Source: Candidatus Obscuribacterales bacterium (GTDB lineage Bacteria > Cyanobacteriota > Vampirovibrionia > Obscuribacterales > Obscuribacteraceae). Taken from it: DNA of 64,000 nt. Of the stretch, positions 1 through 64,000 are shown piece by piece. Both the position numbers and the translations under genes were made by a program. The number at the start of each line of letters is the position of its first letter. The first letter of the stretch is position 1. The notes beneath the pieces were generated by a model. The model was not told the origin of the DNA, did no database searches, and worked only from the letters and a program-made list of their open reading frames with translations. The DNA lies in NCBI GenBank assembly GCA_965228855.1, contig CBDDIJ010000005.1, positions 192,001-256,000 on the forward strand, written 5' to 3'.

Positions 1-1
1 T

Positions 2-586
2 CTCGATACGATAATTCGGCTCGGCAAACGTCGCTTCATTTTATGGGGTGCTCCCGTTCTCGTTCTCGGTGGACTGGGCAGCTTGTTCGTATTCCCGAAG
101 ATGTTTGATGGAGCATCAGACTTGCAATCACTTGCAACAATCTGCACCGTGCTCTTCGTTTTGGGCTACACCGCATATGGTGTCTTAGTTTACAAATCCA
201 AACTGCATCAGGGCATCATTGCGCTTTTCGTTTCCAGCCTTCTGGCGTGCGCAGCGCTAGTGCCAATCGGCATTCAGCAAACATACAGACTTGGTCCGGC
301 AGCCCTCGAGCAAGTCGTAAAAGCCGCAGCGAGCGACCGCAATGCGAGCATCGCGGTTATCGAACAAGAGAGCCCCAAAGCGGCGTTCTATGCACAGCGG
401 AAGGTGTTTGAAATCAACGGACCGCTGGACTTCCAGAAATTTTTAGAGACGACTTCCGGTCCTCATTATCTAATTCTCGATGACAAAAATTTCGCAGTCT
501 TGCAGCCGTTTTTTCCGACGCATTATCATTCAGTGAAGAAATGCGGGAAGTGGAATTTGATGACGTTGGACGAGTTGAGTAAGTAG
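2..586 (+). CDS. C-terminal part of a membrane glycosyltransferase (ArnT/GT39-like), 5'-truncated by the window
   Basis: The frame is open from base 2 (LDTIIRLGKRRFILWGAPVLVLGG...). Several TM helices are followed by a periplasmic tail with 'SPKAAFYAQRKV', typical of ArnT-family C-termini. Confidence 0.55.
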   Translation, partial: LDTIIRLGKRRFILWGAPVLVLGGLGSLFVFPKMFDGASDLQSLATICTVLFVLGYTAYGVLVYKSKLHQGIIALFVSSLLACAALVPIGIQQTYRLGPAALEQVVKAAASDRNASIAVIEQESPKAAFYAQRKVFEINGPLDFQKFLETTSGPHYLILDDKNFAVLQPFFPTHYHSVKKCGKWNLMTLDELSK

Positions 587-726
587 ATGGAACAAACTAC
601 GCGGTGGAAAGCATTTACGCCGATGCCGGCTCATTGAACCGGCTTTTGGGCGCTATCCTAGTACATCTATTTTCCCACCATCTCACCACTGCTGGTGTCA
701 GCTATTGAGCATGAAACCGCTATCTG

Positions 727-996
727 TCAAAATCGGCACGCTGGAAACCAAAGCGTTCCATCAGTCTCATCCACTCGTACTGCCGGAAGTGCTGGATTTC
801 TCTCTCGTGCTGCTAGATTGAACTGTTTCATGTTTTCCAAAGCTGGCCCAAGATCCTGCCGAGGCATGGTCAAAATGTACTCGGAGAGCAGTTCGCATTT
901 TCCATATTCATATGCGATTTCAAGCTTTGCTCCGTTTTGTATAGCCTTGATACTGTTTGCTTCTGGGGTGTTGCTGTCCATTTTCACTTCCTTCAA
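727..996 (-). CDS. hypothetical protein (89 aa)
   Basis: ORF whose C-terminal coding sequence is duplicated at 1591-1683 with a conserved translation, which supports coding status. Confidence 0.5.
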   Translation of the reverse strand: MKEVKMDSNTPEANSIKAIQNGAKLEIAYEYGKCELLSEYILTMPRQDLGPALENMKQFNLAARERNPALPAVRVDETDGTLWFPACRF

Positions 997-1085
997 TAGT
1001 TAATGCATCTTCCGGCGGTAATAGAATGCGCAAATTCGGTTTAGAACCAAGAACTTCTTGCCACTAGAAAACCCTTGTATTGGGC

Positions 1086-1460
1086 TTAGTCTACAAAAGA
1101 CACATCGCATTCTGCGCCCGGTTTTGGTGTTATTACCATTTGTCCCTTGGGGCTAACTTTCACATCTATGTGACAGCCGCTTCCACCGATAACTAAGCCT
1201 GTACCCTTTGGTACAGTAACCTCTAGATCTTGTCCCGGATTGTCTACTGCAACCTTGTCGCTTTTCTGTTCAGAGTCTAAAAACGAAAATTCGGAGGCAT
1301 TCACAAATCCAGGACTCATAGTCGGCTGTGCAGCAAAAGTTCTAAGCTCATCCAGGCTACAGGAGGTTAGGCTAAAGGTGGAATCGTTTTCCCTCCTTTC
1401 CGCAAAATCAGTTTTCGCATCCTTTGTATCAGGTAATAACATTGCATGTGACACATCCAT
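1086..1460 (-). CDS. hypothetical protein (124 aa)
   Basis: ORF with ATG start and a GGAGG RBS upstream; no recognisable family. Confidence 0.55.
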   Translation of the reverse strand: MDVSHAMLLPDTKDAKTDFAERRENDSTFSLTSCSLDELRTFAAQPTMSPGFVNASEFSFLDSEQKSDKVAVDNPGQDLEVTVPKGTGLVIGGSGCHIDVKVSPKGQMVITPKPGAECDVSFVD

Positions 1461-1590
1461 AAGTGAGCCTCCAGCGATAGAAGAGAATCGTGCAGAACTT
1501 AAGCAAGTTCAATTTAACTGTAATACAGAGCACATCAAATTCACGTCAAATGAGGCGAGGTCATTTTCATTTCTCATAAAACTGACCGTT

Positions 1591-1683
1591 CTGTCAAAAT
1601 CCGCACGCTGGAAACCAAAGCGTTCTATCAATCTCATCCACTCTCAATGCCAGAAGTGCTGGATTATTCTCCTGCTGCTAGAT
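1591..1683 (-). pseudogene. paralogous 3' fragment of the 727-996 gene
   Basis: About 93 bp similar to 724-818. Translates ...NNPALLALRVDEIDRTLWFPACGF* versus ...RNPALPAVRVDETDGTLWFPACRF*. Confidence 0.7.
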
Positions 1684-1792
1684 GTAGCGAGCATATCAAA
1701 TCATTCCTCCAATAACATTCCGCACGGAACAATCGGCCGGTATCACAGCACGCCTAAAGGTCTTCGAACGGACGGCGATTGCAGAGCAACGA

Positions 1793-2812
1793 TCATATAA
1801 CTCGAAAAATTTGGCGAAAGTGATATCGCAGAACGTCGATTGCCGAGCCAATGTAATCGCGAAGCTGGTACCGCAATTTTGCTCGCGCCCAATAAATGTG
1901 AGCACACTCACCGTGCGCATTGCCGTTTACTCCAGCGAGACAAAGGGCCAACCTATAATCATCGGCGGCACGATCCTTGTCACCGATAATCTCACATGCT
2001 TGCGCATGCGCTACTACATCAGGGACTGTAATCGCCATATCCTCGGATATTACAATCTTGCTCAGCCGTCGAGCCGCCTCCACGTTTCCCATGGATAACA
2101 GAACACGCGACTGGAGAGCGATCGCTGGAATGAAACCCGGCGTCAATCGCTCTGCATCTTGTGCATCACGCAGAGCCCCCTTACAATCGCGAAGGAGCAA
2201 ATAACGCAGTAAACCACGCTCGGTCAACGTGGCGGCATCTCGTTTAATTTCTATCGAGGTGGAGAAGTCTTCGTATGCAGCTTTGGACTGACCTATGCAG
2301 CCGCGGCTCCATGCACGAGCGCGGTAGTACAAGGCTTCCGTAGGGACAAACTTGATAGCGCCATCAAAATCCTTGATAGCGAGTTCGTGCAAGCGCTCAT
2401 TGCTGTATACGAGGCCACGGTAATAGAACGCATCAGCACGAGGTGACAACTCGATCGACTTCGATAAACACTTCATTGCCAATTTGTTCTCGCCAAGCCT
2501 CGCCCAAACGGCTCCAAGCTGGCTATAGGCCTCGGCGGAAGACGGATTGTACAAGATTCTTTCACTATAAGCATCGATGGTGTTGCGGGCTTTCTTTCGC
2601 TGCCGCAGCTTCTCAGACGCGAGAAAAGCTTTTAACCAGCGCGGGAAATCTGGATCTTTGATATTCACGACACCCACGTCATTTACGACGAAAGCCGAGA
2701 CTCTGCGTGAATTGCCCATCCGAAGTTGCAGGAACATCGTTAAACACACAGCCAAGACTCCGAACATCATCACAATGCTCATCTGGACATTTGGACGTTC
2801 AAAGATGGACAT
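1793..2812 (-). CDS. membrane-anchored TPR-repeat protein
   Basis: N-terminal hydrophobic helix and repeated TPR motifs (AEAYSQLG, ADAFYYRG, ALYYRARA). Confidence 0.85.
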   Translation of the reverse strand: MSIFERPNVQMSIVMMFGVLAVCLTMFLQLRMGNSRRVSAFVVNDVGVVNIKDPDFPRWLKAFLASEKLRQRKKARNTIDAYSERILYNPSSAEAYSQLGAVWARLGENKLAMKCLSKSIELSPRADAFYYRGLVYSNERLHELAIKDFDGAIKFVPTEALYYRARAWSRGCIGQSKAAYEDFSTSIEIKRDAATLTERGLLRYLLLRDCKGALRDAQDAERLTPGFIPAIALQSRVLLSMGNVEAARRLSKIVISEDMAITVPDVVAHAQACEIIGDKDRAADDYRLALCLAGVNGNAHGECAHIYWARAKLRYQLRDYIGSAIDVLRYHFRQIFRVI

Positions 2813-2815
2813 TTA

Positions 2816-4660
2816 TCAATGTTTGCCTCTCTCTACACGAAGACCTTGCTCATAGTCAGCTAGCGCGCCAAAGAAATCAGCAGTTTGAAAGCGCAAGAGT
2901 GCTCGAGCGTTGTAAGCGTTTCGAATCGACTCTTTGCCGTAATGAACAGGATTCGACTCCAGACATTTTGACAGAGACTCAATTGCACCTAACTTATCAC
3001 CCAAGTCTTTTTGAACTTGAAATCGTATGTAATAGTCAGATGGATTCTTTGGTGTTATCTTGACCGCTGCGACTTTGTCAGCATGAGACTTTTCCTCAAG
3101 CCCAAGCTTACTGAAGACCTCGGAGCGCATGCTAAGGGCAAGCAGAAACGAAGGATCTAATTTGATCGCACTCGATAAGTCTTCCAATCCCCAATCTGAA
3201 GTGTGCGACATATACTTAGACCACCCGCGGTTCATATAATGAATCGCGCCTGATGGCTCTAGTTTTATAGCCCTGTCGTAATCGGCAATGGCGTTCGCAT
3301 AAAACGTAGTTGAATCTGAGCACCCTGCAAACCAACAATCATGGCCGCGCTTCTCATAACACCAGGCTCGATACCCATAAATCTCTGTGAGTTCCGGCGA
3401 GTACAGAAGAGCGCCATTAAACCACCTGATCGCGTTAGCATAATCCTTTCGGTTCATAGCAAGATGCGCTCTGCACATGTGCAAAATACCGCTGTTGAAA
3501 TGCCGTATAGATGCTTCCCCGCATAGACGTTCGGCTTCTACGTAATCACCAGCGTTGTAATTCACCCACGCCAGGTAGGCATAGCTAATCGAAGAATCCG
3601 GGTCGATTTCAATCGCTTTGTTGAAGTCAGCAATAGCGGATTGGCTATCTCCTTGGCAGTAGAAGACGTATCCACGCCGAGCCCAGAACTCAGCCGTGGA
3701 ATTGTGCTCTTCTATCAGGCTCGAATATTCAAGCTGCGCGTTGGGATAGTCGCGCATTCCCTCGAAACATCTTGCCTTTCCTAGCCGAGCAGCAAACAAA
3801 TTCGGATTGAGTTTGAGAGCCATTTGATACTCATCGAGTTCCGAGTGATGGCATTTTTCCAATTTCTCTAGCCCATAGGAGTGAAGAACCTCTGCAATCG
3901 CATAATGCGCCAGAGCAAATCTTGGACACCTGATCAAAGCCGCCTTGTAAGCGGCAATAGCAGCTCCAAAGTTTTTAAGCCGAAACTGATTGGAGCCCTC
4001 CTCATATAGCAGAATTGCATCTTTGCTTATTTCTTCACCAAGCCCACGACAGGCGTCGTCAACGAATTTCTTTAGAGTCGCTATTTCATCCTCCGAAAGC
4101 TTGATACGCATGCACGCCGAGGGTGCACCCTCTTTCAGAACTTCGCAGCGATCAATTACTCGGCCGGAACGACCATTCGCAATGGTTAGACGCAGTCGGA
4201 ATTTTTTGTTTCCACAATTTGATTGGTAAGCCACAAGGGCTCCTTCAAACTCAACAATCTCTGGCGCATTGGGATCAGCACCAGCCCAGTCAACATAATC
4301 CCGGCTTCGAAGAACTAAACTTCGAGTTACGTTGTTTGGTTGCGCTGACGACCAGAATATTTTCGCAAACGCTGCTTGCGCCTCCGGTGACATTTTCGCC
4401 CGAGCGAGTTCACGACTTGAGGAGCGCGATTCGATCCAGAAGTCGAACGCCTCATCAAGCCAACCTTCGACAAATTTTTTGGTTTCGTCTAACCGATCTT
4501 GTCGGGCCTTGGTTTCCAATCCGAATTGGACGCGACGATCATGATCCATTTTTTTGAATGAATAACCAACCGTCGACAGCAGAACGATAGTCACTGTGAT
4601 AACAGCAGCGACGGGTCTCACCCTCGGGAAACTAGCTCCTAGCACCAACCCATACATCAA
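2816..4660 (-). CDS. TPR-repeat protein with N-terminal TM helix and an extra alpha/beta domain
   Basis: Many TPRs (AIADFNKAIEIDP, AIADYDRAIKLEP); ATGA overlap with the upstream gene. Confidence 0.85.
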   Translation of the reverse strand: MMYGLVLGASFPRVRPVAAVITVTIVLLSTVGYSFKKMDHDRRVQFGLETKARQDRLDETKKFVEGWLDEAFDFWIESRSSSRELARAKMSPEAQAAFAKIFWSSAQPNNVTRSLVLRSRDYVDWAGADPNAPEIVEFEGALVAYQSNCGNKKFRLRLTIANGRSGRVIDRCEVLKEGAPSACMRIKLSEDEIATLKKFVDDACRGLGEEISKDAILLYEEGSNQFRLKNFGAAIAAYKAALIRCPRFALAHYAIAEVLHSYGLEKLEKCHHSELDEYQMALKLNPNLFAARLGKARCFEGMRDYPNAQLEYSSLIEEHNSTAEFWARRGYVFYCQGDSQSAIADFNKAIEIDPDSSISYAYLAWVNYNAGDYVEAERLCGEASIRHFNSGILHMCRAHLAMNRKDYANAIRWFNGALLYSPELTEIYGYRAWCYEKRGHDCWFAGCSDSTTFYANAIADYDRAIKLEPSGAIHYMNRGWSKYMSHTSDWGLEDLSSAIKLDPSFLLALSMRSEVFSKLGLEEKSHADKVAAVKITPKNPSDYYIRFQVQKDLGDKLGAIESLSKCLESNPVHYGKESIRNAYNARALLRFQTADFFGALADYEQGLRVERGKH

Positions 4661-6447
4661 TTTATGCGCCTCGCAACACAGCGGATCAAATCTTGCGCAC
4701 TCCCAATAAAGTCACATGTAGCAAATCGAGTTCGTCCGCGATCATCGTACATCGAACACATCAAAGACGAATCATTTGTCTCTATTCGTTGCATCCATCC
4801 GATCGCCGAGGTGTAATCCCTCAGTGCACCAGCGAAATCCTTAAGGTTTGCCTTTGCCCGCGCCCTGAGCTGGAGATCCTGCGGACAGATACAATCCAGT
4901 TTCGAAAGTCTTTCATTAATACGTTGCGATTCCGACAAGCGACCCAAGTCATAGAGGACATCGGACCGGATGCTAAGTGCCACAGGATAACTCGGATCAA
5001 ATAGTAGAGCCCGGTCCAAGCAATTCAGAGCACCTGTGAGATCATGCTTTTCGTAATATCTGATAGAAGCACACTCGGCCAACGAAAAAACATTTGCCCG
5101 TCGAAAATTTCCGATCTCGAAGTTGAAAATAGCCTCATCATAATTTCCGATTGCCAAGTATGCTCGCGCAAGCTCGAAAGAAACTTCATTGCAATCGTTT
5201 AACCGAAAAACTTTTCCGGCTGAAAGATTTACGATCGCATCTTCGTACTGCCGACGTTCGCGATAAATCTGTCCGAGGTAAAAATAGGCATATTCATTTG
5301 GATGCACAGCCAATGATTTCTGCAAGAGAGAAATTGCTCTGTCATCGTGTCCTTGCTTCCATCGAATCCGGCCAAGCTCAGCGTACGCTCTCGGGAAGCT
5401 TGGATTGAAAACAATACATTGACTTAAGTCACTGATAGCGCCCTGAGTATCGTTCAGCTGATACCGAGCAACTCCACGTTTGGTCAGAAATTCAGCATCA
5501 TTAGGACGCTTAGTCAGCGCGATATTACAATCTCTAACCGCTTCGGAATACCGCCCTAGCTCAAAATTACACTCATAGCGAAAGCGTAGCGCACACTCAG
5601 CGTCGTCAGAACAAAGTTGGATAGCTTTCGAGAAGGCGCAGCAAGCCTCGCTGTAAAAGCGCTGCGAGAGATGCGGACGCTCTTTTGCCATTTGATGGAA
5701 CACAAAACCTTTGAACTCGTATGCTCGAGCGAAGCCGGGCGACAATCGACAAGCTTGGTCTAAGTTGAATAGAGCATCAGCATCTTCGCTTTTTACGAAG
5801 TGACTCTGGGCTTCCTCAAAGAATAAAATTGACTGAGCCTCTACAGTTCGCGTTCCAATTTTGCACGCCTTCTTCACAAATTCAGCGAGACCCAATGATC
5901 CCGTATCGATTTGAACAGATTCGATTGTCCTTTTGCCCGCATGATTCCGTACACGAGTCAGTAATTCAATGCTCAAGCCGCCGCATGAATCGTACTTGTA
6001 TATAGACCCTCGAGTTTTCACAGACATTAATCCGGAACCATCATCACTCACTACTTCGGAAGAATCTGAGTTGAATTCAAAGGCCCTCGCGACTCCCTTG
6101 TCCATCTTCGAGGTCCAAAGAACTTTGGACAGCTCATCAGCCGCATCAGCCGACATCATGGCGCTCGCGAATCTATGGCTCAGCTCTGAAGAGTCGGACC
6201 AGAAGTCGAATGCTAGTCCCAACCAATCCTCAGTAAACGCTTTGGTCTGAGTTCGCTCCTTCGTGTCGGGGAGTCCTTCATGTACAAAATAGAACGAACT
6301 TGAGTTCGATTTAGAGGCAGCACTCACGGCTTGCTGGACTCGCATATCGAGAAGGAGACCAGGTCCAAAACCGGCACACAGCAAAGCCAGTGATGAAAAC
6401 ACAGCAAAGCAAAAGCATTGCACCAAAGTTAGACGGACCAGTCTCAT
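4657..6447 (-). CDS. TPR-repeat protein, paralogue of 2816-4660
   Basis: TPRs, plus an N-terminal motif F.E.WL..AFDFW shared with the downstream gene. Confidence 0.85.
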   Translation of the reverse strand: MRLVRLTLVQCFCFAVFSSLALLCAGFGPGLLLDMRVQQAVSAASKSNSSSFYFVHEGLPDTKERTQTKAFTEDWLGLAFDFWSDSSELSHRFASAMMSADAADELSKVLWTSKMDKGVARAFEFNSDSSEVVSDDGSGLMSVKTRGSIYKYDSCGGLSIELLTRVRNHAGKRTIESVQIDTGSLGLAEFVKKACKIGTRTVEAQSILFFEEAQSHFVKSEDADALFNLDQACRLSPGFARAYEFKGFVFHQMAKERPHLSQRFYSEACCAFSKAIQLCSDDAECALRFRYECNFELGRYSEAVRDCNIALTKRPNDAEFLTKRGVARYQLNDTQGAISDLSQCIVFNPSFPRAYAELGRIRWKQGHDDRAISLLQKSLAVHPNEYAYFYLGQIYRERRQYEDAIVNLSAGKVFRLNDCNEVSFELARAYLAIGNYDEAIFNFEIGNFRRANVFSLAECASIRYYEKHDLTGALNCLDRALLFDPSYPVALSIRSDVLYDLGRLSESQRINERLSKLDCICPQDLQLRARAKANLKDFAGALRDYTSAIGWMQRIETNDSSLMCSMYDDRGRTRFATCDFIGSAQDLIRCVARRIN

Positions 6448-6622
6448 CGTCAGAACCGCACCCGCAAGAGAGTTTCAATCTAATATGCAATGAAATCTCC
6501 CACCTGGACAAGGGTGATTACACGAAGCAGAGCGACATCACCCGGGTGATCTTATGACCCGAGCTAAAGCGAACAACGAAGTTTGCGCATATCGCCGCTC
6601 ATCCGCAAGCTAACGGAAACGA

Positions 6623-6651
6623 AAGGCGACGAACACCTAGCTCGCCGCCTT
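6623..6651 (-). terminator. probable intrinsic terminator of katG
   Basis: Minus-strand hairpin AAGGCGGCGA...TCGTCGCCTT followed by TCGTTT, about 40 bp after the katG stop. Confidence 0.5.
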
Positions 6652-6688
6652 CCAATGTATTGTCTAACACCACTGGTGGTGGTGGCGT

Positions 6689-8977
<2,289 letters not shown>

Positions 8978-9225
8978 CTAAGCAACTTGGACCGACGTCC
9001 AAGCTCTTTTCAAGCACGGCGAGGCTTTCAAACGGATATCCTATCCCTGCCCAGGCTAGCTGTCCACAGTCTCAAGACTGAAGATTGTGGCAAAGTGCTG
9101 TAGCCGATGATAGACAAGGCGTTGGGGAATTTGTCGGACACGAACAGGCGAACCGTTAGAATTGATACCATTTTAGACTAACTCTAATCCGGTTAAACTG
9201 TCAAGCCTTCCACCCAAGCAGCGAT

Positions 9226-9699
9226 CTACCTGGTCAGCCTCTTAGGGCGCTGTTTCGGCGCAGTGCCAACGTCATACTTTGCCATCCCCGCGGTCCACAA
9301 GTACTTGGCGAGGTCCATGCAGCCCTCTTCGTTAAACTCAATTCCCTCTGCTTCAAGTAGTTGCCGCTGCAGGTCGGCGGGCACACCAACTTTATGCGTG
9401 CTGGTTCCGCCTTGAGCGTTGACGACGCGCTGCCACGGCACGGAGTCCATGTCGGGCGAAGTGCTTTTGCCGGCAGCAACCTTAGACTTCGATTGCGCTA
9501 GGTTTTTACTTGAAGCCTTGCCAGTTTTGCCAGAAAGCTTCGCAGACTTTTTCTTGCTGCCGAGCGCCTTTAAAGCCCAGCCGACCCCCTGAGCACTCAT
9601 GCGACCACCAATCATCGCCGAGATGGCGCCGTAAGTTAAAACGCGCCCTTTCGGAATGCTCCGCACTATCTTATAGATCTCGTCGTAAACTCCTGGCAT
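9226..9699 (-). CDS. alkyltransferase-like (ATL/YbaZ, MGMT family) protein
   Basis: IPKGRVLTYGAI and PWQRVVN (Trp in place of the catalytic Cys of PCHRV); QRQLLEAEGI. Confidence 0.9.
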   Translation of the reverse strand: MPGVYDEIYKIVRSIPKGRVLTYGAISAMIGGRMSAQGVGWALKALGSKKKSAKLSGKTGKASSKNLAQSKSKVAAGKSTSPDMDSVPWQRVVNAQGGTSTHKVGVPADLQRQLLEAEGIEFNEEGCMDLAKYLWTAGMAKYDVGTAPKQRPKRLTR

Positions 9700-9775
9700 T
9701 TCTAATTCTCAGATCACGTTCCGTCGATTCAAATACGGTATGCCCACTTACCCGAGCAAAACCGTCAACCGCAGA

Positions 9776-10531
9776 TCAGGCGATTACAATAGAGGCACCA
9801 TTCTTGCGAAATGCATCGTGATGTTTTTTCTCAATCGAGTCGTCGGTGATTATCATTCCTAGTTCAGAAATCGGTGCCACCTTATATGGTGACACGCGGT
9901 TAAACTTCTGCCCTTCGGCCAGGACGAACGACTCCGCAGACTGCTCTATCATAGCTCGCTTTACCAGCGAATCATCATAGTTTGAAACAGTTCCGCCATA
10001 CTTTAGATCTAAACACTCGATACTGATTAAACACAGATCAGCCTGAATGTTGGAGAGCTCCTTGAGTGTCTCGGGACTAAAGGTCAATAACAACTCGGGA
10101 ACCACATTGCCGCCCAAGAAGCGCACCTTGAGCCGCGGAAGCTCAGACAATCGCATGGCGGTCGGAAGACAATTTGTGATGAATGTCGCAGACAATTCCG
10201 GTTTCAAATGCGCCGCGACCTGAGCTGTTGTGGTGCCACCATCTATAAATATGACTTGTTTGTCCTTGACGAACGACGCTGCCCTTTTCGCAATTGTGTC
10301 TTTCAGGGCCGGAGACTCTTTCTCGCGTTTGGAAAATTGAAAAGTCACCTTGCCGACCGGCAGAGCACCGCCGTGAACGCGCTTGAGCAAGCCAGCCTCA
10401 TCGAGGTCCTTCAGGTCGCGGCGAATGGTGTCCTCCGAGACTTTGAAGTCAGTGACCAGCTCTTGCAAGAGTACGCGACCGTTCTTGCTCAAAGCCTCCA
10501 ATATTCGGTTTTTTCGTTCGTCGTTAAGCAT
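9776..10531 (-). CDS. DeoR/GlpR-family transcriptional regulator
   Basis: HTH VSEDTIRRDLKDL...LKRVHGGA and sensor-domain motif IFIDGGTTT. Confidence 0.95.
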   Translation of the reverse strand: MLNDERKNRILEALSKNGRVLLQELVTDFKVSEDTIRRDLKDLDEAGLLKRVHGGALPVGKVTFQFSKREKESPALKDTIAKRAASFVKDKQVIFIDGGTTTAQVAAHLKPELSATFITNCLPTAMRLSELPRLKVRFLGGNVVPELLLTFSPETLKELSNIQADLCLISIECLDLKYGGTVSNYDDSLVKRAMIEQSAESFVLAEGQKFNRVSPYKVAPISELGMIITDDSIEKKHHDAFRKNGASIVIA

Positions 10532-10544
10532 TAAATAGAGGGGG

Positions 10545-10599
10545 TTGTCAAATGCAGGTTTACGCTGGTATTATCTTGAACATGCAGGTTTGCGCCAGT
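10545..10599. promoter_or_regulatory. putative sigma70 promoter with two direct-repeat operator boxes between the divergent DeoR and HAD genes
   Basis: TTGTCA (10545) - 18 bp - TATTAT (10569). ATGCAGGTTTnCGC occurs at 10552 and 10582 (30-bp period). Confidence 0.5.
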
Positions 10600-10624
10600 T
10601 TATGCAACAATTATAGGTGATCCA

Positions 10625-11503
10625 ATGAGTCAAGTCCAAGCCCCCATTTTCGAGAAGACAGCAAGACAAGCGTTGCAGACAAAACCAGCAAAACCCGGCA
10701 AACAATATAAACTGGCAGCCATCGACCTCGATGGCACCCTGCTTAACCACGAGCGCGGCATCAGCTCAGAAAACCGCGCAGCAGTCGAAAGACTTCGAGC
10801 AAACAATATAAATGTGGTGCTCGCGTCCGGAAGAAGACACGATGATATTCTGCGATTTCATCAGGAACTCGGCTTGGAGAGCCCAATCGTGTCATGTCAC
10901 GGCGCCCTCGTAAAAGAACCGACCACCGGCGAAGTTATAAGCAATCGCTCCATTCCAAAAGAGATGGTCGAAAATCTGATCGAACTCGCACTCGAAAATC
11001 AATTTTCCTGGATCGTTTACGACAACGGCGGCGTGCATTTGTCAAAGTCTGAATACTGGCTTGCAGAGTACGTTCGCAGATCCGCCTTTGGACTTCCAAA
11101 CGTCTACGATTCGCACACGGATTACGCGTTCACCCATGCAGAAAAAGTGAATTGGATGGGCGACATCGAATCTATTCGCGAGCAGTTTCACCACATGACG
11201 AAAACTTTTGCAGGTAAACTCACCAGCGTCATCACAGATCCCGACCACCTGGAATTCACTCTCCATGGGGCGGACAAATCGACCGGCTTGATGGATTTGA
11301 CGGCGCGGATGGGAATCGAGAGCGAAGAAGTCATCACATTTGGTGACAGCAATAATGATGTACCGATGCTGGCATGGGCCGGTTTGGGCGTCGCAATGCA
11401 TCATGGAACCACCGAAGCGCGCAGTGCAGCGAAGATGGTTTCACCGGCAGGAGACGAGGCGTCAAGCCTTGCCCGCGCGGTCGATGCAATTTTCGATAGC
11501 TAA
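10625..11503 (+). CDS. Cof-type HAD-IIB sugar phosphatase
   Basis: DLDGTLL, VVLASGR, ADKSTGL, TFGDSNNDVPML motifs. Confidence 0.95.
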   Translation: MSQVQAPIFEKTARQALQTKPAKPGKQYKLAAIDLDGTLLNHERGISSENRAAVERLRANNINVVLASGRRHDDILRFHQELGLESPIVSCHGALVKEPTTGEVISNRSIPKEMVENLIELALENQFSWIVYDNGGVHLSKSEYWLAEYVRRSAFGLPNVYDSHTDYAFTHAEKVNWMGDIESIREQFHHMTKTFAGKLTSVITDPDHLEFTLHGADKSTGLMDLTARMGIESEEVITFGDSNNDVPMLAWAGLGVAMHHGTTEARSAAKMVSPAGDEASSLARAVDAIFDS

Positions 11504-11581
11504 ACAAATAGGAAGCGCTGGCGGGTACCAAAATTTAGGGAGCCCACGTTTTTAATCACATCCAAGAACTGTTACGCTCTG

Positions 11582-11821
11582 TCAATGCGACGGCCAAAAC
11601 AATTCCATCCTGATTGATGAGATTGCAAAAACCTGCTTTGCTGTTATTTCCATAGAAAGAACAGCAAAGAGCTCTGTGCCCAACTCGACTTGTTCTAAAT
11701 CGGGCAATCCACTACGTCCAAGTTCTTGAACTGTTGAAACTTCGATTCCCTTCTGCCTGAGTCCGGCAGCAACCGCAGCAGGAACGTGCTCATCAAGCAG
11801 AAAACGAATCTGCTCAGGCAC
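11582..11821 (-). pseudogene. DUF5615/PIN-like (VapC45-type) toxin, probably C-terminally truncated
   Basis: Starts RFLLDEHVPAAVAAGLRQKGIEV...GLPD, then lacks the usual T-x-D-x-D-F motif; overlaps the DUF433 gene. Confidence 0.65.
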
Positions 11822-12107
11822 TTCGTTTGCCCGGCAGCTTTGATGGATACTCCTTCATCAGCTCCTTCGCAAGCGCGTCGTTTTCAGCAAAGTCAGCTTC
11901 AATTTCTTGCCTATTGTCCAAGTAGTAGGTAAGAGCGGCATAGACATCCGCCAAGGTTATTCCAGGAAACATAGCAATGATTTCTTCAGCCGAGTAGTTT
12001 CGCATCTCATGCCAAACAACTATGTCCATAACACGGACACGATGGCCCTTGATGCAAGCTTTGCCTCCGCAGACTCCTGGCGTCTTTATGATGTGCGTTA
12101 GGTCCAT
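11814..12107 (-). CDS. DUF433 antitoxin-like protein
   Basis: IIKTPGVCGGKACIKGHRVRV...ITLADVYAALTYYLDNRQEI. Confidence 0.92.
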   Translation of the reverse strand: MDLTHIIKTPGVCGGKACIKGHRVRVMDIVVWHEMRNYSAEEIIAMFPGITLADVYAALTYYLDNRQEIEADFAENDALAKELMKEYPSKLPGKRSA

Positions 12108-12244
12108 TTGTTTTTTCTACCAACCCTGATTCCGCTGTAAGGGTGTCGAGTCCAAGTATATCACGCACCCGAGAACATCTCGTGCAGCTCAATCGGACAG
12201 GAGACATTTCAATTCTAACTGGCATAGTCGATGCGATCTTATAC

Positions 12245-12943
12245 TCAGAGAAGTTCATCTGGAAACTTACGCGCGTACAACATCTCAAAGTGGTGGCGCG
12301 GACAATTTGTTCCGAACCTCACCCGATTGTTTTCGCATTCAAGAACGCCGCATCGCTCATCGGAAGTCTCCATACTAAGCCAGTTCCGCAGGCGCTGCTT
12401 ATTGATTTCAACGTGCGCCAAAGAAATGTTCTTGAACGCCTCTGAGTTCAAAATTTGCGTCGCCAATTGCTCGTTTCGTGTCGCAAAGAATTCTGAGGAG
12501 TCGATAAAGATGTACGACTCTGCGCTCAAGCTTGTTAAACGTCGGCTGACCACCGATATCTGCGACTCCGTCGCACCGCTATGAATTGAACTATCTGAGA
12601 GGAGCGGCACGTTTAGTTGGGCGACACTATCAGCTGATGGTGCGTTTTGAAAGATGTAAAACTCGTCGTCATTTCCAGAGCCCGGAAAGTCGTCACTTCC
12701 CGAAACCTGTTTTGGATAACCCATCCACAAGTCTGCGGCTTCGGGAGCGGGCTTGAGAGGCGTCAAACGCTGACAATCAAACGACGTCATCACGGCCCAC
12801 TTTCCAACAAATGCATCGGAAATCGAATCGAGCGCATCAAATATGAATCGGTAGTCAGACTGAAACCAAAAAAGGTCGTCTAGACTTCCAGAGTTCACCC
12901 AAAAGGTTTTTTGCTCGTGCCACGTTGGGCGATTCTGTTTCAT
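12245..12943 (-). CDS. hypothetical protein with a C-terminal Cys/His cluster
   Basis: 232-aa ORF with GAGG RBS; C-terminus CGVLEC...CPRHH. Confidence 0.65.
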   Translation of the reverse strand: MKQNRPTWHEQKTFWVNSGSLDDLFWFQSDYRFIFDALDSISDAFVGKWAVMTSFDCQRLTPLKPAPEAADLWMGYPKQVSGSDDFPGSGNDDEFYIFQNAPSADSVAQLNVPLLSDSSIHSGATESQISVVSRRLTSLSAESYIFIDSSEFFATRNEQLATQILNSEAFKNISLAHVEINKQRLRNWLSMETSDERCGVLECENNRVRFGTNCPRHHFEMLYARKFPDELL

Positions 12944-13002
12944 TTATGTTCGCCTCTTTAGGCGGGTCTTGCTCTCTGTGCACTGCACTACAGGTGAACG
13001 TA

Positions 13003-13677
13003 TCACTCCGCGGGTGGTAATGGTTGTGGATCTTTGGATGTCGTCCTCGCCACTTTCAAGAACTCTTGCTCGCATTCTCGCAAAACCGGTTCAAAGTCCT
13101 GCGGCTTGGTATGAGACGGAACATCAAAATCGTATACAAGTACTCGAATCAAATTTTCGATGGTCGGTCTAGCTATCGGAAAATGAACCTTCTCCATTTC
13201 TTTGGGACGTGGCTTAAGTCCTCCTTTCCAAATTCCATTCACGTGCAAGTGAGAAAATGGATAGTGTGTTTTTGGCTGCCGGGCCATTTCAAAGCGGAAA
13301 AACTGATCTCTACCAGCATCGTCGCTCTGGTAAACCATTCTGGAGGAGTTGGTCTTCAGAAAAAGATTGTCACTCTTGTCAATAAACACGCTGTATTGGA
13401 GATCTAGGAAGTAGCCATTGTTGAGCTGAAGCGATGTATAAAGCTCGCTGCCTTCCGCGGCGCCTGCGATAGCGTCAAGCGGTCGTCTTGGCGGAGCAAT
13501 AACAAATTCGCTTTTCCAGTCGACGGACTGAACGGATACGAATGATGATTTGTCAAGTACCGTTGCGCCAAGCTGAATCATTATGAGCTCTCTGAACTCA
13601 TGTACGGAGTTCTTTCCGCCTGCGAGCATTGCTTTCACAACGCCCCGCGCTTCTGTCAGCCTCGCGCTATGCGACAA
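13003..13677 (-). CDS. hypothetical protein, possible TumE/DUF6516- or DUF2290-like toxin
   Basis: Motif FFRFE...HYPFSHLHV...HFP..RPT; overlaps a small upstream gene. Confidence 0.5.
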   Translation of the reverse strand: MSHSARLTEARGVVKAMLAGGKNSVHEFRELIMIQLGATVLDKSSFVSVQSVDWKSEFVIAPPRRPLDAIAGAAEGSELYTSLQLNNGYFLDLQYSVFIDKSDNLFLKTNSSRMVYQSDDAGRDQFFRFEMARQPKTHYPFSHLHVNGIWKGGLKPRPKEMEKVHFPIARPTIENLIRVLVYDFDVPSHTKPQDFEPVLRECEQEFLKVARTTSKDPQPLPPAE

Positions 13678-13879
13678 GGTCCTTCACGCCTACACCAATA
13701 AGCCGAAGTAATCCCAGAATATCACTATCGCGACAGCGGTCAACACTATCGTCCTCCCGCTTAACCATCTCGACGTAGACGTCAAAAGCTATGCCGTGCC
13801 TTTTCTTCACCAAAACAGAAACAGCATTGATGACTTGCTCGGTTGTCCACTCGCTCTTACTGTTGTCTTGATCGGTCAT
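13667..13879 (-). CDS. small protein, possible antitoxin partner
   Basis: 70 aa from MTDQDNSK with an AGGAGAGG RBS; 11-nt overlap with 13003-13677. Confidence 0.5.
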   Translation of the reverse strand: MTDQDNSKSEWTTEQVINAVSVLVKKRHGIAFDVYVEMVKREDDSVDRCRDSDILGLLRLIGVGVKDLVA

Positions 13880-14401
13880 AACCCTCTCCTGAGCGGCTTG
13901 TTCGCTATAGTATATGCGAGAACTGTATTCTTTTGACCAAGAAAATCCTGACTCTGTTCCCATTTGCAACAAATTCTGCAGAATAGGACAGTACTCACCT
14001 TCCTCAACTTTCATGCCCATTGACGAAAGCAGGCAATCCTATGGTAGCCGCATTGACTGCAAAATATCCGCACTGAGTTGCTTCGGTTAGCTATTGGACG
14101 ATCATTACTGATTAGGACTCCCACCGCAGGCTAGCCTATTCTATACGCTCCTACACAGTCATACCTTGAATAAGTGCTGCAAATTATTAGTCCTCGGGCT
14201 CGTCGCTCGCTCAAGCCTAAGGCCCATCGATACGGCGTTAGTCGCATGAATTCCGAGACGCTATCTTGCACCGTACTCGATACCAAGCAACAGTATTCCT
14301 CTTTCAATCGCGAATGCTCTCAAGGTTTTGCACGCATTTGAACAACGTTGAACCCACTCCTTAGCATGGACTCCACATTTTCAGCGTTTTTTTTCAAAAA
14401 A

Positions 14402-14447
14402 TCGGGACGACAGGATTCGAACCTGCGACCTATTGCTCCCAAAGCAA
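14402..14447 (-). repeat. att site: copy of the 3' 46 bp of tRNA-Pro(UGG)
   Basis: TCGGGACGACAGGATTCGAACCTGCGACCTATTGCTCCCAAAGCAA is identical to 57881-57926. Confidence 0.95.
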
Positions 14448-14621
14448 TAAATCCCCACAAAATCGGGGTTTGAAAGAGTTGGAAGAAATATGAACGAATT
14501 ACCCAAAAGTCCTACCCTGTCTGTATAATCAACCTTAAGAGGTTTGAACGAACTTGAACAAAGTTGAATTCACTCCTCTACGCAGCCTCTACATTTTCAG
14601 GTTTGTAGAGAAGAGGTGCGG

Positions 14622-15880
14622 ATGAAGGTAAAGATCAACAAAAGCTTCGTGGAGAAAGTCGCTCACCCGGAAAGCGGACAGGTGTTCTACCGTGATACAG
14701 CTTTGCCAGCTTCGCGCTTCGCGTTACAGCCGGCTCGAAAACTTACATAGTCGAAAAAGTGGTTAAAGAAACAGAAGAGAAACTGCCGTTACACGATTGG
14801 GAAACACCCGGCAATTTCAGCAGAGTCTGCGCGCAGGCGAGTCGAAGAAAAGTTAGAAGAAGTGGCGGACGGCATCCATCTCAACGAACGAGACAGGGAC
14901 GAACAGAAGAAAGAAGAATCTGCGGCATTAACGCTAGGGCAGGTGTGGGACGCATATCAGCGAGACCGCAACTTGCGACCGGCGACCATTAAGGTATACG
15001 GCATTGCGCTAAGGCTCTGCTTCTCGGATTGGCTTGACCAGCCCATAACAACCATAACTAAGGATGCGGTGGTACAACGCCACAGCGAATTACTGAGCAG
15101 GGTTGGACCACGAAGCAGCCAGTCTGGAGCCAAGGCGCATACACACCAGGCAATGCGGGTTCTTAGATCACTACTGAACTATACCGGCGTTGTGTACGAA
15201 GACGAAGAAGGCAAGCCTCTCTTGCCGGATAACCCAGTCAAGCGATTAACACAGGCAAAATTATGGCAGCCCTAAAGCCGCGCAAAGACTTTATAAAACG
15301 CCATCAGCTTCCGCGTTGGTACAAAGCCGTCACAAAATTGAAGAATCCGGTAATTCGCGACTTCCTGCTCTTGTGCCTGTTCACAGGACTGCGAAGAACT
15401 GAAGCAACTCAATTGCGCTGGGCGGATATTGATATGGAAGGCAAGACACTCCGTATCCCCCCTGAGCGAACCAAGAACCACGAAGAACACGTGCTTCCTC
15501 TATCAGATTTCCTCTGCAAGCTGCTAGATGAGCGAATTAGGCAAGTCGGCAATCCCTTTGTTTTTCCCGGCAAGGGTGGAACCGGTCACCTTATCGAGAT
15601 GAAACGCGCCATCACCAACGTGACAAAAGCATCTGGCGTGACATTCAAGACTCACTATCTGCGTCGGACATTTATCACGATCGCCGAAGGAATCGACATT
15701 CCCCACTATGCGCTAAAGAAACTACTCAACCACAAAACAAACGACAGCACATCCTCATACAATTAGCTCGACGAAGAGCGGCTTCGTGAGCCGATGCAAA
15801 GAATCACTAATGCGATTCTAGAATTCTCGAGAAAAGAGACTGAGCCTACAGTCAAGAATATCGAGGTCGACGTCAGCTAA
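14622..15880 (+). pseudogene. P4-type tyrosine integrase, multiply frameshifted
   Basis: MKVKINKSFVEK...YRDTALP, then /FALRVTAGSKTYIVE, /CRYTIGKHP, LFTGLRRTE, TKN, HYLRRT and LLNHK in shifting frames (shifts near 14710, 14775, 15270). In-frame TAG at 15764; the frame continues to TAA at 15880. Confidence 0.9.
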
Positions 15881-16767
15881 TTTCAATTAGTTGCGCGTCG
15901 GAACTCTTTTACTGCTCAGGCTCCAAAATCTTCCGCAGTTCTTCTAGCGCTTCCGGTGTAAAAGCCAACTCAAAGCTCTTTTGGGAAACTTCGTCGCCCA
16001 CTTCCATACACAAGGTTTCTTCGTCCCATTCCCATCTGACTATTCTGTCGATATCAATTATTCGTTTCATGCTCATTCTCCGGGTCGGTATTACACTCTA
16101 AGCGGAGGATAGATTTCTGTGACTGTTGAATTCAACACGGCGCCGGCAAGGGAGGCAATCGCCCTCGGTCGCAGCAGCGAGTATAGCTCAGAGCAGATGA
16201 GTAAACTTAAAGACTAAATACACCGACAGGCAAATTGGATATTCGCTGAGAGTATTTTTGTCCTACGGCGAATTGCTTTTGTGCAGGGATCGTGATACCG
16301 ATAGGATATACTCCAAGAAGCGCGAAAGCCGCATCTGCTGCGGCTTTTACCCTGGTCAACGCTTGACGGTTCGTCGTGCGTTCCTGTAGATTGAAGGGTG
16401 CAAAAAGAATCAAGCCCTCGTAGCATAATAGGACAATGTGCCCGGTCTCGAAGCTGGGGAGATGAAGGTCCGAATCCTTCCGGGGCAATTCTTTTTGCTC
16501 GCGTTATAACGTGCAACAGCATAACTTTCGCTCGAAGCGAATGCAAGCAATTATTTAAGAAAACACTATGTCGTTGCACTCCAATCTGTATATCGCAATG
16601 ACATAAAGCCACGAACTCATGCGGCTTTTCAAACTTGACTAAAGATCAAATTTGCTTAAGTTTATTGGTCGGCACTAATACGATTCACCGGACAGATCCA
16701 AACGAATTCGCAATTAAGAAGAAGTTCGCTCGCTTGGTTTCAAACTGCATAACACGATTTAGATTCA

Positions 16768-17202
16768 ATGAACGATGGCAAACAAAGTGAGGTGGATATG
16801 AATGACGATCAAAAATTGATTTGCGCTCAGGAATTCGTGCTCGTTGATAGCGAGGGAACGCCGCGCGGACACTGGGGAATTGACAACGGTGGACAAGCCG
16901 CGATGACTTTTTATGACCGCAATGGCAAAGCAAGAATGATTTCTGGGGCCGGCAGAGACGGTGTCGCCGTCATTCGCCTTAATGCGGCCGATGAATCTCC
17001 TACTGCAATTTTAACTGTTGATGCGGTGGGTGATTTCCGATTTGCTTGCTTTGACAAGAGTGGGAACAATCGATATCAACTAACTGTTCGTGGTGATGGC
17101 GCGGCAATTATGAGGCTTGGCTCTGATAAGCCGGATGTACTTCTGGCTGCTGCAGACGGTACTGGTCAGATTTTTATCAATGGTACTAAATACGGCGATT
17201 AG
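16768..17202 (+). CDS. hypothetical beta-rich repeat protein
   Basis: QEFVLVDSEG.PRG followed by repeated (F/Y)D..G..R units. Confidence 0.7.
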   Translation: MNDGKQSEVDMNDDQKLICAQEFVLVDSEGTPRGHWGIDNGGQAAMTFYDRNGKARMISGAGRDGVAVIRLNAADESPTAILTVDAVGDFRFACFDKSGNNRYQLTVRGDGAAIMRLGSDKPDVLLAAADGTGQIFINGTKYGD

Positions 17203-17282
17203 CGCCGTCGGATATTCAGCGCAGGCAATTCCTTCACTACCATGGTAGATTTGATCGTTTCCTTATTTAGCGGAGCGGACTT

Positions 17283-17723
17283 ATGCGTTATTTAAAACTC
17301 CATCATGCTCTGACCTTAGCAGTTGTTTTGTCTTTATCGTCCGCAAATGCTCAGCAGCCCAGTAAGAAGCCGCTTAGCCTCCAAGATGCCGAAGCTGAGC
17401 GTATCAGCATGGATCTCATTGTGCACAACAGCGCTGCAAGGTTGGTGTCGACGACAAAAGGCACAGATCAATACAACCCGAATGACAATACTATGGATCT
17501 TCTCGCGGACACCTATCTCAAGGCAGGTCGATACAGGCTCCCTTCTAAGGATATTCTGCGAAGCGCTATTGAGGACATGAAAGATGGCGAAGCATTGGCA
17601 AAGTCGACTTATCAATCGATTGACATGAACATGCGAGCCACGGCGAAATTGGAAGCGCTGCAGGTCGCGCAGAACGGTAGGATGATTGAACTATTGGAGT
17701 ACATTGCGGCGCGGACAAAGTAG
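17283..17723 (+). CDS. secreted hypothetical protein
   Basis: GGAG RBS; signal peptide ending ANA. Confidence 0.7.
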   Translation: MRYLKLHHALTLAVVLSLSSANAQQPSKKPLSLQDAEAERISMDLIVHNSAARLVSTTKGTDQYNPNDNTMDLLADTYLKAGRYRLPSKDILRSAIEDMKDGEALAKSTYQSIDMNMRATAKLEALQVAQNGRMIELLEYIAARTK

Positions 17724-17954
17724 CGACCACAGCACCATATGCGGTGCGAGCCAAGTGGAAAGCGTGTTTTTTTTGTACTGGCGCGCGAATTTTGGAAGGC
17801 TTGGAATTTTCGTCAAGTGCTCGAACAAATTTACCAAGCCTTGGTAAATTGTGCTTCTAGACACGTTCTTCGTGTTCCTGTAGATTGGATTTTAGGTTAA
17901 AACAGCCGGTGCCATCACTGGCACCTCAGTTCGTTTTTGCGTGAGGTTTTAGAG

Positions 17955-18137
17955 ATGACTGTAGTTGACTTTGAGCAGTACGTGAAACTCCGCCGGAAAG
18001 AAACTTGGATGGAGTACTCGGATGAGCAGAGAAAAAAATATGATGCATTCAAGCGACGACGAAAACAGTTCGAGCGTAACCGGCGGAAGGATGACGAAGG
18101 AATCGACTTCGAAGGCGACTTGTCGGAGGTTGACTGA
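17955..18137 (+). CDS. small charged hypothetical protein coupled to integrase 2
   Basis: GAGG RBS before ATG 17955; the stop lies 1 bp before integrase ATG 18139. Confidence 0.5.
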   Translation: MTVVDFEQYVKLRRKETWMEYSDEQRKKYDAFKRRRKQFERNRRKDDEGIDFEGDLSEVD

Positions 18138-18138
18138 T

Positions 18139-18890
18139 ATGCCTACACTCGACGAGTTGTGGTGTCGCTACCTAGAAGGGCACGCCAAGCCACATTTGAA
18201 GACTTGGCGAAACTTGGAGCGTTGCTTCAATCCCTATTTCGATACTCTTCGCGACCGAGATTCGTTGTCCATAAAACGGTACGAAGTGCAACACTGGCAT
18301 ACGCAAATTGGGCAGGAGATCGGCTGGACAACGGCGAACCGTGCATTTCAGTTACTCCGCTCGATTTACTACAAGGCGATCGACTGGGAACTGATTCCGA
18401 ATCACAATCCGACCGTCCGCGTGAAATGTAAAACGCTGCAGCCTCGAGAACGGTTCCTTCAACCAGAAGAGTTGTCGCGGTTCTTCTCGTCGTGCTCGAC
18501 TTTGCGCTATGCCACCACGCGCGACTTCTTCTTGATGTGCCTATTCACGGGCCAGCGTGCCGGCAATGTACGCAATATGCGCTGGGACCAGATAAGCTTT
18601 GAACTAGCGTTATGGTCAATTCCGAACACAAAGAATGGCACCAGTCACAAATTGCCGTTGGTTCCAGAAGCGATGGCGACTCTAAAAGCTCGTCGAAGCT
18701 TGAGCAAAGTCTGGGTGTTCCCTGGTCGAACAACGAATCAGGGGCAATCGTCTGTTGAAAGACCACTTGGAAAAAATGGCTGTCGAGACGCCTGGCTGCA
18801 CTGGTGAACCGTGCCGACCTGCCGGATCTCAGGCTTCACGATTTAAGGCGAACTCATGCAAGCTACGGCTTCTTGGGTGATAAGAACTAG
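18139..18890 (+). pseudogene. tyrosine recombinase, frameshifted and truncated
   Basis: PRERFL, CLFTGQRAGNV, TKNG. After a frameshift near 18795 it reads DLRLHDLRRTHASY and then stops before the catalytic Tyr region. Confidence 0.88.
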
Positions 18891-19334
18891 GTCGCGAAAC
18901 TCACCAAACCACAAAAGCCAGTCAGAATGTGCTTTTTCGAGGAGTACCATCGACCCACCGAGGCGCGAGTCTTGAAGTGATATCCATAGGGCAAGACACT
19001 CTGTATCGAGCTCCGCAAGCCGTCTTGCAGAGTGCCGAAGTTCCTGACGGCATCGGGCCGTGTGCAGATTCGTAACCGATGGCACCTCGGTAACTATTTT
19101 TCGAAGGCAGGGGTTAAGCGAGTTGAAGAGCCGCCCAAGCGCCTCGCTGAAATCAGCCGCCATCGGCTCTGGCTCTGGTCCAGCTGGCATGTTTCTGTAC
19201 AAGGCGTTTGATTTTGAATCTATCGCTCCAATGATCGCCGGCGCAGTATCAAGTAATGCTGCAACTCGAACAAGCGTTGTCTTCGCGGCCAGTAAATTTT
19301 CAATCTCGGTCGTCATATTCATCCCCTCTCTCAC
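18843..19334 (-). CDS. hypothetical protein
   Basis: Helical ORF co-oriented with the xis-like gene; probable start at MNMTTEIE. Confidence 0.5.
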   Translation of the reverse strand: MREGMNMTTEIENLLAAKTTLVRVAALLDTAPAIIGAIDSKSNALYRNMPAGPEPEPMAADFSEALGRLFNSLNPCLRKIVTEVPSVTNLHTARCRQELRHSARRLAELDTECLALWISLQDSRLGGSMVLLEKAHSDWLLWFGEFRDLVLITQEAVACMSSP

Positions 19335-19359
19335 CGCACCGAATGCGGTGCTTTTTTTT
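19332..19359 (+). terminator. intrinsic terminator-like hairpin (plus orientation)
   Basis: CACCGCA-ccgaa-TGCGGTG followed by C and T8. Confidence 0.55.
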
Positions 19360-19645
19360 AGTCAAAACTGATTTGCCCTTCGCGCTGAAGTCGAGCGCAT
19401 TTGCGCCAATCGTAACGAACGTTCCGGCCTAGAGCCTCATACGGAAATCCGGCCTTGCGCCAGCGATCTCTTTGAAGCGAATCCACGCTTCGTCCAACAA
19501 ACATGGACAACGGCACTTCACTTACCATCCGCGGTAACGGATCATTCGGACCAATTCCAAGGACGGCGCGCATAGCGAGCGCGTCTTCGAAGTTCTCCGC
19601 ATTTTCGGTCATGCATGCGGGGGCTGATTCAAATTTCCTTTGCAT
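19358..19645 (-). CDS. excisionase/RDF-like winged-HTH protein
   Basis: SVDSLQRDRWRKAGFPYEALGRNVRY resembles the Xis/HTH_17 pattern TL.RWR..G.GP.Y...GR.VRY; GGAGG RBS before ATG 19645. Confidence 0.7.
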   Translation of the reverse strand: MQRKFESAPACMTENAENFEDALAMRAVLGIGPNDPLPRMVSEVPLSMFVGRSVDSLQRDRWRKAGFPYEALGRNVRYDWRKCARLQREGQISFD

Positions 19646-19821
19646 AAAAAATATCCTCCAACGACAGGGGTTAGTCAGCGTCTTCAAACGCTTACCTACC
19701 TATGCCTGCCTTGTGCAAATTGTTTTTGCCGTCGTTCGGTGTTGTTCCAATTACACCAAGGAGAGGAACATCAAGAACGCCCCGAATTACCTTGATTTAT
19801 TGAGGTTAATTGAGGGCGGGC

Positions 19822-20691
19822 TTATTTCTGCCACCACCGGCCCATTACGAGTCGATGAGAGTCATTCATCTTTTTGTTCTTGTATTCTTCAACCGTCCGG
19901 GCGATATGTGTACGCGAGAAATCCAAGCGCTTTCGCTTTTTTCCATCACCACGCTGTTCGTATTCAACGCCCAGTACATAAACATTACTTTGTGCCCAAT
20001 CCATCAACTCGTTGGCGCAAATTACAAACTCGCCATTCTTACTCGCTTTGGGCTGCCTATTTTTAATCTCAAACAACTTCCACAGATCAGACAAAAACCA
20101 CCAAAGCGCGAGGCTTTCCGGTTCCCCTGTCCGCACTTGCGGTTTGGCGGACAACGCAATGGACGCTCGCTCGTCAAATAATTGGAAAAGATACTCTCGA
20201 TCACGCAGCAGATTTTGCCAATGCTGTCGAAAGTCATCTGCGAATTGTTTCCAGAATAAATCATCAGGTATTCCGACGAAAACAGACTCAGCTTCAATAA
20301 TCGACTCCTCAAGTTTTTTTGCTTGAGTGCGAATTTGCTGCAAGGCTATCGCTCGCTCATCTTCATTATCGTCGGCAGCATCTGAGGACACTGTGCAAAC
20401 CTCATCTTGCCTATCATCGACGTAACGACCAAGCAGCCTTCTGGACTGCTTGGCTCCGTCTGTTCCGAGTAGCCTCTGAATCTTTTCCTCAAGATCCTTT
20501 GGTGTGGTATTTATCTGTCCAGCCCGATTCGGAAACTTCTCTGAAATCTTGTCTAGTTCAAGACGGCTCCACATATCCGCACTAACCTTTTCTCGATCAA
20601 TGCTGTTCCATTTGATGCGCGTGCATCCATCCTGCTCCACGACTTGCACGACAACGCCATCGCCAAGTGTGACTTCGCCCATTTCTCTCAA
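19822..20691 (-). CDS. hypothetical protein (289 aa)
   Basis: Long ORF just inside the att; no family recognised. Confidence 0.65.
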   Translation of the reverse strand: MREMGEVTLGDGVVVQVVEQDGCTRIKWNSIDREKVSADMWSRLELDKISEKFPNRAGQINTTPKDLEEKIQRLLGTDGAKQSRRLLGRYVDDRQDEVCTVSSDAADDNEDERAIALQQIRTQAKKLEESIIEAESVFVGIPDDLFWKQFADDFRQHWQNLLRDREYLFQLFDERASIALSAKPQVRTGEPESLALWWFLSDLWKLFEIKNRQPKASKNGEFVICANELMDWAQSNVYVLGVEYEQRGDGKKRKRLDFSRTHIARTVEEYKNKKMNDSHRLVMGRWWQK

Positions 20692-20806
20692 AGTTTGAAC
20701 TCCAGACTAAAGGAACTCACTTTGATTATATTTGAAACAATCCGAATCTGTTTGAGCCGAGTTCTCTACACCGCCTCTACAAAATCGTGTCTAAGTTCTG
20801 AAACTA

Positions 20807-20852
20807 TCGGGACGACAGGATTTGAACCTGCGACCTATTGCTCCCAAAGCAA
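20807..20852 (-). repeat. att site: second copy of the tRNA-Pro 3' end
   Basis: 45/46 identical to 57881-57926 (GGATTTGAAC versus GGATTCGAAC). Confidence 0.95.
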
Positions 20853-21345
20853 TGACCGGTGGAGAATCTTCTCAATTCACGGCGGTACTCGGAGGGAACA
20901 GCGCACCACGGAGAGCGTTCGGAAAAGACGGAGAGCCTATTGCGGCCCAGAGCGAATTCGATATTATTCTTCAATCAATACTCGGTCAGCGCGCACTACC
21001 AGTCGATATTGAGGCTTCAGAAACTATGGATGATATAGAGGCAAGGCGCTATCAGAAAGCGTTGCGCGCGATGGAGTTACAGCTTGGTGATGGTTATGAC
21101 CAGTAGAGGAAGGAAATCCGGAGCCCTGTTGAACAAGTTGATACTCATCGACACCACCGATGGTGCTCATCGGACATATTCGTTCTAAAATGACTAAAGT
21201 CAAATGGTTCTATGATTCGTGCAAAAACTCGCGATCTCGTTTGTTAACACGAAACCAAAATCTTTTAACTATTTTGCTGAAAACACCACTAAACCGTCAC
21301 TCGAAAAACCGGTTCACGCAATTGTTGGTCTTGGGTCAAAGATTG

Positions 21346-22032
21346 TTAGGGCCTTGCTTTAATAGAAAAAAGCATAAATTTTTTGTGTACGGGTAGGACA
21401 TTCTTGGGATTATGGAAAGCAATGGCGCCCTTATTTGGATTACTACCAATCCTCAGAATTGCCGTTTCATCGTTGTCCAGATGATGCACGCCGGGTAGAT
21501 AATGGCCGACTATTGGAGGATGCCCACTCATGGTCCTCCAGTGACCAGGTGCACTAACAACAGCAGTGTTTCCGCCCCAGATCACCCGCCAGGTTGGTCC
21601 ATTCGGAGCTGACGCACCTTGTCTATCGAACGCAGCCCATCCCCACGTATTTTGCGAATTATTCACGCCGCCCCAAACGCAAAGCACCATTTGACTTCCA
21701 TTGGCCAATTTCCAGTAGAAGTTCTGATTTGCAGGAAACGACAATTTACCTGTGTGATTGTTCACGAATTCCAAATGTGCCATGTTTTCCAGCTTATTGG
21801 TATCTCCGGTCGCGGGAGCAAATTCGATCACTTCAAACCAATATGGCTTTCCATCTATGTTATATGTGGATTTTGTGTGAAGCGCGATCTTTCCGCTCGC
21901 ACGCATTTGACTTCCAAAAGGAAGAGTTGCGTTGTTATCGCCTAACTCCGCAAGCGCCGGCACTTGCACAAATAACGTCATTGCTAGAACGGAAAAAGAG
22001 ACCGAGATGGAATTTTTCCATGAACTATTCAT
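21346..22032 (-). CDS. secreted hypothetical protein
   Basis: Signal peptide ending PALA; Trp/Gly-rich beta-type sequence. Confidence 0.7.
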   Translation of the reverse strand: MNSSWKNSISVSFSVLAMTLFVQVPALAELGDNNATLPFGSQMRASGKIALHTKSTYNIDGKPYWFEVIEFAPATGDTNKLENMAHLEFVNNHTGKLSFPANQNFYWKLANGSQMVLCVWGGVNNSQNTWGWAAFDRQGASAPNGPTWRVIWGGNTAVVSAPGHWRTMSGHPPIVGHYLPGVHHLDNDETAILRIGSNPNKGAIAFHNPKNVLPVHKKFMLFSIKARP

Positions 22033-22056
22033 TCGATTTACCTCAAAGATAATGAC

Positions 22057-22482
22057 TTATAGAATTCGAATCAGCCAGACCATAGAAAAGTGCGCCGGTC
22101 TGGTCTTTTTTGTGTAGGTGAATTGCGGCGCTGTTGTAGCGGTATACGGCGATGTAACGACGGCGCTGGTGACCTCGAATTCATCTCGATTTCCAAAGAA
22201 GGAGAAACCTGCAGGCATGACGGTGAAATCTGTGATGTCTGTCCTGGGTGTTGTGGGATCCGCTGCTTGACCGAAAATACTTTGTAGAAAGGGAGAGATT
22301 GACAAGTACGGTCTGAGATCCCGATCCGCGCGAACGAACCGCACAGAGCCAATAGAAGGGTCGACTTCGATTACCGGTAAAGAATCAACATTAGCATCAG
22401 CGCTTCGCACCATAATTGGAACGAGACCACCCAGAGGGATTAACGGCCATCCCATGGTTCCAGGGTTGCTGCTATCTGGCAT
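22057..22482 (-). CDS. hypothetical protein with an Ig/IPT-like C-terminal strand pattern
   Basis: GGAG RBS; VVTSPYTATTAPQFTY. Confidence 0.4.
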   Translation of the reverse strand: MPDSSNPGTMGWPLIPLGGLVPIMVRSADANVDSLPVIEVDPSIGSVRFVRADRDLRPYLSISPFLQSIFGQAADPTTPRTDITDFTVMPAGFSFFGNRDEFEVTSAVVTSPYTATTAPQFTYTKKTRPAHFSMVWLIRIL

Positions 22483-22757
22483 TTTGAGTTTCTCCGTAGC
22501 GTCACAGTACTCTTCGGCTTTGGGATTCCTTGAAAATTAGGGAAGCTGGAGATGAATCTCTCTCTCTCCACTCAACCCCAACGAAGTATACCGATCTGAA
22601 CTAGCTGCAGCCGACTTCTAGATGTCATTTACTTCAAATAGGTGATTGGGAGTGACGAAACTCCACGCGGCTCCCACCTTTGATTCCAAACTGCGAACGG
22701 GCTTAGCTGCCGTCGCAATGTGGAATAACCAGAGCACTGCTCTGCGAGACAATCCCT

Positions 22758-24455
22758 ATGAGCGATGATCCGTCCAAGCCCAGAAGAACGGAAGTGCCTG
22801 CTGAAATCGGCGGCACTGACAAGGGTTTGGAAAGCGCTCCAGATGTGCCTGCCGTCAGAAATGCGAGCGTGGACGTCGTTAAGTCTGCTCAACGACTCAA
22901 CCAAGATAACTGGCGCAGTAATGACGGACACTTTGCTATCACAAACGGCGATGAAGTCCTAGCAAGCCAGAATGTTAATGAGTCGAGAAAAGCTCTCATA
23001 GAGAATGTTTCAGAGACTGGAACTCAGCTATCACTCGAAGCCCGAAGCAACCCCGCCCTTGAACCCGTTGCGCTGCTACGGAAGTATGCAGACAAATTGC
23101 CAGAAGGCGAAGAGAAGAGAAGTCTTGTCGAACTCTCCCGGAAGCAAGGTGCTGAGCTTTCACCTTCGATTCGTGAGAGGCTCGAAGGCAGAAGATATGC
23201 CATAGCCAGTAGTGAATTAGATCAAGGTGGAATCCATCACGCGTTGACACCAAATGAGGTGCCACCTGGAGGACTGGGATCTGCATTTCTACACTCAAAA
23301 CCAGAGGTACAGAATGCGCTAATCAAGGCACTTCAAGACTGTCCCGAGATTATGAGTAATCGCTTGGACGTCGCCATCTCGAACGGTGTATATAAAGGAG
23401 TACGAAATTGGACTGACGTGGCCGTCGCGCTTGGATTGACAGTCTGGAGGACTATCGAATTCACCTCCGACGTTATGACGAACAACCCACGTGCCCTGAA
23501 AACTGGCGAGAAAGTTGGCAGCGACATTGGCTCGGCAATAGTTGGGGGAGTGCGAATCTTCGAATTCGCAGACCTGTATTCTCAGAACATTCAGGAGACA
23601 GGGGACTACGAAAAACCGATTCGTGACATCGTCTGGTTAAAAGAACAGCTCAACGCAAAATGGAACCGGATGTCGGAATTTGAGAAGCAGGAATGCATCG
23701 CGGAAAGCACAACAAACCTTGCTCTAGGAGGTCTTCCGACATGGTCTCTCGCAAGGTCATCTCACTTTACCCGTGCAATTGAAGATCTCGGTCAGACAGC
23801 AGCCAAACTTGGTGGTAAGTCTCAGCAAGAGCTTGCAATAGCAATACGGCGCATGATCGATAAGCTTGGTCCGCAAGTCAAAGCGGTGGATGCCGCAACC
23901 GGATTAGAAATCGAAGTTCCTGCTGGCCGGTTTGAAGACCTCTCAATGAGGATGGTCAAACACAAGGGTGACGGAAATGATACTCCGAAGCAGAGAAGGA
24001 GCTACGGTGAGGGCGACGAGATAGTGCGGTCCCCTCACAAGTTTAAGGAGCTTCCTAAGACAGTCGAGGTTCTTCTGCACAATCCCGTCAAATTCGTTTC
24101 GGACAGAATTGACGAACTCAAATCTCAAATTCCAAAGAAAGCGATGGATTTTGGAACAACGATGTCATCAGCAATAGCAAAAGACGCCGACGGTAAATTA
24201 CACGTCTTGGTGAGCACTAATGAGGAAACTGACTATCTCCGCAAGGGAGTGGAGCTTAAACCTTGGGAAAACTTCGTAACCGGAGAAACAGGTGACGCAG
24301 AAATGAGGATAAAACAATTCGCGGAGAATCACGGACTCAAGCTTATTGGAATGGGTGCAACCCGTCCCATATGCGAAGCGTGTGAATCGTGCCTTCGACC
24401 ACTCGGAGTAAAGTTCGCTACAATTCTGAAGTCAGAGGTCAGGAAGAAGCCATGA
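22758..24455 (+). CDS. polymorphic toxin-like protein with a C-terminal deaminase-fold domain
   Basis: Helical N-terminal trunk; C-terminus GDAEMRI...GMGATRPICEAC ([H]AE...PxCxxC pattern); coupled downstream gene. Confidence 0.7.
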   Translation: MSDDPSKPRRTEVPAEIGGTDKGLESAPDVPAVRNASVDVVKSAQRLNQDNWRSNDGHFAITNGDEVLASQNVNESRKALIENVSETGTQLSLEARSNPALEPVALLRKYADKLPEGEEKRSLVELSRKQGAELSPSIRERLEGRRYAIASSELDQGGIHHALTPNEVPPGGLGSAFLHSKPEVQNALIKALQDCPEIMSNRLDVAISNGVYKGVRNWTDVAVALGLTVWRTIEFTSDVMTNNPRALKTGEKVGSDIGSAIVGGVRIFEFADLYSQNIQETGDYEKPIRDIVWLKEQLNAKWNRMSEFEKQECIAESTTNLALGGLPTWSLARSSHFTRAIEDLGQTAAKLGGKSQQELAIAIRRMIDKLGPQVKAVDAATGLEIEVPAGRFEDLSMRMVKHKGDGNDTPKQRRSYGEGDEIVRSPHKFKELPKTVEVLLHNPVKFVSDRIDELKSQIPKKAMDFGTTMSSAIAKDADGKLHVLVSTNEETDYLRKGVELKPWENFVTGETGDAEMRIKQFAENHGLKLIGMGATRPICEACESCLRPLGVKFATILKSEVRKKP

Positions 24456-24892
24456 ATAGACTGGAATCCGTAGCGCCCGAAACAGCTATTGAAGTCGGCC
24501 GTGCTGGTCCTCAAAAGCAAAGACTCGCAGCTATTGAAGCATGCCGACATGCAATTGAGGCAAGCAAAACGAGCGATGAAATCGTCATCCGTGCGTTCGA
24601 TTTACTCTGTCAAGATGGCGTGCTTCCAGCGAAGGTAAGACATGCGCTCGACGATGTAGCAGACGAACTTGATGAAAAATACATGGAGATTTACCAGAAA
24701 ACTCCAGACGCGAGGCACGACTATATTGGCTACTTCAGGCGCGCCAGGACGATCTGCGCAGTCTCCGCTGCCGGCGGCGAGGATCCACATCAAGCTGCGA
24801 TTGATGCAATTTACGAAGCGCGCCAGACGGTTGACGATCAAGACGGTCTCTGCCAGGTCCTATCAGCTTACCTTCGCCGAAAGGCTGACTGA
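24452..24892 (+). CDS. putative immunity protein of the upstream toxin
   Basis: ATGA overlap with the toxin stop; helical 146 aa with LDEKY...YFRRAR...AIYEA. Confidence 0.65.
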   Translation: MNRLESVAPETAIEVGRAGPQKQRLAAIEACRHAIEASKTSDEIVIRAFDLLCQDGVLPAKVRHALDDVADELDEKYMEIYQKTPDARHDYIGYFRRARTICAVSAAGGEDPHQAAIDAIYEARQTVDDQDGLCQVLSAYLRRKAD

Positions 24893-24899
24893 ATTTCGA

Positions 24900-25799
24900 T
24901 TATTCAGAAGGATTATCATTAGTCAGAATGCGTCGCTTCTTAAACGCGCCCATTTTTTCAGTAAATTCCGTTGCGAATGCAACATAGGGATCGGTATTCT
25001 CGATATAAATGGCGTTTACCTGTCCAGGTCCGTAAGAAAGCATTTGACTCTTTAGCTCTCGGCCAATCTGATGTTTTGACCCAGCCCACCTGACGATTCT
25101 CTCGGTAAAGACCTGTTTGGGTAATTGGGCACGCAAATGCAATCCATCCGGAAATACAATATGCGAACTCGCCTCGGAGGACCAAAACTCACTTACACTG
25201 AAAATACTTACGCCTTCGTCCACTAGGCGCTCGGCAGCGCTCACAAACGGCTCTGCTCGCCCTTCGTCAGTCTCTCGATTATGTTCTTCAAACTGCCGAA
25301 GATGTTCCGCTCGCTCATCGGCAGTGCGCACAAAAGTATGCGCCTCGCCCACAAGCACAACTACTTTGGACGGAAGCACGCTCATTATTGTGTCGCACAT
25401 GAATTGTTCGCGTCCGACCTCTGGGCTGTCGGAGTTAGGATCCAAACTGTTGATAAAGAGAAGTTCGCCACCATGTCGGCACCATGTTTTTATTGCCTCT
25501 AACAGCAATTCATCAAAACATTCGAACTGCGAAATCGACTGCTCCCGAAGCTGCTCTTGCAAGTCTACCAAAGGACAATCGCCCCTTACATAACGATCAA
25601 ACGATGTAGTCAGATTCGGTAATAGCTCAAGAGCCAGATACTCAAACCCTTTCCCCCTGAGCAAGGGAAGTAGAGTTAGGACAATTTTTCTAAACTCAGT
25701 CTTAGCTGAATGGGTCTCTCCAAGTAAAACTACGTTTGCGTTTTCCGAGAGAATCTGTTCAACAAGTTGATACTCATCAATGCCACCTTCGGTGCTCAT
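24900..25799 (-). CDS. ChaN/EreA/TIKI-fold hydrolase-like protein
   Basis: VVLLGETH, YLALE, REQFM and KVVVLVGEAH motifs; ATGA-coupled to the ARH gene. Confidence 0.7.
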   Translation of the reverse strand: MSTEGGIDEYQLVEQILSENANVVLLGETHSAKTEFRKIVLTLLPLLRGKGFEYLALELLPNLTTSFDRYVRGDCPLVDLQEQLREQSISQFECFDELLLEAIKTWCRHGGELLFINSLDPNSDSPEVGREQFMCDTIMSVLPSKVVVLVGEAHTFVRTADERAEHLRQFEEHNRETDEGRAEPFVSAAERLVDEGVSIFSVSEFWSSEASSHIVFPDGLHLRAQLPKQVFTERIVRWAGSKHQIGRELKSQMLSYGPGQVNAIYIENTDPYVAFATEFTEKMGAFKKRRILTNDNPSE

Positions 25800-27598
25800 A
25801 TCAAATGCTCCGTCCTTGAGCCGCTGCTCTTTGGAGTCTTCAATCCACGCCTGCGTAAAATCCTTATATTGTATCCATCGAAGTCATCGAACGTGAATGC
25901 TCCTCTCTTGTCGAGCAAATTCTCACGAATATCAATCATGAGACCGAATTTTTGAACTACTCTATAAGCTTTGTGGACATCATCGGTATAAAGACAGAGT
26001 ATTGGTGAAGTCAACGAGCGACGATCTCTTAGTGAGTCAAGCTGCTCTAAGACGAGTGCACCAAAATCGATGGATTCCCTATCCCGACTGACAACCCGAA
26101 ATCCCAGATCTGTGAACAATCTTGCTGAGCGCTCCAGATTTTGCACGAGAAGTGTCACTCGCAAATCCGGTTCTCGTAATGGTCTATCCGGAGCTGTCTC
26201 GTATACCGCGGATTGACGCTGCTCCAGTTGATTGTCCTCGTCTATTTTCAGAGGCAGAGGCTTCGGACTTGCCTTCTTCAGCCTAGTAATGAAGATCGTC
26301 TGCCCGTCTTCAGTTCTTAGTCTACACACAGATCCTTTAACATCTTCTTTGAGCATTTCCACATCTTCGAAAGATTCGACTATGGCAGACCTAGTGTCCG
26401 GAAGTGTGACCTCGCGTTGTTGCGTTGCTGCAAATATTTCACGCCTCAGCGAAGCAAGCGTGACTTGCCGAACTTCTGGAATCGCTTTACGAACTTGTCG
26501 CCGACTAAGGTCTAATGCAATCTGGCGAAGATATGGACGGTCCTGCACAGAATCTAGGCACTCGGTGATCCAATCTGTTCCAAAGACAGCACCAGCAAGT
26601 GATCCGACCATGGCTCCAAGTGTGTCGGTATCTGCATCTTCTAAGAAACAAGCGCGACGAAGACCGGCGTTCGGATTGCCACCACTTTTCGAAACCAAAA
26701 ACAGCGCACCAGCTGTGGTGACGGTGCCCGCGCCAGAACGCTCGCTATCCGAACATCCCAAATGACGAAGAACTTCATTCTCAGTCTGAAGTCCCGATTC
26801 CAATTCGCGTTGAATGTAAGTCAACATTTCCTCCAACTCGTGGACGGTGCTCGTCCATTCATCCAAGTACGAGAGGGTCTTATTTGAATTCGCAGCGTGG
26901 TACCATTCCTCGAACTCAACACACTCTGGTAAGTTTGACCAAACGTCCTTAGCAGCTAGAGTTTGCCTAACTAATTCACCGAACTCTAGTGTCTTCCGTA
27001 GGCGAAGGGCGTACCAACCTGCGTACGCGAAAGCCAGAGCTCCTATCAGCGCCCTCGGATGCCCATGAGTAGTGATGCCATTTCTGAAAACGTCTCTTCC
27101 CAATTCTGCAAAACCATCCGAATCTGCATGCCATACACAGTGTGGAAAGATGCGCATCGCAACGCCATTAGCTCCAGCTTCGAAGTATTTCCGACGGTCT
27201 GATTCGGGTCTATTTAAGGACCAGGGAGGGATATTTAAGCACCATGCTTTAATTGCACTCTTTACGGCTCTTCCGCCGCCTCTCTCGTAAAGACTGAACG
27301 TTGGAAATTCTTGTTTCGTGAGAAACGAAAACCACTCGTCTCCAGTGAACAGACTTCTAGCCGTACTTAGAACGAGCTGTGTGTCGTCGCTGTAGCATCC
27401 AGCACCGATTGATTCTAGATGTGCGTAGCTGTAACCACCAGCTCGACGCCGCCATGCTCGAAATGGTGCCTCCGGTTTATGTGGCAGAAAATTCACAAGC
27501 CCCGAACGATTTTCTTGAGGCCAGCCCAGCGCATCACCGACAGCCCCCCCAACTATGGCGCCTTCCGCTTTCTTTGCTAGGGATAACATCATCGGCAT
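25796..27598 (-). CDS. ADP-ribosylglycohydrolase (ARH/DraG family) fused to a C-terminal VOC/glyoxalase-like domain
   Basis: GGAVGDALG, YSDDTQ, GANGVAMRI, TTH, DADTDTLGAMVGSLAGA; C-terminus VTLLVQNLERSARLFTDLGF...FTFDDFDGYNIRI. ATG 27598 overlaps the DarT stop (TAATG). Confidence 0.9.
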   Translation of the reverse strand: MPMMLSLAKKAEGAIVGGAVGDALGWPQENRSGLVNFLPHKPEAPFRAWRRRAGGYSYAHLESIGAGCYSDDTQLVLSTARSLFTGDEWFSFLTKQEFPTFSLYERGGGRAVKSAIKAWCLNIPPWSLNRPESDRRKYFEAGANGVAMRIFPHCVWHADSDGFAELGRDVFRNGITTHGHPRALIGALAFAYAGWYALRLRKTLEFGELVRQTLAAKDVWSNLPECVEFEEWYHAANSNKTLSYLDEWTSTVHELEEMLTYIQRELESGLQTENEVLRHLGCSDSERSGAGTVTTAGALFLVSKSGGNPNAGLRRACFLEDADTDTLGAMVGSLAGAVFGTDWITECLDSVQDRPYLRQIALDLSRRQVRKAIPEVRQVTLASLRREIFAATQQREVTLPDTRSAIVESFEDVEMLKEDVKGSVCRLRTEDGQTIFITRLKKASPKPLPLKIDEDNQLEQRQSAVYETAPDRPLREPDLRVTLLVQNLERSARLFTDLGFRVVSRDRESIDFGALVLEQLDSLRDRRSLTSPILCLYTDDVHKAYRVVQKFGLMIDIRENLLDKRGAFTFDDFDGYNIRILRRRGLKTPKSSGSRTEHLI

Positions 27599-28287
27599 TA
27601 CGGCGTCCAAGTTGACTCTCGAGGTGCAGAACCATTCCAAATACAGTTTCGGAGTGCGTCCTTGTCGAACATTTCTCCACAAATCACAAATCGAAGGTCT
27701 GTACAGTCTATTTTCGCATACTCAAACCTTACAAGCTGATCTTGTGCATGGGCTTTTGTCGGAAACACGACTCCAGTCAAATCAGTTATTGCAATTTTGT
27801 CTTTAACCATTACTTCACACTGCATGTCGGTTGGGCATGATGAAAGGTGCGTTGCAGAGCGGCTAAAAGAACCAACTCTACTAGCATAAAGACCAGCGAG
27901 TGCAGGCAAGCTGGCAGGTATAAGATTCGCTCCGGAGCCCTTTGCCGCGTTGTGGGGGCAATACAGCGTGTCATTTAGACCCACGTAGTCCGCTCGAATT
28001 AGCAGGATAACCCAATCGCGGAAAAGTAAGTCCTCTTTTTGCTTCTTTAGAAAGTAATGCACATTCGGGTATTGAATAGATGTTGAAATGTGCCCTTTTC
28101 GACCATCCCACCGCTCAATATCAATCTGGGTGAAAAGGGCGCGTTCATCTCTTTCCAGCATCTCTGTTGCGAGTATTCCGATTTTTCCATCGATTAAATG
28201 CATTAAATTGCGCACGGGAGTGAAATGGCACAGTCTTGAAACTCCTTTTCGCTGAACCTCCTTCAGGAGACCTTCATCTAATGTCAT
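27598..28287 (-). CDS. darT: DarT-family (DUF4433) DNA ADP-ribosyltransferase
   Basis: RLCHFTPVRNL, RWDG, ISTSIQYPN, HNAA, PTDMQCEVMVKDKI (catalytic Q-x-E). Confidence 0.85.
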   Translation of the reverse strand: MTLDEGLLKEVQRKGVSRLCHFTPVRNLMHLIDGKIGILATEMLERDERALFTQIDIERWDGRKGHISTSIQYPNVHYFLKKQKEDLLFRDWVILLIRADYVGLNDTLYCPHNAAKGSGANLIPASLPALAGLYASRVGSFSRSATHLSSCPTDMQCEVMVKDKIAITDLTGVVFPTKAHAQDQLVRFEYAKIDCTDLRFVICGEMFDKDALRNCIWNGSAPRESTWTP

Positions 28288-29695
28288 ATTTAAACCTGCT
28301 AACGGTGGAAGAGTCTTTCGGAATTAGCACCGTTCTCTCCTTCGAAAAGGTCATTGTAAGTTCAGTCTTTGCTCGTGTAATTGCAATGTAGAAAAGGCGA
28401 GCATCATGCGCTTCAGCGTCGACCTGACCGAACTGGTTTACGGTACGATCGCTAGGCAAGCGATCTTTTGAGCAATAAGGCATGAACACTGCATCAAATT
28501 CGAGTCCTTGCGACGCTTGATACATACCTACAAAAATTCCATTGCTTTGGACCCAACATGGCATTGTTCGATCAATTTGAGTAAAGCCGCACTTCCGTTG
28601 ACGTAAGCTGCGGACCACAACGTTTACATCATCCTTGGTTCTACACAAGATTGCTACGGTTTTCGAATTGGCATCTGCAATTGCTCGCGAAACGACGTAC
28701 TCTGTTTCGGACGCGTAGTCTCGACAGCGGACGACCCGAGGCTTTGAACCAGCCGCTAAGACATTTTTAGGGGCTACTAAATCAGGCTCGAGGTAGAACG
28801 GCATCAACGCGAGTTCGAGTGCAAACGCGGTAATCTCTGGACTATTTCTATAGTTCTGCTCAAACTTCCAAACGTTTCGCTCCAGAACATCAAGGTTTGC
28901 GGACTTCCAATTTGTTCGGGTTCTAACTCCACGCGTCTGCTGCACAAGGTCGCCAAAGAATGTCAGGCTTCCATCCGCTGGAATTGCTGCAGCCAGTGAA
29001 CGCAACATTTCTGGCGAGAACTGTTGTCCTTCATCGATGACGATGTGGCGGTAGAATCGGGATGTTGAATCATCAGCAAACGCATCTGACACCAGAGTCG
29101 CAATTTCAAGGTAGTCTGTTTCAGTGCGGTAGCGGGTTAACCTTTGTTCTCGATACCTTTCAAGAATCGAGTAGATTTCGCTTCTGAGTGCGGAAGTCAA
29201 TCCTACTTCACGCCCCATTCTATCTGCGTCTAGGTAGTCCTGCTTCGACCGAATTCCATTGTCGACTATCCAGTCAATTTCATCGAGAACAAATTGAGTA
29301 TCAAGTCCTGATAATCTTGAGGTAGTGCGCGTCTTTTTGAAAGTACTGATTAGTGATACTAGAAGCGTCTCGCGTTTGTCATTATCCAACGTCCTGCGTA
29401 CCGGTCTTTTTCGCGAATTTAGATATCCGAAGGCAAATTTGTGGTAGGTGCGAACATCTAAAGGGTTTTTACTTTGTCGCGCGTAGTGATCGAGATACTT
29501 TGTTAAGACATTATTGAATGTGACAAGAAGCGTTCTTCCTGAAGTGGAAGTTCTAGCGTCTGAAAGATATCCCGCTCGAAGTAGTGCCAATAAGGTCTTG
29601 CCGCTACCTGCGGTGCCAAGCACAACACTGTGGCCAAGCGGATAAAGGCTCAGCACATCAATCTGTCGACCTTGAGGTTTGGGTAATCCCTGCAA
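28274..29695 (-). CDS. UvrD/Rep-like superfamily 1 helicase
   Basis: GTAGSGKT, TYHKF, IVIDEGQ, FFGDLVQ, NYRNS, GLEFDAV, FYIAITRAK. Confidence 0.92.
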   Translation of the reverse strand: MQGLPKPQGRQIDVLSLYPLGHSVVLGTAGSGKTLLALLRAGYLSDARTSTSGRTLLVTFNNVLTKYLDHYARQSKNPLDVRTYHKFAFGYLNSRKRPVRRTLDNDKRETLLVSLISTFKKTRTTSRLSGLDTQFVLDEIDWIVDNGIRSKQDYLDADRMGREVGLTSALRSEIYSILERYREQRLTRYRTETDYLEIATLVSDAFADDSTSRFYRHIVIDEGQQFSPEMLRSLAAAIPADGSLTFFGDLVQQTRGVRTRTNWKSANLDVLERNVWKFEQNYRNSPEITAFALELALMPFYLEPDLVAPKNVLAAGSKPRVVRCRDYASETEYVVSRAIADANSKTVAILCRTKDDVNVVVRSLRQRKCGFTQIDRTMPCWVQSNGIFVGMYQASQGLEFDAVFMPYCSKDRLPSDRTVNQFGQVDAEAHDARLFYIAITRAKTELTMTFSKERTVLIPKDSSTVSRFKYDIR

Positions 29696-29808
29696 GTTGC
29701 CACGTACTCTCTGGATTTTGGGTTGAAACAGGTCACAATAACGAGGACATGCTTCGCGGTCAATCCCCCAGAGGGATGATTAGTTTTGAGCGCGTTTCTG
29801 CACTGGTA

Positions 29809-30549
29809 TCAACCAAGGTTGAATTGGATTCCCGCTGGATGCTGATTTGATACCTCCCAGCCGACTGCGTCTCCCTCTCGGTTGAAGGATAGAAACAGAC
29901 CAAAGCGGTAGATCGGAGACTTTACCGGTTCGCTCGATTCGGTAAATAGCAGCAGTTTTGTCCAATCAAGGAGAAGGCAGGCCGCATTGGTGAAATTTAC
30001 CTTCATCTCGATAATGAGTACGTTACGGCAATTACATCCGCGGGTGTGAATCACGACGTCGGGAACGACCCTTCGGTACCTTCCTTGTGAGGTCTCGATT
30101 GCAATGTCTATTCTCGCCCGTTCAAAGTGCTTCGCAGTAACTTTGAACGGAATTTTTCCTCTAAGACTGTTGAGCGATTTCATCATGTAATCTCGTGAGA
30201 GTTGCTTCGTCAAAGAGCCCGCCCGGTTGTACTCACAGTCTACCGACCAGCCGGTGTACTTCAGTTGGTCAAAGAGAATGCGAGCGAATTGATGCGCGAC
30301 CGCACGCTCACCCACTTCGAGGTAGAACAAGTCCTTTTGCTCTTTTAGCTCCAGAACCGTGTCTCGAAGTATAGCGCGAAGCGAGCGTTTGTCGTTTGAC
30401 GTAATGATCTCTTGGTCCAATGTTTGAGGAATATCGGCAAGATTCCTCTTTGTGCAGTTGTCGCAACTAGGCATGGTTTTAATTTTTTCCATTCGGTTGA
30501 AATCCCTATGCTGAAAATCCAATTGTTCTGTTGCGAGACATGAGACCAA
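29809..30549 (-). CDS. PD-(D/E)xK-like putative nuclease (start uncertain)
   Basis: ERAVAH, VDCEYNR, PDVVIHTRG...LIIEMK. Confidence 0.6.
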   Translation of the reverse strand: MVSCLATEQLDFQHRDFNRMEKIKTMPSCDNCTKRNLADIPQTLDQEIITSNDKRSLRAILRDTVLELKEQKDLFYLEVGERAVAHQFARILFDQLKYTGWSVDCEYNRAGSLTKQLSRDYMMKSLNSLRGKIPFKVTAKHFERARIDIAIETSQGRYRRVVPDVVIHTRGCNCRNVLIIEMKVNFTNAACLLLDWTKLLLFTESSEPVKSPIYRFGLFLSFNREGDAVGWEVSNQHPAGIQFNLG

Positions 30550-30594
30550 CAGAATTTGCTCCGATCTCTGATACTTCTGACACCAGATCTGATG

Positions 30595-32379
30595 CTAAAT
30601 ACCATTCGACACTCTTATAAAGCGTACAAGGCGTTCTAACTGCGACTGCAAGTCGAGAATGGATAGATCCGCAGGCGCTTGTGTGACGACACGTGCAATC
30701 GCAACCTTGTCCGCCTGTTTTTTCCCTCCGTCCACTTTCATAGTGAGTGCTCGCTCGAACGGTTTTCCAATATTCGGCAATTCTGTTTCTTCTCCGTGAA
30801 CCTTCCTCGCAGCTGAGTCCAGCAGCTTTGGTTCAATATAGTTTTCGATTTCGCGTCCCGCGGATATCCAAGCGAAACCTGGTCCCCTGTCAAACTCACC
30901 TTGAACACGCAACTTAGTTTCGTTAATTGGTTCGGTAGCACTCGACTTATCACGATCTATCACGATGACACCATAGCTGTTTAACCTCCGAAGCGAAATA
31001 AAGTCACTTACCGGCTCGGTCGATGATAACTCGGCACCTTGTGCATTCTCAATATTGGTCAACTCATTGGCGGTGAAGTGACTCAGTAATTTGCCGCCAT
31101 ATGTCATAACCGAATAGTGCAACCCATAAGTGAGACTTGGGTCTAACGCGTTAAGCCAGTGCCTCAGGTAGATACGATCGCTTGGACCTTCCACCCATAT
31201 AACACAGTTTGCCTGCATCAAATCGGATGGGCGGTGCCCTAGAATTCTGCAGATTGATGACTTCGCCTTTGCGGTGTCTGCATGTTCAACTTCCGAATGA
31301 CCGTTCGAATCAATCCGGACATGAAATACACTGGAGTCAGCGATATCCAGAGCTTGAGATGCGTGGGTAGTTATGAAATATTGGTTGTCCGTTTGCTTGG
31401 ACAGAAACTCTAAGAGCGCACGCAGCAAACCCGGATGCAAATGAATTTCCGGCTCCTCAATACAGACGATGCTCTTTTCCCATTGCGTCACAGCGGACGC
31501 CATTAGAACGACTTGATGGATTCCGCGACCCATATGATCTAGTGGAAGCACCTTGCCGTCCAAGTGAACACTAATCTCAAGCTGATTGCTAGCGATCTCC
31601 AATTGAGCAGAGCCGTTCCCCGTTACGCTCTTCACAAACATATTGATTTGAGAGAACTTTTCCTTTGACTGGCGATACTTCGCTGGATCCTGAAAGGACG
31701 GATTCTGAAGTCCCGCGAGATATTTGATAACCCCCGCGCCGGATGGATTGAACTCACTGGCGGAACTATCAATTCTTCTCAGATCGGGGATGGAGTGAAC
31801 GTTTACACTCGCTTCAATTTCGAATAATCGAATGAAATCTTTTAGAATTGTGGAAATATTACCTTCCGGGTTGTGCCGAACGGAAAACGCACCATTGGTA
31901 ACTGCATGAGCTAGTAGTTCCCAATCGTCATCTGTAAATTGCTGATAAAAGTAGTCCTGCAATTCTTTGACGATTGATTCGTCAAAGCGATTACCCAGGT
32001 AACGAAACCAAATCATCTCCGTCTGCAAGCTGAGTGGCGGACTCTCTATGAATAATTGGAAGTTTCGCAACGTATGCGGATCTCTGATTCTAGCCGCAAT
32101 CGTTTGCAACTTATCCGAAGTTATCCGTACGCCTATCTGTGTTCTTGAAGTGGTATCACCAGTTTGGGGTAGATTAAGACCTGAGACGCTAAAACCAACT
32201 CGGTTCGGTTGTTTCGACTCGCTAGGAAGCGACGTCTCAATGACTTTCAGAATATTTGACTTTCCAGAGTTGTTGGCTCCAATTAAGAAGTTTAATTTCG
32301 ACAGTGGCGCTAGTCGAGCGATGGGCCCACCAAAACTTCGATAACCGCCAAACGCTAATCCTTCAAATCTTATGGACAT
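30595..32379 (-). CDS. OLD-family ATP-dependent nuclease (ABC ATPase + TOPRIM)
   Basis: GANNSGKS, IEEPEIHLHP, FITTH, WVEGPSD, IDRD, REIENY. Confidence 0.9.
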   Translation of the reverse strand: MSIRFEGLAFGGYRSFGGPIARLAPLSKLNFLIGANNSGKSNILKVIETSLPSESKQPNRVGFSVSGLNLPQTGDTTSRTQIGVRITSDKLQTIAARIRDPHTLRNFQLFIESPPLSLQTEMIWFRYLGNRFDESIVKELQDYFYQQFTDDDWELLAHAVTNGAFSVRHNPEGNISTILKDFIRLFEIEASVNVHSIPDLRRIDSSASEFNPSGAGVIKYLAGLQNPSFQDPAKYRQSKEKFSQINMFVKSVTGNGSAQLEIASNQLEISVHLDGKVLPLDHMGRGIHQVVLMASAVTQWEKSIVCIEEPEIHLHPGLLRALLEFLSKQTDNQYFITTHASQALDIADSSVFHVRIDSNGHSEVEHADTAKAKSSICRILGHRPSDLMQANCVIWVEGPSDRIYLRHWLNALDPSLTYGLHYSVMTYGGKLLSHFTANELTNIENAQGAELSSTEPVSDFISLRRLNSYGVIVIDRDKSSATEPINETKLRVQGEFDRGPGFAWISAGREIENYIEPKLLDSAARKVHGEETELPNIGKPFERALTMKVDGGKKQADKVAIARVVTQAPADLSILDLQSQLERLVRFIRVSNGI

Positions 32380-32905
32380 TCCGACCTCGCACTCCTTGCA
32401 AAGCTGTCAACCACAAAATTACTCCGTCTGAATGTTATTCACATTAATGAACGTGCGTCATCTGAAGAGAGATGCAGTTGAACTATCAAAATTCCGGCAG
32501 CAAGACCGAGTGCCACATTTGAGAGAAGCCATTTCGGGGCTAAATGACGTTCGATACACTATTCCATGTGAGTTCAAGCAATTTTTGTGAACTAGATATG
32601 TTGAATCCCTTAGCTGTCTACAGCATTCGGCTGTGGACGCTTGGGCTCACGAACACCGGCAGTTTTCACAGTGGAGCTTTAAGAGAGGCGCTGCAACATT
32701 GGAGACGTAAGCTTTCTGTTTCTGCCGATGCACCGCATCTAGTGTCACGCCGCAAGAGTCGCAGATCTGCAACATAGCGATCTGATAAGTCAACCATCCC
32801 TTGACAATCAGTGATTTAATCTTGGTCCTTTATGGGCGCGCAACTTCGAGCGCTTGACGTCCACGTCATTAATTAGGGAAATCTACTATACTAGGATACA
32901 CTTGT

Positions 32906-33901
32906 ATGGGTACCTGGAAGCGACCAATGCCATTTGACGTTGTGACAAAACTGAGTTTGCCAATTTTAGCGCTCGTGCAATCAGGCATGAGTCGTAGTCA
33001 GATTCACGCGCATATTCCGCTTCTGGAGGGTAAAGCGGTTCAGACACCGCAAGACTTGGTCGAAGCACTCAGATCGCCAGCTGATAGTATTGATGCTTTT
33101 GGCAGTGCTTGGAGCAACTCACTACGTACAGTCGAGCGTTGCGAGAAGCTCGGAGTTAGCATACTGTCTTTGTTCGATTCCAACTTTCCTAACCGGTTGC
33201 GCTCAATCAAGGACAGTCCAGTTTTACTATTTGCTAGAGGCGACGTCAGCGCGCTTCGTGCGCCGATCTCAGCCGCTGTGATAGGGACCCGCGAACCAAC
33301 TGCTTATGGTCAGGGGGCCGCATACAAAATAGCCCGTTATCTCGCGGAGTGCGGTTTGGCAGTGGTTAGTGGGCTCGCTCGAGGATGCGATACGCAGGCT
33401 CACCGTGGCTGTATCGATGGTTTTGGGCAAACAGTCGCGGTACTTGCTCATGGTCTGGACACTGTTTATCCTCCAGAAAACGCGGGTCTTGCTTTTCGGA
33501 TTGTGGAAAGTGGCGGTTGCCTGCTTTCGGAATACGCGCCGGGTGTCAGACCAGGCGGATTTGCTTTCGTAGAACGAGACCGACTTCAGAGTGGTCTTAG
33601 TGACGCAACTATTGTGATTGAGACTGGTGTCAAAGGCGGTACACTCCACACTGCAAATTTCTGCTTGCAACAAGGTCGCATACTTGCAGTGATGGCGCAC
33701 CCGCCGAAACTGCAGAATGCTGAGAAGGCTCAGGGAAATAAGATGCTCATTCAAAAGCGAGGCGCTCTAGCAATCGCGAATCGTGAAGAACTGGAGACTA
33801 AAGTGCTTAGTTTTATGCTGAGCTGCAGAGCTGGCAAAGAAGATCCGGCAGACTGGAAACCTAATAAACAGCTTTCGGTTTTGTTGAAATGTGCGCCTTG
33901 A
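32906..33901 (+). CDS. DprA/Smf-like protein 1
   Basis: AVIGTR, VVSGLARGCDTQAH, AVLAHGLD, LLSEY, ERDRLQSGLS, GGTLHTA. Confidence 0.92.
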   Translation: MGTWKRPMPFDVVTKLSLPILALVQSGMSRSQIHAHIPLLEGKAVQTPQDLVEALRSPADSIDAFGSAWSNSLRTVERCEKLGVSILSLFDSNFPNRLRSIKDSPVLLFARGDVSALRAPISAAVIGTREPTAYGQGAAYKIARYLAECGLAVVSGLARGCDTQAHRGCIDGFGQTVAVLAHGLDTVYPPENAGLAFRIVESGGCLLSEYAPGVRPGGFAFVERDRLQSGLSDATIVIETGVKGGTLHTANFCLQQGRILAVMAHPPKLQNAEKAQGNKMLIQKRGALAIANREELETKVLSFMLSCRAGKEDPADWKPNKQLSVLLKCAP

Positions 33902-34413
33902 AATTTGACGGAATCATTTTTGATCTCGATATGACTTTGGTGGATTCAAGATGCATCGCTCATCATCATGCCCGGTTTCAAAGAACCCACTTCGCAAAGG
34001 CAATCGAGAAAGTCCCGCTGATAGTTGTGTATCCTGGTGTGCGAGAGCTGCTCGCAAGTGCAAGCGCGAAAGGGTTGCCAACGATAATAGTGACTAATTC
34101 AAAAGGCGACTACTGTAACGCGGTTGTTAAGCACCATAGATTGCCGGTCAAGGATAGTATCTGCTTTGGTGATACCGAGAGACGAAAACCGCATCCAGAG
34201 CCAATGCTACTCGCAGCTAAGCGATTGAACATTAGTCCGGATAAGATTGTGGCAATCGGAGATCGCCATTACGACATCGCGGCAGCAAATGAGGCAGGAA
34301 TGATAAGCGTAGCAGCTCTTTGGGCATGCACCGCTCCAGCCAGCGTGAAGGCGGCCAATCCTGCTCATTTGTGCTCAAGCGTAGAAGAGTTTGCGAGGTT
34401 GGTAGGCTTGTGA
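33889..34413 (+). CDS. HAD-IA hydrolase (phosphoglycolate phosphatase-like)
   Basis: IFDLDMTLVDS, IVTN, KPHPEP, IGDRHYDIAAA. Confidence 0.92.
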   Translation: MCALKFDGIIFDLDMTLVDSRCIAHHHARFQRTHFAKAIEKVPLIVVYPGVRELLASASAKGLPTIIVTNSKGDYCNAVVKHHRLPVKDSICFGDTERRKPHPEPMLLAAKRLNISPDKIVAIGDRHYDIAAANEAGMISVAALWACTAPASVKAANPAHLCSSVEEFARLVGL

Positions 34414-34421
34414 GGTGGTAA

Positions 34422-35393
34422 ATGTCTGATACCGCAATCGGTGATCCGAAGGTTCCGTTCTCTACGACTAACATTGTCCACGCGCTCAATTACGCAGTGT
34501 TGTCGCGACTGCTAAACTATTCCGATTCTAGGCTTCATGCGCTACGCCCTCAATGGGACGAGATAATGTTTATGAACCGCCTGATAATTAGACAACCCGA
34601 AGCGGTGATGAGGGAGTTGAGCGTTGAGTTTGTGAAGCTCCAAGAGGCTTACGAGGATGTACTGAGAAGTTTTCGCTCCAGCTCCGCGGAGGAAGTTCAG
34701 GTCCTCACCATTAAGGATCCGCTCTACCCTCAGCATCTTAAGGGGCTACATAGACCGCCGCCCGTATTGTTTCTTCAAGGGCAGCCTAATTTATTTGAAA
34801 AGCGAAGTGTGGCCGTCGTCGGAACGCGCAGCCCTTCGGAGGAAGGAGCCCGCCGAGCTCAGCGGATTTGTATCGAACTCGCGGAGTTCGGATTGAATGT
34901 CGTATCCGGACTGGCAAAAGGGATCGATACATTCTCACATACCGCAACTCTCAAGGCCGGAGGCACGGCAATCGCTGTGATTGGGACGCCACTGGGGCAA
35001 GCTTCGCCGCGGCAGAACTCTGCGCTTCAGGAAATAATCGCGAAGAATCATCTACTAGTCTCACAGTTTGCGCCTGGGCATCCAGTAAAAAAGTGGAACT
35101 TCCCGCTACGCAACAATACTATGGTTGGTTTAAGCGACGCTACGGTTATAGTGGAAGCTAGTACCGAGGGTGGTGGCGCAAAGATTCAGGGTGAATACTG
35201 CCTTAAAGCTGGAAGGAAATTGTTTATCATGAAGAGTTTCGCATCCAGGCAGACGCCTTGGGTTAACAGTTTCATCGAAAGAGGGGCAACCGTACTAGAT
35301 AGCGTAGACGTGCTACTGGGCGAACTTCGGTCAGCGACTCCTCCGACGAGCTCTTCCGGAGGATTTGCATTAGCGGCGAGGAAATCGAATTAG
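34422..35393 (+). CDS. DprA/Smf-like protein 2
   Basis: AVVGTR, VVSGLAKGIDTFSH, AVIGTPL, VSQF, NFPLRN, TVIVEA. Confidence 0.92.
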   Translation: MSDTAIGDPKVPFSTTNIVHALNYAVLSRLLNYSDSRLHALRPQWDEIMFMNRLIIRQPEAVMRELSVEFVKLQEAYEDVLRSFRSSSAEEVQVLTIKDPLYPQHLKGLHRPPPVLFLQGQPNLFEKRSVAVVGTRSPSEEGARRAQRICIELAEFGLNVVSGLAKGIDTFSHTATLKAGGTAIAVIGTPLGQASPRQNSALQEIIAKNHLLVSQFAPGHPVKKWNFPLRNNTMVGLSDATVIVEASTEGGGAKIQGEYCLKAGRKLFIMKSFASRQTPWVNSFIERGATVLDSVDVLLGELRSATPPTSSSGGFALAARKSN

Positions 35394-36703
35394 TGTTCTT
35401 TTCGATCGAGCGAGTGCGAAACGTTTTTGTTTGTGTGCACGACTTTTCGCTACGCAACTCAGTACTAATAGCTGAGATTTCCAGCCGATTCTCCGGCTTC
35501 AATGTAGTTTGGTTATCTCTGGAGTCTGATGATTGGTGGACGGACTGCAAATTGTCCGAGCCGTACACCCCTACATCCAGTATAGAATCAAGCTTGTTTC
35601 AAAACGTCATGCGGCGTGCGATGCGTGAAGAGAATATGAAGCGTTGCGAAACTGTGGTTGTGTCCACGCATCCGAGAGCACTTAGAGCCGCTGTCAAGCT
35701 TTTACTTGGAACGATCTATCTCGATCTTGACAAAAACATCAACAAAACAGATGCTATTGACATCGGAGTCGACTTTCAGGCCTCTTCAGCGGATGACGCA
35801 GCAAGTCAGCTAAGCGGCAGCACAGTTGGGTTCGCTACTGAGTTCTTCGCAAAAACATCTATCAACTATCAGGGAACGCCTTGGCAGGCGACCACAAGGG
35901 GTGGTAGATTGCTTAGCTATGGCTGGTTAGACAATCAAGAGACTAGGACCAAGGAATTCTATGGAGGGCGTTACTTTAGCGACTGCCGCCACGACTTACA
36001 TCCTTTAAGCCTTCGGATTATAGATTCAAAAAAATTCTGGAAAAAACAAATACCGGCCTTCAGAGAGGCCTTCGCTTTCCTGATTAAGTGCGCCACTAGT
36101 GGGAACTATGACCTTATAGCGCATGTCCCTCCTAAACCTGGACAACAAGATCGGTTTAAAGAAATACTACAAGAGATTCACCTAGAAGCAGAATTGAAAG
36201 AGTACGGTGCAACTGCAGCGCAACAGAGAAATGACCTTCTGACTTGTGTGCGCGACTACGGATCTATCAAAAACTTTGCCGCCGTTCAAAGAAAGCAAAT
36301 GGTCCAAGGCGCGTTCGTTGCTTCCGATGCTGTAGCAGGTAAGCGGGTAGTGCTCCTCGATGATGTGCGCACCACAGGTAGCACCACCGGCGAATGCGCG
36401 AAAGTTTTACGTGAGGCGGGCGCCGTTTCTGTCGTCCCGATATGCCTAGCATACAAGCCTTTTCATGATTTAAATTTCGGGATAGAAGATACACCTCCGT
36501 ACAGCAAATGCTGCGACTGGCCGGGCAGCATTCTCGTAACAAAAGGGGGAGAGGTGCTTTATGGTTGCTCCGCGTATCATTCAGGAGATAAAACTTCTCA
36601 CAAATATCAAAATTTCTGTGAAGTTCGAAGAATTATGCTCGAACAATCTGAGGCGGATCTTATGCGCGAGGACGATGAGCTTCGCGCAAACGTACCGTAT
36701 TAG
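35393..36703 (+). CDS. ComF-like phosphoribosyltransferase with a degenerate N-terminal HAD-like region and a C-terminal Zn-ribbon-like tail
   Basis: HVPPKP, KRVVLLDDVRTTGST, LREAGA; tail CCDW...YGCSAY; TAGTG overlap with DprA2. Confidence 0.85.
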   Translation: MFFSIERVRNVFVCVHDFSLRNSVLIAEISSRFSGFNVVWLSLESDDWWTDCKLSEPYTPTSSIESSLFQNVMRRAMREENMKRCETVVVSTHPRALRAAVKLLLGTIYLDLDKNINKTDAIDIGVDFQASSADDAASQLSGSTVGFATEFFAKTSINYQGTPWQATTRGGRLLSYGWLDNQETRTKEFYGGRYFSDCRHDLHPLSLRIIDSKKFWKKQIPAFREAFAFLIKCATSGNYDLIAHVPPKPGQQDRFKEILQEIHLEAELKEYGATAAQQRNDLLTCVRDYGSIKNFAAVQRKQMVQGAFVASDAVAGKRVVLLDDVRTTGSTTGECAKVLREAGAVSVVPICLAYKPFHDLNFGIEDTPPYSKCCDWPGSILVTKGGEVLYGCSAYHSGDKTSHKYQNFCEVRRIMLEQSEADLMREDDELRANVPY

Positions 36704-36953
36704 AGACTCTTTAGTGTGCCTTCAGATGAGAACAGCCCTATCGAGCACTTTTGCTCAAGACCAAGAACTTACAGACGGTCCATTCTCCTAATTTGATGTG
36801 TCACACTTTGCTACGCCTGCGGAAGCAGCGACGCATCACCCTCGACAACGTCCTGCTTGAACTCGAAACCGGGCTATTCACCGATGCCCTTGCAATCTAT
36901 GACAGATACATCATGAAGCTTGCCTTCATCACTCCCAAAGAGGAGTGCTGTGT

Positions 36954-37214
36954 TTAGTGGCGAGATTTGCCAGGCTTTGCATAGAGAGCGCTTAGAAACG
37001 ATGCAATCTCACATCCTTCAAAGTTCGCGGGTTGTCCGTCATTGCGCATCATCAACTCGTCACGAGCTGCTTGCTCCAACGTTGCCTCGTCGCGATTCAG
37101 TGCCTTTATCGCTTTTTCTAAGGACGTCTGAATCAATCTTCTGTTCAAGCTTGGCTGCAAGTCTGATTGCCAGGAATAGAAGACTGAGAGTATTCTTTCT
37201 TCAGCAGCGCTCAT
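36954..37214 (-). pseudogene. N-terminal fragment of a TIR/NDT-like Rossmannoid protein
   Basis: SVFYSWQSDL...NRRLIQTSLEKAIKAL, then the similarity breaks off. Confidence 0.5.
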
Positions 37215-37602
37215 TTATTCCGAGCCTCCGATCATTGGTGTCGTATGCGGTGCCATCCAACTTTCTCTCCGGCTTACTCGGAGAATAGCCATTGCCCGAC
37301 AAGAGTGAATCCTGGCAAAATTTTCCGAGAGCAAGCGACCGATGTGAAGCTTGCGTAGGTAGGCTTTAAGGCCGCTTTGTGCATGGACTGGACGGCTCGA
37401 CATGTCCAGGTTAACGAGCTGCTGAAGGGGACGCAGCTCATTTGCCATGAGTGCAAGTCGCAAAAAATATTGGCAATGCGGCTAAACCGCTGCGCGATTA
37501 AGATCAAATTTACAACATCCGGGTTGGGTGTCCATAATCAATAAACGTAGACAAGACAAACGCATTGTGAATGCCGTCAGCCAACATGTGTCCGTGACGG
37601 GT

Positions 37603-38721
37603 TCAGCGGATAACTAACTCACGAGCAAGATTAACCTCGTTAATGTGCACCCATACCAAACCTTTGCAGAATTCACAGGTCCCAGCATATGCATGACGAT
37701 TCGATTTTAGGATGCTCTGATTCCAGCTTGAACGATCAATGACTGTTTCAACACACTGGCCGCAACAGATATCCTTACCACGAATGTATGCCTGAGTTCG
37801 CTTCTTGGCACCTGCGGCACGAATCTTCTTCACGTGCGACTCTCGAATTCGCCTGTCAGCTCGGTGAGCGGCGTTGATTTCATGTGTTATAAACCCAACG
37901 CATTTCAAAAGGTAGTCTTTTTTATACGCCCCAAGTTCGTCCTTGAACGTACAGTGTGGCACTCTTGGTCCGTCTCCGGTTCCTGCTGTGGGATCTGAAC
38001 CACCACCGTGACTATGAAACGTCCAACAATATTTGCACCAAACTACTAAAGAATGGCAATCAAGCCTAGTTTCAGAGGGAACCGCGTACGCGGGAAGAGT
38101 CACATGTCCATTCTCATCAACGGCTAGCGGACGACAGTGCTCACATTCGTGTTCACGGAAATCACGGTTCGGCTTGGACTCCTTAAACGGTGCCGGCCAA
38201 GGAATGGAATTCTCGGGCCATGGTTTGAGAAGCGCGATGTCATTGCTTATCCGACGTTTGAGCTTTGGTTGTTGATGAATCGTCGCCTCCAGGACTGACA
38301 TGGCGTCAAGCAACATTACCAAATGCTTCTTTGTCGTCGAACTGCCAGACTTAGAAACGCATTCCGAAATTTCACTAAAATAGGTCTTCTGTCTTGAGAC
38401 ATCCTCATTCAGATACTCAGAGAGTGGCGGGTATTGATCAGCGCCACCGTAATAAATGTTCGGTGCATCACGTTCGACCACTCGCCAATAATCGTTATCC
38501 AACTCCGATTTAAACGAAGAAAAAAGCGAACATATCTTGGTGATGTTTCTATACGCAGTCGATTGACGTCCGAACATTCGGCTTATTTCTAGAAAAAGGC
38601 GCTCCCATCTACTTTGACTCTGACGCAGTTGGGGGGCAAAAGACTGATGCTGTTTAACAGTAAGCATGACAAATCCTCGATGAAATTTTAGGGAACTCGG
38701 AATGGGCGCGCGTAGCGCCAC
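37603..38721 (-). CDS. hypothetical multi-Zn-finger protein
   Basis: CEHC, WCKYCWTFHSHG...HC, CGQC...GTCEFC motifs; start probably at MLTVKQ. Confidence 0.65.
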   Translation of the reverse strand: MALRAPIPSSLKFHRGFVMLTVKQHQSFAPQLRQSQSRWERLFLEISRMFGRQSTAYRNITKICSLFSSFKSELDNDYWRVVERDAPNIYYGGADQYPPLSEYLNEDVSRQKTYFSEISECVSKSGSSTTKKHLVMLLDAMSVLEATIHQQPKLKRRISNDIALLKPWPENSIPWPAPFKESKPNRDFREHECEHCRPLAVDENGHVTLPAYAVPSETRLDCHSLVVWCKYCWTFHSHGGGSDPTAGTGDGPRVPHCTFKDELGAYKKDYLLKCVGFITHEINAAHRADRRIRESHVKKIRAAGAKKRTQAYIRGKDICCGQCVETVIDRSSWNQSILKSNRHAYAGTCEFCKGLVWVHINEVNLARELVIR

Positions 38722-38929
38722 TGAATTTCGCCCGGGTTCGGAATGCCACTAGAGTAGCCGATACCAATCAATCTGGAAAGACGGCCGAGCACATGCACAG
38801 TGCATATCGGATTTCGTCTTTCCACATCCATACCAAATAAAGTACAAAATAAAGTGCGTCAGAATCGCAATCTTCAGACTTGTGGTGACGTCTATTTAAC
38901 AACGTACAACTTTCGAGCAAGCTTCTCCG

Positions 38930-39179
38930 TCAAGTCACCTTCCAGTGAATCAACTTCCAATACCTGCTCTGGTCGGGCGTCAGGGATGCGAAATATTCCC
39001 CGAGTTGGTCAAGCGCATCTCGTTTATCTTTGTCAGCGAACCGCACATAGATCTGCGTGGATTGGCTGTCTGGGTGTTAAAACTTTACCGATCAGATGCA
39101 ATGGCACACCTTGTTGCACCAAAAACGAAGCACCGGTCATTCGGAGATCGTGGATTCGAACATCCTCGACATTGGCACG
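38930..39179 (-). pseudogene. C-terminal remnant of a tyrosine integrase (not in the ORF track)
   Basis: Minus-strand translation RANVEDVRIHDLRMTGASFLVQQGVPLHLIGKVL/HPDSQSTQIYVRF with one frameshift. Confidence 0.8.
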
Positions 39180-39307
39180 CCCCCTCGACTCCTCGGCTGT
39201 CACCAATTGTGATGCCTTCGTCTTTGATTATATTTGAAAGTGCCTGAATCAGATTGAAACCACTTCTCTACATGGTCTCTACAAAATTACGAACCAGCAC
39301 GACAATT

Positions 39308-40608
39308 TGAGTGGCCCGAGACATAGGTAACAGATCGTTCCGGAGACATAGGTTACACTTTTGCGTTTTCTTAACGAGGACCGAGGTGGATGCCGTGGAA
39401 GGAGAGTTCTGTTTTGGACGAGAGAATACGTTTCGTTATTCGCCACAAAGATGGTGAGGACATGAGTTCGCTGTGTCGTGAATTTGGTATTTCACGAAAG
39501 ACCGGATACAAAATCATCGAGCGCTATGAGCAGTGCGGTTTCGACGGTTTAACCGATCGGAGTCGAAGACCCATTCGATATGCGAACGCCATGCCGCCTC
39601 AGGTTGAAGCGGCGATTGTTGCTGCGAAAAAAGAAAAACCCAGCTGGGGTGCGCGAAAAATTCGCGAACGCCTGGTGCGTACATTGCCGCATGAGATCAA
39701 AGTGCCAGCGATCAGCACTATCCATACCGTTCTTGACAGATACGACCTCGTGAAGAAAGAAAAGAGAAGAAGACAACGCACACAAGGCACATCATTGTCA
39801 GAGGGTGCTCAACCCAATGATCTTTGGTGCACAGACTAGAAGGGTGAATTTCAGCTAGGTAACAACCAGTACTGTTACCCACTGACCGTCACTGATCATG
39901 CATCTCGCTATCTACTGCTGTGCGAGGCGATGGAATCAAACAAAGAACAATTTGCTCTAACTGCATTCGAGAGACTATTCAAAGAACGAGGGATGCCGCA
40001 GGCCATCCGCTCTGACAACGGTGTTCCATTTGCGTCTCCGAATGGCTTGTTCAACCTGTCGAAACTATCCGTGTTCTGGTTACGGCTGGGCATCAGTATT
40101 GAGCGAATTAGACCCGGGCACCCACAGCAAAATGGTAGGCACGAACGCATGCATCTAACTCTCAAGAAGGAGGCTACAAGACCAGCAGGAGCAAATATTT
40201 TTCAACAACAGGCAAAGTTTGATACGTTTATCGATGAGTTCAACAACGAACGACCACACGCCGCGCTGGAAATGAAGTTTCCTTCGGAAATCTATGTCGC
40301 TTCGACTAGAGTCTATGAAGGCATTCCTGAACCTCATTATCCATTTCACGACAAAACGGTGAACGTCACAAACTGCGGCCGCCTGTGCCTTTACCGAAAG
40401 AAAATAAATCTTACTCGAAGTCTCGCAGGACAAGCAGTTGGAGTGAAGGAAGTCGATGACGGCGTTTGGTTAGTGAGCTTTATGCAGTATGATTTAGGAT
40501 ACGTGGACCTAGAGGAAAAAACTTTGCAGCCGCTCGAAAATCCGTTTGGGCCGAAAGTGTAACCCTTGTCTTCGGAACGTTCTGTAACCCTTGTGTCCGG
40601 GCCGGACA
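39308..40608 (+). mobile_element. IS481-family insertion sequence
   Basis: About 50-bp imperfect terminal inverted repeats (TGAGTGGCCCG...GGTTACA / TGTAACC...CGGGCCGGACA) around a DDE transposase; no matching target duplication seen. Confidence 0.88.
39390..40562 (+). pseudogene. IS481 transposase with a nonsense codon
   Basis: MPWKE...FGISRKTGYK, LWCTD*KGEF (TAG at 39837), IRSDNGVPF, PQQNGRHER; a single frame throughout. Confidence 0.92.
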
Positions 40609-40621
40609 CCCGGAAAACGAC

Positions 40622-40663
40622 CGCGCCCTGTAGGACTCGAACCTACGACCTCTTGGTTCGAAG
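40622..40663 (-). repeat. 3' half of tRNA-Arg(UCG), att-like remnant
   Basis: Reverse complement reads CT-TCG-AA CCAAG AGGTC GTAGG TTCGAGT CCTAC AGGGCGC G; the 5' half is absent. Confidence 0.8.
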
Positions 40664-41438
40664 AAAAAAAATGTTCATCATACTCTCCGTTGAAGACGTG
40701 CACCGGGAGAGCCAATGCGGCAAATTGATTATGAAAGACACGAAGTCGCAGAACTTCCTGGTGCAGAAATTCGCTGCCGAGCTAGGCTTCTAGTTCGTGC
40801 TGAATTTGCTCCAGAGCTGGTATCGCATTCAACACTTCTTCTCTGGTTGTGCTGGTTGGGTGCAATTCCGAAAGCTTTGCAGTGTGAGCCTCTTCGAGAA
40901 AATGAATGTTCGGTTGAATTTTTTATATAGAGGTGTCGTGCGCTTCTCTTCTGGATAAGGTGCAGGGAAGCTCCCCCGAAACCTCTAGTCAATAGAGGTT
41001 TCCCTCTCTAGAATTAATAAATCCAGCCCCGCTCAGCACCAAGTGCTTGTTTTTGCGACTGCGCGATCGCACGCGATATACTAACAATCTGTCTTAAAGT
41101 TTCCTACGACACTACCAGTAGTATCATGACGAATTGCTGATTTTCAGAGACGTGAAACTCCGGTGCCCATATGCGTTCGGAGGATAACACCGTTTAATAT
41201 TAAATACGTTCGATCGACAAAAGATCACCCTAGAGAATGAAAAACGTATGTATGGCACGAGCACCAAAGGTGGTACCAGCTACTCTTTTGCAAATTAATG
41301 ACGCAAATTTGAATGCGACGTGCATAATGGAGATAGCGAGGACCGCATACGCAGTCGTAGCAGGCATCTCTAGCACCATATAACATCCACCAATTTTCCC
41401 AGTCATAAGCAGACTGGAAAGCGACAGGCTTTCGATAT

Positions 41439-44400
41439 ATGCGTTTTAATTTGCACCCGCTTAGGGCGCGCGATTCCATGAGTCGTTTGTCCATCGCACA
41501 GTTTCTGCAGAATCTACTTCTCAGCATCTTAATCGCGTGCCCAAGCAACATAGCGTTTCTGGTACTGCCTGCGGAAGCACAGTCTACAAATTGGGGCGTC
41601 GTCAACATAAACACTACTGGCACCGGTACAAGCAGCTCCTTAGTTGGAGGTCAGCTTACACTGAACGCTGCCGGGAGCGGCTTCGGTGGCACCTCTGATA
41701 GTGTCAGTTTCGTTCAAGTCAAAACCTCTGGTAATGTCGAGATGATTACCAAGGTTTCTATTCCGAATTCAAATCTAGCGCCACCTGAGGCGCCAGCCGG
41801 GCTCATGATTCGAAGCTCTTTCGATTCCAAAAGCATTCAAGCCTCAGTCATAGTGACGCCTCAAAACGGGGTCAATTTCTTTAGTCGAACTTCTTACGAG
41901 GGAGAAAATCGTCTCACAGTCGGCCCCTCACTACCTCCACCTACTTGGGTTCGAATAGTCAGAAGTGGAGACACTGTTGCTGGCTACCAATCTGCAAATG
42001 GCTATACATGGACTCTTGTCGGGACAACAAAATTAAGCCTAACCAGCACGTTTTACATTGGTCTGGTCGGAGCGAGTGTCGCAGATCCGACCCTTCAAAC
42101 GTTCAATTTCAGCAACACGGTATTCATGCGTGACGTCCCGCAGCGTAGCGCGGACATGGCTCTGTGGCTGAGAGCCGATGTAGGAATTACAACAAACGGA
42201 CTCACCAGCGTCACCGGATGGCAGGATCAAAGCAACAACGTTTACACTGCAGCTCAACCGATATCAGCGAACAGACCCGAGATGATAGCCGACTCCATTA
42301 ATGGCTTGGCGGCTGTCAATTTCAACGGGAGCAGCAAATGGCTTCAGCTGCCGGCTGGTTATACAAATTTCGATAAAGGCGCAACCGTGTTTGCTGTGAT
42401 AAAGCCCCCCTCTGGTTCCGCATTGTCAGATGCTCGAATTTTTGACTTCGCGAATGGCGCCAATAACGGAGCCTTTCGACTGTACCAACCCACGAAAAGC
42501 GGCGTCTCTTTTGCATTCTACAACAGCGGAACAAAGACAGTGAATGCTACTAGTGGTATCACCAGTGGTTTCAACATAGCGGAGGTAGTCCATGACGGCT
42601 CCAATGCGGGGACCATTTCAGTGAACGGTGGAACTGCAGTTTCAAACGGCGCGATGGGACCTATTCCCGTAGTTTTACGGCAAAGCAACTTCATAGGGAA
42701 AGGGTACACTAACTCCGCATATTTCGAAGGTCAAATGGCAGAGATCTTGATCTACAATCGACCGCTCACGGATGCAGAGCGCAGCCGGATCAAATCATAC
42801 CTGTTTTACAAGTACGGCTTAGGGACAACACCTCCAGTCTCCCCCCCGGAGGCGACTGCTGCTCCGGCGTCAGCGCCCCAAGAAATCTATAGCCCTGCCA
42901 CAGGTGTGTATGCCTCTTCCGTAAATGTGAGTCTAACCGCCGACCCTCTAACCGAGATAAGGTACACGACTAACGGCACGAATCCGACGCCAGGGAGTAC
43001 GCTCTATGCCGGACCGATTCCCGTGATTACTAGCGGCACAACCACGATCAAGTCTATTGCCGTCGAGGGGGCGAATCAAAGTGTGGTGGCTACTGAAACT
43101 ATACAGATAGATCCGAATTCATCAAACGTGACCAGAGCGGGTCTAAATTTATGGCTTAAGTCTGACTTCGGAGTCACGAAAGATGGAGCAAACAACATAA
43201 GTAAATGGTCAGACGTCTCAGGAAATCATATGGACGGTCTTGTGACGTCCAACCAAGCTCCTAAATATTTGTCATCAGATCCACCCAATATCAATAGTGC
43301 TCCTGTCGTAGAGATAACCAACAGCGGCACTAGCATAAAGCAATGGTTTGAGATGCCCAGGGATTTCGCGTCGTTCCCAAATGGAGCTAGCGTCTTCATT
43401 GTTGCAAATCCATTTGCGAGTTCTGGTGGCGGCGACAAGTTTATCGAGTTGGGGGCTGACCCCTCCTCTTCCGCAGTTCAATTGTATGTAAAGTCGAAAA
43501 ACACGGGCACAGGCGTTTCAACTTTCAGCTATCGAGTGTATAACGGAAACCAAACGAGTATTGACTTCAACGGCAGCATGAATCAGTATCAGCTGCTCGA
43601 AGTCGTGCAAAGTGGCTCAAGCGTTTCGACGTACAAGAATGGAACATCTACAGGAACGGCTACTGGCTTTAATCTTATCCCCAATTCCGCGCGCCTCGGC
43701 AACTTCATCGGTAACGCAATTGCCTCCGCCAGAATAGCAGAAATTATCGTCTACAACAGACCCCTCGTCGATGCAGAGCGCTTTGGAATTGAAGCGTACT
43801 TTCATACCAAGTACGGTCTCGGGGCTGCGCCGACTCTCGCCGCTCCAATATTTACACCGAAGTCCGATGTGATCTGTGACGCAGAAAAATTTATATCGCT
43901 AGAGGCACCTTCGGAAGCTAGTATTTTTTACACGATCAGCAATACGTCTACGCCGCCTCCAGATCCAACAAATACACCAAGTCCAACAAACTTTTTGTAT
44001 AGCGCTCCGTTCAAGCTAACTCAGAATTCAATCGTCAAGGCGAGGGCATTTAAGTCGGGATACGCAGGCAACCAAAGTTCGGTGACGACTGAAACCTATA
44101 AGTTCGACTCGACCACGTGTGCAATCAGAAAAGACAGTTTGCTGACATGGCTTCGTTCAGACGTAGGAATAACAGTGGACGGCTCGACAACTAATGTAAC
44201 GTCGTGGGCCGATATCTCAGGAAAGAATGTAGTCGCCCTTCAAAACACATCTGGAAATAGACCAGTTCTTAACCCAACTGGCATAAATGGATTCCCATCC
44301 ATTAGCTTTTCGACCAACAAGTTTTTAAGCTTACCAGATGTCTACAATGATTTCAGTCAAGGCATGACAGCGTTTGTAGTAGCTAAAAAGACTGGCTCAG

Positions 44401-47072
44401 TTGGCGGTCCGTTTTTCGGCTTTTCAACGGCGACAACGGGAGCAGATACCGTTCAATTTGGTCCAACCAGCGACACAAACTTACGCTTAACGGTGTCTTC
44501 CGGTACTACCGCAACAAACCTAAATGCGCCGCAGACATCGGACGCAAATTTCCATGTGTACGAAACCGTCCATAATGGAACAACAGTGGCTTCGATTCTC
44601 CGAGACGGAAATCAGCTCAATCTAAGTTCCGGAATGAATCCTATATCGAATGTGAGTCGGGGGTGGAGCTATGTTGGTCGAGGTGATGTTGGACCAACAC
44701 CGATCAGCACTACATATTTTAACGGTGAAGTCGCAGAAATAATTATTTACCGGAAAGAACTAGATCCAGACGAGCGAAGAGCAATCGAAGAGTATCTGTT
44801 GGCTAGGTACGGAACTTATATAACGCCACCGACCATAACTCCAGCAAGCGGGGCTCTTCCGACTGATTATCCGATCACTATGACGGCCAAAGATCCTGGA
44901 GCTCAAATTATCTATTCAGAGAACGGCGGTGCCTATGTGCCCTATGTACCTGGGAATCCTCCGAAGATGCATAACGGGTTGGTTTCCATCACAGCAAAAT
45001 CAGTATTGACCTGGGGACAGTCAAGTCCAACGACTGCGGTATTTCAGCTAGACGACAATACCGCAAATTTGCCGAGGTCTGAGATGATTTTATGGCTCAA
45101 AGGAGATTTCGGTGTCACTTTTGATGCATCAAATCGTGTATCAAACTGGAAGGACATTTCTGGCTCAAATTATCACGCAACTCAGGGTACCACAGCGAAT
45201 CAGCCGACTTACAGTGCAACAGCCGTTAATGGAAAGCCATCAATCAATTTTTCCGGAACTCAGTGGATGCAGTTAGCATCCGGCTTCAGCAATTTTGCCG
45301 ACGGTGCCACGGTCTTCCTAGTAACAAAGCCCCCCTCATCGGTATCAGCTGATGCGCGTTTCTTCGACCTATCGAGCCAAACAACCAGCTCGCTTAGCAA
45401 CAACTTGATTCTGTCTCAACCAACAAGCGGCTCGAGTCAATTTTACGTATATGACAGCAATGGAAACGTTAGTTCGGTTTTAGCCGAAAGCTCAGTCACC
45501 CAAAATCAGTTTCAACTCCTGGAGGCTAATCATACTGGCCGACAAGCTGCGACGCTCCTAACGAACGGAGACAAAGTTTCGACGGGCGCTATTAAAAATC
45601 CTGCAAATGTGCAACGAACGGCAAATTTTCTCGGCAAAGCATGGGGTTCAGCAAACTACTTCCAAGGCTCCATCTCAGAGTTAATAATTTACAATCGATC
45701 TCTTCTCCCTGAAGAAAGAAGAGCTGTCGAGGCTTACTTAATTGGACGATACGCACTCACCAACAAGCCAGTAAAACCTACAATTCTTCCATATGATGGA
45801 GTTTACTCCGGCCTGCTCGGAAAATCTGCGAGCATTGGTCCCGTCTCGATGTTTGCATTCCCCAACGCTCCTACACTTGATATCGAGATTCACTACACCA
45901 CAGACGGTACCACGCCAACCGCACTCAGCTCGAAGTATGAGGGGCCAATCTTTGTCAGTAAATCCACGGTCATAAATGCGATTGCTACTAAGCAGGGCTC
46001 CCCTTCGAGCGACGTAGCAACGCGATACATAAACATCTCACCACAAGCTGACAGTGTCTCTCGCGATGGGCTACAGCTTTGGTACAAGAGTGACTTTGGC
46101 GTTATCACTGACGGTAATACTGTTAACAACTGGATTGACTTGTCGACTACTGGTCGAGAAATTAATGCATTCCAGTCCGAAGTGAATAAGCAACCTATCT
46201 ACTCAAGCGACTATTCCTTTCCGCGAATTACAACAGGAGTAGATCCTCGCTACTTTGAGGTTGAATCTGGATTGTCGGACTTTTCGAAAGGCCTAACCTT
46301 CTATGCTGTGACTAGACCGCTCTCGACAGCTACAGGGACTGATTCCTGGATATTCGCAGCCTCAAACGGTTCCACCACAAACAACGTTGAGGTGCGAGAT
46401 GATGCCAGCGCTGAACGCGCGCGACTACGAATTCAAGCAAATGGTAACTCTGTTGTTGGAACCGGTGATAGCCTCGTTGCAAATAAGTTCCAGATTTTGG
46501 AAGGAGTGCAAAATGGCTCGGGCAATTTGGGGACCCTATCGGTGGATGGGACTCAGGTCGGCTCTGGTACGCTGACACCAGCAGTCAATGTAACCAGAAT
46601 GTTGAATCGCCTCGGCGCAAATCCAACGTCAAGCGCCGAAAATTACATCGGCGACTATGTAGAACTTTTGGTATACAACCGATCTCTAACTGATAGCGAA
46701 CGACTCGCTGTTCAAAACTATCTGAAAGTAAAATACCAAACTCCGTATATTCAAGGTACTGCGCAGCCGGTGCTGCAACCTGTTGGAGCCACCTACTCCG
46801 GACCTTTGGATGTCGCGCTGACGGGTCCAACTGACGCAGTTATTTTTTACACCACCGACGGCACGACTCCAACAACTAGTTCGAAAATCTATTCAAAACC
46901 GATAAGAATCACATATACGACAACGGTGAAGGCAATTTCTGTTCTTAATGGAATAACGAGCGCCGTATCAAGCCAGGTCTACACGCTCAACGCCGATATG
47001 TTCCGTCCACCAACCGGGAACCCCACGCAAATGCAGCTGCAAATTCCAACAACGGCAATCCCTCTAATCTAA
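41439..47072 (+). CDS. large exported adhesin-like protein: N-terminal beta-jellyroll plus five LamG/ConA-like repeats, each with a CHB_HEX_C/Fn3-associated linker
   Basis: Signal peptide ending AEA. Five repeats begin with LWLRADVG, LWLKSDFG, TWLRSDVG, LWLKGDFG and LWYKSDFG and end E.I.Y.R.L...ER. IxYTTDGTTPT linkers. Start may be 41478. Confidence 0.85.
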   Translation: MRFNLHPLRARDSMSRLSIAQFLQNLLLSILIACPSNIAFLVLPAEAQSTNWGVVNINTTGTGTSSSLVGGQLTLNAAGSGFGGTSDSVSFVQVKTSGNVEMITKVSIPNSNLAPPEAPAGLMIRSSFDSKSIQASVIVTPQNGVNFFSRTSYEGENRLTVGPSLPPPTWVRIVRSGDTVAGYQSANGYTWTLVGTTKLSLTSTFYIGLVGASVADPTLQTFNFSNTVFMRDVPQRSADMALWLRADVGITTNGLTSVTGWQDQSNNVYTAAQPISANRPEMIADSINGLAAVNFNGSSKWLQLPAGYTNFDKGATVFAVIKPPSGSALSDARIFDFANGANNGAFRLYQPTKSGVSFAFYNSGTKTVNATSGITSGFNIAEVVHDGSNAGTISVNGGTAVSNGAMGPIPVVLRQSNFIGKGYTNSAYFEGQMAEILIYNRPLTDAERSRIKSYLFYKYGLGTTPPVSPPEATAAPASAPQEIYSPATGVYASSVNVSLTADPLTEIRYTTNGTNPTPGSTLYAGPIPVITSGTTTIKSIAVEGANQSVVATETIQIDPNSSNVTRAGLNLWLKSDFGVTKDGANNISKWSDVSGNHMDGLVTSNQAPKYLSSDPPNINSAPVVEITNSGTSIKQWFEMPRDFASFPNGASVFIVANPFASSGGGDKFIELGADPSSSAVQLYVKSKNTGTGVSTFSYRVYNGNQTSIDFNGSMNQYQLLEVVQSGSSVSTYKNGTSTGTATGFNLIPNSARLGNFIGNAIASARIAEIIVYNRPLVDAERFGIEAYFHTKYGLGAAPTLAAPIFTPKSDVICDAEKFISLEAPSEASIFYTISNTSTPPPDPTNTPSPTNFLYSAPFKLTQNSIVKARAFKSGYAGNQSSVTTETYKFDSTTCAIRKDSLLTWLRSDVGITVDGSTTNVTSWADISGKNVVALQNTSGNRPVLNPTGINGFPSISFSTNKFLSLPDVYNDFSQGMTAFVVAKKTGSVGGPFFGFSTATTGADTVQFGPTSDTNLRLTVSSGTTATNLNAPQTSDANFHVYETVHNGTTVASILRDGNQLNLSSGMNPISNVSRGWSYVGRGDVGPTPISTTYFNGEVAEIIIYRKELDPDERRAIEEYLLARYGTYITPPTITPASGALPTDYPITMTAKDPGAQIIYSENGGAYVPYVPGNPPKMHNGLVSITAKSVLTWGQSSPTTAVFQLDDNTANLPRSEMILWLKGDFGVTFDASNRVSNWKDISGSNYHATQGTTANQPTYSATAVNGKPSINFSGTQWMQLASGFSNFADGATVFLVTKPPSSVSADARFFDLSSQTTSSLSNNLILSQPTSGSSQFYVYDSNGNVSSVLAESSVTQNQFQLLEANHTGRQAATLLTNGDKVSTGAIKNPANVQRTANFLGKAWGSANYFQGSISELIIYNRSLLPEERRAVEAYLIGRYALTNKPVKPTILPYDGVYSGLLGKSASIGPVSMFAFPNAPTLDIEIHYTTDGTTPTALSSKYEGPIFVSKSTVINAIATKQGSPSSDVATRYINISPQADSVSRDGLQLWYKSDFGVITDGNTVNNWIDLSTTGREINAFQSEVNKQPIYSSDYSFPRITTGVDPRYFEVESGLSDFSKGLTFYAVTRPLSTATGTDSWIFAASNGSTTNNVEVRDDASAERARLRIQANGNSVVGTGDSLVANKFQILEGVQNGSGNLGTLSVDGTQVGSGTLTPAVNVTRMLNRLGANPTSSAENYIGDYVELLVYNRSLTDSERLAVQNYLKVKYQTPYIQGTAQPVLQPVGATYSGPLDVALTGPTDAVIFYTTDGTTPTTSSKIYSKPIRITYTTTVKAISVLNGITSAVSSQVYTLNADMFRPPTGNPTQMQLQIPTTAIPLI

Positions 47073-47093
47073 AACGCCTCCGAGAAATCATTC

Positions 47094-50000
47094 ATGGAAC
47101 TTCATCAAAATCTCAAAACTAGAAAGTTAACGACACTTTTCTGCGTTGTGCTGTTACTAAGTGCGCTGATTGCGCCAGGTAACGCAATTGAGCAAGACTC
47201 AGGTCCCAAGACGGTTAAAGTCAGAAAAGGCTCAACTAGCGTGAGGCTTTTCAAGCCTCAACTTGAAATTCCCGAAAACCCTACGGACGAGGACATAGCC
47301 TCGGCACGAGTCTTCCCTGAAAGGCTTCGGCCCACTTCAAGCAGCGAAGCACTAGTAGCGGAAAATCAAAAACTGAAAGAAGCCATTATGGCTTTCAAGG
47401 CTAAAAACAATAAAGAGGATCTATCCGACCTTGAACATTTTATCGGTAGTTTTCCGAAATCTCGTTGGAATCCAGCGATTCAGCTAAACATGGCCAAACT
47501 TCGATTTGAAACAGGGTATTTTAGCGATGCGCTTTCTCTCTATCAAACAGCTTGGAACACACTGAAAAACGAAAACGGCAGCCAGCAGTCAACGTTGGCA
47601 AATGAAGTCTTGTCAGAGTTGATGGTGTTGAGTGCGCGCTTGGGGCGAAGAGATGAGTTGAAGACGTATCTCCAAGAGACGAATGGTCGAACGCTCTATG
47701 GCTCAATGGAAGAGCAAATCGATGATGCTAGAACCGGCTTTAAATATATGGAGACAAGTCCTCAACTCGCCTACAAATGTGGTCCCTATGCTTTAAATTC
47801 GATTCTGAATTTAAAGGGACTGACAAAGGGACGCCATCCCGTTATCGAACAAGCAAGTTCAACTCATCAAGGTACTAACCTCCTCCAACTCAAAAACTGG
47901 GCACGTCAGTGTGGACTAGACTTTCAAATTGCGAAGCGATCACTCGGCGCTCCAGTATTGATACCATCAGTAGTGCACTGGAAGGTTGGACACTTCGGGG
48001 CCCTCGTAAAGAATCACAACGGACGTTTCCAAGTCAGCGATCCGACCTTTGACACGGATGGAAATTTTTGGCTGAGCGAAAAAGCACTTGATACTGAATG
48101 CGATGGCTACTATTTAGTTCAAAATGGACCGCTTCCTGTCGGCTGGGAGGCAGTATCAGACAGCGAGGGAAGCCGGGTTTGGGGTAAAGGAGAGGCAAAG
48201 GGACGCGACAATGACGAACATACGCCCCCATGCCCAAAGTGTTATGAGTGCGGCAAAAATGGTGGCATGGCGCGCGCAACTGCCTTCAAAATGCTAGCCA
48301 CACTACAAATTGAAGACACGCCCATAGAGTACACTCCTCCGGTTGGTCCACAGATGGACTTCACCCTGACATACAACCATCTTGAGACCAATCAACCATC
48401 GTCGCCTGCGTTTACAACTTTTGGTCCTGACTGGAATTTTAACTGGCTGTCCTACCTGACCATCGATGCCTCCGGGAACGCGACGGTCAGGGTACGAGGA
48501 GGCGGTTCCGAAGTCTTCAATTACACTCAACCGAACAATGTGAGCAATCCGTATGCCCCTAATTTGTTGTCACAGGCTATCCTCGCAATCACGGATAAGG
48601 AGCGTTACGAACGTCAATTGCCTGACGGCTCGGTGGAGGTATTCGATCAGCCGGACGGTACCGGTAGATTTTTCATGACCAAAGTAATTGATCCTCAGGG
48701 CAACACCGTAAGCATTCAATACAACACGAACTTCAGAATTGAAACAATCACGGACGCGATTGGGCAGGCTACAGAACTTCAGTACTTAGCAAATCAGGTT
48801 TCGAACGTCGATTACTTTAAGGTCAAAAGTATCTCAGATCCGTTCTCGAGAGAAGCGACACTCACTTATGACGCGAGCAAAATTCATATCGTCACCATTA
48901 CTGATGTAATTAGCTTGCAGTCCAAATTCCTCTATGAACCTGCGTCATCATTCATACTGACGATGAGCACTCCATATGGTATCACTTCATTTCAAAACTA
49001 CGTGCCAAAGTCGGATCTTAACCATACAGATCCCCTAGCGACAGCAGCACTTGCGAAGGGAATTCGATTCACGTATCCGGACAGCACGGCAATGGTGGTG
49101 GAAAACTGGTTGAATTTTGCACAGCGAAGTTATTATTGGGACCGACATGCCATGGAGTTGTATCCGGGAGATCCGAGCGCAAATATCTATGCTCACTGCG
49201 AACAGACGCAATGGCAAATGATTTATGGTTCAACCATCTTAGAATCCTCCGTACCGGACTGGGTGAAACTACCCTTGGAGAGTCGTATAACCTATCAATA
49301 TGACGAGCAGGTTCCTCATGGTAATTTGCATTACACAGGCACGTCAAACAGACCTATATCGGTATCGCGAACCATCACAGGTGGTGCGACTCAGAAATCA
49401 GAGTTTCAAAACAATGCGTTTGGACGAGTGATCCAATCAAAAGACCCAATAGGAAGAAAGAAAAACTTTTACTACGCCGCAAACAATATCGATCTTCTTG
49501 AAGTCCGCCAGACAAGAGGCTCTAACAATGACTTGCTCGAGAAGTGGCAGTACAATGACAAGCACCTACCTCTGGTCTACATCGATGGCTCTGGTCAAAC
49601 ATCAACCTTCTCATACAACGCTAACGGTCAAATTCTAACCTTCACCGATCAGGATCACAAAGTCACCACATATGGTTACACCGGTAACTATCTGACATCC
49701 GTAGATGGACCTCTTACAGGGGATAAAGATAAAACAACACTTTCCTACGATGGATATGGACGCCTGTACCAGATCACAGACTCAGTGGGCTATACGCTCA
49801 CGTACGATTACGATGCAGCAAACAGGGTAACGAAAACTACTTATCCGGACGGAACCTTCGAAGAGTTACTCTATGACAGATTGGATGTTGTCGCGAGCAA
49901 AGATCGCATCGGTAGGTGGACGACTTCCTCTTATAACTCACTGGATGAACTCGTGAAGATGACTGATCCTCTTGGCCGTTCCACTGAGTATTCTTGGTGT

Positions 50001-53000
50001 AGTTGCGGGTCACTCGTGTCTCTTACAGATGGCGCCGGCAACAAAACAAGATGGCATCACGATCTTCAAGGTCGAACGATTCAAAAGATATATGCGGACC
50101 AAAGTAGTTATCAATTCGAGTACGAGGACTCCTGCAGCAGCGGACGACTCAAGAGGCGCACGGATGCACTAAATCAAAGAACTGATTACCTTTATAATCT
50201 CGACGATACGCTCAGTAACATAAATTACTCGAACTTGGCGGTTCCACTCTCGACTTCAAATGTCGCGCTCACGTGGGATCAAAACTACGAACGTATCTCG
50301 ACAATCACAAATGGCTGGGGAACTCTCACTTATGCCTACAACTCCTTCGTCACAAACCCATACGCGACTCCGATTTTTGGCGGTGGAAAGCTTCGCACCG
50401 TCACCAACAATGTCATCGCAAATTCCGGTATCGAATACTTTTACGATAAGGTTGGTCGTCAAATCAAGCGGGAGATCGATGGTGCTAGTAATCCCGTGAC
50501 ATGGGCTTACGATGCAATGAGCAGAGTGACAAGTGAGGCTAACGCGCTCGGAACTTTCAATTACTCATATGTTGACCAGAATGCAACTGGCGGCGATAGA
50601 GGCACAACAAGGCTCGCCAAGATTGATTATCCGAGTCCAAACAACCAAGATACTTACTTTTCCTATTATGGAAACACGGGCGACCAACGCTTGGAGCGAA
50701 TTAGCAACCAAGCATCGTCAGGTTCAATTATTTCTCAATTCGATTATGGGTATGACCCGGCCGGACAAATTACAGAATGGCAGCAATTTCAAAACAATAA
50801 AAAGCTTTGCTACAACCTCGACTATGATAGTGCGGGACAATTGGTGAGCGCCCAGGCGGGGTCTGGTTCATTTTCGCCGCCATTCGCCAGGGAGCATGTT
50901 TATAGTTACGACTTTGGGGCCAACCGGTCGAGTGTTCAAAACAGTGCGGTGGAAACGATTCAAATTAGCGGAACAAAGAAAACGGGTGACATTTTAACTA
51001 TCACCATATTCGATACCGGGCTATCCGGAGGACAGAAAGTTATCACCTACACTGTAGGTCCCTCCGACACTTTAGCCTCAATCGCGCAGAGCCTAGTTAA
51101 CTTGATTAATCAAGATTCTAGTCTGCAATCAGTGGGGATCAACGCTGTTTCAGCAGGTCCCCTAGGACCACCTTGCGTCACCATCCGCTCTGTTTCGAGA
51201 AACACCACCACATACGCAACCTCGGTCAGCTTCGGCTCCACCGAAACCATGAAATCCATAGTTTGGGGCAACGGGACATCGAATATCATAATCTCTGGTG
51301 CTAAAACTGCTGGTGACGTCATTTCAATAACGGTGCGTGATGCAACGTTGACTCAAACAGTTTCTTACCAAGTCCAATCCACAGACACGCTTATCTCAAT
51401 TGCCGTTGGTCTAAAGAACGCTATCAATGCTAACAGCACGCTAACAGCGGCCGGGATTACGGCAACGTCAGGTTCAAGTGGAATTGATGGAGTCTTGAGC
51501 GTGAGTTCGAGCTCCATAAATGCGACCAACTACAGCCTAGCGACAAGTGCGAACTCAACAGAAAGCCTAGTGCTAAGACCGAATATGAATAATGACCAGC
51601 GTGTCCCCATAAGCTTTGGAATTTATCCGAGCGGTAGGGACTTTTCTATTCGAGTCTTCGATAAAAGTCTCCCGGGCGGGATGCAGGAGTTCAACTACAC
51701 AACGCAAACGTCTACTTCGTCCTCGTCTATTGAAACTGTACTGGCCGTGTTAATCAATTCGAATCCGTACATGATCCAATCTCAGATTTATGCCGATGCA
51801 GGATCTGGTGTGAATATCACGTCTAAGTCAATAAATAAGACTTCTATTTGGGCCGGACTTCCTGACTATTCGACTGGCGTAGTGACATGGTACTCGATTT
51901 TTCCCGAACGGCAGCAAGGCCAGACAATCACCATAGGCGGCACCATTACTACAAACGACACGATATCACTTGATATTTACTCAGGTTCGCCGACACCGCG
52001 AACGGTTAACTACACTGTACCAAGTGGCGCCACCACAACCTCAGTAGCTGCTGGTCTCGCGGCTCTCATGCCGAATGCAATTTCATCATCCACAGTAGTG
52101 TACTTTCTTGAAGCCCCTCCAGCGACAGTCGTTGCCCGGCTCAATTCCGGAGCTACTGAGACAGTTACCGTTGGGCCAGCTATAGGCTCCGAGCGATCCT
52201 TTTGCAATAACGCCAACGAACTTGTAGGTCAGACGACCGGCGGTCCCGTTGCAGTACAAGCTGCATTCAATCGACCAGTTTCTGCAGCTGAAGTCAATAG
52301 CAATGTGATTCTGCTCAATTGCAAATCTCCAAACTCTACGACTTACTCTGTCTCCGCCAGCTCCGGGACTGAGTCAATTGCACTCGGCTCAAATTTTAGC
52401 GGTAATACCACGGTCAAAATTGGAGGAACTGGATCATCCGCTCAGACGATGTCGTTGACGGTTCACGACTCCAGGTTAGCCGGTGGAACTAAGACTATTT
52501 CTATTTCTACTCCCGGTGTAGGCATATCTCTAAGTGCGACGGCCGCTCTTCTCAGTGCTGCTGTCAACTCCGATCTGGAGCTGTCCGCGATCGGAGTTGG
52601 CGCAGAAAACAACTCGAATGCGTCCTTGCAAGATGCTCAGCATGCTGCAGGAAGTGCTCAGTTTGCTGATTCTCAAAACGAACTTCGGATCAAAGTGTCT
52701 TCGGACCCAAACTTATTTACTCAAGTCATCCCGGTCACCGGTAGCAGTTCTCAAAAGACTTTCACTCACGATGCTAACGGAAACCTGACCAGCGACGGGA
52801 CGAATACTTACGAGTGGGATGCCGAAAATAGACTTATAAAAATCAGTTATCCGGGAACGAACAATTACAGCCAGCTAACTTATGATGGAACGAGTCGGCT
52901 CTGCAAGATTGTGGAGACTGTCTCAGGCACGGTTACTGAAACTCGGCAGATCGTTTGGAGTCAGTTGGCAAAGTGTGAAATCAGGGATGGCAGCGGCACC

Positions 53001-53891
53001 ATCGTTAACAAGCTGTTCCGATTTGGTGAGACAGTTAGTGGCGCGAACTTCTTTTTCACAAAGGACCATCTCGGGTCAAATCGAGAGATGACAAATGCGA
53101 GTGGCGGAGTTGATTCACAGATTGGCTACGATCCATACGGTAGAAGAAGCTTGCTCCAAGGAAGCTCGTTGCCCCATTTTGGATACGAGGGCTACTACAT
53201 TCATTCTCGAAGTTCGCTAGATATTGCTCGCAATCGCTGCTACAGCAGCAGTATAGGCCGGTTCCTCAACCGCGATCCGATTCGCGAGTCCGGCGGAATC
53301 AATCTCTATTCTTTCGTTGGCAACAACCCAATCAACTTTACTGACGTTAGTGGACTTGAGCCGGTCTCGCCACCGGCCGGAAGCGGATTTAGCGGTCTTG
53401 GAGCAGCGCTCGCGAGATTATGCAGGTGCTGTTACAAAAACAAGAAAGACATCGATGCCTGTATCAAGCAGGGCAATACGATTGCCAACAATCTCAACTC
53501 ACTCTGGAACACGAATTACGGGCAGGGGCCTTGGTCATCAGATCCTGAAAATGCTGGTGGTTACATGTGCTACGATTGGGCACAAGGCTTCATTGCTACG
53601 ATTGGAGCACTGGGCTCTGGAGCCAGTATGTTCAATGCAAGCATCGTGGAGTTTGCGGCCCCTCCTGAGGGGATGATTCAGCCTTTGCATTATGCTGTCA
53701 ATATCGCCACAGGAGCCAATCGCAAGTGTTCGCTCATGATCGATGACTCATTCTTAGGCGATGGAAGTATTCACGTTCCACCTTGGAATACGCAACCTTA
53801 TGTAAATACAGGCAGGAACGGATTTAGTCCGTCCTTACCGCATGCACCAGGCTCCCAAGGACCGTTTCCGCCGTTCCCCGCCCTTCCGTAA
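47094..53891 (+). CDS. RHS/YD-repeat protein with signal peptide, TPR, C39-like peptidase and a variable C-terminal domain
   Basis: CGPYAL...VHWKVGHF...DP, YD repeats, core DPIRESGGINLYSFVGNNPINFTDVSGL. Confidence 0.92.
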   Translation: MELHQNLKTRKLTTLFCVVLLLSALIAPGNAIEQDSGPKTVKVRKGSTSVRLFKPQLEIPENPTDEDIASARVFPERLRPTSSSEALVAENQKLKEAIMAFKAKNNKEDLSDLEHFIGSFPKSRWNPAIQLNMAKLRFETGYFSDALSLYQTAWNTLKNENGSQQSTLANEVLSELMVLSARLGRRDELKTYLQETNGRTLYGSMEEQIDDARTGFKYMETSPQLAYKCGPYALNSILNLKGLTKGRHPVIEQASSTHQGTNLLQLKNWARQCGLDFQIAKRSLGAPVLIPSVVHWKVGHFGALVKNHNGRFQVSDPTFDTDGNFWLSEKALDTECDGYYLVQNGPLPVGWEAVSDSEGSRVWGKGEAKGRDNDEHTPPCPKCYECGKNGGMARATAFKMLATLQIEDTPIEYTPPVGPQMDFTLTYNHLETNQPSSPAFTTFGPDWNFNWLSYLTIDASGNATVRVRGGGSEVFNYTQPNNVSNPYAPNLLSQAILAITDKERYERQLPDGSVEVFDQPDGTGRFFMTKVIDPQGNTVSIQYNTNFRIETITDAIGQATELQYLANQVSNVDYFKVKSISDPFSREATLTYDASKIHIVTITDVISLQSKFLYEPASSFILTMSTPYGITSFQNYVPKSDLNHTDPLATAALAKGIRFTYPDSTAMVVENWLNFAQRSYYWDRHAMELYPGDPSANIYAHCEQTQWQMIYGSTILESSVPDWVKLPLESRITYQYDEQVPHGNLHYTGTSNRPISVSRTITGGATQKSEFQNNAFGRVIQSKDPIGRKKNFYYAANNIDLLEVRQTRGSNNDLLEKWQYNDKHLPLVYIDGSGQTSTFSYNANGQILTFTDQDHKVTTYGYTGNYLTSVDGPLTGDKDKTTLSYDGYGRLYQITDSVGYTLTYDYDAANRVTKTTYPDGTFEELLYDRLDVVASKDRIGRWTTSSYNSLDELVKMTDPLGRSTEYSWCSCGSLVSLTDGAGNKTRWHHDLQGRTIQKIYADQSSYQFEYEDSCSSGRLKRRTDALNQRTDYLYNLDDTLSNINYSNLAVPLSTSNVALTWDQNYERISTITNGWGTLTYAYNSFVTNPYATPIFGGGKLRTVTNNVIANSGIEYFYDKVGRQIKREIDGASNPVTWAYDAMSRVTSEANALGTFNYSYVDQNATGGDRGTTRLAKIDYPSPNNQDTYFSYYGNTGDQRLERISNQASSGSIISQFDYGYDPAGQITEWQQFQNNKKLCYNLDYDSAGQLVSAQAGSGSFSPPFAREHVYSYDFGANRSSVQNSAVETIQISGTKKTGDILTITIFDTGLSGGQKVITYTVGPSDTLASIAQSLVNLINQDSSLQSVGINAVSAGPLGPPCVTIRSVSRNTTTYATSVSFGSTETMKSIVWGNGTSNIIISGAKTAGDVISITVRDATLTQTVSYQVQSTDTLISIAVGLKNAINANSTLTAAGITATSGSSGIDGVLSVSSSSINATNYSLATSANSTESLVLRPNMNNDQRVPISFGIYPSGRDFSIRVFDKSLPGGMQEFNYTTQTSTSSSSIETVLAVLINSNPYMIQSQIYADAGSGVNITSKSINKTSIWAGLPDYSTGVVTWYSIFPERQQGQTITIGGTITTNDTISLDIYSGSPTPRTVNYTVPSGATTTSVAAGLAALMPNAISSSTVVYFLEAPPATVVARLNSGATETVTVGPAIGSERSFCNNANELVGQTTGGPVAVQAAFNRPVSAAEVNSNVILLNCKSPNSTTYSVSASSGTESIALGSNFSGNTTVKIGGTGSSAQTMSLTVHDSRLAGGTKTISISTPGVGISLSATAALLSAAVNSDLELSAIGVGAENNSNASLQDAQHAAGSAQFADSQNELRIKVSSDPNLFTQVIPVTGSSSQKTFTHDANGNLTSDGTNTYEWDAENRLIKISYPGTNNYSQLTYDGTSRLCKIVETVSGTVTETRQIVWSQLAKCEIRDGSGTIVNKLFRFGETVSGANFFFTKDHLGSNREMTNASGGVDSQIGYDPYGRRSLLQGSSLPHFGYEGYYIHSRSSLDIARNRCYSSSIGRFLNRDPIRESGGINLYSFVGNNPINFTDVSGLEPVSPPAGSGFSGLGAALARLCRCCYKNKKDIDACIKQGNTIANNLNSLWNTNYGQGPWSSDPENAGGYMCYDWAQGFIATIGALGSGASMFNASIVEFAAPPEGMIQPLHYAVNIATGANRKCSLMIDDSFLGDGSIHVPPWNTQPYVNTGRNGFSPSLPHAPGSQGPFPPFPALP

Positions 53892-53896
53892 GCAAG

Positions 53897-54742
53897 TTAG
53901 GATGAGGGCTTTCCACTTGGAGATGTCGACAAAAAATAGAAGAAGTCGACGGTCTTGTTCTTTCCTTCAGTTGCGAATACGAAGTCCAGAGCACCCGGCA
54001 CGTAGATTCCCTTAAGGAGAGAATAGGGCGCCTTCTTCAGTACTTCGAACGCTGATTCGTCCACCGACGTTGAACCGCTCGGACAAATTATTTTCACCTC
54101 GACACATTTAGAGTCTTGACCGATAAAAACGAAGCAACGAGTAAGCACCAGACCTTCGCTCTCGGGCGGTGACCAGGACTCGATTACCTCAGTCTTGAAT
54201 CTGTCGATTTGTTTCTGGATGGCCCGTTTCGGATCAGTACTAGAATGATTAGACCTCGCTTTTCTTCCTTGGATTACGGCCAAAATCTTCTCAGCTTCAG
54301 GATTCCGTTTGTCTTTGGACAGCGAAATCGCTCTTTTACAATGTAGTTCAGCATCGACTAATCGCGGATTCGGACTCCTCAAAAAAACGCTGGACAATGC
54401 AAGATGACCGGTTGGATCGAGTGGTTTATGCTTAAGAATCCGCTCCCATGCCCAGATCAAATGAAGATAGTGCGCACGCGCTGTTGCTAACTGATCAGCT
54501 CTCGTATACGCTAGAATCGCCTTTTCAATGTCGCCCTGCTCCTCATACTTTTTGCCTTGGGCCAGCTCAGACCAGAAATCGACGAGATCCTTCTGTGTCG
54601 ACTGTTTTGGTCTGGCTACTGCTGTGTCAGATCCTTTAGAGTCAGCAGGTAACGCTAAAGCCAATGAACTGGTCATCGAGAAGACTAGCGTCAAACAAAT
54701 CAGTGCTTTCAACAAGAAATCCTCTAAACGATTAAGAAGCAA
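53897..54742 (-). CDS. exported TPR protein with a TonB/TolA C-terminal-like domain
   Basis: Signal peptide, TPR-like helices, WSPP...PSGSTSVDESAFEVLKKAP. Confidence 0.75.
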   Translation of the reverse strand: MLLNRLEDFLLKALICLTLVFSMTSSLALALPADSKGSDTAVARPKQSTQKDLVDFWSELAQGKKYEEQGDIEKAILAYTRADQLATARAHYLHLIWAWERILKHKPLDPTGHLALSSVFLRSPNPRLVDAELHCKRAISLSKDKRNPEAEKILAVIQGRKARSNHSSTDPKRAIQKQIDRFKTEVIESWSPPESEGLVLTRCFVFIGQDSKCVEVKIICPSGSTSVDESAFEVLKKAPYSLLKGIYVPGALDFVFATEGKNKTVDFFYFLSTSPSGKPSS

Positions 54743-55004
54743 GATCTATTGTATACCAGATTCTAACTGGTCGCAGACTAGTGCAAGGCTGGCATAGCCA
54801 CCACCAGTAGTATCTCTTAAACATCAATCTGTTCAGCTTCATTTTTACTCAAAAACACCGGTCTTCGTATCCTCTTTTCAGGATTACATATCTGTTGTAT
54901 GATTCGCGAAAAGACAGATATAATCGTACTTTTACGCATTATCACCCGTTTTTAATTTTCAATTCGCGTCTACACAAACGCCTACATAATGGGGGAGTTT
55001 TCGG

Positions 55005-56165
55005 GTGCCCAAGATAAGCGACAAATTAATGAGTGATATCACGAAACCTGATCGTGGACAGAAAATTTACCGCGACAGCGAGCTTAAAGGATTCGGCTTG
55101 AGGGTGACTCCAGGCTCGATGTCGTACATCGTCGAAAGTCGAGTCAATGGAAGCTCTCGCAGGGTCACGATTGGGAAGTGTGATGAGATGACTCCAGAGA
55201 AGGCTCGCAGAGAGGCACGGCGCATTCTCGGCGAGATGTCTCAGAATAAAGTGCCAACCGCGAAGCAGTCCACTGTCACTCTGCGAGAGGTTCGCGATCA
55301 GTTCCTTGAAGTGAGAAAGTTGAAACCGAACAGCGTCAGAAGTTATCGAAGTCTCTTGGATCGGTGTGTCTCGGATTGGCTCGACCTGCCGATCACGAGC
55401 ATCACTTACGAGATGGTTCAGACCAGACACAAAGAACTCACGAAAACATCGAGACAGGGAACAAGCGGGCAGTACCAGGCGAATGCCGTCCTGAGAACGG
55501 TGGGCTGCCTGATCAACTTCGCAGCGGATAACTTCGAGGATGCTGATGGACAGTCGATCATCGTCGCCAACCCTGTCAGGAAACTCACGAAGAACAGAGG
55601 ATGGCATAAAGAGCATCGCCGCCGAAACATAATCCCGGACCACAAGTTGCAGAATTGGTATCAAACTGTGATGTCGATTAGGCAGCACAAAGTCCGCGAC
55701 TTTCTTCTGTTTGTTTTGCTGACCGGCTTGCGAAAAAATGAGGCTGCAACGCTTGTATGGAAGGATGTCGATCTAGACGATCCATCAATTCTCATCAGAC
55801 ATGACGTGGCGAAGAACGGCGAAGAGCATCGGCTTCCGTTGGGCCCGTTTCTTGTATTGCTCCTCAAGCAGAGGAAGGTGCATACTGGAAATTCAAAATA
55901 CGTCTTTCCAGGTCAGAGTGGCAATGATCACCTTATCGACTGCGGCGATATCGTCGAAAGAGTGATCAGGGATACTGGACACCACTTCGTACTGCACGAC
56001 CTCAGGCGTACCTTTATACGAATCGAAGACTGGCTTCTTGTCTGCTTCCCGGGAATACTAAAGCGACTAGTATTAGGCCGACACAAAATTATTTGGCAAA
56101 AGTCTCTCAAAGTTATTGACACATTCCGAAGCGCGGAAATCCGGCGATGTAGTCGCGGTTTTTAA
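55005..56165 (+). pseudogene. P4-type tyrosine integrase truncated after box II
   Basis: YRDSELKGFGLRVT arm domain, LLTGLRKNE, AKNG, HDLRRTFI, then unrelated sequence with no L(L/G)H...Y catalytic Tyr. Paralogue of 14622-15880. Confidence 0.88.
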
Positions 56166-56549
56166 TTCTTTTCGTCCTTTAATGAGTCGACAAAAAAGGC
56201 GATAGCGTGGAACTATCACTTTCTCTGTGGACTCATAAGATGCGATTGTTAGCTGTGCGTTTCTATCGATCGATTATTGGTGCGCCGTAATTGTGTGTAC
56301 ACGGTCTCCGAGTGGTGAAGCAGGCGATCAACTAATGTGACTACGCATGCGGCATTCGGAAAGATTTCTGACCACTCCGTGCTGCCGATCTTCGTCGGTC
56401 GAGAATTTCCTGAATTGAATTACTGTGGATCTTTCCTTGACCGAGAGCTTCGTGAAGCGCCGCTTCTAATTTCGACTACCACCTCCTGTGCCTATTCAGT
56501 TCTCGCAACGCGCCATTAATGAACTACGGGTGGTGCCAAAAAAACTCGA

Positions 56550-56720
56550 CTTGGCAAGACAATGATTGCCCAAAATCTAGCACAAAAAGCCTTGATGCAG
56601 GGCGTCACGACCAGGTTCATCAAAGCCAGCGACATGCTAAACGAACTCACTGAATGCGACGGTTCGCGCGAACGCAGAAAATGTCTGAATAAGTATTCAA
56701 ACACCGGACTACTCGTCACC
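56550..56720 (+). pseudogene. istB: IstB (IS21 helper ATPase) fragment
   Basis: LGKTMIAQNLAQKALMQGVTTRFIKASDMLNEL...LLV. Confidence 0.75.
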
Positions 56721-56777
56721 AAGAAAGAACCATCACAAAGGCAAGAAGCCGTCTCTGAGCGTTTCCGACCTGCAAGC

Positions 56778-57070
56778 TTACTCCGCTGCTTGATTTGCTT
56801 TTTCTTCCAAAAACGAAAGTGTAAAGAGGTCTTCGATTTGCGTTCTCTGTTCGAGCATTGGCAAGCGGTCCCTCGCGAAATTCTCTAATCGATGGTGAAT
56901 CATATCGTCACAAAGAAGCCACTGAACGCGCGGCCAAAAGCGCCGCTCTTTCAACTCTGCCTTTCTCATTTGCGCGGCGAACGGGCACCGGCTTTGGTGC
57001 GAATCGGTAGTGGGCGGCGAGAGAAAGCAGGTCGGGATTGAAATGAATTGCATCTCCAACTCGTTCTAGA
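56778..57070 (-). pseudogene. istA: IstA (IS21 transposase) fragment
   Basis: [41 protein letters not shown]. Confidence 0.8.
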
Positions 57071-57125
57071 AATATTGGAACCGGCGACCACCGCGCCAAA
57101 AATCTCGACGCGCAAATGGACCACA

Positions 57126-57476
57126 CTAGGCACTGCATATGGTGCAGCGCACTTGGTGCTCAATTTGTATATCGGTCAAAGATGATGGTTTGGTGGACCC
57201 GACAAGCAAACCACTTCTAGGAGCGGATTGAGAACCCTGATGCGTCACGCTTGGAATCTCATGCTCGCCGCGAAATTTTTTCTGTCGACGGCGATGCACT
57301 TCCTCTCCGGCTTCCGTCTGTTGATATCTTCTGCTGGCCTCCCTCTGCGAGCGCTTCCGCGCTTTATTACGACATGGAGTAGGACAGTAAATATTTCCAC
57401 GATCGCAATTTAAACAGACGAAAGTCTGCTTAAAGCAAAACGCGCAGTTGAAGAGCCGGTAGCTTGAATCTAGCAA
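57126..57476 (-). CDS. Cys-rich Zn-finger protein of the type found upstream of some IS21 transposases
   Basis: RLFNCAFC...[12 protein letters not shown]...RRYQQT...THQGS, directly upstream of the istA fragment. Confidence 0.6.
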
Positions 57477-57880
57477 TGATTAGCAGCAAAGGCTGGACAG
57501 ATCAGCGCTCGATCAAGGACACTACCTTTGCTTTGTTGAATCTAGCGAAGCATCTAGGGGTTCGAGTGACAGCTCGGACCTCTAACCTTTTGCAAAACAA
57601 ATTTCTCAAAAATCCAACTTCGACAACGGATTTCTATATCTGGTCGATAGTCGATGTTGCGAACTTCTTCATGCTCGCCGGATAGTCGCGGATCTAGATC
57701 GCCGTCGACAGGCACGACTATTTAACGCGAAAGTCTCCCTTGACGTGGTACAACAAAAATGGGACAGGTCATTAGGACTCTGTATTTGTAAACAAAGTAA
57801 AGCACAAATAGAAGGGATAATTTATCCCTCCAATTCTCTACACCGCCTCTACAGAATCAAATTTCAAACTGCGAAAACTA

Positions 57881-57954
57881 TCGGGACGACAGGATTCGAA
57901 CCTGCGACCTATTGCTCCCAAAGCAACCGCGCTACCAAGCTGCGCTACGTCCCG
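57881..57954 (-). tRNA. tRNA-Pro(UGG), CCA not encoded
   Basis: Full cloverleaf CGGGACG TA GCGC AGCTTGGTA GCGC G GTTGC TT-TGG-GA GCAAT AGGTC GCAGG TTCGAAT CCTGT CGTCCCG A. Confidence 0.97.
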
Positions 57955-57998
57955 GTGGAGTTCAATATATCACACTGAACGGGGCATATGGGAGCCCG

Positions 57999-59339
57999 TC
58001 AGATAGGCTCCTTAACACTCACCGGCGCTTTCAATGTTTCATATCCTGGAAACGAATCAGTGGCGTGCTGAGTGGCTGCAGGCGCGTCCTCCGAGTTATC
58101 GACCGGCGCCTTAGCCGCGACTTTCGTATCGCCCGCGAGACTACTATCAGCCATTGGCGTCGTAGTCGTCAACAGGTCGTTTTGTTGCAGATACTCCTGG
58201 AGCGTGTCGGCGACAAACTTGTGACCCAGGCTGGACAAGTGAACTCGCAAGAACAAATCTTTCTGCTGCGGCTGCTTTTTGAAAGCCTCGCTCAAATCGA
58301 GCAATCCGAAACCATGCTCTTTGCCGAGCGCGGTCAGTTCGCCCGCTAATTGTTGCGATGCCGTTCCCGTCGGATCGGGGAGCAGCATGACAACAAGCTT
58401 GCTACCGGTCTTTGCGCATTTTTCCGAAAGTGCCACCACAAGTGCGTCGGTCACCTTGGTCGGATCTTGCTCGGCATAGGAGGGTCCAGGCACTTCGGCT
58501 TTCGGATCTTTGCCTTGAAGAAACGCTACCACGCGCTGGAAATTTCCGCGCCACTTGAAGTAAACCCGCTCGTTGTTGTTGAGCGCCATGTCGGTTTGAG
58601 TCAGAACGCCATAGATGCGACTGTTCAATTGCAACCAATTGATCGCCTTAGCCCAGGCATTGTTTTCGGCGCCAGGAGCGTAGTACCAGTCGATTACCGA
58701 ATTGTCTTGCTGGAGTTTTCCTTCACTGTCGATGTAGAAATACGGACGTGGCTGCGCTTTATTGCGCTTCTTTGGATCGACGATGTTGGCGCTTGTGTTT
58801 CCCCAATGCATAAGGACAACGGTGACATCCGGCTTGTACTGCTCAACTTCATGCGTGTATTGAACGTATTCTTGAGCTGTCGAATAACCCGAGCACGCGA
58901 AGTTAATAACTTCAAAGTTGTGAGATGCACCTTCATTCAATTGCATCTCCAGACGGCGCGCATAGACATCCTGCAACGGCACCTGTAGCCCCTCTGAGTG
59001 AGAGTCTCCAAGGACTGCGATCCGTTTTACCCCGGTCGGTTTCGCAACCGTATGCTCAATGTCTCGATAACCGATAGAATTGAGATTATCTGCGGAGAAG
59101 CCCTCCATCCGCCAGATTATGTTTTTGCCCGGCAAATGGGTGGTGCCCAAAGTTTTGCTCGGAGTCAAAAACTCCTGACCACCAACTCCAGAAATACGGA
59201 AGACACCTTCCAAAACCGCAATACCGACAATCAAACAGACAAGCGCTTCGGCAGCCGTTCTCCACAAGGGCTTACGCGGCACACCAGGCGTGTACCATTC
59301 TGCTACTTGTTTCTTTTCTGGTGGGGCTACTGTTTGCAT
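57999..59339 (-). CDS. SGNH/GDSL-family protein (polysaccharide O-acylation partner)
   Basis: TM anchor, RIAVLGDSHSEG, EVINFACSGY, HLSSLGH. Confidence 0.88.
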   Translation of the reverse strand: MQTVAPPEKKQVAEWYTPGVPRKPLWRTAAEALVCLIVGIAVLEGVFRISGVGGQEFLTPSKTLGTTHLPGKNIIWRMEGFSADNLNSIGYRDIEHTVAKPTGVKRIAVLGDSHSEGLQVPLQDVYARRLEMQLNEGASHNFEVINFACSGYSTAQEYVQYTHEVEQYKPDVTVVLMHWGNTSANIVDPKKRNKAQPRPYFYIDSEGKLQQDNSVIDWYYAPGAENNAWAKAINWLQLNSRIYGVLTQTDMALNNNERVYFKWRGNFQRVVAFLQGKDPKAEVPGPSYAEQDPTKVTDALVVALSEKCAKTGSKLVVMLLPDPTGTASQQLAGELTALGKEHGFGLLDLSEAFKKQPQQKDLFLRVHLSSLGHKFVADTLQEYLQQNDLLTTTTPMADSSLAGDTKVAAKAPVDNSEDAPAATQHATDSFPGYETLKAPVSVKEPI

Positions 59340-59427
59340 TTCGCTTTGTCTGGTTCTGTATCTAATCTGTGGATTGTGTTTGAACTATTTCGTGAAATCA
59401 ACTGTGAGGTGAAACCGCTACCAACTT

Positions 59428-60915
59428 CTAAAATTGGAAATAGACGAAGGGCTGTACATGTCCCGGCGCATAAGCCAGAATGGCAATTGCGACTGCCGAG
59501 TATGTGACTGCCTTCATTGGAACCGATTGATTCCAGAAATTCGCAATTTGCATTGCCACCGCTGGCAGTGCCAGTTCTTTCTTGTTCATATACTCGACCC
59601 ATGCATGAATCGCGCAGAACAGACCATATGCCACCATCGTGATTGGCAGAGTCGAGTTGAAGAACGTGGTTGTAATCTCCCCAGCCGGTGAAGAACCAAA
59701 ACCGCGCTCATACATTTGAAAAGCGTGAGTCACGCTCGGAGCTCGGAAAATCACAAGCAACACGGTCCACGTCCAGAAGGTCGCGATCACCGCAGACCAG
59801 TGCCACCATGGTGTCGGTTTCATCTTAGAAAGTGTGGGGTGTTTATCTGTAAATTGTTGCCAGTCGCGAGTGACTGCAAGAATGACACCCTGGATGCAAC
59901 CGAAGAACACATAGTGCCAGGCCGCTCCGTGCCACAATCCGCCAAGAGCCATTGTCAAAAACAGATTTCGACGTTGCTTCCACGGACTGCAATGCGAACC
60001 ACCCATCGGGAAATATAAATAGTCGCGCAGCCAGGTGCTGAGCGAGATATGCCAACGCCGCCAGATTTCCAGGAAATTAGCGGACAAAAATGGGAGGTTG
60101 AAGTTGATCGGGACACGATAGCCGAAAAGCAGCGCCGACCCGCGCCCAATGTCAGTGTAGCCGGCGAAGTCGAAGAAAACCTGGAAAGTAAATGCGAAGA
60201 AAACGATCCATGCATCCATCGTTCCCAACGCGGCCGGATTGGCATAGCCAGGGTCGACAATCATCTGGGCAAGCACGTCTCCGAGACATACTTTCTTGAA
60301 CAGCCCTTGAAGGATCAAAAACATTCCATCGTTAAAATCTTTAGTCGAGAACACCGGTGGATGAACAAGCTGTTTCGAAAAATCCTGAAAACGCTTGATT
60401 GGACCGGCGATCTGCGACGGAAAAAACGCACCGAAAAGAGCGAAGTCGAAGAAATTCTTCATCGGCTTGCTGCCCTTGTAGACATCGACAACGTAGTGGA
60501 TGAACTCGAATGCAAAGAAAGAGATGCCCAACGGAAGCAGGATATCGTAGACCGGAGCCTGACTCATGTTTGCGAGTTGAATGCCGGTGGTTTGATTCAA
60601 CGCCTTCAGGCCCTGCCACACGCTGTCCAAAAGGAAGTTTGTGTACTTGAAGAAGCACAAGCAACCAAGGTTAGCAACGACGGCAATTGTAAGGAAAAAT
60701 TTCTTGCGCTTCTCGGCACCAGCGATAAGCAAACCGAGGAAATAGTTGACGACGGTCAAGCCGAACAACAGCAAGCCGTACTTCGGCAGCCAGCTCATAT
60801 AGAAGATGTAGCTCGCAACAAGCAGCAATATCTTACGGAATTTATTAGGGAGCACCCAATAGAGTCCGAAGACGATTGGTAAGAAGACGAGATAGTTGAA
60901 GCTGCTAAATAGCAT
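59428..60915 (-). CDS. MBOAT O-acyltransferase (AlgI/DltB-like)
   Basis: MLFSS, LPLGISFF, IAGPI, FDFAGYTD, WRRWHISLSTWLRDYLY, GLWHGA. Confidence 0.95.
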   Translation of the reverse strand: MLFSSFNYLVFLPIVFGLYWVLPNKFRKILLLVASYIFYMSWLPKYGLLLFGLTVVNYFLGLLIAGAEKRKKFFLTIAVVANLGCLCFFKYTNFLLDSVWQGLKALNQTTGIQLANMSQAPVYDILLPLGISFFAFEFIHYVVDVYKGSKPMKNFFDFALFGAFFPSQIAGPIKRFQDFSKQLVHPPVFSTKDFNDGMFLILQGLFKKVCLGDVLAQMIVDPGYANPAALGTMDAWIVFFAFTFQVFFDFAGYTDIGRGSALLFGYRVPINFNLPFLSANFLEIWRRWHISLSTWLRDYLYFPMGGSHCSPWKQRRNLFLTMALGGLWHGAAWHYVFFGCIQGVILAVTRDWQQFTDKHPTLSKMKPTPWWHWSAVIATFWTWTVLLVIFRAPSVTHAFQMYERGFGSSPAGEITTTFFNSTLPITMVAYGLFCAIHAWVEYMNKKELALPAVAMQIANFWNQSVPMKAVTYSAVAIAILAYAPGHVQPFVYFQF

Positions 60916-61132
60916 GGTTTCCGGCTGTTCTCTGGAAGAGGTCAAGCGATAGCCGATGATAGCACGACAAGCCAAGAGCTACCTTTTAGCATTCACATAA
61001 TTAGGTCCGCTTAAGAATGAGGCAGATCTGTCGGGATTGAAGCCAAACCGTTCAGGGCTGCTAGACCTGACTGTTTCGAATTAGTGAAAAAGACCGCGAA
61101 AGGAGTCTGAGGCAGATTACAAACGGAACAAA

Positions 61133-63082
61133 TTATGGAACAAAGTCAGGCTCATCAGGCGCGACATGAGTCGAATGGTCAGCAGAATGGGATTTGCTGC
61201 TCGAAACCTGCGGCTTCTTGCTGGTCGACTTGGTCGACTTCGACGAAGAAGCTACCTTTTCCTTCTCTGGCTGCTTTTCCTTAGGCTTCGCCGGTGGTGG
61301 CGCTTGCCGTTTCGTCGCGACCTTTTCAGGCTCACGCTTCGAAGCGGTCTTCTCCGACTTCTCGCTGGACTTGGATGAGCTACTCCGCTTCACATAGCTA
61401 CCGTAAACCCAACCCTCACGACCATTTGCAGAAATCTTGACCCAGCCATTTTGCTCGCCTAAAACGCGAACAGACTCGCCGCGACCGATGTCAAAAATAG
61501 ATTTGTTGCCGCGCGCAGGACCGGTGCGCATGGTGACGCGGGAAGTGGTCTCGCCTCGGCTTCCGCCACTGGACTTCGGTTCAGACTCTTTCTTCTTAGC
61601 CAATTCGCGCTGTTTCTTCTCTTCGCGCTCTTTCTCTCTGGCTAGCTCGCGCTTCTTCTCTTCACGAGCTTCACGCTCCTCTCGTTCTTTAACCTTAGCC
61701 AGTTCACGTTTCTTCTCGCGCTCCCTGTCCTTCGCCGCTTCACGCTCAGCCTCGCGCTCCTTTTTGCGCTTATCTTCACGCGATTCGGTAGGAGGTGAAA
61801 CCACTGCGACCTTATCAGGCTGTTTATCAACAACCTTTGCTTCCGGAGCCTCTTGAGCAACAGAAGTCATAACGGAAGTGGTGGCACTGGCGGTGCTAGC
61901 CCCATCGCCGACAGGTTCAGTAGCTACAGACTCCGGCGCACTTGTCTCTTTCAGACCAGTTACAGACCAACGACCAGCCTTGACTAAACCCACCTCGAAA
62001 GCCCGTGCAGGTGAACTAAGCAAATAGGAATTGCCGCTGTCACCAGTACTTCGACGCGACCGCCTTTTACGCCCGGACGAATCTTTCGAGATCTTCGCGA
62101 TTTTAAAATTGCCTGGTGCAACAACCGGCTTGTCAGCCATACCCTTGATGGTCTCTCGAACTTCCGGTGCGAGCTGTTGGCGGTACGATTCGATTGCAGT
62201 CGGATCGACTAGACTCGATGCCACTGCATACAGTGCCCCGACCTCATTGGTTCCCATCGAGGAGCTCGCCTCGTATTTACCGTTCTTCCAGGTCAAATTG
62301 GTCATGAACGGTTCGTCTTTAAAATTCACGCTGGGGTCAAACAGCTTCTGCTCTTTCGCGGAAGACACGATTCCCCGCTCCACTTTTATGTTGTTGCTCG
62401 TTCCGATGAAAGCTGCCGATCCAGGTCCTTGAATAGGCGGCACGATTTTATCGCTGCGGTCAGCGACTTCTCCGGACGGCAATAGCGCCAGCGCACTGAC
62501 CTGCGCTTCCTTAGGTCTGTCGCCTGTCGTGTGGCCGATCAAAACTAAACACGGATCCGGTGTGGTTGAGACCAATCTCGCTTCATCAAACACCTGCAGC
62601 CCTTTCACGCGTGAAACCTTCACGCCCGATTTCGCCGGCACGACCAGGTAATCGGAGGGTTGCATCACACAGGTGAGCTCAATGAGTTTAATTTGATTGG
62701 GCAAGTCAAAAACTAGAACTTCGAAAGCGCTTGAAGGAACCTCAGTTTGCAGTTTCGTCAGCAAGTCCGCGGATGACAGCGAACCATGTTGTTCCAAATA
62801 TTTTATAACCGCATTATCAAGCTCAGAGCGCATTATTTGTGCGTCTTCAGGCGACTTTGGTCCTGCTGCCATTCGCTCGGCAATCGGCTTGAGCTTCGGC
62901 GCCGGAGCACCGCTAAACATCGACCCCACGGCGGACGCCAGTCCAAGGCATAATCCAACTGCCGCAATGCCCGCGACAACCTTGATCACTACCGGCGAAG
63001 TTTTCTTTTTAAACTTGCTACCGCAAAACTTACAATTTTTAGCCGCTACAGAATTTCTCTGAGTGCAGGCGGGACAACGCAT
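61133..63082 (-). CDS. Zn-ribbon/TM protein with a charged coiled coil and a C-terminal SH3b domain
   Basis: MRCPAC...NCKFCG, TM helix, K/E/R-rich helix, MRTGP...GWVKI...EGWVYGSYV. Confidence 0.8.
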   Translation of the reverse strand: MRCPACTQRNSVAAKNCKFCGSKFKKKTSPVVIKVVAGIAAVGLCLGLASAVGSMFSGAPAPKLKPIAERMAAGPKSPEDAQIMRSELDNAVIKYLEQHGSLSSADLLTKLQTEVPSSAFEVLVFDLPNQIKLIELTCVMQPSDYLVVPAKSGVKVSRVKGLQVFDEARLVSTTPDPCLVLIGHTTGDRPKEAQVSALALLPSGEVADRSDKIVPPIQGPGSAAFIGTSNNIKVERGIVSSAKEQKLFDPSVNFKDEPFMTNLTWKNGKYEASSSMGTNEVGALYAVASSLVDPTAIESYRQQLAPEVRETIKGMADKPVVAPGNFKIAKISKDSSGRKRRSRRSTGDSGNSYLLSSPARAFEVGLVKAGRWSVTGLKETSAPESVATEPVGDGASTASATTSVMTSVAQEAPEAKVVDKQPDKVAVVSPPTESREDKRKKEREAEREAAKDREREKKRELAKVKEREEREAREEKKRELAREKEREEKKQRELAKKKESEPKSSGGSRGETTSRVTMRTGPARGNKSIFDIGRGESVRVLGEQNGWVKISANGREGWVYGSYVKRSSSSKSSEKSEKTASKREPEKVATKRQAPPPAKPKEKQPEKEKVASSSKSTKSTSKKPQVSSSKSHSADHSTHVAPDEPDFVP

Positions 63083-63143
63083 GTCAACCTCTTTATGGTG
63101 ATTCCGTCCAGTCACAGTCGTACATGGACTGGCACTTCGTCAG

Positions 63144-63202
63144 GCGAATCTGTTTTACTGTCTAGCGAATCTGATTTACTGCCTCAGCGAATCTGATTTA
63201 CT
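63144..63202. repeat. three direct repeats GCGAATCTG(A/T)TTTACT with a 21-22 bp period
   Basis: Copies at 63144, 63165 and 63187 in the divergent intergenic region. Confidence 0.85.
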
Positions 63203-63439
63203 TTCTAAGTGACGTGAGCTCTGCCATAAACCCCGTCCAACCTGGCGCAATTAGGTCGAAGGACCAAAGAAACGGTCTTTGCGGACCAATATCGGATTCT
63301 ACAACATACTTGACAAATCAAGTAGGCGAAAAACCCTAACAGTACAGACCACGTCAGCGGGAAACCCCAAAACATATATATCAATGACATCTCTAAAGGT
63401 TTGTTCACCTTTCGTTAGAAAAATTACGAGGACACCGGA

Positions 63440-64000
63440 TTGGACATTACGGACATTCATGAAGCCTTGCGAAACGACCTCGTCGAAGTCGCGAAACTTT
63501 GCTACGAACGCCGCTATATCTGCGGCACAGAGGGCAATTTCAGCATTCGCCTTGATGAAGACCTCATACTGACAACACCTGCGTCGACCTGCAAAGGTCG
63601 TTTGAAGGCTGATGAGCTCGTTCTAACGAATCTTGAAGGGAAACCGACCGAGCCGACTGTGCGCAAACCCTCCACAGAACTGGCAATGCACCTGACTGCT
63701 TACAAAAAGCGCCCTGACGTCCGCGCTATTGTACACGCGCATCCGACCGTCGCCGTGGGCTTCACGGTTGCAGGTCAAAGCCTGGCAAAATGCGTTCTTC
63801 CTGAAGTCGTCTGCACGCTTGGTGCAATTCCGGTGGCACCATATGCAACACCAAGTACGGACGAAGTATCAAAAAGTATCGAAGACCTGGTCACCACATA
63901 TGATGCCCTGGTCATGGATCACCACGGTGCACTCGCGCTCGGAAAAGATATTTGGGACGCGTATTATAAACTTGAAACGCTGGAGCATCACGCGGAAACC
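63440..64000 (+). CDS. class II aldolase/adducin family protein (FucA/MtnB-like), 3'-truncated by the window
   Basis: TTG start after GAGGA; GTEGNFSIR, TTP, PSTELAMH, AIVHAHP, DHHG. Confidence 0.9.
   Translation, partial: MDITDIHEALRNDLVEVAKLCYERRYICGTEGNFSIRLDEDLILTTPASTCKGRLKADELVLTNLEGKPTEPTVRKPSTELAMHLTAYKKRPDVRAIVHAHPTVAVGFTVAGQSLAKCVLPEVVCTLGAIPVAPYATPSTDEVSKSIEDLVTTYDALVMDHHGALALGKDIWDAYYKLETLEHHAET

Follow-up and report, generated by a model that had tools for sequence, protein, structure and literature searches.

The helicase, DarT and ADP-ribosylglycohydrolase (ARH) genes that lie side by side in this stretch of 64,000 nucleotides (the window, meaning the whole of the DNA analysed) are, judged from their sequences, a distant version of the already named anti-phage system DarHTG. 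The available text of Liu et al. (NAR 2026, PMC13069673) names DarHTG/Liu-DS3, demonstrates phage protection in E. coli, and defines the system by a UvrD-like helicase without domain 2B (DarH), a DarT, and an ADP-ribosylglycohydrolase-like antitoxin (DarG3), which is likened there to ADP-ribosylglycohydrolases of archaea and eukaryotes. In the same text, protection by the E. coli system needs the DarT active site and the conserved ATP-binding residues, a DarG3 mutant could not be cloned, DarG3 is reported to be essential, and the frequency of the system in E. coli is given as "<0.5%". Because the system has been published, the locus is not the discovery of a new defense; what is new here is a second DarHTG subfamily, fused to a glyoxalase/VOC domain. 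We put the probability that the three genes form a DarHTG operon, defending against phage by the scheme of marking, erasing, and helicase action proposed below, at roughly 0.8.

All four genes of the cluster are encoded on the minus strand: darH (28274..29695, TTG start, 473 aa), darT (27598..28287, 229 aa), darG3 (25796..27598, ATG at 27598, 600 aa), and a gene of the Tiki/EreA/ChaN superfamily, hereafter ChaN-like (24900..25799, 299 aa). The first-pass annotation had described them as translationally coupled through overlaps of 14 nt, TAATG, and ATGA, and as encoding an SF1 helicase, a DarT with intact H and Q-x-E motifs, an ARH with intact acidic metal motifs, and a ChaN/EreA-fold protein, with no macro or NADAR gene in the window, and each of these readings held up. 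The helicase matched the Pfam families UvrD_C (E 2e-20) and UvrD-helicase (E 6e-11). DarT scored 31.9 bits against PF14487 (cut-off 22.5), its only significant PDB match was E. coli C7 DarT1 (8baq, E 1.6e-12), and H21 and Q156-x-E158 were present in 70/70 full-length relatives. DarG3 gave 120.6 bits for ADP_ribosyl_GH, and its D22, E29, D71, D72, D323, D325, and T326, the metal ligands among them, each recurred in 70/70 full-length relatives. The ChaN-like protein reached 22.4 bits for PF04187, below the cut-off of 27.7, but its fold was supported by Atlas and by Foldseek matches of its model to RRSP, HopBA1, ChaN (2g5g), and EreA-like proteins. No macro or NADAR domain was matched by Pfam among the 30 window proteins scanned; elsewhere in the genome, we found one Macro gene (on C5, ~1 Mb from the operon) and one sub-threshold NADAR match (on C2), while the NADAR-DarT1 family PF22397 had no match in the genome and none in any control genome either. 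Promoter and terminator scans stayed at chance level (10 versus 9.2 and 9 versus 8.4, respectively).

The cluster sits in an integrative island (20762..57954) whose limits are suggested by a tRNA-Pro duplication at 20762-20852 and the intact tRNA-Pro(tgg) at 57881-57954, with an integrase at 55005-56165; besides the trio, it carries OLD-like ATPase-TOPRIM, PD-Lambda-3 A-like, and ShosTA-like genes. The system is patchy and mobile, given this tRNA-Pro island and the fact that 100 related genomes gave no ARH match at E 1e-10. A phage collection likewise yielded no ARH match.

Every DarHTG feature that can be read from sequence was found in the window trio. The genes form a helicase-DarT-antitoxin operon, DarT is a homologue with its active-site residues intact, and the antitoxin is of the ADP-ribosylglycohydrolase fold rather than macro or NADAR. 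DarH keeps the conserved ATP-binding residues (K33, D221, E222, Q252, R283, E399, and R441), as do 65/65 relatives, and is predicted to lack the 2B domain, because its motif IV to V spacing is 116 aa as against 286 in Rep (119 in the E. coli protein, and 113-121 in 63 of 65 helicase relatives). An E. coli operon with the same gene order and similar gene sizes (WP_000699006/WP_000151475/WP_001087212), which we infer to be the published Liu-DS3, was found with the same arrangement in 0.39% of E. coli genomes (21 of 5,426), the published figure being "<0.5%". The window proteins are only 25%, 21% (E 0.018), and 30% (ARH domain only) identical to its products, and profiles built from the window subfamily matched all three in a search of just these three sequences (E 4e-51, 3e-24, and 3e-70). 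With locus L049 as query, blastn, a weak comparison made at the DNA level only, found no copy of the window subfamily in E. coli. A literature search that was thin on subscription papers found DarHTG or DarG3 named only in PMC13069673, and no paper linking DarT, UvrD, and glyoxalase.

The arrangement is widely conserved. Scoring 7,999 candidates gave 1,269 ARH relatives for the VOC-fused subfamily (a word-index search with DarT had found only one relative). For the survey of GTDB loci, made through the ARH, 193 relatives were confirmed, and the best 80 of these, which span many phyla, were used. The first-pass annotation had asked for a conserved helicase-darT-ARH neighborhood, and this order, on one strand, recurred in 75 of these best 80 loci; the other five showed no helicase, with a contig end clearly to blame in one only. 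DarT was present in 77/80 of them by tblastn and in 80/80 by profile, fragments included, and a VOC-ended DarG3 in 58/80. On sequence grounds, the window lies in a second DarHTG subfamily, in which DarG3 mostly carries a glyoxalase/VOC-fold domain at its C-terminus. Neither side of the trio has a conserved neighbor: 44 downstream and 45 upstream ORFs fell into clusters of 2-11 loci. Earlier, the genes had been proposed as a distinct three- or four-component system. The three components stand, as do the ARH as cognate antitoxin, the helicase as required partner, and the anti-phage role, to the extent that conservation and the E. coli results in print can show. The distinctness does not, since the trio matches the named and tested DarHTG/Liu-DS3, and neither does the fourth gene, which is taken up below.

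The DarT sequence points to a DarT1-like DNA ADP-ribosyltransferase. In a residue mapping made with PMC11543638, H17, F18, T19, D49, R52, and D54 of DarT1 correspond to H21, F22, T23, D56, R59, and D61 of the window protein, and S63, F72, K74, N104, Q150, and E152 to S70, F79, K81, N113, Q156, and E158. The DarT1 counterparts of N113, R59, D61, and E158 are essential for guanine modification (PMC11543638), and these four residues were present in 69-70 of 70 relatives. Around the guanine site, R, D, N, E, and K are kept, whereas M71 is replaced by Y78 (Y in 67/70 relatives) and the guanine-contacting Y75 by K82. In the DarT tree, DarHTG DarTs together with four NADAR-paired DarTs split from the macro-paired DarT2 at 100/100, and the window subfamily adjoins the NADAR-paired DarTs at 91/84, a placement that is not strongly supported. 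From these residues and this grouping, the N2 of guanine is the probable target.

DarG3 begins with an ARH/DraG domain (aa 1-370). Next comes a beta domain made of four strands and a helix (378-442), which a disordered linker connects to a VOC/glyoxalase-fold domain (479-584). The AlphaFold2 model of DarG3 (mean pLDDT 87.3) had archaeal MJ1187 and human ARH3 as top Foldseek matches, in keeping with what PMC13069673 says of DarG3, and VIA gave Z 35.1 against 1t5j. The VOC domain, which Pfam detected only as a fragment (E 0.0008), reached Z values of up to 13.0 in VIA alignments with glyoxalase/bleomycin-resistance folds (2qnt, rmsd 3.4, 112 aligned residues); in the scheme proposed below it is an accessory, probably non-catalytic module. 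The middle beta domain had no usable Atlas match and none among the VIA matches listed, which were filled by the two larger domains.

We propose the following scheme. DarT would ADP-ribosylate guanine in single-stranded DNA, and the ARH-fold DarG3 would likely remove this mark in uninfected cells; during infection, single strands laid bare by the helicase on replicating phage DNA would let marking get ahead of erasing, and phage replication would stall. We lean toward DarG3 erasing the mark catalytically, and give roughly even odds to ssDNA supply being the role of the helicase. The same system might instead run on other chemistry, with DarG3 neutralizing DarT by binding, or with DarT modifying an acceptor from which ARHs are known to remove ADP-ribose, such as the phosphate ends of DNA or the side chains of proteins. 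The available text of PMC11833690 speaks for this, as the ARHs tested there act on phosphate-end ADP-ribose, whereas guanosine ADP-ribose on RNA was left in place by SCO5809 and the human enzymes; NADARs are given there as the only hydrolases able to remove this base modification. The replaced M71 and Y75 point the same way. Against the proposed scheme it also counts that, with thymidine ADP-ribose in DNA, activity of ARH3 was not detectable (PMC12879935). However, the near-universal N113, R59, D61, and E158 of DarT weigh against another acceptor, and the invariant metal ligands of the ARH argue for catalysis over pure binding, leaving this alternative unlikely, if worth keeping in mind. The fullest reading is tentative, with the odds somewhat against it: the window would stand for a second subfamily of DarHTG, widespread and undescribed, whose toxin, of the DarT1 type, marks guanine N2, and whose DarG3, with its three domains (ARH, beta, and VOC), erases the mark.

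The window copy itself may have an impaired helicase, since three residues invariant in 65/65 relatives are lost (D225Q, Y255R, and K396Q), along with T391M and H393Q at positions conserved in 62 and 61. Motif III and V residues of such helicases contact ssDNA, and window Q393 and Q396 align to H560 and K563 of UvrD. With 21 of 122 conserved columns off consensus, the window helicase departs most among 64 sequences (median 3), and contigs of runs X1 and X3 match the assembly, which makes assembly errors unlikely as the source of the substitutions, although these runs may themselves underlie the assembly. It is thus conceivable, if doubtful, that this copy has partly decayed, its helicase binding ATP but having lost its grip on ssDNA, and leaving DarT-DarG3 as an addiction pair on the island. 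The helicase frame is nonetheless intact and full length, its ATP-site residues are kept, the E. coli helicase likewise lacks the histidine (STMNSAKG), and DarT (off consensus at 7/41 conserved columns) and the ARH (at 10/99) also rank near the top of their sets in divergence, so that a long branch explains part of the divergence. Partial decay of this copy is compatible with the mark-and-erase explanation for the family. PADLOC offered another partner for the helicase: GajB models picked it up at E 2e-15 at best, and the OLD-like ATPase-TOPRIM gene upstream (32379-30595) matched GajA (E 7e-19), which would make these two a Gabija system and DarT-ARH a separate pair. This is exceedingly improbable: E. 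coli DarH matches GajB models equally, the OLD-like gene and the intervening 246-aa gene occur in none of the best 80 of 193 loci, and the window helicase resembles the helicases that precede DarT in 75 loci (33-57% identical over the best segment, mostly ~40%). We rejected the GajB-GajA pairing, since it is DarT and ARH that accompany the relatives of this helicase. PADLOC 2.0.0 matched neither DarT nor ARH in the window; it misses the VOC-fused subfamily, and profiles of that subfamily would improve defense annotation.

The ChaN-like gene had been included in the four-component version of the system, in which its ChaN/Tiki-fold product, predicted to be a hydrolase or protease, would regulate or extend DarHTG. 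Its start overlaps the ARH stop (ATGA), G27-E28-x-H30, E58, and H154 are invariant in its alignment, and its fold is common to the RRSP protease and EreA. Yet neither tblastn nor profile found it in any of the best 80 of 193 DarHTG loci, although 64 of 79 have at least 1 kb of sequence downstream of the ARH. The two close orthologues, in G272 and G130, have integrases or a resolvase as neighbors and no match to DarH, DarT, or ARH within 18-19 kb, and a stub of a second copy, consisting of its first 15 codons (21126..21170, 45 nt, minus strand, 84% identical, with differing upstream sequence), lies 4.6 kb away behind other DNA. A word-index search found no relative and a profile-library search 11; a metagenome scan gave one weak locus from 212 pattern matches, without DarHTG genes. 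Missing from all of these best 80 loci, and with orthologues that neighbor recombinases but no DarT, the gene is no component of the system and likely an unrelated passenger, part of the island cargo; a four-component system is very improbable.

The value of the locus lies in sharpening the questions of substrate base and eraser chemistry, which the available text of PMC13069673 does not address. Since DarT keeps most DarT1 residues of the guanine site and clusters with NADAR-paired DarT1, the mark erased by DarG3 would be base-linked guanine ADP-ribose. Among ARH/DraG enzymes, DarG3 would then be the first that reverses a base-linked modification of this kind on DNA. On the tentative fullest reading, it would reuse chemistry of the arginine type on guanine's guanidine-like edge, and the VOC domain would act as a dimerization or small-ligand switch. 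DarG3 offers a direct and cheap test of the NADAR-only rule for guanosine base ADP-ribose on RNA, as stated in 2025 in the available text of PMC11833690.

Among known systems, the trio is homologous gene for gene to the E. coli DarHTG operon, from which it differs in its low identity (21-30%), its separate branch in the ARH tree (100/99) and the DarT tree, its motif III and V substitutions, the ChaN-like passenger that follows it, and the C-terminal VOC domain of DarG3, which is absent from the three E. coli-type DarG3 proteins tested and goes unmentioned in the main text of PMC13069673 as available. With DarTG1 (DarT1-NADAR; Schuller et al. 2023, PMC11543638) it shares a DarT1-like active site, but M71 and Y75 are not kept, the operon has a helicase, and the gene after darT is an ARH, with no NADAR beside it; DarT1-NADAR pairs may have arisen within the second DarHTG subfamily by eraser swap and helicase loss. 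DarTG2 (DarT2-macrodomain DarG) has the family PF14487 and the order of toxin then ADP-ribose hydrolase in common with the window, but its macro-paired DarTs lie across the 100/100 branch, N113 stands where DarT2 has H119, and the operon holds no macrodomain antitoxin beside a DarT2-clade toxin. Last, DarG3 resembles DraG, ARH1, ARH3, and the ART-ARH effector-immunity pairs (6dre and 8za7) in its ARH fold (Z 31-35) and its acidic metal ligands, whereas the substrates of characterized members are ADP-ribosylated proteins or phosphate ends, and DarG3 has two additional domains and a DNA-modifying toxin to which it is tied.

All four reading frames described in the first-pass annotation were confirmed on the sequence, with the coordinates and overlaps (three) given there: a helicase gene (darH, 29695-28274), darT (28287-27598), an ADP-ribosylglycohydrolase (ARH) gene (darG3, 27598-25796) and a ChaN-like gene (25799-24900, 299 aa), all on the - strand. 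Pfam assigned a UvrD-type helicase to the first gene and matched DarT at 31.9 bits (cut-off 22.5) and the ARH protein as an ADP-ribosylglycohydrolase at 120.6 bits; the fourth gene scored under the ChaN cut-off, and its placement in the Tiki/EreA/ChaN superfamily came from Atlas and a fold search with its model. Modelled with AlphaFold2 (mean pLDDT 87.3), the ARH protein has MJ1187 and ARH3 as its best structural matches and displays three domains: an ARH domain (residues 1-370), a middle domain of a helix and four strands (378-442) and, past a disordered linker, a VOC (glyoxalase/bleomycin-resistance) fold (479-584; Z 13.0, rmsd 3.4, 112 aligned).

A GTDB genome scan with a 44-sequence ARH alignment gave 257 pattern matches and 193 confirmed relatives, of which the best 80 loci were kept (two of these, L060 and L061, belong to a single genome). 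The helicase-darT-ARH order, whose conservation across genomes had been proposed as a check, was found by tblastn in 75 of these best 80 of 193, always on one strand; DarT preceded ARH in 77/80, and a profile detected DarT or a fragment of it in all 80. In three loci (L023, L027 and L042), DarG3 was accompanied by DarT remnants only, with no helicase although at least 4.7 kb of upstream sequence was present, and in L024 a single ORF covers the helicase and part of DarT; we read these four as decayed copies that retained the antitoxin.

The trio is a real and well-conserved operon that the first-pass annotation had read correctly, but the system has already been named: passages of Liu et al. 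(NAR 2026, PMC13069673) describe Liu-DS3 DarHTG, composed of DarH, a UvrD-like helicase without domain 2B, DarT, and the antitoxin DarG3, which is similar to ADP-ribosylglycohydrolases of archaea and eukaryotes. According to these passages, DarHTG in E. coli has an abortive-like phenotype and is active against T4, T5, T7 and SSL_2009a, protection is lost when either the active site of DarT or conserved residues that bind ATP are mutated, no DarG3 mutant could be constructed, and the system occurs in "less than 0.5%" of E. coli. A Salmonella plasmid match to the window's ARH led to an E. coli operon (helicase 465 aa, DarT 221 aa, ARH 561 aa) present in 21/5,426 genomes (0.39%), which we infer, short of proof, to be Liu-DS3 or its kin. 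Pairwise identity between the window's and the E. coli proteins is 25% for the helicase, 21% for DarT and 30% for ARH, and profiles built from the window's relatives match the E. coli proteins at E 4e-51, 3e-24 and 3e-70, respectively. The window's helicase is predicted to lack domain 2B because its span from motif IV to V is short, at 116 residues versus 286 in Rep by our count; the span is 119 in the E. coli protein and 113-121 in 63/65 helicase relatives. As far as sequence can test them, the trio displays all DarHTG features. The window's operon is a distant member of DarHTG. PADLOC 2.0.0 holds no model that matches its DarT or ARH.

The claim of a four-gene system, by contrast, fails. By tblastn and family profile, the ChaN-like gene was found in 0/80 DarHTG loci (best 80 of 193 relatives), with at least 1 kb of sequence past the ARH stop in 64/79. 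The representative library contains 11 relatives of it, and 16/400 genomes of the class match at E 1e-12; all 16 belong to the same family as the window, and two of the matches are close. Both of these close orthologues adjoin integrases or a resolvase, and the surrounding 18-19 kb contains no match to DarH, DarT or ARH. A second copy is represented by a 45-nt stub (21170-21126, - strand; first 15 codons, 84% identical), which begins exactly at the ATG, behind different DNA, ~270 nt from a tRNA-Pro duplication. The ChaN-like gene is likely lineage-specific mobile cargo, and its overlap with the ARH stop incidental.

The operon lies in an interval bounded by that duplication (20762-20852) and the intact tRNA-Pro gene (57881-57954); an integrase gene and further defence-like genes share this interval. 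A further partial duplication lies at 14401-14447 and integrase genes at 15263, 18022 and 55005; tandem islands at one tRNA-Pro are likely. A search of 100 related genomes gave no match to the ARH at E 1e-10. Immediately upstream of darH, an OLD-like ATPase-TOPRIM gene (GajA/AriA-like) is followed by a PD-Lambda-3 A-like gene (32379-29809, - strand), neither of them found in the 80 DarHTG loci. A DprA-HAD-DprA-phosphoribosyltransferase cluster (32906-36703, + strand), in which both DprA genes match ShosA (E 1e-69) and the phosphoribosyltransferase weakly matches ShosT/PsyrT, is read as a ShosTA-like system that has a HAD gene and a pair of antitoxin-like genes. Two overlapping genes of 565 aa and 167 aa (22758-24892, + strand), neither with a Pfam match, may form a polymorphic toxin-immunity pair, as suggested by a deaminase-like motif (DAEMR ... 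PICEAC, by eye) ending the former. At 47094-53891 is an RHS gene that includes a C39 peptidase.

Since DarT1 is inactive on dsDNA in passages of PMC11543638, and ATP-binding residues are needed in the published system, the helicase would feed ssDNA to DarT. The window's helicase retains its ATP-site residues, yet carries Q, R and Q at D225, Y255 and K396 (invariant in 65/65 relatives), M at T391 and Q at H393 (kept in 62 and 61), and deviates in 21/122 conserved columns, the most of 64 sequences; its DarT and ARH likewise rank with the most divergent sequences in their sets. Contigs from sequencing runs X1 and X3, which may be the assembly's source, are identical to the stretch, and run X4 spans positions 225 and 255, not motif V. 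The window's copy may be impaired, with a probability that we put well below even.

Among solved structures, only E. coli C7 DarT1 matches the window's DarT significantly (E 1.6e-12). Using passages of PMC11543638 and a counted one-residue offset between chain and paper numbering, the DarT1 residues that are indispensable for modifying guanine correspond to R59, D61, N113 and E158, each kept in 69-70/70 relatives, whereas M71 and the guanine contact Y75 are replaced by Y78 and K82. Toxins of DarHTG share one side of a 100/100 branch with four that are paired with NADAR, and macro-paired DarT2 lies across it; the window's subfamily is nearer the NADAR-paired toxins at 91/84 only, in a tree where long branches meet. 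From this mapping and grouping, guanine N2 is the predicted target. The ARH ligands D22, E29, D71, D72, D323, D325 and T326 are present in 70/70 relatives, which argues for catalytic erasure by DarG3. By chemical inference, guanine N2 would be held in a guanidine-like group, comparable to arginine for DraG and ARH1. This is opposed by passages of PMC11833690, in which SCO5809 and human ARHs fail to reverse guanosine ADP-ribose on RNA, and of PMC12879935, in which ARH3 shows no activity on ADP-ribosylated thymidine in DNA. No DarT-ARG pairing occurs in passages of PMC9503650 (first 12 of 21 places). We predict DarG3 to be an ARH-type eraser of guanine-linked ADP-ribose.

Within DarG3, the VOC domain scores at least 20 bits in 58/80 loci and the middle domain does so in 68/80 (best 80 of 193 relatives). 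The VOC domain is accessory, as it is missing in 22/80. Its first strand lacks a histidine (K there in 27/43), and the last-strand glutamate, kept in 34/43, is R in the window; judged by the ligand positions of glyoxalases, the domain reads as probably non-catalytic.

Other DarT arrangements were also observed. In a third arrangement, on a Nostoc sp. C052 plasmid (NZ_CP040275.1; L144:1-4820), a large AAA-domain gene, a 531-aa DarT carrying a long N-terminal extension, and an ARH directly precede BREX pglZ and brxL, with no DarH-type helicase match in that stretch. Five Cyanobacteriota-phylum DarT genes (L123, L126, L127, L128, L129) encode ~390-400 aa; in L123 and L126, the two that were scanned, a single protein combines DarT with part of a Macro domain. 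DarT domains also lie in ~1,950-aa open frames in four genomes of the phylum (G594:C94, G612:C69, G571:C42, G528:C88).

The relatives' hosts (Cyanobacteriota, Thermodesulfobacteriota, Bacteroidota, Bacillota, Actinomycetota and others) overlap the phyla richest in DarHTG in passages of PMC13069673, so the paper's count may already include the window's subfamily. The words glyoxalase and VOC are absent from the main text of that paper, and our literature search returned no paper joining DarT, UvrD and glyoxalase. In trees of 51 DarT and 26 ARH sequences (24 DarT picks from the 80 loci, 23 past the length filter, and 21 ARH picks), the window's subfamily branches apart from DarHTG of the E. coli, Cereibacter and Streptomyces type (100/99 in the ARH tree; the DarT tree separates them as well), and 0/3 DarG3 of the E. 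coli type carry the VOC domain present in the window's DarG3. Compared with known DarHTG, the points of remaining interest are this VOC-fused subfamily and the predicted erasure of guanine-linked ADP-ribose by DarG3.
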